A stretch of DNA of 46,752 bases, taken from Macrostomum lignano. Its lineage: Eukaryota. The stretch covers positions 1-46,752 of the forward strand of contig NIVC01001864.1 of the NCBI GenBank assembly GCA_002269645.1, given 5' to 3'. The notes under the pieces were generated by a model, which made no database searches, was not told the DNA's origin, and saw nothing but the letters and a program-made list of their open reading frames with translations. This document shows, one piece after another, positions 1-46,752 of the stretch. The number at the start of each line of letters is the position of its first letter. Positions within the stretch are counted from its first letter, which is position 1. The translations under genes were made by a program, and so were the position numbers.

Positions 1-44
1 CAGATTTCTTAGCTTCAAATTCAATCTACATCCATCTTCGTCAG

Positions 45-3000
45 TGCCGATGGGCGCCGCACACGGCCAGAGGCGAGAACGGCCACAGAAGGGAGGTGTC
101 CGAGCTTAGTTCGGGCAAGCTGAGCGCCATGTTCAAATTCGATGAACAGGAGGACTGGGTTGACTACACGGATTCGAAAGCAAATCTGCGCACCGACAAC
201 TTGTTGCCGAAGTGGATTTTTCGCAATAGCGGCGTTCAGGTAAGCCGTAGCTGTAAACAAATGCAGTCACCAAGGTAGTGGCTTCATCAGCTACCAAATC
301 TACCTCCAGGCATTGCTGGTGCCATCCTGCTGTTGACAAAGTCAGCCTTGACAGGGAGAAGCCGGAATCCGTGATGTACATTACGCCGTGGAACATTCTG
401 TTGTGCGGCGTCTACAAGTTTCACTCGGAACGGAACTTGTACGATACTATTGTCACCAATGTGCTGGAGGAAGAGAAAAAGCTCGTTGACCTTATCGATC
501 TGGTGTACAGACTGGGACTGTGTGCCGTAAATCAAATGAAAGAAAGCTGCCCGTCTAACTGCCTGGCTGACGAAGCCGTTGTCACGTAAGACACAGTAGT
601 TAGTGTGTAGTGATAGTAGTGATAGTAGTCAAAGTAGTCATAGTAATCATAATAATCATAGTAGTCATAGTAGTCATAGTATTCATAGTAGTCATAGTAT
701 TCATAGTAGTCATAGTAGTCATAATAGTCAGTAGTCATAGTATTCATAGTAGTCATAGTATTCATAGTAGTCATAGTCGTCATAGTAGTCATAGTAGTCA
801 TAATAGTCAGTAGTCATAGTATTCATAGTAGTCATAGTAGTCATAATAGTCAGTAGTCATAGTATTCATAGTAGTCATAGTATTCATAGTAGTCATAGTA
901 GTCATAGTAGTCATAGTAGTCATAGTAGTCATAGTAGTCATAGTAGTCATAGTAGTCCTAGTAATCATGGTACAGTAGCCATAGTAACTGTAGCAGTAGC
1001 CGTAGTCGCTAATCCCCATTTCTCCCAGAAACTGCTCAAACGTGGCGAACATCAAGCTGGGCGTGGACGTGAACTGCTTCACGGAGCTGGAGGTCGAACT
1101 TCAGTACCACCCATTTCGAAAAGCGGAAGTTGACAAGATCACATATCAGGCCTTCGCGCGAGAAATCGATGACTTTCGCGAATGGCACAGCACACTGCCT
1201 GTGGAAAAGCGAATCCCCATGGAGATCTTCGATGAGAATCTGCGCAGCCACAAGCTGGTGCTCTTCATCATCAAAGAGCTGCTCGCGAACGATCCGGACG
1301 AGAAGCCGGTGACAATTGACGACCAGTATGCGATGTTGCAAGTCAAATTCCTTGCCTCTGGATGCCTTCGCGACGATGAGGCGGTGCACAAGAGGAACCA
1401 TTGCTTCCGGTTTCGGGCTGTGCTCCACCTGTGAGTCTCAGAATCCCTCGCATCCTCAGTCCCTCTCATCCTCAGTCCCTCTCATCCTCAGTCCCTCTCA
1501 TCCTCAATCCCTCTCATCCCATCCCTCTCATCCTCAGTCCCTCTCATCCTCAATCCCTCACATCCTCAGTCCCTCACATCCTCAATCCCTCGCATCCTCA
1601 ATCCCTCTCATCCTCAATCCCTCTCATCCTCAGTCCCTCTCATCCTCAATCCCTCTCATCCTCAATCCCTCTCATCCTCAGTCCCTCGCATCCTCAATCC
1701 CTCTCATCCTCAGTCCCTCGCATCCTCAATCCCTCTCATCATCAGTCCTCGCATCCTCTATCCCTCTCATCCTCTATCCCTCACATCCCCATCCCTCTCA
1801 TCCTCAGTCCCTCGCATCCTCAGTCTCTCACATCCTCAGTCCCTCTCATCCTCAATCCCTCTCATCCTCTATCCCTCTCATCCTCAATCCCTCTCATCCT
1901 CAGTCCCTCTCATCCTCAGTCCCTCTCATCCTCAGTCCCTCTCATCCTCAATCCCTCTCATCCTCAGTCCCTCTCATCCTCAATCCCTCACATCCTCAGT
2001 CCCTCGCATCCTCTATCCCTCTCATCATCAGTCCCTCGCATCCTCTATCCCTCTCATCATCAGTCCCTCTCATCCTCAGTCCCTCACATCCTCAATCCCT
2101 CTCATCCTCAGTCCCTCTCATCCTCAATCCCTCTCATCCTCAGTCCCTCGCATCCTCAGTCTCTCACATCCTCAGTCCCTCTCATCCTCAATCCCTCTCA
2201 TCCTCTATCCCTCTCATCCTCAATCCCTCTCATCCTCAATCCCTCTCATCCTCAATCCCTCTCATCCTCAGTCCCTCTCATCCTCAGTCCCTCTCATCCT
2301 CAGTCCCTCTCATCCTCAATCCCTCTCATCCTCAGTCCCTCTCATCCTCAGTCCCTCTCATCCTCAGTCCCTCTCATCCTCAATCCCTCTCATCCTCAGT
2401 CCCTCTCATCCTCAGTCCCTCTCATCCTCAGTCCCTCGCATCCTCTATCCCTCTCATCCTCAATCCCTCTCATCCTCAATCCCTCTCATCCTCAGTCCCT
2501 CTCATCCTCAGTCCCTCTCATCCTCAGTCCCTCTCATTCTCAATCCGAAATTTTCAGTTGTTTAAGCCGTCGATACTGAATATTTGAGATTTTTCACATC
2601 CTCAATGCTAAGTTATTCTGAGCAAGCAAAGCTTTCGCATGTCTTTCGGATGAAAGTGATGCTTGTGTTTGATCGTTGACGACTTCTTTTGCATTTTCCC
2701 ATCCAATGACTCTCTTCCAGACGCCTTGTGGAGCTGCAAAAGCAGCTGGTGGCAAAGCGCAACTGCATCTGCGCACTGGGCTTTCATTGGGACCCCGAGC
2801 GGGAGTCGTGCCAGAAGCGGCTGCTGGGCTACTGTCACGAACAAAATGTCTGCCTGAACGGCGGCATCTGCCAGGCTAGCGTGCGCAAATCGACCAATCG
2901 AAACGCGCTGGGAGTGGCGAGCGAAGAGATCGTGATTTTATGCACCTGCTCGGCCGCGTGGAGGGGCGAACGGTGCGAACTGGTGAGAGGCAATGGCGAA

Positions 3001-6000
3001 GGCTTGTCTTTTTGTGCGGCTTTTTGAGTATCACCTCTGGCATTTTAGCGTTGGAACAGCGGTGCCCGAAATGGCATCCGACATCTAATACGATGCGAGT
3101 TGGATGCCAACGCCAGCCATTGCCATTATTTGAATGCCATTGATATATCCGTGATGAAATTCAATTCTAGAAGTAAACAACTCGCAACCATATCACAGAG
3201 ACTCACTGATTGACAGCTAGAGCGTTAGAGAGTCAGAAGGCATTAATTGTTGACAGTTGTTAACTTTCCATTCTTCGGAGAGGGGTAGAGATTCAGAGAG
3301 AGGGAAAGAGAAGGAGAAAAGTTCAAAGTGAGGGAGAGAAAGGGGTGAGGTTCAGAGAGGGGGGAGAGAGAGAGTTAGCAGTTCAGAGAGGTAGAGACAG
3401 AGGGGGAGAGAGAGTTAGCAGTTCAGAGAGGTAGAGACAGAGGGGGAGAGAGAGTTAGCAGTTCAGAGAGGTGGAGACAGAGGGGGTGAGGTTCAGAGAT
3501 GGAGAGAGAGAGAAGGGGTGAGATTCAGAGAGGGAGAGAGAGAGAAGGGGTGAGATTCAGAGATGGAGAGAGAGAGAAGGGGTGAGATTCAGAGAGGGAG
3601 AGAGAGAAGGGGTGAGGTTCAGAGATGGAGAGAGAGAGAGAAGGGGTGAGATTCAGAGAGGGAGAGAGAGAGTTAGCAGTTCAGAGAGAAGGGGTGAGGT
3701 TCAGAGAGGGGGAGAGAGAAGGGGTGAGGTTCAGAGAGGGAGAGAGAAGGGGAGAGAAGGGTGAGGTTCAGAGAGGGGGAGAGAAGGGGAGAGAAGGGGT
3801 GAGGTTCAGAGAGGGGGAGAGAGAAAGGGAGAGGTTCAGAGAGGGGGAGAGAGAAGGGTGATGTTCAGAGAGGGGGAGAGAAGGGGTGAGGTTCAGAGAG
3901 GGGGAGAGAAGGGGTGAGGTTCAGAGAGGGGGAGAGAGAAGGGGTGAGGTTCAGAGAGGAGGGGGAGAGAAGGGGTGAGGTTCAGAGAGGGGGAGAGAGA
4001 AGGGGTGAGGTTCAGAGAGGAGGAGAGAGAAGGGGTGAGGTTCAGAGAGGGGGAGAGAGAAGGGGTGATGTTCAGAGAGAGGGAGAGAAGGGGTGATGTT
4101 CAGAGAGGGGGAGAGAAGGGGTGAGGTTCAGAGAGGAGAAAATGACTTCTTCTAAGCCTTGGGCTCTTGGAACCATCGACTGGTCTAGCAAGTCTATGGT
4201 TTGCTGTCAGGATGCGAGAACTATGACTTGCAATTAGCCGACTTCTTCCGTACAGGAGAATGACGTCTGCCAGAACCAGGCATCCACCAGCACATGCGGC
4301 GATCACATCTGCCAGCGCGATCCTGACGTTGAGCACGGCTTCACCTGCATCTGCCCGCCGGAGACGCACGTCCGCATCTCCGAGAAGGATCCGCGCTGCC
4401 GCGACATCAACGAGTGCAGCGAACGAAATCCCGAACTAAATCCGTTGTGTAAAAACGACGGCGAATGCGAGAATCATAATCCCGGCTTCATCTGTGAGCG
4501 GCTTTGCGTTTTCATTCATTTGCGGTGTATTTTTCTCTTAGCACACTGGCTTGTGTTGAAATGCTTTGAGACTTGGAGAGGGGGAGAGATTCAACGAGCG
4601 AGGAAAGAGATTCAGAGAGGGGAGATTCAGAGCGGGGAGAGATTCAGAGCGGGGAGAGATCCAGAGAGGGGAGAGATTGATTCAGAGAGGGGAGAGATTC
4701 AGAGAGGGGAGAGATTCACAGAGGGGAGAGATTCAGAGAGGGGAGAGATCCAGAGAGGGGAGAGATCCAGAGAGGGGAGAGATTCAGAGAGGGGAGAGAT
4801 CCAGAGAGGGGAGAGATTCAGAGAGGGGAGAGATCCAGAGAGGGGAGAGATTCAGAGAGGGGAGAGATCCAGAGAGGGGAGAGATTCAGAGAGGGGAGAG
4901 AGATTCAGAGAGTGGGAGAGAGATTCAGAGAGTGGGAGAGAGATTCAGAGAGGGGAGATTTAGAGAGGGGGTGAGATTCAGAGAGATGGAGAGATTCAGA
5001 GAAGGTGAAGAGATTGGGTTAGAAATCCAAATGCCGTAGAAAAATATACGGATGTACCAAGCGCCCACAATTGACAGTAAGAACTCAACACTCACTCAAG
5101 GCAAATGCCGGCACGGCTACTCCGGTCCCAGGTGCGAATACCCTCCCGACCCGCCTAGCTGGAGCAGCTGGGAGGACTGGAGCAAGTGCATCCTGCCAGA
5201 CAAAGCGCTCGCCTGCATGGAATCGCCAATGCAAGTTCGAATTAGACGATGCGAATCCAAAGGATTTGCGCAGCACTGCGAGGGCCCGAAAAGGGAGATT
5301 CGATTTCTCTGCCCAGGACAGATGAACAACTGGGACACGATGGGTGAGACTGGATGAGCTAGGTCTATGAGATCTGGTCTATAGATGAGTCTGTAGTTTT
5401 TTTCTAGAGATTCTGCAAAAGGGGAACTTCAAACCCCAAGGGTCGGAAGCGGGCTCTAAGGGTCGGGAGTGGGGGCTCCACGAGCCGGAAGTGGGAAGGG
5501 GGCTCCAAGGGTCAGGAGGGGGAGGGGGCTCCAAGTGTCAGGAGGGGAGGGGGCTCCAAGTGTCAGGAGGGGGAGGGGCTCCAAGGGTCAGGAGGGGGAG
5601 GGGGCTCCAAGTGTCAGGAGGGGGAGGGGCTCCAAGGGTCAGGAGGGGAGGGGGCCTTATGGCCCGGGGGTAGGACAGGGTGCTTCAAGGGCCGGGAGTG
5701 GGGAGAGGGCTCCAAGGGCCGGGAGTAGGGAAGGGGCTCTATGGGCCGGGAGTGGGGGCTCCACGAGCCGGAAGTGGGAAGGGGGCTCCAAGGGTCAGGA
5801 GGGGGAGGGGGCTCCAAGTGTCAGGAGGGGGAGGGGGCTCAAAGGGTCAGGAGGGGGAGGGGGCCTTATGGCCCGGGGGTAGGACAGGGTGCTTCAAGGG
5901 CCGGGAGTGGGGAGAGGGCTTCAAGGGCCGGGAGTGGGGAAGGGGCTCTATGGGCCGGGAGTGGGGGAGGGTGCTCCAAGGGCCGGGAGTGGGGAGAGGG

Positions 6001-7250
6001 CTCTATGGGCCGGGAGTGGGGAAGGGTGCTCCAAGGGCCGGGAGTGGGGAGAGGGCTCCAAGGGCCGGGAGTGGGGAGAGGGCTCCAAGGGCCGGGAGTG
6101 GGGAGAGGGCTCCAAGGGCCGGGAGTGGGGAGAGGGCTTCAAGGGCCGGGAGTGGGGAGAGGGCTCCAAGGGCCGGGAGTGGGGAGAGGGCTCCAAGGGC
6201 CGGGAGTGGGGAGAGGGCTCCAAGGGCCGGGAGTGGGGAGAGGGCTTCAAGGGCCGGGAGTGGGGAGAGGGCTTCAAGGGCCGGGAGTGGAGAGAGGGCT
6301 CCAAGGGCCGGGAGTGGGGAGAGGGCTTCAAGGGCCGGGAGTGGGGAGAGGGCTCCAAGGGCCGGGAGTGGGGAGAGGGCTCCAAGGGCCGGGAGTGGGG
6401 AGAGGGCTCCAAGGGCCGGGAGTAGGGAAGGGGCTCTATTGGCCGGGAGTGGGGGAGGGGGCTCCCAAGTTTCAGGAGTGGGGCTCCGACGAGGCTTGGG
6501 CGTGGGCTCCAAGGACTCGAACGAAAGAGAGAGAAAGAAAGAAAGAAAGAGAACGTGCCGCCCGCAGCCTGCAGCCGGTACCGCGGCAACGTAACGCACC
6601 GTGAGGTCACTGGCTACAGCCGACTGGACTACCTAGCAATCGAGGAATTCGGCAAATTCTCCGCCCACGAATTGGAGCTGGTGCTGGCCGACAGTCTGAG
6701 CAGCTACATGCGAAATTTCGGCCTGCTGAGTTGCACAATGGGCTACTGCCTGCTCACACCTGTGCTGGTGGGCTGGTGCCTGTGGCGGATCCTTCGCTCC
6801 AAAATCATTGCCAGCCGGCTGGCCGGAAGCAGCATAGCAGCCGGGATGCAGAAGCAGCGACAGGCGGCCAAGGAGGAGGCGGAGAAAGAGGCCGCGGTGA
6901 TGCTGCGTCGGGCGGCGATCGCCCAGGAGAAGGCGAGGCGGCGTCGGGCGGCGAAGCGGGAGGACGCGGAGGCGCTGGAGCAGTGGAGCCAGCGCCAGCT
7001 GGAAGAGGCCTGCTGGGAGCTGGCGACAATGAGGGAGCAGCGGGAGCAGCTCAGGGAGAAGGAGGAGCAGGAAAGGCGACTGGTGCTGGCGAAGATGGAG
7101 ACCCGGCTGGTGAAGGTGTCGGCCAACAAGAAGCGGCTACAACGGGCAGCCGCGAAAGACAATAAAGGAAACAAATTGGGGAAGCCGAATGGGCAAAAGC
7201 CAAAGGCCGAGAAGCAGGAGCAGAAAAGCCCGGGAGAGGGACATGCATGA
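45..7250 (+). CDS. Single-pass membrane protein with EGF-like repeats (one Ca-binding), a TSP1 repeat, TM helix and charged coiled-coil tail; 5'-partial, 7 exons seen
   Basis: Phase-consistent GT-AG exon chain: 45-239, 275-585, 1029-1430, 2721-2982, 4256-4493, 5101-5343, 6568-7250. EGF motifs CLNGGIC...CTCSAAWRGERCE and DINEC...CKNDGECEN...C|KCRHGYSGPRCE. TSP1 motif WSSWEDWSKC...RIRRC. Hydrophobic segment FGLLSCTMGYCLLTPVLVGWCLW, followed by an E/R/K/A-rich tail. Confidence 0.8.
595..1005. repeat. 9-bp tandem repeat (CATAGTAGT)n, intronic
   Basis: Seen directly; fills intron 586-1028. Confidence 0.95.
1444..2540. repeat. 16-bp minisatellite (ATCCTCAGTCCCTCTC)n, intronic
   Basis: Seen directly; source of the SHPQSLS-type spurious ORFs. 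Confidence 0.95.
3285..4135. repeat. Purine-rich ~26-30-bp minisatellite (AGAAGGGGTGAGGTTCAGAGAGGG..)n, intronic
   Basis: Seen directly. Confidence 0.92.
4575..5005. repeat. 17-bp minisatellite (AGATTCAGAGAGGGGAG)n, intronic
   Basis: Seen directly. Confidence 0.92.
5440..6480. repeat. G-rich 26/27-bp minisatellites (CTCCAAGGGCCGGGAGTGGGGAGAGGG)n, intronic
   Basis: Seen directly; two interleaved unit types. Confidence 0.93.
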
Positions 7251-7809
7251 AGACCTGAAAGCTAACTACTCAACAACCAATCTATCACTGCCCAATATCG
7301 CTTCAAATTCGAACTGGCGCCAAAACGGAGCTAATCTACGATACATTTATAACAAGTCAAACATTCAGTAGTTAATCAAATAAAAATCTTCGAAAAAAAC
7401 TCCAATTAAATCTAATAGTTGTTTCAAAGTGAATTATATTTTATCTTCTTCGTCATACTACTATTAGTAGAGCAAAAACGTTAGAGAAAAAACCGTGTAG
7501 ATTCGTAGAAAGAGCTGTGCCGAAAGCGAAGCTTGCAAAACTTGCTCTGGAGAGATTTGTTACAAAACGAAACAAAGTTTCTTCCGGGTTGGATTTCCGG
7601 GTGCGAATAATTTAGCAGTAATAAACAAAAGAGTTTTGCGCGCGAAACCAAATTATCTACTCAACTCGCGAGCAAAATTGGTTCGAAGGAATAGAATGAG
7701 AAAAGTTAAATTTCGCTAAAATAAAAGTTTAAATGAAACACAATAAACGAAAAAAATTAGAGTTGGGCTGTCAATCTGAGCCTGAGATCCTCGGAATTGG
7801 CAGAAACTC

Positions 7810-11869
<4,060 letters not shown>

Positions 11870-12738
11870 GGGAGCTTTGGTCTTATGCGCGTCTCTGCCT
11901 CCAGCTAGTGCTCTACACCGCAGTATAATGGCATGATTTTCCTGGGGTCGATGAGGACTGTGCGTTCACACTGTACCCCACCGCCAACCTCTCCTACTCA
12001 ATTGTATAGTACAGGCTCTCTAGAGAATTTTACTCAAAATCCGCGCGTATAATGCGCCACATGCTGCATTACAAGGAGAGGAAATGCGCCGTTAATTAAG
12101 TAGAACTATATGAGAAAGGTTTGTAAAAGTGTAAGCTAGTAATGAATAATAGCGGGTGTAAGACTGCCGGCTATACCGATTTGTGTATTTATAATGTTTT
12201 TAGCTAAGTACACGTAGGGCAAAAACGAGCCTGTTATACTACTATAAAGCTACCAGTGTGCATATCTAAAATAAATCTTAGAAGGTGAACTGAAAATTAT
12301 CAAAAACAAGCATAAAAATACTCATGAGAATGTTTAATCATGAAAGAGAACAAGCAGATACGTAACATGAATAACGAATGCTTTACAAAAAGTGTGTTTT
12401 ACAAGCTTAAGACCCTCAATTTTCATCGCGAATCGAAGATTAATAATGTGGGATGAGGAAACATCCTACGTTCCAAGACTTTTCCAAGTCAATCCAAGCA
12501 CGGTTACTACTTATTCGACGGTTTTGGTAGCTCAATCGTTGCTCAATCCAGACGCAGCAAAGCACATAAACTGGAAGGATTCTCCTTCTTCCAGCAACTG
12601 CTTAATGCACACTGCGTCTTTGCAGACCAAAAAACACTAATCGTATGCGCATATTGTAAGAACAGCAAAACGACCAGCTTTTAGGGTCACGTGACGACTG
12701 TTCGATCCAAACCCGATTGAGTTAATCGAATAGCGAAG

Positions 12739-14505
12739 TCAAGCCTTGCTGCTTCTGCCGTAGATCGGATTGGGAAACACGTCGGGCAGTTTCGTGTAAA
12801 CGGGATCTCGCATCGGCAGGTAGTCGTTCTCGGCATCGCTACCTGGCTGCGGGAGCTCCTGGTCGCAGTTCGATGCGGCAGCGGCGTCGGTGGCGGCGAC
12901 AGCAGCTTCGGTTTCAGCCGCTTTGGACGCGGCACCAGTCTGATAAAGCGGATGCTGTTCCGGGCTCAGCATCTGGTCGCGACCGAAGTTTCGCCGCCTT
13001 TGCCGAGTCTGGCGACACCACACCTTCACCATGTGGCCAGCCAATAGCAGAATGACCACAAACAGGACTGTGCTCACTGAATATACTACTTTTATCACCA
13101 GTTCCAGGCGAAGAATCTCGTTTTCCAGCTCCATGGATCGAATCCGCTGCTGCGCGAGAGCCTCTTTGATTTTGTTGGCAGCGACAGAGTTGGAGCTGGA
13201 CGATTTCCAGCCCGTGTGGTTTGCTGAGTCCGAGTCTTCTACAACCGCACCGACGGTCGAAGGCGCTGTCGACTCAACGAGTTCAACGGATTCCACGAGA
13301 GCTGTTGAAGAATCTGTGGTGACAGGGTTCGAGTTCGTTGCCGCTTTTTTAGTTGCTGCTCCCGTAGTGGGTCCAGCGCTTGTCGGCGGTGTTTTCGGCT
13401 GCATGCAGGCGAATACTGGCGAGGACTTCGGACACGCTGGTGACTCTTCCACAGTGCTGAGACAGCCCAGCGTTGCCGGCATACTTCTATTGTGGTAGGT
13501 CAGGTAGTGCTCGTAGTTATCCGTGCAAACAGCTTTGTAGATCTGTCTGTGCAAAATACGTGTAGAACTATTGCGCAAGTAAAAATTTATTGCTTTAAAA
13601 TTCACGGAACCGTTGCTACGAGTAATGACGCGAGTCAGACTAAAGTTGAATGGAACCGGACTTCCCAGCACTGGATGCGGGTCGCACATCATTGTCTGAC
13701 AAATATTCTTTGCGTTCTTCTTGTAAGTCAAGCTGAGCTCGGTCAAATTCGGCAGGCTGTCGAACACGAAGCAGTTGAGCCGTTCCACCGTGCCGTGCAT
13801 CGTCACCCGGCGGAGGCTGGCCATGCGGCAGAAGGAGCCGGTGAGGATCTTCGACAGGCTGGCGTCCAGCCACTCCAGCGAGTGCAGCACCGGCAGGGCG
13901 TATGTGGCCAGCATGGGGTTGCCGCGAAGGTCCAGCCAGCGCAGAGTGCTGCCGATCGAGCAGAATGTGTCTTTGTCCAGGTGTTCGATGCGATTCCACG
14001 ACAAATCGAGCGCAACCAGATTCGGCAGGGAGTCCAGCACTCCAGATGGCACAATGTCGATGAGATTTCTTGACAAGTCGAGCCAGGTGGCAGCCGGAGG
14101 CGACAGACCGTCGAATTCGCCGTGACCTCCGAAGCGCAGCGACATGCCGCTGAAGTTGAGCAGCAGGCCGCTGCCGTTGGCGCCGCCGCTGAGCCGATTG
14201 CCCAGGTCGGCCAGGCCGCACCGCCTGACTTCAGCTGGCATGCTCAGCGGCGAAGGCTGCGGCCTGACCAATGTAGCGTTGAACAGCACAATGCCCGTAT
14301 CGGGCACTCGGAGCTCCGGCAGGCCCTGTTCAACCAGCATCGGACTGGGCAAGACATCCGCTGGAAACTGCTCTAGCGAGCCGCACTGGTACAGCTGAAT
14401 CGCGTCGCCCCGGATGAACGCGCACGACAGAGACTCCGAGTAAGTCGAGCCGCCGACAATCAGAATCGGCAGCAACAGGCCCAGCAACAGTTGCACCTTT
14501 GACAT
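12739..14505 (-). CDS. Intronless leucine-rich-repeat type I membrane protein (588 aa)
   Basis: Signal peptide MSKVQLLLGLLLPILIVGG. LRRs LDLSRNLI, LDLSWNRI, LDLRGNP, LTELSL. S/T-rich stalk, short coiled coil, TM segment VIKVVYSVSTVLFVVILLLAG, cytoplasmic tail. Confidence 0.85.
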   Translation of the reverse strand: MSKVQLLLGLLLPILIVGGSTYSESLSCAFIRGDAIQLYQCGSLEQFPADVLPSPMLVEQGLPELRVPDTGIVLFNATLVRPQPSPLSMPAEVRRCGLADLGNRLSGGANGSGLLLNFSGMSLRFGGHGEFDGLSPPAATWLDLSRNLIDIVPSGVLDSLPNLVALDLSWNRIEHLDKDTFCSIGSTLRWLDLRGNPMLATYALPVLHSLEWLDASLSKILTGSFCRMASLRRVTMHGTVERLNCFVFDSLPNLTELSLTYKKNAKNICQTMMCDPHPVLGSPVPFNFSLTRVITRSNGSVNFKAINFYLRNSSTRILHRQIYKAVCTDNYEHYLTYHNRSMPATLGCLSTVEESPACPKSSPVFACMQPKTPPTSAGPTTGAATKKAATNSNPVTTDSSTALVESVELVESTAPSTVGAVVEDSDSANHTGWKSSSSNSVAANKIKEALAQQRIRSMELENEILRLELVIKVVYSVSTVLFVVILLLAGHMVKVWCRQTRQRRRNFGRDQMLSPEQHPLYQTGAASKAAETEAAVAATDAAAASNCDQELPQPGSDAENDYLPMRDPVYTKLPDVFPNPIYGRSSKA

Positions 14506-15072
14506 GCCTTACGGTTTAATTTGTTTATTCGATTGGCTTCATACAGGCTTTGAATCTTCTAAACAATGTTCCCGCCTCAACGCCGCCGCGCTGTTCTCCA
14601 TGTTTTATAAGGGAAAGAGAGGCGGCCTGGCCCTGGAAGTGTTTACAAATTTATCCAACCAGATTGTGCAAGCGAGACGCGGCTTCAGTGTCGGCCCGTG
14701 CGACCTTTCTTCAGGCAGGAAGCGTCAATACCTTTACCTACATGTAGCACTAGCCAATACGAGCCCCAATTAGGTATGCTAAAACTCGATCTGCCACAAC
14801 CAAACACTCCAATACTACTGGACTCGGAGCACCGGAATGCAGAGACAGACAGACAGGAAATGCGACAGAGTCTGAAATATTTGCTGTCAATGCGGTTATC
14901 TGCAATTTTTCATCTCAGTTGGTCTACAGGCGTTGCTGCACCAGATTCAAGTATGAAAGCCATCAGCTAGTGATACTAAGAAAGCGATCGAAATGCTTCG
15001 AATGCTAAATATATGTATACTGTAGTTATGACCATAACTTAAAGATTATACAAGACAGAATCTAGAAGGATT

Positions 15073-15500
15073 CGAGGATGTACATGCAGAAGGCGGTATC
15101 ACCGAGGATGTACATGCAGGCGGTATCACCCGAGGATGTACATGCAGAAGGCGGTATCACCCGAGGATGTACATGCAGAAGGCGGTATCACCGAGGATGT
15201 ACATGCAGAAGGCGGTATCACCCGAGGATGTACATGCAGAAGGCGGTATCACCCGAGGATGTACATGCAGAAGGCGGTATCACCCGAGGATGTACATGCA
15301 GAAGGCGGTATCACCCGAGGATGTACATGCAGAAGGCGGTATCACCGAGGATGTACATGCAGAAGGCGGTATCACCCGAGGATGTACATGCAGAAGGCGG
15401 TATCACCGAGGATGTACATGCAGAAGGCGGTATCACCCGAGGATGTACATGCAGAAGGCGGTATCACCTGAGGATGTACATGCAGAAGGGGGCATCACCC
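15073..15500. repeat. 30/31-bp minisatellite (GAGGATGTACATGCAGAAGGCGGTATCACCC)n
   Basis: Seen directly; intergenic. Confidence 0.95.
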
Positions 15501-16443
15501 AGTCAATTTGAAAAATTGACGAACTGCCAGAGACAACGATACTAACGCAGAAGATCGCTAATAAGCAACATTTTACATTCAATTCTTTAGAATTTGTCAG
15601 AATGGGAGTTTAAAAACTTCATCAATCTGTCTTCAACTACTCTCACAACCTTTCCGAATGTAGCACCTTTCTAGAATATAGAAGCCATTGGCTCTTCATC
15701 TGCTAGCTCCAACTGACTTTCTCATTTGCGCCAATTTGATGAGGGACCATTGGAAGGAAGCTGAGCGATCGAATTTCCAACGATCCAGGCCACCACAGGG
15801 CTGTCAAATGCCAAGTGCAGGGCACAGGAAGTGGCCAACAGTGTCTCCATGGCAACAGTGAATAACAGACCAAAGACGAAGTGCAAGATAGAAGACAGCC
15901 AAAGACAAGAATCCACAGGGCTGCAGTCGTTCCCAAAGTCAAATTTAACAACATCAAAGGCGGGAGTTATTTTGTCAAATTTATAATCCACGAAACACAG
16001 TCGACCAGTAGTTCAAAAAAATGATTTATTGAAAACGGCACGGATAAAAACATAAGGCACAAAACAGTCGGATCGCCAGGAATGAGTTGAAGAGTTAAAA
16101 TAGACTGCTCGTAATATTGCGATAATTCAATAACAATATATTGCAACAGCAGAAGTGGACTCGAATACATAAAAAATAGTTGGGAATCGGCAATCATGTA
16201 AAATGTATTAATGCGGAAATAAGATATTAAAAATATTTCTCTTTGTTTTATTATGGCCACGAAAAACATTATGAGCAAAATAATCGTAAACCAAAGCTTA
16301 CAAGCCTGCCTCGCTCAAGTAGAGTGCATTTGAATTTACAATCAATTTATGCAGAAACCTCACAGCCTGCCACCTATAAACAAAAGCGGCGCAATAATGC
16401 ATTAATATTCACCTTATATGACAGGTAAATTATAGGGGAAAAG

Positions 16444-19400
16444 TCAAAGCGACTCAGTCCGGCCTTGGCCAGGCGGCGCCAGCACGATTCGAGGAAAAGC
16501 GCGCGCGCTTGCCTGGCGCTCGTTAGGCGTCACCCGGATGCCGTCAAGATCTTGGAGGCGCCGGCCGCACTGGGAGATCACGAAGTGTCTGGCGGGAGGT
16601 TGAGGGGGGTAAGCTGGGCTGCTGATGCTGATTGATAATCTTTGCTGAGAGGCGATGCTAGGCGTTGCTAAGGGGCGATGCTAGGCGTTGCTAAGGGGCG
16701 ATGCTAGGCGTTTCTAAGGGGCGATTATAGGGGTTACTAAGGCTAATTATAGGCGTTGCTAAGGCTAATTATAGGCATTGCTAAGGGTAATTATAGGCGT
16801 TGCTAAAGGACGATTCTTGGCGTTGCTAAGCGGCGTTTCTAGGCGTTGCTAAGGGGCGATTATATTGGTTGCTAAGGGTAATTATAGGCGTTGTTAAGGG
16901 GCGATTCTAGGCGTTGGTAAAAGGCAATTCTAGGCGTTGCTAAGGGGCGATTCTAGGCGTTGCTAAGAGGCGATTCTAGGCGTTGCTAAGGGGCGATTCT
17001 AGGCGTCGCTAAGAGGCGATTCTAGGCGTCGCTAAGGGGCGATTCTAGGCATCGCTAAGGGCGATTCTAGGTGTTGCTAAGAGCCGATTTTAGGCGTTGC
17101 TAAGGGGCGTTTCTAGGCTTTGCTAAGGGGAGATTCTAGGCTAGATGGTGCTAGATGTGATTATCAGGACTATTAGATGCTGAGCAAAATATTATTGGCC
17201 CCACCTGTAGTCCTCGTACTCCTGATAAGAGGCGCCATTAAAATAGCTGGGCGCAGCCGGGTTGTCCATCATGGACAGAGAGGCCAGGCTGGGACAGCAG
17301 CGTATGAGCCTGTGCACGCAGTCGGCCAGATTATGCAAACTGTTCCGATTGAGCCACAGTACGCGAAGTCTCGGCAGATTGGGCAGGTGGGCCAGACAGG
17401 TGAGCCGGTTGCCGTCCAGCACCAGGGTGTCCAATCGGGGCAGGCGGGCCAGCTCGCGCAGGGAGGCATCTGTGAGGCAGTTGCCAGACAGATCCAGCTC
17501 GGTAATCTGGTTGCTAGGCGGTTGCCATAGCGCCTGGGCCGAGGCCAGGTCAGTCAGGCCGCGAAAAGCGAGGGAGATTCGCTGAAAGAAGTTAATTTTA
17601 TTGTAGATCTCCGATCCGCAGTTTCAAATGCGCTTCTAAAAATCCTTAAACCCTGACGAGTTCTACTCCAGCTCTCCTACCTCCTCTACCTGAGCCTCTC
17701 CTACCTCCTCTACCTGAGCCTCTCCTACCTCCTCTACCTGAGCCTCTCCTACCACCTCTACCTGAGCCTCTCCTACCACCTCTACCTGAGCCTCTCCTAC
17801 CTCCTCTACCTGAGCCTCTCCTACCACCTCTACCTGAGCCTCTCCTACCACCTCTACCTGAGCCTCTCCTACCTCCTCTACCTGAGCCTCTCCTACCCCC
17901 TCTACCTGAGCCTTTCCTACCACCTCTACCTGAGCCTCTCCTACCCCCTCTACCTGAGCCTCTCCTACCCCTCTACCTGAGCCTCTCCTACCCCTCTACC
18001 TGAGCCTCTCCTACCACCTCTACCTGAGCCTCTCCTACCCCTCTACCTGAGCCTCTCCTACCCCTCTACCTGAGCCTCTCCTACCACCTCTACCTGAGCC
18101 TTTCCTACCACCTCTACCTGAGCCTCTCCTACCCCCTCTACCTGAGCCTTTCCTACCACCTCTACCTGAGCCTCTCCTAACCCTCTACCTGAGCCTCTCC
18201 TACCCCTCTACCTGAGCCTCTCCTACCCCTCTACCTGAGCCTCTCCTACCCCTCTACCTGAGCCTCTCCTACCACCTCTACCTGAGCCTTTCCTACCACC
18301 TCTAACTGAGCCTCTCCTACCCCCTCTACCTGAGCCTTTCCTACCACCTCTACCTGAGCCTCTCCTAACCCTCTAGCTGAGCCTCTCCTACCCCTCTACC
18401 TGAGCCTCTCCTACCCCTCTACCTGAGCCTCTCCTACCACCTCTACCTGAGCCTTTCCTACCACCTCTACCTGAGCCTTTCCTACCACCTCTACCTGAGC
18501 CTCTCCTAACCCTCTAGCTGAGCCTCTCCTACCCTCTACCTGAGCCTCTACTACCCTCTACCTGAGCCTCTCCTACCCCTCTACATGAGCCTCTCCTACC
18601 CCTCTACCTGAGCCTCTCCTACCTCCTCTACCTGAGCCTCTCCTACCCCTCTACCTGAGCCTCTCCTACCCCTCTACCTGAGCCTCTCCTACCTCCTCTA
18701 CCTGAGCCTCTCCTACCACCTCTACCTGAGCCTCTCCTACCTCCTCTACCTGAGCCTCTCCTACCCCTCTACCTGAGCCTCTCCTACCACCTCTACCTGA
18801 GCCTTTCCTACCACCTCTACCTGAGCCTCTCCTACCCTCTACCTGAGCCTCTCCTACCACCTCTACCTGAGCCTCTCCTACCACCTCTACCTGAGCCTCT
18901 CCTACCACCTCTACCTGAGCCTTTCCTACCACCTCTACCTGAGCCTCTCCTACCCCCTCTACCTGAGCCTTTCCTACCACCTCTACCTGAGCCTCTCCTA
19001 ACCCTCTACCTGAGCCTCTACTACCCTCTACCTGAGCCTCTCCTACCCCTCTACATGAGCCTCTCCTACCCCTCTACCTGAGCCTCTCCTACCCCCTCTA
19101 CCTGAGCCTCTCCTACCCCCTCTACCTGAGCCTTTCCTACCACCTCTACCTGAGCCTCTCCTAACCCTCTAGCTGAGCCTCTCCTACCCTCTACCTGAGC
19201 CTCTACTACCCTCTACCTGAGCCTCTCCTACCCCTCTACATGAGCCTCTCCTACCCCTCTACCTGAGCCTCTCCTACCCCCTCTACCTGAGCCTCTCCTA
19301 CCCCCTCTACCTGAGCCTCAGCTACCCCTCTACCTGGGCCTCTCCTACCCCTTTTACCTGAGCCTCTCCTACCCCTTTTACCTGAGCCTCTCCTACCCCT

Positions 19401-22400
19401 TTTACCTGAGCCTCTCCTACCCCTTTTACCTGAGCCTCTCCTACCCCTTTTACCTGAGCCTCTCCTAACCCTCTAGCTGAGCCTCTCCTAACCCTCTAGC
19501 TGAGCCTCTCCTAACCCTCTAGCTGAGCCTCTCCTACCCTCTACCTGAGCCTCTACTACCCTCTACCTGAGCCTCTCCTACCCCTTTTACCTGAGCCTCT
19601 CCTACCCCTTTTACCTGAGCCTCTCCTACCCCTTTTACCTGAGCCTCTCCTACCCCTTTTACCTGAGCCTCTCCTACCCCTCTACCTGAGCCTCTCCTAC
19701 CCCTCTACCTGAGCCTCTCCTACCTCCTCTACCTGAGCCTCTCCTACCACCTCTACCTGAGCCTCTCCTACCTCCTCTACCTGAGCCTCTCCTACCCCTC
19801 TACCTGAGCCTCTCCTACCACCTCTACCTGAGCCTTTCCTACCACCTCTACCTGAGCCTCTCCTACCCTCTACCTGAGCCTCTCCTACCACCTCTACCTG
19901 AGCCTCTCCTACCACCTCTACCTGAGCCTCTCCTACCACCTCTACCTGAGCCTCTCCTACCACCTCTACCTGAGCCTTTCCTACCACCTCTACCTGAGCC
20001 TCTCCTACCCCCTCTACCTGAGCCTTTCCTACCACCTCTACCTGAGCCTCTCCTAACCCTCTACCTGAGCCTCTACTACCCTCTACCTGAGCCTCTCCTA
20101 CCCCTCTACATGAGCCTCTCCTACCCCTCTACCTGAGCCTCTCCTACCCCTCTACCTGAGCCTCTCCTACCCCCTCTACCTGAGCCTTTCCTACCACCTC
20201 TACCTGAGCCTCTCCTAACCCTCTAGCTGAGCCTCTCCTACCCTCTACCTGAGCCTCTACTACCCTCTACCTGAGCCTCTCCTACCCCTCTACATGAGCC
20301 TCTCCTACCCCTCTACCTGAGCCTCTCCTACCCCTCTACCTGAGCCTCTCCTACCCCCTCTACCTGAGCCTCAGCTACCCCTCTACCTGGGCCTCTCCTA
20401 CCCCTTTTACCTGAGCCTCTCCTACCCCTTTTACCTGAGCCTCTCCTACCCCTTTTACCTGAGCCTCTCCTACCCCTTTTACCTGAGCCTCTCCTACCCC
20501 TTTTACCTGAGCCTCTCCTAACCCTCTAGCTGAGCCTCTCCTAACCCTCTAGCTGAGCCTCTCCTAACCCTCTAGCTGAGCCTCTCCTACCCTCTACCTG
20601 AGCCTCTACTACCCTCTACCTGAGCCTCTCCTACCCCTTTTACCTGAGCCTCTCCTACCCCTTTTACCTGAGCCTCTCCTACCCCTTTTACCTGAGCCTC
20701 TCCTACCCCTTTTACCTGAGCCTCTCCTACCCCTCTACCTGAGCCTCTCCTACCCCTCTACCTGAGCCTCTCCTACCTCCTCTACCTGAGCCTCTCCTAC
20801 CACCTCTACCTGAGCCTCTCCTACCTCCTCTACCTGAGCCTCTCCTACCCCTCTACCTGAGCCTCTCCTACCACCTCTACCTGAGCCTTTCCTACCACCT
20901 CTACCTGAGCCTCTCCTACCCTCTACCTGAGCCTCTCCTACCACCTCTACCTGAGCCTCTCCTACCACCTCTACCTGAGCCTCTCCTACCACCTCTACCT
21001 GAGCCTCTCCTACCACCTCTACCTGAGCCTTTCCTACCACCTCTACCTGAGCCTCTCCTACCCCCTCTACCTGAGCCTTTCCTACCACCTCTACCTGAGC
21101 CTCTCCTAACCCTCTACCTGAGCCTCTACTACCCTCTACCTGAGCCTCTCCTACCCCTCTACATGAGCCTCTCCTACCCCTCTACCTGAGCCTCTCCTAC
21201 CCCTCTACCTGAGCCTCTCCTACCCCCTCTACCTGAGCCTTTCCTACCACCTCTACCTGAGCCTCTCCTAACCCTCTAGCTGAGCCTCTCCTACCCTCTA
21301 CCTGAGCCTCTACTACCCTCTACCTGAGCCTCTCCTACCCCTCTACATGAGCCTCTCCTACCCCTCTACCTGAGCCTCTCCTACCCCCTCTACCTGAGCC
21401 TCTCCTACCCCCTCTACCTGAGCCTCAGCTACCCCTCTACCTGGGCCTCTCCTACCCCTTTTACCTGAGCCTCTCCTACCCCTTTTACCTGAGCCTCTCC
21501 TACCCCTTTTACCTGAGCCTCTCCTACCCCTTTTACCTGAGCCTCTCCTACCCCTTTTACCTGAGCCTCTCCTAACCCTCTAGCTGAGCCTCTCCTAACC
21601 CTCTAGCTGAGCCTCTCCTAACCCTCTAGCTGAGCCTCTCCTACCCTCTACCTGAGCCTCTACTACCCTCTACCTGAGCCTCTCCTACCCCTTTTACCTG
21701 AGCCTCTCCTACCCCTTTTACCTGAGCCTCTCCTACCCCTTTTACCTGAGCCTCTCCTACCCCTTTTACCTGAGCCTCTCCTACCCCTCTACCTGAGCCT
21801 CTCCTACCCCTCTACCTGAGCCTCTCCTACCTCCTCTACCTGAGCCTCTCCTACCACCTCTACCTGAGCCTCTCCTACCTCCTCTACCTGAGCCTCTCCT
21901 ACCCCTCTACCTGAGCCTCTCCTACCACCTCTACCTGAGCCTTTCCTACCACCTCTACCTGAGCCTCTCCTACCACCTCTACCTGAGCCTCTCCTACCAC
22001 CTCTACCTGAGCCTCTCCTACCACCTCTACCTGAGCCTCTCCTACCACCTCTACCTGAGCCTCTCCTACCACCTCTACCTGAGCCTTTCCTACCACCTCT
22101 ACCTGAGCCTCTCCTACCCCCTCTACCTGAGCCTTTCCTACCACCTCTACCTGAGCCTCTCCTAACCCTCTACCTGAGCCTCTACTACCCTCTACCTGAG
22201 CCTCTCCTACCCCTCTACATGAGCCTCTCCTACCCCTCTACCTGAGCCTCTCCTACCCCTCTACCTGAGCCTCTCCTACCCCTCTACCTGAGCCTTTCCT
22301 ACCACCTCTACCTGAGCCTCTCCTAACCCTCTAGCTGAGCCTCTCCTACCCTCTACCTGAGCCTCTACTACCCTCTACCTGAGCCTCTCCTACCCCTCTA

Positions 22401-24573
22401 CATGAGCCTCTCCTACCCCTCTACCTGAGCCTCTCCTACCCCCTCTACCTGAGCCTCTCCTACCCCTCTACCTGAGCCTCAGCTACCCTCTACCTGGGCC
22501 TCTCCTACCCCTTTTACCTGAGCCTCTCCTACCCCTTTTACCTGAGCCTCTCCTACCCCTTTTACCTGAGCCTCTCCTACCCCTTTTACCTGAGCCTCTC
22601 CTACCCCTTTTACCTGAGCCTCTCCTAACCCTCTAGCTGAGCCTCTCCTAACCCTCTAGCTGAGCCTCTCCTAACCCTCTAGCTGAGCCTCTCCTACCCT
22701 CTACCTGAGCCTCTACTACCCTCTACCTGAGCCTCTCCTACCCCTTTTACCTGAGCCTCTCCTACCCCTTTTACCTGAGCCTCTCCTACCCCTTTTACCT
22801 GAGCCTCTCCTACCCCTTTTACCTGAGCCTCTCCTACCCCTCTACCTGAGCCTCTCCTACCCCTCTACCTGAGCCTCTCCTACCTCCTCTACCTGAGCCT
22901 CTCCTACCACCTCTACCTGAGCCTCTCCTACCTCCTCTACCTGAGCCTCTCCTACCCCTCTACCTGAGCCTCTCCTACCACCTCTACCTGAGCCTTTCCT
23001 ACCACCTCTACCTGAGCCTCTCCTACCACCTCTACCTGAGCCTCTCCTACCACCTCTACCTGAGCCTCTCCTACCACCTCTACCTGAGCCTCTCCTACCA
23101 CCTCTACCTGAGCCTCTCCTACCACCTCTACCTGAGCCTTTCCTACCACCTCTACCTGAGCCTCTCCTACCCCCTCTACCTGAGCCTTTCCTACCACCTC
23201 TACCTGAGCCTCTCCTAACCCTCTACCTGAGCCTCTACTACCCTCTACCTGAGCCTCTCCTACCCCTCTACATGAGCCTCTCCTACCCCTCTACCTGAGC
23301 CTCTCCTACCCCCTCTACCTGAGCCTCTCCTACCCCCTCTACCTGAGCCTCAGCTACCCCTCTACCTGGGCCTCTCCTACCCCTTTTACCTGAGCCTCTC
23401 CTACCTCCTCTACCTGAGCCTCTCCTACCACCTCTACCTGAGCCTCTCCTACCACCTCTACCTGAGCCTCTCCTACCTCCTCTACCTGAGCCTCTCCTAC
23501 CACCTCTACCTGAGCCTCTCCTACCACCTCTACCTGAGCCTCTCCTACCACCTCTACCTGAGCCTCTCCTACCTCCTCTACCTGAGCCTCTCCTACCACC
23601 TCTACCTGAGCCTCTCCTACCACCTCTACCTGAGCCTCTCCTACCACCTCTACCTGAGCCTTTCCTACCACCTCTACCTGAGCCTCTCCTACCCCCTCTA
23701 CCTGAGCCTTTCCTACCACCTCTACCTGAGCCTCTCCTAACCCTCTAGCTGAGCCTCTCCTACCCTCTACCTGAGCCTCTACTACCCTCTACCTGAGCCT
23801 CTCCTACCCCTCTACATGAGCCTCTCCTACCCCTCTACCTGAGCCTCTCCTACCCCCTCTACCTGAGCCTCTCCTACCCCCTCTACCTGAGCCTCAGCTA
23901 CCCCTCTACCTGGGCCTCTCCTACCCCTTTTACCTGAGCCTCTCCTACCCCTTTTACCTGAGCCTCTCCTACCCCTTTTACCTGAGCCTCTCCTACCCCT
24001 TTTACCTGAGCCTCTCCTAACCCTCTAGCTGAGCCTCTCCTAACCCTCTAGCTGAGCCTCTCCTAACCCTCTAGCTGAGCCTCTCCTACCCTCTACCTGA
24101 GCCTCTACTACCCTCTACCTGAGCCTCTCCTACCCCTTTTACCTGAGCCTCTCCTACCCCTTTTACCTGAGCCTCTCCTACCCCTTTTACCTGAGCCTCT
24201 CCTACCCCTTTTACCTGAGCCTCTCCTACCCCTTTTACCTGAGCCTCTCCTAACCCTCTAGCTGAGCCTCTCCTAACCCTCTAGCTGAGCCTCTCCTAAC
24301 CCTCTAGCTGAGCCTCTCCTACCCTCTACCTGAGCCTCTACTACCCTCTACCTGAGCCTCTCCTACCCCTCTACATGAGCCTCTCCTACCCCTCTACCTG
24401 AGCCTCTTCTACTCCTCTACCTGGGCTTCTCCTACCCCCTCTACCTGAGCTTCTCCTACATGTGCTTTTTTTACCGTGAAATCTCCTAACGGCCTCTACC
24501 AAGTCTCTCCTCCCCTCTCTACCAAGCTGCTCTCTGTTACCTCTCGAATTCTATCCACCAAAAGCCTTCGGAA
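16444..24573 (-). CDS. LRMDA: Leucine-rich melanocyte differentiation-associated protein-like (C10orf11)
   Basis: Exons 17581-17205 and 16588-16444, plus a likely 33-nt first exon at 24573-24541. LRRs followed by the family motif SMMDNPAAPSYFNGASYQEYEDYR|HFVISQ..LQDLDG..VTPNER. No genomic ATG was found (see findings). Confidence 0.8.
16670..17140. repeat. 23-bp minisatellite (TAGGCGTTGCTAAGGGGCGATTC)n
   Basis: Seen directly; in an LRMDA intron. Confidence 0.92.
17664..24460. repeat. 6.8-kb satellite of 22-24-bp units (CTCTACCTGAGCCTCTCCTACCNC) with a ~1,053-bp higher-order repeat
   Basis: The variant unit CAGCTACCCCTCTACCTGGGCC recurs at ~19321, 20374, 21428, 22482, 23353 and 23897. Confidence 0.96.
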
Positions 24574-24794
24574 CTATTCGGACACACAAGATGAGTAAAA
24601 AAATCAACTACACACACAAAAGTCCAGACCAAAAATTCAACACGCGCAGTTAAATTTAGTTTTATCATCAACGCGACAGTTTTGCGCAATTTTTATAGTT
24701 TCAGCTATAACAGCCTATTCAATTTTCTAAATATCAACTCAGTCTGCCTGTCCGCTATTCCGCACGCAAGACCATACCAGCTGCATGGTAACTA

Positions 24795-26889
24795 CTAGGA
24801 GATCTGCGCCGATTTCAGGCTGGGCGCACGGACCTCGCCTTGGCCGGCTACCAGCCAGCGGGCGCCGTTAAATCCGGCGTAGCCGTCCGCATCCACAAGA
24901 CAGTGTGGCTTCAGTGCCTCCCAGATCTTCTTCTTCGGATTGAGCTGCGCGTCTGGAGGCCGCTCGGCCGGACTCGGACAGCCGGCCACGGACACGCGAT
25001 CGCCGGGCGAGACGCCGGACGGAGGCGACAGGATTTCGACTTTACCGGAAGCGGAAGCGCACATGATCATGCCTTCGCTGGAGATGCCGCGCATTTTGGC
25101 CGGCTTCAGGTTCAGCAGGAAGACGGCTAGCCGGCCTGAAGCAGATCAGGGTGAGAAAGGCAAAGTATAGCGTGCAGGAAATATTTGAAGCAACGACTTG
25201 ATTTATGGGGCAGAAAATTTGGGATGCCAGAAGCAGAGTTGATGGAGCAGCAATTGTGGGATGCTGGAAGCAGAGTTGATGGAGGAGCAATTGTGGGATG
25301 CTGGAAGCAGAGTTGATGGAGGAGCAATTGTGGGATGCTGGAAGCATCAATTGCACAGTTGATGGAGAAGCAATTGTGGGATGCTGGAAGCAGAGTTGAT
25401 GGAGCAGCAATTGTGGGGATGCTGGAAGCAGAGTTGATGGAGGAGCAATTGTGGGATGCTGGAAGCATCAATTGCACAGTTGATGGAGAAGCAATTGTGG
25501 GATGCTGGAAGCAGAGTTGATGGAGCAGCAATTGTGGGGATGCTGGAAGCAGAGTTGATGGAGGAGCAATTGTAGGGATGCTGTAGGAGTACCAAAAATC
25601 AGCAAGCCCCCTTCATACCCTGCAGTTCGGGCAGTGGAACATGCGCAGCCAGGCCGCTCACAATGGTTCGCGGCCGCTCCTCGCCAACGTCGACAGTTTC
25701 AACGTAGAGCGCATCGGCGTCCGGGTGCTTCTCGGCGGACACAATGCGGCCAACTCGAAGGTCCAGCCTGGTCACGTCGAGACCGCCGTCGGCGGCAGTG
25801 GGTTCTTTGCCAGCGGTCTTCTTCGACTCGGCTGGCTTGCCGGAATCCTTGGCTTGTCCGGCAGCCTGTGGAAACATTGATTCGATGTATAAATAATTAT
25901 AGCCATCAAGTGCAACTACCGGCGCGGAAATTTACACCCATATAAAAACAAAAAAAGATATTTGCAATATCAAGATCCTCAGCTGCAGGTAGTGTATTTT
26001 TTCATCGTAAAAAGTCGTTACTGGTTCTAATTACTAAGTTTAACTACTAATATATGTGCCTAAATTTTATACATACGAGACTCACTTCACATTCTTTACT
26101 GACTACTATTCAGTAGGCGATCCTATATGCAGTAGTTCAATCAAATCTACACCAACTCTGCTTCCAGCATCCCACAATTGCTGCTCCATCACTCTGCTTC
26201 CAGCATCCCCCAAATTGATGCTCCATCAACTCTGCTTCCTGCATACCACGATTGCTGCTCCATCAACTCTGCTTCCTGCATCCCACAATTGCTGCTCCAT
26301 CAACTCTTGCTTCCTGCATACCACGATTGCTGCTCCATCAACTCTGCTTCCTGCATACCACGATTGCTGCTCCATAAACTCTGCTTCCAGCATCCCACAA
26401 TTGCTGCTCCATAAACTCTGCTTCCAGCATCCCACAATTGCTGCTCCATCAACTATGCTTCAAGCATCCCACAATACTGTTGAGTGTACCTACCTTGCCC
26501 GGCTTTTTATTAGAAGCAGCAGCAGTAGCAGCGGTGGCGGCGCTGCCGGCTTTGGAATCTGCTTTGGGCTTCTCAGCGGCAGCGCTAGGCGTCGGAGCCG
26601 CTACCGTCGCTGAGGCCGACGCAGACGACGGCGGCTCCGGACGAAGCAGCGGCACCTGGGCGACGCCGTTGCGCATCTGCAGCCGGATCATTTCGTCGCG
26701 CAGACGGTCGGCTTCGGCGCGCAGCTCGGCGTTCTCGGCGATCAGCTGATCGCGCAGCTGCTGCCGCTGCTGGCTGGCGGCGTCGCCAGTGGACTTGGCG
26801 GCGGCCGACTGAAGCATCGCCAGCTGGCCGCGCACCTCGGCCAGGAGCTCCTGGGCCAGCTGTTGCTGCTGTTGAGCCGCAGTTGCCAT
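24795..26889 (-). CDS. AIMP1: Aminoacyl-tRNA synthetase complex-interacting multifunctional protein 1 (p43/EMAPII, tRNA-binding OB fold)
   Basis: Exons 26889-26494, 25865-25619, 25135-24795. N-terminal coiled coil ENAELRAE...[10 protein letters not shown] fold [68 protein letters not shown]. Confidence 0.93.
25222..25585 (+). repeat. 37-bp minisatellite (GGATGCTGGAAGCAGAGTTGATGGAGGAGCAATTGTG)n, AIMP1 intron 2
   Basis: Seen directly. Confidence 0.93.
26150..26472 (-). repeat. Same 37-bp minisatellite in inverted orientation, AIMP1 intron 1
   Basis: The unit CACAATTGCTGCTCCATCAACTCTGCTTCCAGCATCC is the reverse complement of the 25222-25585 unit. Confidence 0.92.
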
Positions 26890-26949
26890 GCAAATAATAA
26901 GTAGTGGAGTTATAATATGAAGTCTAATATGGACTTTAGTAGTGAAGTG

Positions 26950-27318
26950 GGGCGGCAGCCACTGGAGGACCTGAGGAGGGGAAGCAGCAGCCACTGGAGG
27001 ACCTGAGGAGGGGAAGCGGCAGCCACTGGAGGACCTGAGGAGGGAAAGCGACAGCCACTGGAGGACCTGAGGAGGGGAAGCGGCAGCCACTGGAGGACCT
27101 GAGGAGGGGAAGCAGCAGCCACTGGAGGACCTGAGGAGGGGAAGCGGCAGCCACTGGAGGACCTGAGGAGGGAAAGCAGCAGCTACTGGAGGACCTGAGG
27201 AGGGGAAGCGGCAGCCACTGGAGGACCTGAGGAGGGAAGCGGCAGCCAATGGAAGACCTGAGGGGAAGCGGCAGCCACTGGAGGACCTGAGGAGGGGAAG
27301 CAGCAGCCACTGGAGGAA
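26950..27318. repeat. 31/32-bp minisatellite (GCAGCCACTGGAGGACCTGAGGAGGGGAAGCG)n
   Basis: Seen directly; just upstream of the AIMP1 ATG. Confidence 0.93.
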
Positions 27319-28061
27319 GAAAAACAGCTGTGATGAAAAAAAGTGTATACAAACAATTTAATATTATACTTTGAAGACCAAATTATATGTAGAGATAATA
27401 TTTATCATTAATTTATCAACGAAAAAATCGTTTTGAGTTGTATTTTAATTTTATGGTTACCAAATCCAACGCGAAGGTAATATTTTAAAAATGAACAAGT
27501 TGCTTAATTAAAACAAATAAAAATTAAAGACTGTTATATTTAAACTAATTTTTTCAGTTATCAATCCTGCCATATACCAGAATGTAATTGAAAAATAATA
27601 ACTTATTTATCACTGGGAATTACTGATACTCGTATAAAGAAACAACAGTACTGGATAATAATAGTAATTACAGAAAAGCATAAACAGAAGTTTAGCGTGA
27701 ATGGAAAGACAGGCAAATTACAACACAAACACAAAAATACAATTAATGAAAAAACACATATTGCTACGAAAGCTCTCACAAGATGCCAATATGTTTTATA
27801 TGTGCAATTACGAAATGAAGATCATTAGATAGCTTTGTTGGAAAACTCTTAATAATATCAACAGAAATAATGATGTATATAGTAAACATAACATCCGGAT
27901 AGGTGAGATGTCAACACATCCACACAGCCAGACAGCCAAGCATAAACAAATAAAACATGCAATTTCACCATCTAAAACAAACAATGCATATTGCTATCAG
28001 TTCTATCTTACCGCACGGAAACTATGAGCAATGAGATTAATATAATAGGAGCGGGAAACCA

Positions 28062-29262
28062 AGGTGTAATCTGCCAGGTGTGTTACAGGGCGATTCTACC
28101 CACCGGAGAGAGAGAGAGCAGTGTAGTCTGCCAGGTGTGTTACAGGGCGATTCTACCCACCGGAGAGAGAGAGCAGTGTAGTCTGCCAGGTGTGTTACAG
28201 AGCGATTCTACCCACCGGAGAGAGAGAGCAGTGTAGTCTGCCAGGTGTGTTACAGGGCGATTCTACCCACCGGAGAGAGAGAGCAGTGTAGTCTGCCAGG
28301 TGTGTTACAGGGCGATTCTACCCACCGGAGAGAGAGCAGTGTAATCTGCCAGGTGTGTTACAGAGCGATTCTACCCACCGGAGAGCACAGTGTAATCTGC
28401 CAGGTGTGTTACAGGGCGATTCTACCCACCGGAGAGAGAGCAGTGTAGTCTGCCAGGTGTGTTACAGGACGATTCTACCCACCGGAGAGAGAGAACAGTG
28501 TAATCTGCCAGGTGTGTTACAGGGCGATTCTACCCACCGGAGAGAGAGAACAGTGTAATCTGCCAGGGTGTTACAGGGCGATTCTACCCAACAGAGAGAG
28601 AGCAGTGTAGTCTGCCAGGTGTGTTACAGGGCGATTCTACCCAACAAAGAGAGAGCAGTGTAGTCTGCCAGGTGTTCCAGGGCGATTCTACCCAACAAAG
28701 AGAGAGCAGTGTAGTCTGCCAGGTGTTCCAGGGCGATTCTACCCAACAAAGAGAGAGCAGTGTAGTCTGCCAGGTGTGTTACAGGGCGATTCTACCCAAC
28801 AAAGAGAGAGCAGTGTAGTCTGCCAGGTGTTCCAGGGCGATTCTACCCAACAAAGAGAGAGCAGTGTAGTCTGCCAGGTGTGTTACAGGGCGATTCTACC
28901 CAACAAAGAGAGAGCAGTGTAGTCTGCCAGGTGTGTTACAGGGCGATTCTACCCAACAAAGAGAGAGCAGTGTAGTCTGCCAGGTGTGTTACAGGGCGAT
29001 TCTACCCAACAAAGAGAGAGCAGTGTAGTCTGCCAGGTGTTCCAGGGCGATTCTACCCAACAAAGAGAGAGCAGTGTAGCCTGCCAGGTGTGTTACAGGG
29101 CGATTCTACCCACCGGAGAGAGAGAGCAGTGTAGTCTGCCAGGTGTGTTACAGGGCGATTCTACCCAACGGAGAGAGAGAGCAGTGTAGTCTGCCAGGTG
29201 TGTTACAGGGCGATTCTACCCAACGGAGAGAGAGAGCAGTGTAGTCTGCCAGGTGTGTTACA
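28062..29262. repeat. 51-55-bp minisatellite (GTGTAGTCTGCCAGGTGTGTTACAGGGCGATTCTACCCACCGGAGAGAGAGAGCA)n
   Basis: Seen directly; ends ~60 nt past the BLZF1 stop. Confidence 0.95.
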
Positions 29263-29321
29263 TGGAAACAGTAGCAGGATCTTCCTTTATTGATTCAACG
29301 AAGCCCAACAAAGTCCGGCAG

Positions 29322-31648
29322 TCACACCACAAACGTGTCGCCTCGGCATCCCTTGCAGCTGTGCAGGGCCAGCTGTTCGCAGACTTTAGATTCGGGCGAC
29401 AGGTAAGCGGCCGAATACCGGCCGGTGCCGTCGGCCAGCAGGTTGGGCGCAGACGCAGCTCCCAGAGCATCGACAGCGGCCGCTTCGCCTGGCGTGCACT
29501 CGCGGCAGGCTTCCAAGCGTCGTAGTACGCCGGCAGTAGCCGCGGCGGCGGCAGACACAGGCTTGCCGCTGCTGGCCGAATTCTGCAGATCTCGCCACTG
29601 TTGCCACAGGCGTAGCGACACGTGCCGATTCAATATGGATAATTCCAGCGTATTGGCCGGCGGCTCGGGCGAGAATTTCTCATCCTGATTAGCGGCCAGC
29701 AGGTACAAATGGCTGAACGTATCGGCCAGATCCGACCGCAGCTGTTGCCGTTCCTGCAGCAGCAGGTCGAGCGCTCGCGACGCCCCGGCATAGCTGGCTC
29801 GCAGCCGGGCGCGCCAGCCGGCCAGCTCGTCGATCATGACTCGGCCGGCCGTGAATTTGCTGCGCCAGATGTCGGCTTCGATGCCGAAGCGATCGCGCTC
29901 TTCGGCCAGCTCGGAGCAGCGAGACTCGGCCGCGGCTAGCTGGGCGGACAGCTGGGCCCGTTCGCTGGACAGGCGGTCCAGCTGCGCCTGCAGGTCGAGG
30001 CCCAGAGCGGCCACTAGGAGCCGCTTGAGATCAGCGTTCACCTTGGCGAGCTCGTCGCAACGGTTGCGCAACGATTCGGCGGATTCTTCCGCATCAGCCG
30101 TAGACTGGGCCTGAAAGATTTGGCATTGTAACACAATGTCACTATGTTCTTCTTGATGAAGAACAGGTGAAACTGATGAAGAACAGGTGAAACTATGATG
30201 AAGAAATGAAGAACAGGTGAAACTTTTATGAAGAACAGATGAGTCTTTGATGAAGAACCGGTGAAACTGATGAAGAACAGGTGAAACTTTGATGAAGAAA
30301 TGAAGAACAGGTGAAACTTTGATGAAGAACAGGTGAAACTTTGATGAAGAACAGGTGAAACTTTGATGAAGAACAGGTGAAACTTTGATGAAGAACAGGT
30401 GAAACTTTGATGAAGAACAGGTGAAACTATGATGAAGAAATGAAGAACAGGTGAAACTTTGATGAAGAACAGGTGAAACTTTGATGAAGAACAGATGAAA
30501 CTTTGATGAAGAACAGGTGAGTCTTTGATGAAGAACAGGTGAAACTTTGAAGAACAGGTGAAACTTTGATGAAGAACAGGTGAGTCTTTGATGAAGAACA
30601 GATGAAACTTTGATTTAGAACAGGTGAAACTTTGATGAAGAACAGGTGAGTCTTTGATGAAGAACAGGTGAAACTTTGATGAAGAACAGGTGAGTCTTTG
30701 ATGAAGAACAGGTGAGTCTTTGATGAAGAACAGGTGAAACTTTGATGAAGAACAGGTGAGTCTTTGATGAAGAACAGGTGAAACTTTGATGAAGAACAGG
30801 TGAAACTTTGATGAAGAACAGGTGAGTCTTTGATGAAGAACAGATGAAACTTTGATTTAGAACAGGTGAAACTTTGATGAAGAACAGGTGAGTCTTTGAT
30901 GAAGAACAGGTGAAACTTTGATGAAGAACAGGTGAGTCTTTGATGAAGAACAGGCGAAACTTTGATGAAGAACAGGTGACACGTTGATGAAGAACCGGTA
31001 AAATTTCGATATAGAAAAACTGAAAATAAGGATAAAAAGGAATTTAATTGAAGTACTCACACCAGCCGACTCAGAAACCGAAGCCGCCCCAGCTGCGGCG
31101 CCGCCACTGCCGCTATTAAGCAACCCAACAGCCCGGCTAGATCTAAGAAAATCTTCCAACAGACACGAGGTGTCCAAGCTCAGCGCGTCAGTTTGCACAC
31201 CTAACGATCTGGTATGCCTGCAAGGCCTAACCAGAGCTGTTGGCTTGCCGCCAACTCCGTGCTGATCGACAGGCGGCGACAGTTGCTGATTGTGAGCCAG
31301 CAGCCAGGCTACAGTGGCGGAGTCGACCTCGTATGGAACTAAACGCTTGGATCGGATAGCGTCCTCGCTAGGCTGATTGGCCAGCTGGAAGCGGCTTAGC
31401 AGCGGCGGCAGGCCGGCGCCGCCAGTCGCCGGCAATGGAAAAGCGGCGCTTGAGCCGGAGACGCTGGGCGCGGCGGCGACAGTGGCGCATTTGTACGGCT
31501 CTTTGGGCACTTCAATAGCCAGTTTCTTTTTGGCGCGCTGTTTTGCTTTCTTAATCGAATGCAATTTACTATCGAAATCGCTGTCAGTAGCTGAATCGGC
31601 TGAGTCTGTCTCGTCGGCAACTCGAAACTGATGCTCAGTAGCGTGCAT
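29322..31648 (-). CDS. BLZF1: Golgin-45 / basic leucine zipper nuclear factor 1-like
   Basis: Exons 31648-31061 and 30110-29322 (phase 0). Motifs LKRLLVAALGLDLQAQLDRLSSER, DIWRSKFTAGRVMIDEL and the C-terminal CKGCRGDTFVV match golgin-45 hallmarks. Confidence 0.82.
30157..30995. repeat. 22-bp minisatellite (TGATGAAGAACAGGTGAAACTT)n, BLZF1 intron
   Basis: Seen directly. Confidence 0.95.
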
Positions 31649-31914
31649 CGCGCGGTACCGGCTGGAAGCTGCATTTTTGCAACACTCAGGGATTTATTTC
31701 ACTCAAGTATTATATAGACTACTTACAGTATTTGAAAGGTGTATGGAATTAGTCCTTGATTAACTGTGAGAAACAATATTGTTCCATAAACATTAGAAAT
31801 TTATGTAATGTGCAATATCGCTTGCTTAACAAATCTGAATGACAACACCTTTGAGGCAAAAAATCACGGCTAGGGGGGAGGGCTTCACAAGCTCGAAATT
31901 TTGCATCGCCAAAA

Positions 31915-33525
31915 AAGTTGGGGTTTGTGAAGCTTCGGTTTGTGAAGTTTGGGGCTTGTGAAGTTTGAGGCTTGTGAAGTTTGGGGTTTGTGAAGTTTGG
32001 GGTTTGTGAAGTTTCGGGATTGTGAAGTTTGGGGCTTGTGAAGTTTGAGGCTTGTGAAGTTTGGGGTTTGTGAAGTTTGGGGTTTGTGAAGTTTGGGGTT
32101 TGTGAAGTTTGGGGTTTGTGAAGCTTCAGGTTTGTAAAGCTTGGGGCTTGTGAAGTTTGGGGTTTGTGAAGTTTCGGGATTGTGAAGTTTGGGGTTTGTG
32201 AAGTTTGGGGTTTGTGAAGTTTGGGGTTTGTGAAGCTTCAGGTTTGTAAAGCTTGGGGCTTGTGAAGTTTGGGGTTTGTGAAGTTTCGGGATTGTGAAGT
32301 TTGGGGTTTGTGAAGTTTGGGGTTTGTGAAGTTTGGGGTTTGTGAAGCTTCAGGTTTGTAAAGCTTGGGGCTTGTGAAGTTTGGGGTTTGTGAAGTTTGG
32401 GGTTTGTGAAGTTTGGGGTTTGTGAAGTTTGGGGTTTGTGAAGTTTGGGGTTTGTGAAGTTTCGGGACAGTGAAGTATGTGGATTGTGAAGTTTCGGGAT
32501 TGTGAAGTTTGGGGTTTGTGAAGTTTGGGGTTTGTGAAGCTTCAGGTTTGTAAAGCTTGGGGCTTGTGAAGTTTCGGGCTTGTGAAGTTTTATTCTGTGG
32601 ATCTTTGGGTTTGTGAAGTTTCGGGCTTGTGAAGTTTTATTCTGTGGATCTTTGGGTTTGTGAAGTTTCGGGCTTGTGAATTTCGGTTTTTGTGAATTTT
32701 TGGGCTTGTGAAGTTTGGATTTGTGAAGTTTTGGGCCTGTGAAGTTTGAGGCTTGTGAAGTTTGGGGTTTGTGAAGTTTGGGGTTTGTGAAGTTTCGGGA
32801 TTGTGAAGTTTGGGGCTTGTGAAGTTTGAGGCTTGTGAAGTTTGGGGTTTGTGAAGTTTGGGGTTTGTGAAGTTTGGGGTTTGTGAAGTTTGGGGTTTGT
32901 GAAGCTTCAGGTTTGTAAAGCTTGGGGCTTGTGAAGTTTGGGGTTTGTGAAGTTTCGGGATTGTGAAGTTTGGGGTTTGTGAAGTTTGGGGTTTGTGAAG
33001 TTTGGGGTTTGTGAAGCTTCAGGTTTGTAAAGCTTGGGGCTTGTGAAGTTTGGGGTTTGTGAAGTTTCGGGATTGTGAAGTTTGGGGTTTGTGAAGTTTG
33101 GGGTTTGTGAAGTTTGGGGTTTGTGAAGCTTCAGGTTTGTAAAGCTTGGGGCTTGTGAAGTTTGGGGTTTGTGAAGTTTGGGGTTTGTGAAGTTTGGGGT
33201 TTGTGAAGTTTGGGGTTTGTGAAGTTTGGGGTTTGTGAAGTTTCGGGACAGTGAAGTATGTGGATTGTGAAGTTTCGGGATTGTGAAGTTTGGGGTTTGT
33301 GAAGTTTGGGGTTTGTGAAGCTTCAGGTTTGTAAAGCTTGGGGCTTGTGAAGTTTCGGGCTTGTGAAGTTTTATTCTGTGGATCTTTGGGTTTGTGAAGT
33401 TTCGGGCTTGTGAAGTTTTATTCTGTGGATCTTTGGGTTTGTGAAGTTTCGGGCTTGTGAATTTCGGTTTTTGTGAATTTTTGGGCTTGTGAAGTTTGGA
33501 TTTGTGAAGTTTTGGGCCTGTGAAG
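31915..33525. repeat. 16-bp minisatellite (TTTGTGAAGTTTGGGG)n with an internal ~781-bp duplication
   Basis: The marker GGGACAGTGAAGTATGTGG occurs at 32464 and 33245. Confidence 0.95.
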
Positions 33526-34599
33526 CTTACTATCTTCGATGAGGCGAAGCGTTAAATTTTTAAACGTTAAGCAATGGTCTTAAACTAAGTTTCTTTCAGA
33601 AGCCTTAATTTCGCAATGCTTCATTGAAAGAGCATTTCTAAACGTGAGAGCTATGCTATAAGCCAGAAATATTCTATATTGTTTGATACAGTGTACATTA
33701 AAATAGGTAGAAAAAAGACGGCACTTCCTACTGCCCAGATAATAGTAGTAGCAATAGGATGCTTAGCCAATTTAGTGAGATTCCTTCAAAGCAAAAAATG
33801 AGTACCAATACGGTAATTTTAGAAGCCATAACTACATGACAATAAAAGCGCTTGGCAAAAATAACAAAGCCATAGCGAGCACCTGCTAACACATAAATAT
33901 GTAAATAACCAACGTGTCACGCCAAATGTATTTTTTATACTAAATTTATTACAATTATATTTATAAAGTTATACAGAATAATCAATCCGGAGCCTTGCCT
34001 TGCCCCTAACTTTATTCTATATGCAATACAGACAAGTTTGTAATAACCGGGGGAAATATTACATGCTCGCTACTGGTCGTCAGTAGTACGTATAGATTCT
34101 TTAATTAATCTTAGTTTGGAGAAATGGGGGCAGTCAAAGGTGAAATTGCGTATACTCGTAATATACAAAGATGCTAAAAATGATGCTAACCCTGAAAGGA
34201 CAACAGAAGGCCTTCCCCCGCCAGTGGATGGGATAAATATGGAGAATGGAAATACCATACAAACTTTTTTTGATTCCTTTGCCTTTATGTGAATTTTGTC
34301 CGACTAAAACGGTTACCTAGGCCAAGAAGCACCCCAGAGTCACAATTGCGTCGCTCCAAAGTCACTCCACAGGTAAAATAGGAAAGAAGCTTATCTAGTG
34401 CGCCTCTACAATGACTCTGGAGCCGTAGGGCGTCACTTTATGCCAATTTACTGTCATTTTCAGGGTTGCATTAGGCCCTAGTATTAGAAAAGATAGCTAA
34501 GATAGACACTCAATTTGTGTCCCAACTAATCAGGGCACCCTAGTTCAACCGTGAAATCGATTCAAAAGACCTTAATTCTGTATATATCTAGTCAGTAGT

Positions 34600-36702
34600 T
34601 CAGTTATAACCGCTGGGCACGCCGCGCCGCCGCCTGTCCTGCAGGAGGGCGGTCCTGCCGATCAGCTGGTGCACAGTGTTAGTGGCCTGGATCAGGGTGC
34701 CAAGCAGAGCTGTCAGCTGCACATCGTTGCACTGACGATAGAATGACCGATAGAAATCTTCACCGCCGCACACAGGCAGCTGGTCGGCTAGTCGGCGAAG
34801 GTCGCGCAGAATAGCGTGACACGGCGGCAGCCGGCCGGCGGACACGTCGCGCAGATAGGACAGTAGTAGGCCAAGGCGGCTGTACAGGGCGCGGACAGCG
34901 CTGCGCTGTACGGCTAGGGCTTCGGCAACCTAGCGGGTAAATATCAAAAAAATGAATAATGCCTTTTATTATTGATGCAATTTGTATTGAAGTTAATATT
35001 CCTTTTTGCGGCCTAGTTGGTACTGCAAGCTTTCAATTCAATCATAGATACGGAAATCAGACTTGCGAGACTGAAAATTGTCGACACTCGTTGGCAACAA
35101 GTACAAAAAGATTAGCGATGAAGTGGCTACAAGTGAAAGTCCGTACTGTTTACTCGATTCGAAGGCGGTACGAACTTACAAATTCGGCTTTTTGGCCATA
35201 GACATTGAGTCTTAGCGGGCGCAGCTAAATATGCTTGCTCGCTTGCTTTTAGGACTACATAAGGCATTGAGCAATACCAGACCGTAACTTCTTAATGCAT
35301 CATGCAGTTTTTATACTTTGTGGGGCTTATGACAACAATGCCTCGAGCTCGCGACAAACCTTAGTCCCACCGCTGCCGGACATATCCCTGGACACGTGGT
35401 CAACCCCGATTCGCTCGGCCTCCTCGGTGGCCAGACTGTAAGGCAGGGGTATGAACAGACACTTGGGCGAGCCGTTCACCAGTTCTAGCACGGATTCGAA
35501 TAGACGAACCGGCAGGGATTCGGCCGTGGTAGCCGCTGAGCTGGGCAGCAGGCGGAGCAACACCGGCATTAGTGGCGAGTCCGACATTACAAGATCGCAC
35601 ACCTGCTTGTGCAAGGCTGCCTCAGTGTCGGTCACCTGTGGGTGCGGTTTTTAGGACTAATGCATGATTAATATTGATTTTGGCGCAATTATTGACGATA
35701 ATTCAATATTGAGTAGCCTAGTGGTTAGAGCGTCGGACCCACGACTTGAAGGTCGGGGGTTCGACTCCCGATCCCACTGGAACAATTTGTCCTTGGGCAA
35801 GACACTCAACTCTGTATTGCTGAGCTGTCGGTTGCACATCTGGCCCAATTAGGGCAGGTGTAATCAATTATTTTTATTTTTATTATTAATATTGAGTAGC
35901 TCAGCCGCAGCTATTGCGCGGCGCATCTGAAGGCTGCGTACGGCTGTTCAGTTCAAAGACTGGGGGGTCGTCAATTACCCCAGCGAATACTGGCACTCAT
36001 TTTACAGTTGGGTGGACTTGCTCAAGGACAAATTGTTCCGAGTGGGTCGAGAATCGAACCCCCGACCTCTCAGTCTTGAGTCCGACGCCCTAACCACTAC
36101 GTACAATCCCCTCTTCGGAAAAACAACTTTTATATTTTCATCACTGCATTTTTCTACTTAAAGTAGAAAATTTGGAATTTTATTACTATATTTAAAAAAA
36201 TGAACAACTTAAGAATATTATTTCAGATACAGGGCAGGGGCTGTGTAATTAGATTGCTGGTGATCACGACTACTTCCTTGTCCCAACATTTTACCTCTTC
36301 AGGCAGGTCGCAGCAGTAGTACCAGCCAACCACAGTGAGGCTAGGATAGACCTCGCGATACTGGGCCAGCCTAGTCTGAAAGAATCCAGCATCAATAGTG
36401 TCAATATCGGCTGTCTGCGGATTAGCCGGCGAGAAATATGGCGCCAATTCGAAACAGTTGCAAATTTCTACTAGGCGACCTTCCTGCTTGCCTAACAGGG
36501 CGCCTAGTACCCGATTGTGACCGAACTGCAGCCGGCAGCGGGTCCAGTGATCGGAGATGGTTAGCAGTACCAGCGGGTGCAGGGCGGCGTTCACGGACGG
36601 CTGCACGCCTTGCGGAGCCATGTGGCCCGGCGAGCCTGCGGACAAAGAGTCTGAAGCTGATGCGGCAGCTGTCCCGGAGGTTGTAGAAGCGTCTACTTCC
36701 AT
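34600..36702 (-). CDS. COPS6: COP9 signalosome subunit 6 (MPN domain)
   Basis: Exons 36702-36295, 35635-35360, 34929-34600. Motifs LHPLVLLTISDHWTR, LGALLGKQEGR.VEI.N.FEL, YSLATEEAERIGVDHVSR, FYRQCNDVQLTALLGTL. Confidence 0.93.
35718..35887 (+). mobile_element. tRNA-derived CORE-like SINE with 13-bp target-site duplication
   Basis: A box TAGCCTAGTGG, B box GGTTCGACTCC, CORE-like TCCTTGGGCAAGACACTCAAC, T/A-rich tail. Flanked by AATATTGAGTAGC at 35705-35717 and 35888-35900. Confidence 0.72.
35901..36112 (-). mobile_element. Related tRNA-derived SINE in opposite orientation (COPS6 intron 1)
   Basis: Head GGGGATTGTACGTAGTGGTTAGGGCGTCGGAC...GGGGGTTCGATTCTCGACCC, then GGAACAATTTGTCCTTGAGCAAG (shared with the adjacent copy) and CACCCAACTGTAAAATGAGT. 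Confidence 0.7.
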
Positions 36703-36834
36703 TGTTTTACAGATATGGTTTGGCTTGAATACTGGAATAATAGGTGCGGTACTGTTGAAAATGCGCTTTGTAAATCTAACTTCAATGTAATTAAATTCGA
36801 GCAACCTAATGGCATTTTGGAAATAAAGATAAGA

Positions 36835-37125
36835 GAATAGGAAGGCTGCGGGATAGAGAGGGGAGATGAGAGAGCGGAAGGGTATGGATAGTGAATCGAG
36901 AGAGTGGGATGGGGTGGAAAGGGAGATGAGGGAGAGCGGGCGTGGGATGGAGAGGGAGATGAGGGAGAGTGGGATGGGATAGAGAGGGAGATGAGGGAGA
37001 GTGGGATGGGATGGAGAGGGAGATGAGGGAGAGTGGGATGGGATGGAGAGGGAGATGAGGGAGAGTGGGATGGGATGGAGAGGGAGAAGAGGGAGAGTGG
37101 GAGATCATGAGGCGAGAGAGAGTAG
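36835..37125. repeat. 32-bp purine-rich minisatellite (GGGAGATGAGGGAGAGTGGGATGGGATGGAGA)n
   Basis: Seen directly; between the zinc-finger gene and COPS6. Confidence 0.9.
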
Positions 37126-37449
37126 GCTGTGAAAGAGATAGCTGCAAGCATCTCTAACAGGTTTACTGCTACATACAGCTTCTAGTGTTAAAAGTCAATA
37201 TAAAACGTCGAGTAGACAAGTGAAAGCAATAAACACACGGCATATCAATTCGTAAAGTTTATTTTCTGCAATTGTATGACGCAATTGACAAATTAGGGAA
37301 TTTATACAATATTAACTTGCTATATATTAAAAATATTTAATGCTGATTGACTTAAATAACAGGAATAATGCGGAACTATATTTTAGTTCAACTGCACCAA
37401 AAGTGCCCATTGTTTTCCCCTTTGCCAAGGGCACTCTGCTTTTGTCGAG

Positions 37450-40400
37450 TTAAGTAGCCGCGTCGCTTTTGTGCAGCATTCGGAAGTGCCGTAACAAATT
37501 GCCGCGCTGGGAGAACCGAATGCCGCACACTTTGCACAGGTGCGGCCTGGGCTTGTCGGAGTGCAGCAGCATGTGCGTCACTAACGAGGATCGCTGGGTA
37601 AAACTAATATTGCAACTTGAGCACACGTGCTTAGAGTCCTCCCTACTGTTGTGCGACTCCTCGTGACGGCGGAGGTGCGACTGACAGGTGAACTCGCGAT
37701 CACAGGCGTAGCACTTGTGCAAACCCTGCAGCTTACTTGGCCGCTTGGCTGCCGACGAGGGTGCTGAGGCGATGGAATCGACCGTGCCGGCCGCCTCGCA
37801 AGTGTGGGAAGCGTAAGCTAGCAAACTATTGAAGAACTGCAAGCACTGGTCGCAGCGGTAGCTTCGCTTGTAGCTGCTGCTGATGACGGCGGCGGAGGCG
37901 GCTGCAGACGACGACCCGGCGGTGCCCGATGTCGGCGGAGCGTCGGGCAGGCGTCGATAATTCCGACCGCCAGTACGCTGGATGGCGGAACCGTTTGACG
38001 CCGACGATGAAGATGCTAGCAAAGTTGTCTGCGGCGGTGGCGGCGGAGGACCGGGCTCGCCGCTGAGCTCCTTCAGGAGTGACTCGCTGGCAGCCTGACC
38101 AGCCAAGTCGGAACCGTCAAACTGCTGTCCGGCTGTGCAGCTGTCCGGTTGCTGCTGCTGCTGCTGTTCAGCTATGACAACCATCTTGTCGACGGCGTCG
38201 ATGTCGATTTCTAACGCCGGGTCGACAACAGCCGATGTGCTGGAGGCCGCAACGGCCGCAGTCGGAACAGTCGATGCCGAAGCATTAGAGGCAGAAGCAG
38301 CGGCGGTTGCAGCGGCGGTGGCGGCAACAGCTGACACGGAGCTGACAGTTGAAGGTGCCGACGTAGTCTGGAAACCGTAGCCTTGCAGCAGAAGCGACAG
38401 GTCGCTGTGATCGGACTCAGCTAGGAGCAGAGTGGGGCCCCCGACTGACCCGGCCGTACCGGAGCTCACGATGTCGCCGGAGGCGGTGAGCATGTCGGTG
38501 TTGCTTATAACGTATAACACATTGCCAGAATCTACACTAAGAACCAATTGCTGCTGTTGTTGTTGTTGCTGTTGCTGAGACTGTTGATGGAATTGCTGCT
38601 GCTGAAGGATCAACTCCTGCTGCTGCTGCTGTTGTTGCTGCTGTTGTTGCTGCTGCTTCTTCTGCAACTGGCGCTGCCTGTACCGCTGCCGCCTTCGCTG
38701 CTGCTGCAGAAGATCCCTCTGCGGTGGCTGCCTCTGCCGCCGATTCGGCTGTCGAGACCCCGTTGCCGCTGTTGCCGATGACGCCGACGCTGAGCCCGTC
38801 GCCGTCTCGACTTCCGACGTAGACGGCGCGGGCCCGGATGGGGCGGCTTCCTCAGCAACTGCGGACAGCTGCTGCCGTTGCCGATTACCGTCCGCACCAA
38901 CAGGAATGGGCCGAACCCTAGCAGTGGTCGGATCCCGTTTAAGCAGCATATTGTGGCTCTTTAAATAGTGCCGCTTTCTACTCGACGAAGAGTGAAAACT
39001 GTCCGAGCACAGCTGGCACTGGTAGGGCTTGGCGTCGGCGTGCAAATTCATATGGGTTCGCAGGCTGCTCTTCGATGAGAAGTAGTTCTTGCATAGATGG
39101 CAGGCCAGCAGCTTCACCTGCGAGATTGGAGAGTTGCCCCCGAAAATTCGGGTATAGCAAAGTTTAATAATGATATAGTGCTTTGGTCTCTATGGTGCTG
39201 GCGCCCACTGACACAATTCTCTATTATTGCTATTAATTTACTGTTGCTTTAACATCTGTGCCGCGTGGCAGCAAGAGTTACGGGGGGGGGGGTAAAAGGC
39301 GATTCCCTAGGGGGAGGGTGTTAAAGGGCGCATTCCGATTGGGAGGGGGTTAAAGGGCGATTCCACAGGGGGAGGGGGTCAGAGGGCGATTCCACAGGGG
39401 GAGGGGGTCAGAGGGCGATTCCACAGGGGGAGGGGTCAGAGGGCGATTCCACAGGGGAGGGGGTCAGAGGGCGATTCCACAGGGGGAGTGGGTTAAAGGG
39501 CGATTTCCCACGGGGAGGGGTTAAAGGGCGATCCCCAGGGGGTGGGGGTGTTAAAGGGCGATTCCCCAGGGGAGGGGGTTAAAGAGCGACTTCCAGGCGG
39601 GGATTAAGGGGCGGCTCCCAGACGAGGGTTAGAGGAATGTGCAGAAGTCTGCAGAATCTTTAGAGGCCCTAAAGAAGCGATGAAAATGCTGGTACACAAA
39701 AATTCAATTAACAACTCAAAACCCACCTGTTGACTGTGCAGCCTGCTCATGTGATACTTCAACGAGCTGCTAGCCGTGAAAGTTTTCTGACAGACGCTAC
39801 AACTAAACGGCCTGGCCCCGATGTGCACGTTGCTGTGCCGCACAAGTTCAACCCGTCTGGAAAACTGGGCGTGACAGATGTCGCACTCGAATCCAGCGCC
39901 GGCAGTGTCGCTAACGCCGCCCTCCTCGGCGACACCGACGCGCCGATGATGAGCAGCGGACGAGGCGGAGGCAGCCGCGGCGGTGAAGCCAGCTAGTTCA
40001 TCATCGGTGTGCCGAGATTTGGCGGCTCTGACTAGCATGCGCTGCGAGACGGTCATGTCAGTGGTGAGCGCCGATTGGGCCAGGCTGCGAGTCTCGTCCT
40101 CCGGCAGGCGAAGCTGGCAGCGCCGCTCCCGGACAAAGTCCCGACTGCCCAGCTGGTAGTGGCGCGCCTTGAAGCATTTGTGGGATTGAGATGGAGCTCA
40201 AATCTGTGCTATAAATACAAGACCAATACAAGCTACTTAAGCTCATTCCATATGCGTAACACCATAGTCCAAATCATGATAATGTTGTCCAATCCAAGCC
40301 ACGCTTAATTACGATTCAAACTATTTCAATTCTAATTCTATTTCTAACACGCTTAAATTCTAATCCAAGCCACTCCATTCCGATCTAAGCCACTACATTC

Positions 40401-43400
40401 CAATCCAAGCCACTCTATTCCAATCCAAGCCACTGCATTCCAATCCAAGCCACTGCATTCCAATCTAAGCCACTCCATTCCAATCCAAGCCACTGCATTC
40501 CAATCTAAGCCACTCCATTCCAATCCAAGCCACTGCATTCCAATCGATCTAAGCCACTCCATTCCAATCGATCCAAGCTACTCCATTCCAATCGATCCAA
40601 GCCACTCCATTCCAATCGATCTAAGCCACTCCATTCCAATCGATCCAAGCCACTCCATTCCAATCGATCCAAGCCACTCCATTCCAATCCAAGCCACTGC
40701 ATTCCAATTGATCCAAGCCACTCCATTTCAATCTAATCCACTCCATTTCAATCTAAGCCACGCCATTCCAATCCAAGCCACTCCATTCCAATCCAAGCCA
40801 CTCCATTCCAATCCAAGCCACTCCATTCCAATCTAAGCCACTCCATTCCAATCGATCCAAGCCACTCCATTCCAATCCAAGCCACTCCATTCCAATCCAA
40901 GCCACTCCATTTCAATCCAAACCAATTCATTCCAATCTAAGCCACTAAATTCCAATCGAAGTCATGAAATTTCAATCTAAGCCACTTTATGCCAGTCAAA
41001 TCAGCTAAATACTAATCCAAGCCACTGAATTTCATTTCCCAACCCAAGCCAATCAAGCAATAACCCCTGGCTCACTTTTTTCAAATCCACAATCAGACTT
41101 TCCCGTTCGGAGCGCAGTTCACCAATATGCAATTGCAAATGCTTAATATTGTGAAAGTCCCGCTCGCAATGGTTGCACCGAAAATGGCGCCTATCATTGT
41201 GCCGCATAGTCGTGTGCACAGCCAGTGCGCTCTGGCTAACGAACTCTTGGCCGCAGTCTCGGCACTGCTTTGGCTGGTCGGGCTGATGAGCCAGCTGGTG
41301 ATTTTTCAACGCCAGCTCAGATAGGAAGGCCTTGCCGCACAGTTCGCACGAGTGCCTCTCCTGGTGATGCTCAGTGCGCACGTGCAATTGCAATTGTTTA
41401 GCTTTGTAGAAGCTGCGCTGGCATTTAGCGCAGCCGTAGTAAGCGTCTAGGCTAATCTGCGAAAGGTAAAATTAAGGGAGCAAAGGCCGTCAGTTGAAGC
41501 AGTTCTTTAAGACTACTCGAGGTATAGATACACTATATATCTGCGCAGGCAGATTCAGGGAGAGAAAGCGGAGAGGCAGATTCAGGGACAGAAAGCGGAG
41601 AGGCAGATTCAGGGACAGAAAGCGGAGAGGCAGATTCAGGGACAGAAAGCGGAGAGGCAGATTCAGGGACAGAAAGCGGAGAGGCAGATTCAGGGACAGA
41701 AAGCGGAGAGGCAGATTCAGGGACAGAAAGCGGAGAGGCAGATTTAGGGAGAGAAAGCGGAGAGGCAGATTCAGGGACAGTAAGCGGAGAGGCAGATTCA
41801 GGGAGAGAAAGCGGAGAGGCAGATTCAGGGACAGTAAGCGGAGAGGCAGATTCAGGGAGAGAAAGCGGAGAGGCAGATTCAGGGACAGTAAGCGGAGAGG
41901 CAGATTCAGGGAGAGAAAGCGGAGAGGCAGATTCAGGGACAGTAAGCGGAGAGGCAGATTCAGGGACAGAAAGCGGAGAGGCAGATTCAGGGACAGAAAG
42001 CGGAGAGGCAGATTCAGGGACAGAAAGCGGAGAGGCAGATTCAGGGACAGAAAGCGGAGAGGCAGATTCAGGGACAGTAAGCGGAGAGGCAGATTCAGGG
42101 ACAGAAAGCGGAGAGGCAGATTCAGGGAGAGAAAGCGGAGAGGCAGATTCAGGGAGAGAAAGCGGAGAGGCAGATTCAGGGACAGAAAGCGGAGAGGCAG
42201 ATTCAGGGACAGAAAGCGGAGAGGCAGATTCAGAGAGAGAAAGCGGAGAGGCAGATTCAGGGAGAGAAAGCGGAGAGGCAGATTCAGGAGAAGAGAAGCG
42301 GAGAAGCAGATTCAGGGAGAGAAAGCGGAGAGGCAGATTCAGGGACAGTAAGCGGAGAGGCAGATTCAGGGAGAGAAAGCGGAGAGGCAGATTCAGGAGG
42401 AGAAAGCGGAGAGGCAGATTCAGGGACAGAAAGCGGAGAGGCAGATTCAGAAGGAGAAAGCGGAGAGGCAGATTCAGGGACAGAAAGCGGAGAGGCAGAT
42501 TCAGGGACAGAAAGCGGAGAGGCAGATTCAGGGACAGAAAGCGGAGAGGCAGATTCAGGGAGAAAGCGGAGAGGCAAAGAGCAGATTCAGGGACAGTAAG
42601 CGGAGAGGCAGATTCAGGGACAGAAAGCGGAGAGGCAGATTCAGGGACAGAAAGCGGAGAGGCAGATTCAGGGACAGAAAGCGGAGAGGCAGATTCAGGG
42701 ACAGAAAGCGGAGAGGCAGATTCAGGGACAGAAAGCGGAGAGGCAGATTCAGGGAGAGAAAGCGGAGAGGCAGATTCAGGAGAGAAAGCGGAGAGGCAGA
42801 TTCAGGGAGAGAAAGCGGAGAGGCAGATTCAGAGAGAGAAAGCGGAGAGGCAGATTCAGGGACAGTAAGCGAGAGGCAGATTCAGGGAGAGAAAGCGGAG
42901 AGGCAGATTCAGGGACAGTAAGCGAGAGGCAGATTCAGGGAGAGAAAGCGGAGAGGCAGATTCAGGGACAGTAAGCGGAGAGGCAGATTCAGGGAGAGAA
43001 AGCGGAGAGGCAGATTCAGGAGAGAAAGCGGAGAGGCAGATTCAGGGACAGTAAGCGGAGAGGCAGATTCAGGCAGAAAGCGGAGAGGCAGATTCAGGGA
43101 GAGAGACCACAGACGCAGTTTATGCTCACCAGATCGTCACTCTTCGGTATAGGATATTGATTAACAGTTGCCGTGCCATCGCTAGCGTACAAAGCCTCAG
43201 TCAGCTGAGGAAAATCAGCGGCAGACAGTACGCTAGACAGTGGCAAGTTGAGATCCGGTTCAGTAACTGTAGCCGGGTTAGCCGCCCGATTCAATGACAG
43301 AGAGTTATGATTATTAGCTGCGATTGCGTTATCGCCAGACGGAATTCTTCCGAGGCTAGACGAGCCGGACACAGCAGCGGCAGAGGCGGCAGCAGTGGAG

Positions 43401-44897
43401 GTAACGGATTGTACCGGCATAGATGACACCGGCACGGAGGCGGCCGCATCCAAGCTGGGATCGCCCAGATGGGTGGGCACAACAGCATCTAGACTGTCCA
43501 TCCCGGTAAGGCAGTTGTTTAACAGCCGATCGAAATCCTGCTCGATAACAGGGGCCGAGCCGTCCTGCAGATTCGATAGGAACGAAGCATCAGTCGGGCA
43601 CAGGCTGGTCAGCGCGTCCTGCATCATGTCGTCGGTTGGTAGGACAGGAGCCGGGGCCTGCGGTGGGTCCGGGACCAGAGCCAGTGCGTAGCTGGTGCGC
43701 GGCACCGGGTCGCCGCGGCGAGTGTGCGCGATGGAGTGGCGCTTGCACTTGGTTCGGGTGCGGAAGCCCTGCGCGCAGTGCGGATGGTGGAAATTATGCG
43801 GAGTCTGCTGTTGCTGCGGCAGCGGAGATTCGATTAGATATCGCTGCAGATGGGGGTACTAAACTCGAACTATTCCCTATTAAGGTTACCGCACATTTAA
43901 ACTAAGCGGATTATGCCTTTTGATGAATGGAAGTACGTAGGGTATTGCTACCCCATAATTTAGAGCCCGAGTATTGTTAACGCTCCCATCCTTCGGAGAG
44001 TATTGCTGTCAGATCCATCAGTGGGTATTGCTATGCCAGATCCATCAGTGGGTATTGCTATGCCAGATCCATCAGTGGGTATTGCTATGCCAGATCCATC
44101 AGTGGGTATTGCTATGCCAGATCTATCAGTGGATATTGCTATGCCAGATCCATCAGTGGGTATTGTTATGCCAGATCTATCAGTGGATATTGCTATGCCA
44201 GATCCATCAGTGGGTATTTCTATGCCAGATCTATCAGTGGATATTGCTATGCCAGATCCATCAGTGGGTATTTCTATGCCAGATCTATCAGTGGATATTG
44301 CTATGCCAGATCTATCAGTGGGTATTGCTACAGTACCTTGTGGCAGACTTTGCAGAAGAAGCTGACGCCGTCTCCATGCCAGTTGTCAATGTGCCGATTC
44401 AAATTGCTGCGACTTTTAAACGACATATTAGGACAGCGGTCGCACACGTAGGGCCGCTGGCCGCCGTGCACGGCTCGAATGTGCTGCTGCAATACATTCG
44501 AGGTGCTGTACATTCGATGGCACATCTGGCACTTGTGCGGCTTCAAATTCGAATGGCTCATAGCGTGGCGCTGGAGGTGGCCTTTCTTTTTAAAGATTTT
44601 GCCGCAATCTTTGCACCGATGCGGCCGGCTGGGATCCGGGGCGTCGGCTACAACGCCCTGACTGCGGCCGGGAGCGGACGGCACCAGCACCCGCTGGAAC
44701 TGGCTGTCGTAGACAATCTCCAACGGGTCTAAGGCCGGCGCCGGGTCCAGCTGCGGCTCCAGTACGCGCGACACGGTGCGCAGATCCCGGGCCGGATGAG
44801 TGCGCATGTGATATTTCAAATTGCTCTTAGTGATGAAGCGATGGAAGCAGTATTTGCAACTGTAGGGATAGCTCTGCTCGTGGCGTCGCAAGTGCAC
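37450..44897 (-). CDS. Large multi-cluster C2H2 zinc-finger protein (about 16-18 fingers, polyQ/polyA linkers); 5'-partial
   Basis: Exons 44897-44337, 43843-43130, 41456-41123, ~40190-39727 (acceptor uncertain), 39117-37450. Repeated CxxC-x12-HxxxH fingers, e.g. HRCKDCGKIFKKKGHLQRHAMSH and HLCKVCGIRFSQRGNLLRHFRMLH. The 44897 exon begins mid-finger after an AG. Confidence 0.88.
39283..39603. repeat. G-rich 28/29-bp minisatellite (GAGGGCGATTCCACAGGGGGAGGGGTCA)n
   Basis: Seen directly; intronic. Confidence 0.9.
40352..40985. repeat. 20/24-bp minisatellite (ATTCCAATCCAAGCCACTCC)n
   Basis: Seen directly; intronic. Confidence 0.93.
41547..43102. repeat. 27-bp minisatellite (GGCAGATTCAGGGACAGAAAGCGGAGA)n
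   Basis: Seen directly; intronic; source of the RFRDRKRRG ORF. Confidence 0.96.
43990..44330. repeat. 27-bp minisatellite (CCAGATCCATCAGTGGGTATTGCTATG)n
   Basis: Seen directly; begins a few nt into the intron after the 44337 donor. Confidence 0.93.
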
Positions 44898-44904
44898 CTG
44901 TGTA

Positions 44905-45233
44905 TTAGTTAGGTAAGTTAATTACTTAGTCTGCAGGGGCCCGGTGGGCCGTAGCCCAGTGGTCCAGCGAATCTCGGCTTGTCTCTGCTCGTGCAATTAA
45001 CGCCTCTTAAGGCCCAACCCCCCAAGGCAAATTGAAGTGTACATGCCTAACAATAAATAAAGCTAGGGCCGCTGTACACTACTGTGTGAGTGTGTGCCTG
45101 TGCGTACGTATGTACGTATCCGCGCCCTTGTTTGCCTGATCAGTGAAGTAGGGCAACAGCGATATACCACTGAGTAGCACGGAATCGAACCCGGGTTGTT
45201 TAGCGCAGTGAGCTACTCTGCCACCTTGAGCAT
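44905..45233 (-). mobile_element. Probable tRNA-headed SINE-like element
   Basis: B box GGTTCGATTCC (45191-45181), A-box-like TGGCAGAGTAG (45223-45213), and a simple-repeat-like tail TAAGTAATTAACTTACCTAACTAA. The extent of the body is inferred. Confidence 0.45.
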
Positions 45234-45258
45234 CGGTAAATAATAACAAACTTAATTC

Positions 45259-45445
45259 TAATGTAGATCAGGTTGGTTACCAGTGAACTTATTTGTTTGC
45301 GAAGTGTATTAAGTACAAGTGTACTATAACATCGTAAAAGTGCACCGGCCGTAAGCTGAACAAAATTGATTATTATATCTCCTTAAATTTTTAATAAATC
45401 ATACGAAATTTCATTTTAATGATATCCCACATGATCTAAGGAGAA
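45259..45445 (-). ncRNA. Candidate box H/ACA snoRNA, copy 1
   Basis: 5' hairpin closed by TCTCCTTA/TAAGGAGA; H box ATAATA (45376-45371); 3' hairpin with pocket CTTACG / AACCAAC; ACA at 45264-45262, 14 nt from the top of the pocket. Confidence 0.72.
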
Positions 45446-45524
45446 TTTTGGATATTTTATCAAATAAAATATACTTGTTTTAATTACAGTTGATGCTACT
45501 ATGACTGCCAGTAGTAGTATATTA

Positions 45525-45718
45525 ATTTGTTGATCAGGTTGGTTACCAGTGAACTTATTTTATCGCAAATTTAAGTACAAGTGTACTTTAACATCAAAAA
45601 AGTGCACCGGCCGTAAGCTGATCAAGCTGTATTAATATTATCTCCTTAAAGTATTATTAAATCATACATTCGATACCAAATATTTGCATGAATGATATCG
45701 AGTATGAATTAAGGAGAA
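45525..45718 (-). ncRNA. Candidate box H/ACA snoRNA, copy 2
   Basis: TCTCCTTAA/TTAAGGAGA hairpin; ANANNA hinge; 7-bp lower stem TGATCAG/CTGATCA; same pocket; ACA at 45530-45528. Confidence 0.75.
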
Positions 45719-45783
45719 ATAGACACTATCCTACTGAGACTATAAGTAGTCCCGAGTCGGACTATGAGTAAAAATGCTCAATA

Positions 45784-45986
45784 ACCTGTAGGTCAGGTTG
45801 GTTACCAGTGTACTTATTATCCTTGATGAATTAAGTACACGTGTACTTAACCATCGCAATAAAAGTGCACCGGCCGTAAGCTGACCAATTGAACAATAAT
45901 TCATTATAATTTTCTCCGTTGGAAACAAATCAAATCGATGACGCAATTAAAATTATGCCAACGGACATCGATTAGTAAACGGAGAC
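45784..45986 (-). ncRNA. Candidate box H/ACA snoRNA, copy 3
   Basis: TCTCCGTT/AACGGAGA hairpin (compensatory relative to copies 1-2); AAATTA hinge; lower stem GGTCAG/CTGACC (compensatory); same pocket; ACA at 45789-45787. Confidence 0.72.
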
Positions 45987-46251
45987 CTGCTTTAGAAATT
46001 TCTCGTCACTTTTTTAAAAATTGTTGGAAAGATTGATTACCGATGCACTTATAGTTGAAAAAAGTACATCGGCCAGTAATCTAACCATATTATTATACTC
46101 CGCTAAACTAATTAGATATGTAAGCCATGCTTGATCTCAACCAGAAAGCCATTTGGAATATGTGCACTGGCAGATGCAGGCGGCGGAGATATGTCTACTA
46201 CAGTCAGTCTGGGGTCAGTGGTTAAACTCCGAAATTCAGGCATACCACTTA

Positions 46252-46645
46252 GGGGATTCCTGACAGGGATTCCCCTGGAGTGAATTCCTGACTGGGATTC
46301 CCCTGGAGTCCCCTGGGATTCCCCTGGAGTGAATTCCTGACTGGGATTCCCCTGGAGTGAATTCCTGACTGGGATTCCCCTGGAGTGAATTCCTGACTGG
46401 GATTCCTCTGAAGGGATTCCTGACTGGGATTCCCCTGGAGTGAATTCCTGACTGGGATTCCCCTGGAGTGAATTCCTGACTGGGATTCCCCTGGAGGGCA
46501 TTCCGCTGACTGGGATTTCCCTGAAGGGGGATTCCATCAACTGAGATTTCCTTGAGGGCATTACGCTGACTGGATTTCCACTGTCTGGATTCAGCTGACT
46601 GAGATTCCACTAGGGGATTCCCATGGCTGGGATTTCCCTGATGGA
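46252..46645. repeat. 28-bp minisatellite (GGGATTCCCCTGGAGTGAATTCCTGACT)n
   Basis: Seen directly. Confidence 0.9.
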
Positions 46646-46752
46646 ATTCCACCGATTGTTTTTCTACGTTTTCATTCTGAAATCATTAATAACTTTTAAT
46701 TCAAAGTATACATTCGAGCATTACCTTAAGGCTAGCCTGACTAGATAATTTT

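What the first reader, a model, noticed from the sequence alone, without database searches (positions are those of the whole stretch)
24541..24795. LRMDA appears to lack a genomic start codon; an AIMP1-LRMDA operon with a spliced-leader AUG would explain it
The LRMDA exon at 17581 opens in frame with no Met until far past the LRRs. No usable ATG was found between it and AIMP1; the ATGs in the satellite read ATG-TAG. About 220 nt after the AIMP1 stop there is a U-rich tract and AG (TTTTTTTACTCATCTTGTGTGTCCGAATAG), then a 33-nt phase-0 exon (24573-24541, FRRLLVDRIRE) and a GTAACA donor. An in-frame TAG immediately upstream excludes read-in. Poly(A)-like GATAAAA (~24666) and a GU/U-rich tract lie ~90 nt before the acceptor, resembling intercistronic regions of nematode operons. 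Flatworm spliced leaders end in AUG, and use of that AUG as initiator is established in Schistosoma. SL + this exon gives M-FRRLLVDRIRE-RISLAFRGL..., exactly in frame. Translation of this gene would then depend on trans-splicing.
Basis: partly seen in the sequence, partly recalled or inferred. Interest (0 to 1): 0.78.

Follow-up and report, generated by a model that had tools for sequence, protein, structure and literature searches.

The report
Flatworm gene borrowing its start codon
A small leucine-rich-repeat gene of the flatworm Macrostomum lignano has no start codon in the genome and most likely takes it from the trans-spliced leader RNA, a known flatworm mechanism, but the 33-base exon proposed as the attachment point is not supported.

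Summary
The window is Macrostomum lignano (Mlig_3_7, contig NIVC01001864.1, bases 1-46752). The sequence details in the finding are correct. The LRMDA-like gene (BOX15_Mlig020796) has no genomic start codon. All GenBank models of its copies are marked 'partial', and all seven gene-model sequences from two assemblies lack a Met.

The proposed 33-nt exon (24573-24541) is not supported:
- Such AG...GT phase-0 stretches occur at chance level: 21 in that 335-nt segment, against a mean of 25 in shuffles.
- One paralogous copy has an in-frame TGA at its second codon, although its LRMDA exons are identical.
- No gene model includes the exon.
- Its donor lies in decayed satellite repeats.

The simpler reading is that the spliced leader, which ends in ATG, joins directly at the acceptor TTCTTTCAG|CGA (17582|17581). 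That is also in frame and gives M-RISLAFRGL. This acceptor is the only match to the published trans-splice motif in the 7.2 kb after AIMP1. The only AATAAA in that interval lies 13 nt upstream of it.

Subtracting the satellite leaves 425 nt between AIMP1 and LRMDA, so the pair meets the published operon criterion. Co-transcription is untested.

In passing: AIMP1 itself starts at a trans-acceptor with no ATG in one paralog. In the window, a genomic ATG sits at exactly that position.

No transcript read was available, so the conclusion is indirect.

The parts
24795..26889 (-). AIMP1-like gene (BOX15_Mlig023292g1; tRNA_bind/EMAP-II domain). Genomic ATG at 26889-26887. Exons 26889-26494, 25865-25619 and 25135-24795. 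Stop TAG at 24797-24795.
   Evidence: Pfam tRNA_bind. The splice model reproduces the GenBank products of the paralogs exactly. Coordinates verified.
24460..24794 (-). Non-repeat segment between the AIMP1 stop and the satellite. It is either AIMP1 3'UTR or intergenic. It has no AATAAA/ATTAAA and no YTNCAG motif.
   Evidence: It differs by 2.1% and 2.7% from paralogs L004 and L005.
24541..24573 (-). The claimed 33-nt phase-0 exon (FRRLLVDRIRE). Judged not to be an exon.
   Evidence: Chance level. TTT TGA in L004 and TTT CGA in L005. Absent from all gene models. The donor lies in decayed satellite units.
17672..24459 (-). Minisatellite with a 23-24-nt unit (GCTCAGGTAGAGGGGTAGGAGAG on the gene strand), about 289 copies and 6.8 kb here. 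The two paralogous loci carry only about 1.4-1.5 kb.
   Evidence: TRF.
17582..17671 (-). Non-repeat 90 nt immediately upstream of the LRMDA-like exon. It holds AATAAA at 17602-17597, TTAAC (branch-like) and the acceptor TTCTTTCAG with AG at 17583-17582. This is the proposed SL trans-splice acceptor.
   Evidence: It contains the only YTNCAG and the only AATAAA in 17582-24794. The chance of AATAAA lying that close is about 2.5%. The acceptor and AATAAA are identical in all copies; the 90 nt differ at one base in L004 and L005.
17205..17581 (-). LRMDA-like exon A (RISLAFRGL...YEDY-R). It is open from its first base and in phase 0 with an ATG placed directly before it.
   Evidence: GenBank CDS of the three distinct loci start 3, 6 and 9 nt into this exon. 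ML2 model A0A1I8ISW7 starts exactly at R.
16444..16588 (-). LRMDA-like exon B (HFVISQ...TESL, stop TGA at 16446-16444). The intron spans 17204-16589 (GTGGGG...CCGCCAG).
   Evidence: tblastn with P0001. The reconstructed 170-aa product is an exact match to PAA47413.1/PAA63177.1.

Best explanation
The LRMDA-like gene of M. lignano (BOX15_Mlig020796, a 173-codon, two-exon LRR_9 protein) encodes no initiator codon in the genome. Its pre-mRNA is SL trans-spliced at the acceptor TTCTTTCAG| (AG at 17583-17582). The 35-nt spliced leader ends in AUG, so the mature mRNA reads ...UUGCAUG|CGA AUC UCC. Translation starts at the leader's AUG and gives M-RISLAFRGL... (174 aa).

The sequence upstream of the acceptor is discarded: the 90 nt of unique sequence, the 6.8-kb satellite and the 335 nt after AIMP1. 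It is either an outron or the 3' part of an AIMP1-containing precursor.

The gene pair meets the operational operon criterion for this species, so co-transcription with AIMP1 is plausible. The only AATAAA in the interval lies 13 nt before the acceptor. This suggests that 3'-end formation of an upstream transcript and SL addition may be adjacent.

Shown here: the absence of a genomic AUG, the frame, the motif, the paralog conservation and the gene-model boundaries.

Inferred: SL addition at this site, use of the SL AUG, and co-transcription.
For: 1. There is no in-frame ATG between the TGA at 17626-17624 and codon 104. Two out-of-frame ATGs come first.
2. Residues from R1 onward are conserved in distant homologs, so coding starts at or before the exon boundary.
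3. The acceptor fits the published M. lignano trans-acceptor motif [T/C]TNCAG (PMC8629364). It is the only such motif in the 7.2 kb between AIMP1 and the exon.
4. The SL ends in ATG (PMC8629364; PMC10468722 calls it a likely translation start codon). Joined at 17581 it is in frame.
5. Seven gene-model sequences from two assemblies all lack a Met. They start exactly at R, or 1-3 codons later, or read into the outron (INFFQ-RISLAF). None carries an upstream exon.
6. Homologs have very short N-termini, for example MS-RLSLAYRGL, MDKRG-RLSLAFRGL and MSVRDVVK-RISLAYRDL. M-RISLAFRGL is therefore a complete protein.
7. The neighbouring AIMP1-like gene has the same architecture in paralog L005. Its 'partial' CDS begins at GCA directly after TTTTCCAG|. 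In the window and in L004 a genomic ATG sits at exactly that position. A leader-supplied ATG and a genome-encoded ATG thus occupy the same position before the same codons.
8. About 30-39% of M. lignano genes are SL trans-spliced, enriched among conserved genes (PMC8629364, PMC5730564).
9. For the operon: the two genes are on the same strand and adjacent in all three distinct loci, with consecutive GenBank protein accessions. The repeat-adjusted distance is 425 nt, under 1 kb. AATAAA lies 13 nt before the acceptor, with a chance of about 2.5%.
Against: No transcript or read with the SL joined to 17581 could be inspected. The protein collection holds no M+RISLAF product, and the two metagenome scans were empty because that collection holds no M. 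lignano LRMDA sequence at all.

The GenBank CDS starts are 3, 6 and 9 nt after the acceptor rather than exactly at it. The models may therefore simply be 5'-truncated.

Whether this gene was flagged as trans-spliced in the Mlig_RNA_3_7 annotation could not be looked up.

The SL AUG has a weak context (U at -3).

For the operon, a 1.4-6.8-kb satellite inside an intercistronic region is unusual, the AIMP1 poly(A) site is unknown, and an own promoter for LRMDA is not excluded.
Confidence: 0.72

Rival explanations
1. First reader's model. The SL is added at AG 24575-24574 to a 33-nt exon (24573-24541, FRRLLVDRIRE). That exon is cis-spliced over a 6.96-kb satellite intron to 17581, giving M-FRRLLVDRIRE-RISLAF...
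For: The pattern exists and is in frame, with a U-rich tract upstream and a GT after it. Some homologs have N-terminal extensions of this length.
Against: The pattern is at chance level. Paralog L004 reads TTT TGA (stop at codon 2) while its LRMDA exons are 100% identical, and L005 also differs in codon 1. That is 2/33 and 1/33 changes, against 0/377 and 2/377 in exon A. The acceptor AATAG does not fit YTNCAG. The donor lies in decayed satellite units. No gene model from either assembly contains the exon. It shows no similarity to homolog N-termini.
Confidence: 0.03
2. A conventional, unannotated upstream exon supplies the ATG by cis-splicing into 17581. One example is one of the formal candidates after the AIMP1 stop, such as ATGCAGCTG|GTATGG at 24786-24778 (M-Q-L-RISLAF). 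Another is an exon elsewhere.
For: There are 9 formal ATG...|GT phase-0 candidates in 24794-24460. The ATGCAGCTG|GT candidate is kept in all three copies.
Against: These are expected by chance. All gene models built from deep RNA-seq stop at the 17582 acceptor and are 5'-partial. Such an exon would need a promoter inside or right after the AIMP1 last exon and a 1.8-7.2-kb satellite intron.
Confidence: 0.1
3. The gene is SL trans-spliced at 17582 and uses the SL AUG, but as a monocistronic unit. It would have its own promoter in or just downstream of the satellite, and would not form an operon with AIMP1.
For: About 60% of trans-spliced M. lignano genes are not in operons (PMC8629364). The raw distance to AIMP1 is 1.8-7.2 kb. 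The fused ML2 model A0A1I8ISW7 starts at LRMDA and does not include AIMP1.
Against: The repeat-adjusted distance is 425 nt. The authors of the operon study found that repeats inflate operon spacings. AATAAA next to the acceptor suggests an upstream transcript ends there.
Confidence: 0.4
4. The locus copies are non-functional or mis-assembled at their 5' ends. That would mean a pseudogene or a missing first exon hidden by collapse of the satellite.
For: The region is repeat-rich. The assembly carries redundant contigs (L003 is near-identical to the window).
Against: Three distinct loci keep an intact ORF with only 0-2 synonymous differences and identical splice sites. The ORF is conserved with distant homologs over its whole length. 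The 90 nt between satellite and exon are assembled identically in every copy.
Confidence: 0.04

Closest known systems
[quoted passage not shown]
   Same: The SL ends in AUG. The recipient ORF is open from the acceptor, in frame, and has no AUG of its own near the 5' end.
   Different: The species differs (free-living Macrostomum), and there is no experimental or read-level proof here. New here is paralog evidence in the neighbouring AIMP1 gene, where a genomic ATG occupies exactly the position of the leader's ATG.
Macrostomum lignano SL trans-splicing and operons (Ustyantsev and Berezikov 2021, PMC8629364; Wudarski et al. 2017, PMC5730564)
   Same: There is a single 35-nt SL ending in ATG. The acceptor motif is [T/C]TNCAG. 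Operons are defined by same-strand neighbours less than 1 kb apart after subtracting repeats, and repeats are known to inflate operon spacings.
   Different: Those papers do not analyse use of the SL ATG as a start codon. The trans-spliced status of this particular gene could not be read from their data here.
Operons without an intercistronic spacer, where the poly(A) signal of the upstream gene lies just before the trans-splice acceptor of the downstream gene (C. elegans SL1-type operons, Ciona, Oikopleura; from general knowledge)
   Same: The only AATAAA in the 7.2-kb interval lies 13 nt upstream of the acceptor AG.
   Different: It is unknown whether AIMP1 mRNA ends there. If so, its 3'UTR would contain the whole satellite (1.8-7.2 kb depending on the copy).
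Relict spliced-leader sequence in genomic gene copies through recycling of processed cDNA (dinoflagellates, Slamovits and Keeling 2008; from memory)
   Same: In the window and in L004, AIMP1 is preceded by TTGCATG, the last 7 nt of the SL, where paralogs have the acceptor TTTCCAG.
   Different: Only 3 bases differ and introns are retained. TTGCATG is not rare (3 in the window, 4 expected). A point-mutation path CAG->AAG->ATG is an equally good explanation.

Membership tests
mRNA that takes its initiator AUG from the flatworm spliced leader | The species' SL ends in AUG | tested here: met
   Literature: SL CGGTCTCTTACTGCGAAGACTCAATTTATTGCATG (PMC8629364; PMC10468722). No SL RNA gene lies in the window.
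mRNA that takes its initiator AUG from the flatworm spliced leader | The ORF is open from the acceptor and in frame with an AUG placed directly before the exon | tested here: met
   ATG|CGA ATC TCC gives MRISLAF... through to the stop.
mRNA that takes its initiator AUG from the flatworm spliced leader | No genome-encoded in-frame AUG is able to start the conserved protein | tested here: met
   A TGA lies 14 codons upstream with no ATG between. The first in-frame ATG is at codon 104, past the LRRs. All gene models lack a Met.
mRNA that takes its initiator AUG from the flatworm spliced leader | The SL is actually joined at this acceptor in mature mRNA | not testable with these tools
   No RNA reads or transcripts of M. 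lignano were reachable. Indirect support: the motif match, and gene models that start at the acceptor or 3-9 nt after it, plus two that read through it.
mRNA that takes its initiator AUG from the flatworm spliced leader | Translation starts at the SL AUG | not testable with these tools
   This needs N-terminal proteomics, ribosome profiling or a reporter.
M. lignano operon (operational definition of Ustyantsev and Berezikov 2021) | Adjacent genes on the same strand with no gene between them | tested here: met
   The order AIMP1 then LRMDA holds in three distinct loci, with consecutive GenBank protein accessions.
M. lignano operon (operational definition of Ustyantsev and Berezikov 2021) | Intergenic distance under 1 kb after subtracting repeats | tested here: met
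   7213 nt minus the 6788-nt satellite leaves 425 nt.
M. lignano operon (operational definition of Ustyantsev and Berezikov 2021) | The downstream gene is SL trans-spliced | tested here: inconclusive
   There is motif, frame and gene-model evidence only. No SL reads were seen.
Operon in the strict sense (one precursor transcript) | A polycistronic pre-mRNA spans both genes | not testable with these tools
   This needs RT-PCR or long-read RNA data across 24795-17581.
LRMDA (leucine-rich melanocyte differentiation-associated protein) family | A small (about 170-200 aa) LRR_9-type protein with an LRR cap motif of the type N-x-A-x-P...DY-x-x-YR-x-FV | tested here: inconclusive
   Pfam hits are LRR_4, LRR_8 and LRR_9 only. 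UniRef names the ML2 models 'LRRC51'. Orthology was not established.
AIMP1 / EMAP-II-type tRNA-binding protein | C-terminal tRNA_bind (OB-fold) domain | tested here: met
   PF01588 is split over the last two exons. UniRef names it a tRNA-binding domain-containing protein. AIMP1 as opposed to another EMAP-II-domain protein was not tested.

The most novel reading that the evidence does not exclude
AIMP1, a variable 1.4-6.8-kb G-rich minisatellite and LRMDA form one transcription unit. The upstream mRNA is cleaved at the AATAAA 13 nt before the LRMDA acceptor, and the SL is added there. LRMDA translation then depends wholly on the leader's AUG. In the same locus, paralogous AIMP1 copies have switched between a leader-donated and a genome-encoded AUG at the identical nucleotide position (CAG| versus ATG). 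That would be a natural demonstration that the two are interchangeable, and of how genes enter or leave dependence on trans-splicing.
Probability: 0.25. Interest if true: 0.55.

Novelty: new member of a known kind. Interest (0 to 1): 0.35.

Why it matters
If confirmed, this gene cannot be translated without trans-splicing. It would be a clear Macrostomum example of the SL-AUG mechanism shown experimentally in Schistosoma.

There is a practical consequence. Gene models in M. lignano and other flatworms that are marked 5'-partial and begin at a YTNCAG acceptor may be complete proteins once the leader's ATG is added. Annotation pipelines that trim the whole SL create artificial fragments.

The AIMP1 paralogs (acceptor in one copy, ATG in the others) give a simple handle on how start codons and trans-splice acceptors replace each other. 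This species can be made transgenic, so reporter tests are feasible.

Tried and rejected
- **SL RNA gene in the window.** Searched for it and found none.
- **Exact look-ups of hypothetical products.** M+RISLAF..., M+FRRLLVDRIRE+RISLAF..., MQL+RISLAF... and SL-read-through variants are not in the protein collection. Only the 170- and 172-aa partial products are.
- **The look-up of encoding contigs with the spliced 170-aa product.** Cluster members P0003 and P0006 were used as anchors instead.
- **Supplementary tables and full text of the M. lignano papers.** Searched for LRMDA, C10orf11, AIMP1, Mlig020796 and Mlig023292 with no hits. Wasik et al. 2015 is not held.
- **Metagenome scans.** Searched for the SL-exon junction and for an exon-internal control. 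Both were empty, so the negative result is uninformative.
- **Homolog N-termini.** They do not discriminate the two SL models by length, but they show that nothing is missing from M-RISLAF.
- **SL-likeness of TTGCATG before the AIMP1 ATG.** The heptamer is not rare, so a cDNA-templated origin was not adopted as a conclusion.
- **L003.** It is a near-identical redundant contig and gave no comparative information.


Full report
**Where the window comes from.**
An exact look-up of the 588-aa single-exon ORF at 14505-12739 placed the window on Macrostomum lignano assembly Mlig_3_7 (GCA_002269645.1), contig NIVC01001864.1. Window coordinates equal record coordinates. The window is rich in minisatellites. 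M. lignano has a single 35-nt spliced leader, CGGTCTCTTACTGCGAAGACTCAATTTATTGCATG. [quoted passage not shown]

**The observation.**
Every sequence detail of the finding is present on the minus strand.
- The AIMP1-like gene (tRNA_bind domain) ends with TAG at 24797-24795.
- 220 nt later there is a U-rich tract and an AG (24575-24574), with TAG in frame upstream.
- A 33-nt open stretch follows (24573-24541, FRRLLVDRIRE), then GTAACA.
- A 6.8-kb satellite with a 23-24-nt unit spans 24459-17672.
- After 90 unique bases comes the acceptor TTCTTTCAG, and an exon starts at 17581 (RISLAFRGL...).
- This exon is open from its first base. The frame upstream closes with TGA at 17626-17624 with no ATG between. 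The first in-frame ATG is codon 104, after two out-of-frame ATGs.

The gene has two exons, 17581-17205 and 16588-16444.

**Independent confirmation that the start codon is missing.**
The reconstructed product starting at LAFRGL is an exact match to GenBank PAA47413.1/PAA63177.1, 'hypothetical protein BOX15_Mlig020796g1, partial'. Two further copies are also 'partial': g2 (PAA63184.1, starts SLAFRGL) and g3 (PAA48312.1, starts ISLAFRGL). UniRef models from the older ML2 assembly start INFFQRISLAF, reading into the non-coding sequence before the acceptor. One fused model (A0A1I8ISW7) starts exactly at RISLAFRGL. None has a Met. None of the hypothetical Met-bearing products is in the collection.

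**Test of the 33-nt exon: chance.**
The 335-nt unique segment after AIMP1 contains 21 AG...GT phase-0 stop-free candidates, 9 of them at least 30 nt long. Dinucleotide shuffles give a mean of 25, and 99.5% have at least one candidate of 30 nt or more. The same segment also has 9 formal ATG...|GT phase-0 candidates. Patterns of this kind carry no weight, and 'no usable ATG' is not strictly correct.

**Test of the 33-nt exon: paralogs.**
Two further copies of the whole locus were fetched.
- L004 lies on the same contig at 59-83 kb, inverted.
- L005 lies on NIVC01004182.1.

In these copies the AIMP1-LRMDA spacing is 1.83 and 1.96 kb because the satellite is shorter. The 33-nt stretch reads as follows:

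| Copy | First two codons | Effect |
|---|---|---|
| Window | TTC CGA | F R |
| L005 | TTT CGA | F R (synonymous) |
| L004 | TTT TGA | stop at codon 2 |

The LRMDA exons of L004 are 100% identical to the window. The surrounding 335 nt differ by 2.1% (L004) and 2.7% (L005), while exon A differs by 0 and 2 of 377 nt. The stretch therefore evolves like non-coding DNA.

**Test of the 33-nt exon: other points.**
Its acceptor (AATAG) does not fit the published motif [T/C]TNCAG. Its donor lies in decayed satellite units. No gene model includes it.

**The simpler model.**
The acceptor at 17582 is TTTCAG, a match to [T/C]TNCAG. It is the only such motif on this strand in the 7.2 kb between the AIMP1 stop and the exon. 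An ATG placed directly before 17581 is in frame and gives MRISLAFRGL...TESL, 174 aa.

Distant homologs found by an exhaustive HMMER search have very short N-termini before the same motif: MS-RLSLAYRGL, MDKRG-RLSLAFRGL, MTSSG-RLSLAYRDL and MSVRDVVK-RISLAYRDL. Nothing is missing from a protein that starts M-RISLAF.

The GenBank CDS of the three distinct loci start 3, 6 and 9 nt after this acceptor, and the ML2 fused model starts at it. No model carries an exon upstream of the acceptor. Why the GenBank starts are offset by whole codons is not explained. The same order (L005 < L004 < window) is seen for AIMP1, which points to a pipeline effect.

**Supporting case in the same locus.**
In L005 the AIMP1-like CDS (PAA48311.1, 'partial', 326 aa) begins at GCA directly after ...CTTTTTATTTTCCAG|, with no genomic ATG. 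In the window and in L004 the same position reads ...CTTATTATTTGCATG|GCA. The acceptor CAG is replaced by ATG (26889-26887), giving M-ATAAQQ.

The change TCCAG->GCATG is three substitutions within four bases. Only three other differences occur in 121 aligned columns. ML2 models that start LIIFQ-ATAAQQ show the acceptor state on the same sequence background, so the acceptor state is probably ancestral.

A leader-donated ATG and a genome-encoded ATG thus occupy the identical position in paralogs. This is indirect genetic support that the SL AUG is used as initiator in this species. The resulting TTGCATG equals the last 7 nt of the SL, but that heptamer is not rare. A cDNA-templated origin is only a possibility.

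**Operon question.**
AIMP1 and LRMDA are adjacent on the same strand in all three distinct loci, with consecutive GenBank protein accessions. After subtracting the satellite the spacing is 425 nt, below the 1-kb repeat-adjusted threshold used to call operons in M. lignano. The authors of that study note that repeats inflate operon spacings.

The interval has no AATAAA or ATTAAA except one AATAAA at 17602-17597, 13 nt before the acceptor AG. The chance of this position is about 2.5%. That resembles operons in which the upstream poly(A) signal abuts the downstream trans-splice site.

Co-transcription, the AIMP1 poly(A) site and the absence of an own promoter were not testable here. I rate the operon reading at roughly even odds.

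**Identity of the gene.**
Pfam gives only generic LRR families (LRR_4, LRR_8, LRR_9). UniRef auto-names the ML2 models LRRC51. 'LRMDA-like' is reasonable, but orthology is not established.

**Comparison with what is known, and verdict.**
Use of the flatworm SL 3'-terminal AUG as initiator was shown in Schistosoma mansoni (Cheng et al. 2006, cited in PMC12582326). The M. lignano SL is known to end in ATG, described as a likely translation start codon (PMC10468722).

The finding is therefore a probable new member of a known kind. The mechanism in general terms is likely. The specific 33-nt exon at the finding's coordinates should be dropped in favour of SL addition at 17582. The conclusion is indirect because no RNA reads could be examined.

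Noticed in passing
window 26893-26884 (minus strand); L004 6343-6354; L005 5254-5265: The AIMP1-like start differs between paralogs at one spot. L005 has a trans-acceptor TTTTCCAG|GCA and no ATG. The window and L004 have TTTGCATG|GCA, with a genomic ATG exactly where the leader's ATG would lie. That is three substitutions within 4 nt, and the resulting TTGCATG equals the SL 3' end.
   Followed up: partly
window 17597-17602 (minus strand): The only canonical poly(A) signal (AATAAA) in the 7.2 kb between AIMP1 and LRMDA lies 13 nt upstream of the LRMDA acceptor AG. It is conserved in all copies. It may mark coupled 3'-end formation and trans-splicing.
   Followed up: partly
window 17672-24459; L004 about 8460-9900; L005 about 8340-9905: The G-rich minisatellite (23-24-nt unit) between the two genes varies from about 1.4-1.5 kb to 6.8 kb between paralogous loci. 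Each unit carries CAG|GTAGAG, a donor-like sequence on the transcribed strand.
   Followed up: no
contig NIVC01001864.1: window 12-27 kb versus 59-83 kb (L004): The block of AIMP1, LRMDA and the following same-strand genes (a 588-aa LRR gene and a PAQR gene in the window; only the PAQR gene is listed in L004) is present twice on the same contig in inverted orientation. It occurs again on NIVC01004182.1 (L005). NIVC01004463.1 (L003) carries a near-identical redundant copy of the LRMDA-to-LRR-gene part and ends in the satellite.
   Followed up: partly
GenBank CDS starts: LRMDA +3/+6/+9 nt and AIMP1 0/+3/+6 nt after the acceptor position (L005/L004/window): The 5'-partial CDS of both genes are shortened by whole codons in the same order across copies, although the sequences there are identical. 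This looks like an annotation-pipeline effect (SL trimming of de novo transcripts?). It is not explained.
   Followed up: no
UniRef100_A0A1I8ISW7 (P0007, 981 aa): This ML2 gene model fuses LRMDA, the 588-aa LRR gene, the PAQR-like gene and further sequence into one protein starting at RISLAFRGL. It may reflect a polycistronic transcript or read-through evidence downstream of LRMDA.
   Followed up: no
window about 31690 (minus strand); L005 780-800: The gene upstream of AIMP1 (464-aa product, 5'-partial in GenBank) has a TTCCAG acceptor-type motif just before its first in-frame ATG (MHATEHQF). An SL ATG added there would be out of frame and would open a 9-codon uORF overlapping the start.
   Followed up: no
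window 37453-44921 (minus strand): A cluster of C2H2 zinc-finger ORFs (37453-39189, 39607-40197, 41004-41471, 43097-43858, 44331-44921) is separated by minisatellites. An MPN-domain-like ORF lies at 34603-34929.
   Followed up: no

Follow-up and report, generated by a model that had tools for sequence, protein, structure and literature searches.

A Tandem Array of Candidate Box H/ACA-Type RNAs Within a Zinc-Finger Gene Intron of Macrostomum lignano

Results

A Tandem Array Within a Zinc-Finger Gene

The window, that is, the whole stretch of DNA that was analyzed, comprises 46,752 nt of contig NIVC01001864.1 from Macrostomum lignano. It is full of tandem repeats, including the introns of a multi-zinc-finger gene that, according to gene models, codes for a protein of roughly 1,900 aa and carries in one of its introns, in sense orientation, the array described here. 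The exon downstream of the array (44337..44897, minus strand), delimited from the ORF list and by tblastn of residues 695–881 of the UniRef model P0283 against the window, starts with VHLRRHEQSYPYSCKYC and is preceded by the AG of its 3′ splice site at 44899-44898. In P0283, '...KKLSSQASLK' is followed directly by 'VHLRRHEQSYPYSC', which is the exon at 44897 of the window, and position 44897 corresponds to the exon junction K|VHLRRHEQ of both P0283 and P0284. These junctions, along with the gene ranges that NCBI gives for two other contigs (L006 and L009) and that run across the array and off the start of the locus, support the intronic sense location proposed in the initial annotation. Residues 1–694 of P0283 were absent from the window and from L008, L009, and L006; the 5′ exons of the host are missing from the contig of the window owing either to an inverted duplication or to a chimeric assembly. 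We found no homologs of the zinc-finger exon at E ≤ 1e-10, a word-index search with CSN6 returned only matches of ~45% identity, and the ORFs overlapping the array, used to seek further contigs, led to none.

As far as it extends in the window (44898..46752, minus strand), the host intron contains a tRNA-like fragment, the four units of the array, and, at 46256-46523 and beyond, a 28-nt minisatellite. ARAGORN detected no tRNA, and the tRNA-like fragment was discarded as a dispersed SINE, as no other copy was present in the M. lignano sequence searched. The array adjoins this fragment as an A+T-rich island, with a GC content of 36.9% vs. ~52% in the neighboring sequence. In 45259-45986 there is no ORF of at least 110 aa, in agreement with the initial observation on this stretch.

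A repeat search identified units 1–3 as direct repeats with spacings of 266/259 nt (D4) and 262/263 nt (D7), and there are exactly three occurrences of both the 19-mer GCTTACGGCCGGTGCACTT and the 18-mer CACTGGTAACCAACCTGA, always on the minus strand, where 0.00 and 0.06, respectively, would be expected. The three tandem copies ~260 nt apart noticed initially are thus real, with spacings of 259–266 nt, but a fourth, degenerate copy upstream of them had been overlooked. It lies at 46189-46022 of the minus strand and was recovered by nhmmer with a profile of units 1–3 (46103-46021, E = 0.005). All four units are arranged head-to-tail in one intron with a period of 235–266 nt.

As delimited by its fold and a tally of its pairs, unit 1 (45262..45444, minus strand, 183 nt) consists of a 5′ hairpin (45444-45378) with the basal stem UCUCCUUA/UAAGGAGA, a hinge (45377-45362) that includes AUAUAA/AUAAUA, a 3′ hairpin, and an ACA at 45264-45262, 364 nt before the 3′ splice site. 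Its 3′ hairpin has a lower stem at 45361-45356/45271-45266 (GUUCAG/CUGAUC, with one U.U mismatch), a pocket formed by 45355-45350 (CUUACG) and 45278-45272 (AACCAAC), and an upper stem at 45349-45338/45290-45279. The same layout on the same strand is found in unit 2 (45528..45717, 190 nt), with the 5′ hairpin at 45717-45641, the hinge at 45640-45624 (AUAAUA/AUAUUA), the lower stem at 45623-45618/45537-45532 (GAUCAG/CUGAUC), the pocket at 45617-45612 and 45544-45538, the upper stem at 45611-45600/45556-45545, and the ACA at 45530-45528. Unit 3 (45787..45985, minus strand, 199 nt) has its 5′ hairpin at 45985-45913 with the basal stem UCUCCGUU/AACGGAGA, a hinge at 45912-45887 with AAAUUA, the lower stem at 45886-45881/45796-45791 (GGUCAG/CUGACC), the pocket at 45880-45875 and 45803-45797, the upper stem at 45874-45863/45815-45804, and the ACA at 45789-45787. 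Unit 4 (46022..46189, minus strand, 168 nt) keeps both the layout and the 14-nt offset of the ACA (46024-46022). Its 5′ stem is CUCCGC/GCGGAG and its hinge, UAUAAUAAUAU, contains AUAAUA; the lower stem GGUUAG/CUUUCC is paired at 4/6 positions, the upper stem GCCGAUGUACUU/AAGUGCAUCGGU at 12/12, the pocket is altered to AUUACUG/AAUCAAU, the apical hairpin is deleted, and the apical region measures only 11 nt. This copy has diverged and is probably decaying.

Two further contigs carry the array with unchanged pockets, at 99.5% (L009) and 97.4% (L006) identity. The latter differs by 12 substitutions in 640 nt, a single one of which falls in the conserved arms; two in unit 1 keep pairing, and several in unit 2 break pairs. 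Both contigs were discarded as a source of covariation for being too similar. The profile of units 1–3 found no more copies in ~66 kb of non-redundant sequence of the M. lignano genome, and the 19-mer of the 5′ arm of the 3′ hairpin had no related match in public metagenome contigs: its sole match lies inside a G+C-rich bacterial coding region and was therefore rejected as due to chance.

The Units Fold Into Two Hairpins on the Minus Strand

The minimum-energy and centroid folds of units 1–4 on the minus strand consist of two hairpins, as does the RNAalifold consensus of units 1–3. When compared with dinucleotide shuffles, the minus-strand folds reached z-scores of −3.9 to −5.9; for unit 2, with a minimum free energy of −52.7 kcal/mol (z = −5.8), none of 200 shuffles was as stable. 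The plus strand gave weaker folds throughout, with z-scores of −1.3 against −3.9 on the minus strand for unit 1, −3.6 for unit 2, −4.3 against −5.8 for unit 3, and −2.8 against −4.5 for unit 4, and the minus strand was ahead by 4–7 kcal/mol in all four units. We thus rejected the plus strand as the functional one; inspected by eye, it shows no consistently placed ACA after the second hairpin. The spacers between units have no significant structure (z from −1.8 to +0.7), and spacer hairpins were discarded on this basis as conserved processing signals.

Each fold reads hairpin-ANANNA-hairpin-ACA, as had been claimed, with ANANNA 0–2 nt past the 5′ stem and the ACA always 1 nt past the lower stem, a constant offset that had been noticed as well. 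The 3′ hairpin spans ~100 nt and bears a second, apical hairpin at its tip. It opens in a 6 × 7 internal loop, CUUACG/AACCAAC, which is invariant in units 1–3, and the upper stem ends 7 + 6 + 1 = 14 nt before the ACA in all the units, so the described pocket and its position hold. Regarding the upper stem, the initial annotation was right about the dependence on G-U pairs of the minus strand, of which there are two; in units 1–3 the stem comprises 12 bp with one mismatch per copy (C.U or C.A), that is, 11/12 pairs on the minus strand vs. 9–10/12 on the plus strand. Both the individual folds and RNAalifold show the 5′ hairpin as a nearly continuous stem, with no two-sided loop or pocket, in agreement with the earlier description.

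Conservation and Covariation Follow the Structure

Similarity between units begins with the 5′ stem and does not extend past the ACA, and conservation is very uneven. Among units 1–3, identity is 43–50% in the spacers, 48–65% in the hinge, 56–62% in the interior of the 5′ hairpin, and 69–77% in the apical region, and rises to 90–97% in the two non-adjacent arms of the 3′ hairpin. The upper stem and the apical mini-hairpin are conserved as strongly as the guide, something that a guide model has no need of. Their arms are variants of a single 8-mer, AAGTNCAC, and unit 3 contains a perfect 20-bp palindrome, TTAAGTACACGTGTACTTAA.

According to RNAalifold, 8 of the 45 pairs of units 1–3 are kept through changes on both sides. 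Pair 2 of the lower stem, A-U in unit 2, is replaced by G-C in units 3 and 4; in the upper stem, pair 5 changes from G-C to A-U in unit 4, where pairs 4 and 8 are repaired. By eye, the three inner pairs of the 5′ basal stem differ on both sides among the three versions of its arms (UCUCCUUA/UAAGGAGA, UCUCCGUU/AACGGAGA, and CUCCGC/GCGGAG of unit 4). The stem covariation reported initially (GAUCAG/CUGAUC vs. GGUCAG/CUGACC, and the first two of these basal stems) is therefore real in both cases. Pairs of the four units were tallied by script; MAFFT wrongly places the 3′ arm of unit 4 on the apical hairpin. Independent covariation events are few, as they derive from four related paralogs.

What Exceeds Chance

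A strict descriptor of the 3′ hairpin and ACA matched ~0.7 times per shuffled window, and the real window contains five further matches. The ANANNA box is weakly informative and expected by chance, since the hinge is 75–80% A+U. With both elements this common by chance, what exceeds chance in the units is their stability, together with the pattern of conservation and the covariation, and not their geometry.

Rfam, proposed at the outset as a check of the H/ACA identity, did not provide it. The whole window gave no matches at gathering thresholds, and 44900-46300 searched at E ≤ 10 gave only chance-level matches (E 0.13–9.5), with no H/ACA family among them and no microRNA family on the units. 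A spliced-leader or Sm-site RNA was discarded, as an AAUUUUG-like motif is present in unit 1 only.

A Candidate rRNA Target

We searched for sites complementary to the pocket in complete crab rRNAs, a partial mollusc LSU, and partial fish SSU and LSU sequences, used in place of the rRNAs of M. lignano. The pocket of units 1–3 has one rRNA site with at least three contiguous pairs on each side of U-N. It is located at the 3′ end of 18S, in the 5′ strand of helix 45, AACAAGGUU-UC-CGUAGGUGAA, with 4 + 6 pairs (GGUU-UC-CGUAGG), and the Rfam consensus of eukaryotic SSU has the identical site. On the 3′ pocket strand, four of the seven nucleotides take part in the match. Guide duplexes of ~4–10 bp per side are normal (PMC9226516). 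Shuffled pockets equal this 4 + 6 match in 1.9–2.8% of trials, and contiguous pairing on both sides is the only criterion that singles the site out: when sites were ranked by total pairs, the best reached 10/13, no better than shuffled pockets. Helix 45 is the best candidate target in these rRNAs, only modestly above chance.

The uridine facing the pocket lies at the base of helix 45 and is presumably human U1840. In M. lignano 18S rRNA it would be the third U of GGUUUCCGUAGG, a position that human numbering puts 29 nt ahead of the 3′ end. We know of no organism in which it is pseudouridylated. The pocket of unit 4 has a 5 + 5 Watson-Crick match to the conserved 28S stretch CCUGAUU-UU-CAGUACG, which we discarded because 9–11% of shuffles do equally well; the U facing the pocket there is, on our assumption about human numbering, 2 nt from known pseudouridines and not on one. 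Long antisense elements like those of C/D RNAs or U3 were rejected too, since the runs complementary to rRNA, 9–10 nt, are at chance level.

Discussion

Box H/ACA snoRNAs are pseudouridylation guides bound by dyskerin/Cbf5, Nop10, Nhp2, and Gar1, and their box ACA is normally three nt ahead of the mature 3′ end. They are defined by ANANNA in the hinge, the ACA, and a pocket 14–16 nt from the box (PMC1865073). The units of the array resemble them in the succession of hairpin, hinge, hairpin, and tail, in the ANANNA after the 5′ hairpin and the ACA after the 3′ hairpin, in an open loop whose top is 14 nt from the ACA, in their sense intronic location, and in being paralogs that keep guide loop and boxes while their stems covary. 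They differ in matching no curated Rfam family and in having one pocket only. At 183–199 nt they also exceed most animal H/ACA RNAs, their upper stem is long, and their apical mini-hairpin is conserved. All the features of the units that are testable in sequence fit a box H/ACA RNA on the minus strand. Building on the observed structure, strand bias, conservation pattern, covariation, and box positions of the units, and on their intronic sense location and presence in three contigs, we lean toward the array being a lineage-specific cluster of box H/ACA-type snoRNA genes, with three intact paralogs and a decaying one, in the sense strand of an intron. As such, the units would probably be a fairly ordinary addition to the very large known H/ACA class. 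Several observations speak against this reading: the missing Rfam family, the 5′ hairpin with no pocket, the unusual length, a geometry that comes cheaply, the few covariation events, a target match at the ~2% level, the pair-breaking changes in unit 2 of L006, and a window contig that lacks the 5′ exons of the host.

The alternative that survives best, which we consider possible though doubtful, is a hairpin-rich tandem repeat with no H/ACA function (such as what is left of a satellite, or of a non-autonomous transposon containing internal tandem repeats) or some other structured intronic RNA, in which the ACA and the A-rich hinge would be incidental. Tandem repeats abound in the window and in the introns of this very gene, the array is an A+T-rich island beside a tRNA-like fragment, H/ACA geometry is matched about once per window by chance, and neither Rfam nor the pocketless 5′ hairpin helps to identify the units; in addition, arms that are variants of AAGTNCAC suggest an internally duplicated palindrome. 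A neutral repeat, however, should diverge evenly, whereas here the spacers are saturated and two separate arms remain 90–97% identical, with conservation stopping exactly at the ACA. Double changes maintain pairs, and both the G-U pairs and the folding energies favor the sense strand of the host in 4/4 units. In addition, ~66 kb of non-redundant M. lignano sequence contains no further copy and the 19-mer of the 5′ arm of the 3′ hairpin has no related match in public metagenome contigs.

The symmetry of the arms could also reflect an element acting as DNA, with nested AAGTNCAC palindromes that bind a dimeric protein (an intronic array of enhancers or silencers) or extrude as a cruciform. Each unit has four AAGTNCAC-like half-sites of alternating orientation, and unit 3 has its 20-bp palindrome. 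Nevertheless, the G-U pairs that the upper stem requires become A.C mismatches on the other strand or in DNA, and the conserved internal loop and ACA are not palindromic. Moreover, pairing in the 5′ hairpin is preserved through changes of sequence, which argues for structure rather than a sequence-specific site, so we regard a DNA-level role as quite unlikely. Least probable of all is an intronic cluster of microRNA-like precursors processed by Dicer/Drosha, with the 24–28-nt arms of the 3′ hairpin as mature products: tandem conserved intronic hairpins with both arms of ~24–28 nt highly conserved would suit it, but not a 6 × 7 internal loop in the middle of the duplex, a ~100-nt hairpin with a second one at its tip, an unconserved 5′ hairpin sequence, and units that match no miRNA family. 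An animal microRNA precursor is a hairpin of ~60–70 nt that has, besides a basal stem, a stem running almost uninterrupted for ~22 bp and in which one arm, that of the mature miRNA, is conserved; this is not what the units present.

Returning to the snoRNA cluster, we infer transcription, processing, protein binding, target, and catalysis as follows. The host pre-mRNA would be transcribed, and dyskerin/Cbf5, Nop10, and Nhp2, then Gar1, would assemble on every hairpin-hinge-hairpin-ACA unit. After splicing, the unprotected and unstructured spacers would be removed; with several units in one intron, endonucleolytic cuts between them would be needed besides exonuclease trimming. The mature RNAs would be ~185–200 nt long and end 3 nt past the ACA. 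The loop of the 3′ hairpin (5′ CUUACG, 3′ AACCAAC) would serve as the guide, pairing with 5′-..GGUU-U-N-CGUAGG..-3′ and presenting the unpaired U to dyskerin. Should the 18S helix 45 site not be used, the units would be an orphan guide.

The helix 45 cytidine is acetylated in most eukaryotes. SNORD13 and snR45 are box C/D RNAs that pair with both sides of 18S C1842 in this helix and assist its acetylation by NAT10. The array pocket is predicted to pair with the same 18S stretch, also in a bipartite manner, leaving unpaired two nt (U-C) directly 5′ of the conserved acetylated cytidine. The two systems differ in that one is C/D and the other H/ACA-like, and in that the acetylated C would be paired in the duplex predicted for the array; the overlap itself depends on a target match with a chance probability of ~2%. 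Platyhelminthes are reportedly not among the phyla listed with a homolog in a published survey of SNORD13. We consider it unlikely that the units form H/ACA-type particles aimed at helix 45, be it for a new pseudouridine site or as a folding or modification chaperone that perhaps replaces the C/D acetylation guide.

In vertebrates the pattern is one snoRNA per intron. Intronic snoRNA gene clusters were first described in rice; a later description concerned the box H/ACA snoRNAs of Drosophila melanogaster (Huang et al. 2004, as cited in PMC5932544 and PMC2780460). Like the array, these clusters comprise several related snoRNA isoforms in a protein-coding host gene; unlike them, the array consists of four head-to-tail copies in a single intron of a flatworm zinc-finger gene. 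The snoRNA clusters of plants, trypanosomatids, and Euglena are usually mixed C/D and H/ACA and independently transcribed, and share with the array tandem guide-RNA genes and precursors that need cuts between units. The H/ACA-like RNAs of trypanosomatids have a single hairpin and an AGA box (PMC2613932), whereas the array units are two-hairpin, ACA-bearing, and intronic.

Flatworm snoRNAs are almost unannotated, and a full-text literature search found no snoRNA catalog for M. lignano. Should it be confirmed, the array would contribute a lineage-specific H/ACA family and a clear animal case of several guide-RNA genes expressed from one intron with cuts needed between units. If the RNAs are unexpressed, the locus would instead be a warning that H/ACA-like geometry alone occurs by chance about once per 50–100 kb. 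Since the predicted target is next to the cytidine of 18S helix 45 that is acetylated, it could be assayed at one position.

A tandem array of four structured units

The minus strand carries four related units, arranged head to tail between 46189 and 45262. Measured from the first base of the 5′ stem to the ACA, unit 1 spans 45444-45262, unit 2 spans 45717-45528 and unit 3 spans 45985-45787. These are the three tandem copies of the initial annotation, and direct-repeat families spaced 266/259 and 262/263 nt bear them out. A fourth, overlooked at that stage, lies upstream (unit 4, 46189-46022, minus strand); its parts follow one another as in units 1-3 and its ACA lies at an equal offset, but it is much more diverged, and a profile of units 1-3 matches its 3′ hairpin with E = 0.005. 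No further unit was picked up by this profile in the non-redundant sequence scanned (about 66 kb). A 19-mer (GCTTACGGCCGGTGCACTT) has exactly three occurrences, as has an 18-mer (CACTGGTAACCAACCTGA), all of them on the minus strand (0.00 and 0.06 expected, respectively). The G+C content of the array region is 36.9%, against about 45-67% across the rest of the window, and no ORF in the region reaches 110 aa, in agreement with the claim that no ORF explains it.

In every unit, the 5′ hairpin is closed on the minus strand by an 8-bp stem (UCUCC.../...GGAGA) and is followed by an A+U-rich hinge and a 3′ hairpin. From its base upward, the 3′ hairpin has a lower stem of 6 bp, an internal loop that is open and an upper stem of 12 bp, topped by an apical region that holds a small hairpin. 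The ACA stands one nucleotide past this hairpin in all units. The proposed loop, with CUUACG as its 5′ strand and AACCAAC as its 3′ strand, is indeed open in the predicted minus-strand folds. When each unit was compared with 200 dinucleotide shuffles on both strands, units 1-4 gave stability z-scores of −3.9, −5.9, −5.8 and −4.5 on the minus strand and −1.3, −3.4, −4.3 and −2.8 on the plus strand, where the fold is 4-7 kcal/mol weaker in all four; the spacers between units are without structure (z from −1.8 to +0.7). The upper stem contains two G-U pairs, which are A.C on the opposite strand. Of the stem's 12 pairs, 11-12 form on the minus strand vs 9-10 on the plus strand. Within 45262-45985, each unit builds the arms of both its upper stem and its apical mini-hairpin from four variants of one 8-mer in alternating orientation (AAGTGCAC, AAGTACAC, AAGTACAA and AAGTTCAC), and the 3′ hairpin looks like a palindrome duplicated within itself. 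Because these variants recur in the arms, MAFFT places the 3′ arm of unit 4 on the apical hairpin.

Conservation among units 1-3 begins at the 5′ stem, ends at the ACA and is uneven in between. Identity is highest in the 3′ hairpin, whose two arms, each running through lower stem, loop and upper stem, reach 96% and 90-97% with 43-47 less-conserved bases between them; it is 69-77% in the apical region, 56-62% in the interior of the 5′ hairpin, 48-65% in the hinge and 43-50% in the spacers, which are essentially unalignable. A neutral tandem repeat would not show this pattern, nor would gene conversion of one contiguous tract spare the apical region. The stems also covary between copies, as had been claimed: RNAalifold predicted 45 pairs in units 1-3, of which 8 changed on both sides, and a tally of pairs likewise found double changes with pairing kept. 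Pair 2 of the lower stem reads U.U, A-U, G-C and G-C in units 1-4, and in the upper stem of unit 4 an A-U replaces the G-C at pair 5, a G-C replaces the G-U at pair 4 and a U-G replaces the mismatch at pair 8. In the 5′ basal stem, a count by eye finds both sides changed at the three inner pairs between three arm versions. Since the units are four related paralogues, the independent covariation events are few.

Genomic context

P0283 and P0284, two UniRef models of the host multi-zinc-finger gene, join "...CPQCSKKLSSQASLK" to "VHLRRHEQSYPYSCKYC", which begins at window position 44897; this places the array in sense orientation within an intron of at least 1.85 kb, upstream of an internal exon. 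The intronic, sense location in the initial annotation is thus supported, also by NCBI gene ranges in two other contigs (1923 and 1929 aa) that run across the array. These two Macrostomum lignano contigs, L009 (99.5% identity) and L006 (NIVC01004182.1; 97.4%), have the array at the same place, and the internal loops of its 3′ hairpins are all unchanged there. The L006 copy of unit 2 (183-375) has five substitutions; a U-to-C change in the upper stem breaks pair 11 and a U-to-A change breaks a pair of the 5′ hairpin. Changes in the unit 1 copy keep pairing (U.G to C-G, U-A to U.G), numbers too small to interpret.

By motif coordinates, the window is positions 1-46752 of contig NIVC01001864.1 (assembly GCA_002269645.1). 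This contig contains an inverted duplication: window 32886-43320 matches the reverse complement of 3410-13857 of L008, a stretch of the same record (record 47953-58400), at 98% identity. The inverted copy includes a second gene for CSN6 (COP9 signalosome subunit 6), and the window's own CSN6-like exon is 99% identical to M. lignano proteins. The unique 4.6-kb centre (record 43321-47952) holds the array together with the zinc-finger exon. The inverted copy is either a real rearrangement or duplication, or a product of chimeric long-read assembly. The window's own contig lacks the host's 5′ exons (P0283 residues 1-694), and the array copy read here may lie outside an intact gene.

The UniRef models (34612-44897, minus strand) also join the zinc-finger gene to the CSN6 gene that lies downstream of it (...RFSQRGN joined to FTAPIIPVFKPNHICKTMEV...) across about 0.6 kb, whereas the NCBI models keep the genes separate (346-aa CSN6); the fusion is probably read-through or a mis-merged model. 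Unit 1 is followed directly by a tRNA-like fragment (45190-45240, minus strand), in which GTAGCTCA resembles box A and GGTTCGATTCC resembles box B, and then by a CA-rich tail (~45080-45130); the fragment received no ARAGORN or Rfam call and has no second copy in the ~110 kb searched. The zinc-finger introns are full of minisatellites with periods of 20-29 nt (41547-43104, 44010-44330, 46256-46650, 40357-40986 and 39282-39595; 57.7 copies of a 27-mer in one example), and the window as a whole is extremely array-rich, with 289 copies of a 24-mer at 17672-24459.

Probable assignment to the box H/ACA class

Box H/ACA RNAs consist of two hairpins with an ANANNA box in the hinge and an ACA 3 nt before the 3′ end, and their internal loops form pockets whose target site lies 14-16 nt upstream of the box (PMC1865073). 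All units have the two-hairpin and hinge fold, and the claimed fixed ACA offset and 14-nt distance from the top of the 3′ pocket to the ACA both hold. ANANNA occurs 0-2 nt past the 5′ stem in 4/4 units, as expected by chance in such A+U-rich sequence. The 5′ hairpin, already described as lacking a pocket, shows no two-sided loop in the folds, which leaves one candidate guide only. Rfam, proposed as a check, returned no family match in the window at gathering thresholds and, in the array region at E up to 10, chance-level hits with no H/ACA family among them.

A strict descriptor of the 3′ hairpin, requiring a perfect lower stem of 6 bp, no more than one mismatch in an upper stem of 12 bp and an ACA 14-16 nt away, matched 0.7 times per composition-matched shuffled window vs five other places in the real one, and a looser descriptor about 25 times vs 45, so the geometry alone is weak evidence. 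The five places (plus strand 31674-31775, 35718-35784, 32396-32469 and 33177-33250; minus strand 27989-27909) are somewhat above the shuffled expectation, and two fall inside a 16-nt tandem repeat. What speaks for the class is the stability of the folds, their bias to one strand, the way conservation is distributed, and covariation. On these grounds we lean toward a lineage-specific box H/ACA snoRNA that is expressed from the host intron, with three of its paralogues functional and one decaying.

That the units are instead a hairpin-rich repeat, the relic of a transposon or a structured RNA of some other class is a credible but unlikely alternative: the surroundings are rich in repeats, the geometry comes cheaply by chance and a second pocket is lacking, whereas the uneven conservation, the compensating stem changes, the strand bias of the fold and the lack of another copy in the ~66 kb argue against it. 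A palindromic protein-binding array acting as DNA is very improbable given the G-U pairs in the upper stem and the conservation of the non-palindromic loop and ACA. A cluster of microRNA-like hairpins is less probable still, with a 6x7 internal loop and a compound hairpin of about 100 nt.

If the units are H/ACA snoRNAs, core proteins would shield each of them, and the unstructured spacers would then be removed. The vertebrate pattern of one snoRNA per intron is not applicable here. As several units share one intron, cuts between them would be required, as in the intronic snoRNA gene clusters described for rice and Drosophila (PMC2780460; for Drosophila also Huang et al., 2004, as cited in PMC5932544). 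The array would add a member to a known class that is already very large, in a phylum with hardly any annotated genes of this kind, and its arrangement, four tandem copies in one intron, would be somewhat unusual.

Candidate rRNA target

In the standard scheme, target sequence 5′ of the U pairs with the 3′ strand of the pocket, and target sequence 3′ of the nucleotide after the U pairs with the 5′ strand, so the pocket reads 5′-GUUGGUU-U-N-[CU]GU[AG][AG]G-3′. The search set comprised a complete crab rDNA unit and partial mollusc and fish units, which were retrieved via the well-known spurious ORF within rDNA and confirmed with Rfam. By total pairs the best sites reach 10/13, and shuffled pockets do equally well. 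Contiguous pairing on both sides of U-N leaves one site, in 18S rRNA (...AACAAGGUU-UC-CGUAGGUGAACC...). It has 4+6 pairs, one of them G.U and the other nine Watson-Crick, a level attained by 1.9-2.2% of composition-preserving pocket shuffles and 2.8% of shuffled rRNA; guide duplexes of ~4-10 bp per side are normal (PMC9226516). The site equals the Rfam eukaryotic SSU consensus, and is thus expected in flatworm rRNA too, and it forms the 5′ strand of helix 45. In human numbering its unpaired U is U1840, two nucleotides before the acetylated C1842, and is not known to be pseudouridylated. We regard the site, predicted from complementarity, as a lead and not a finding, and it is improbable that an H/ACA-type RNA acts on helix 45 beside the acetylation site. 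In a survey of SNORD13, Platyhelminthes are not among the phyla with a listed homologue (PMC9226516). The units show no long stretch antisense to the rRNA searched that is above chance level. The altered pocket of unit 4 no longer fits the 18S site; its best match is in 28S rRNA (...CCUGAUU-UU-CAGUACG...), with 5+5 pairs, and 9-11% of shuffles are as good.
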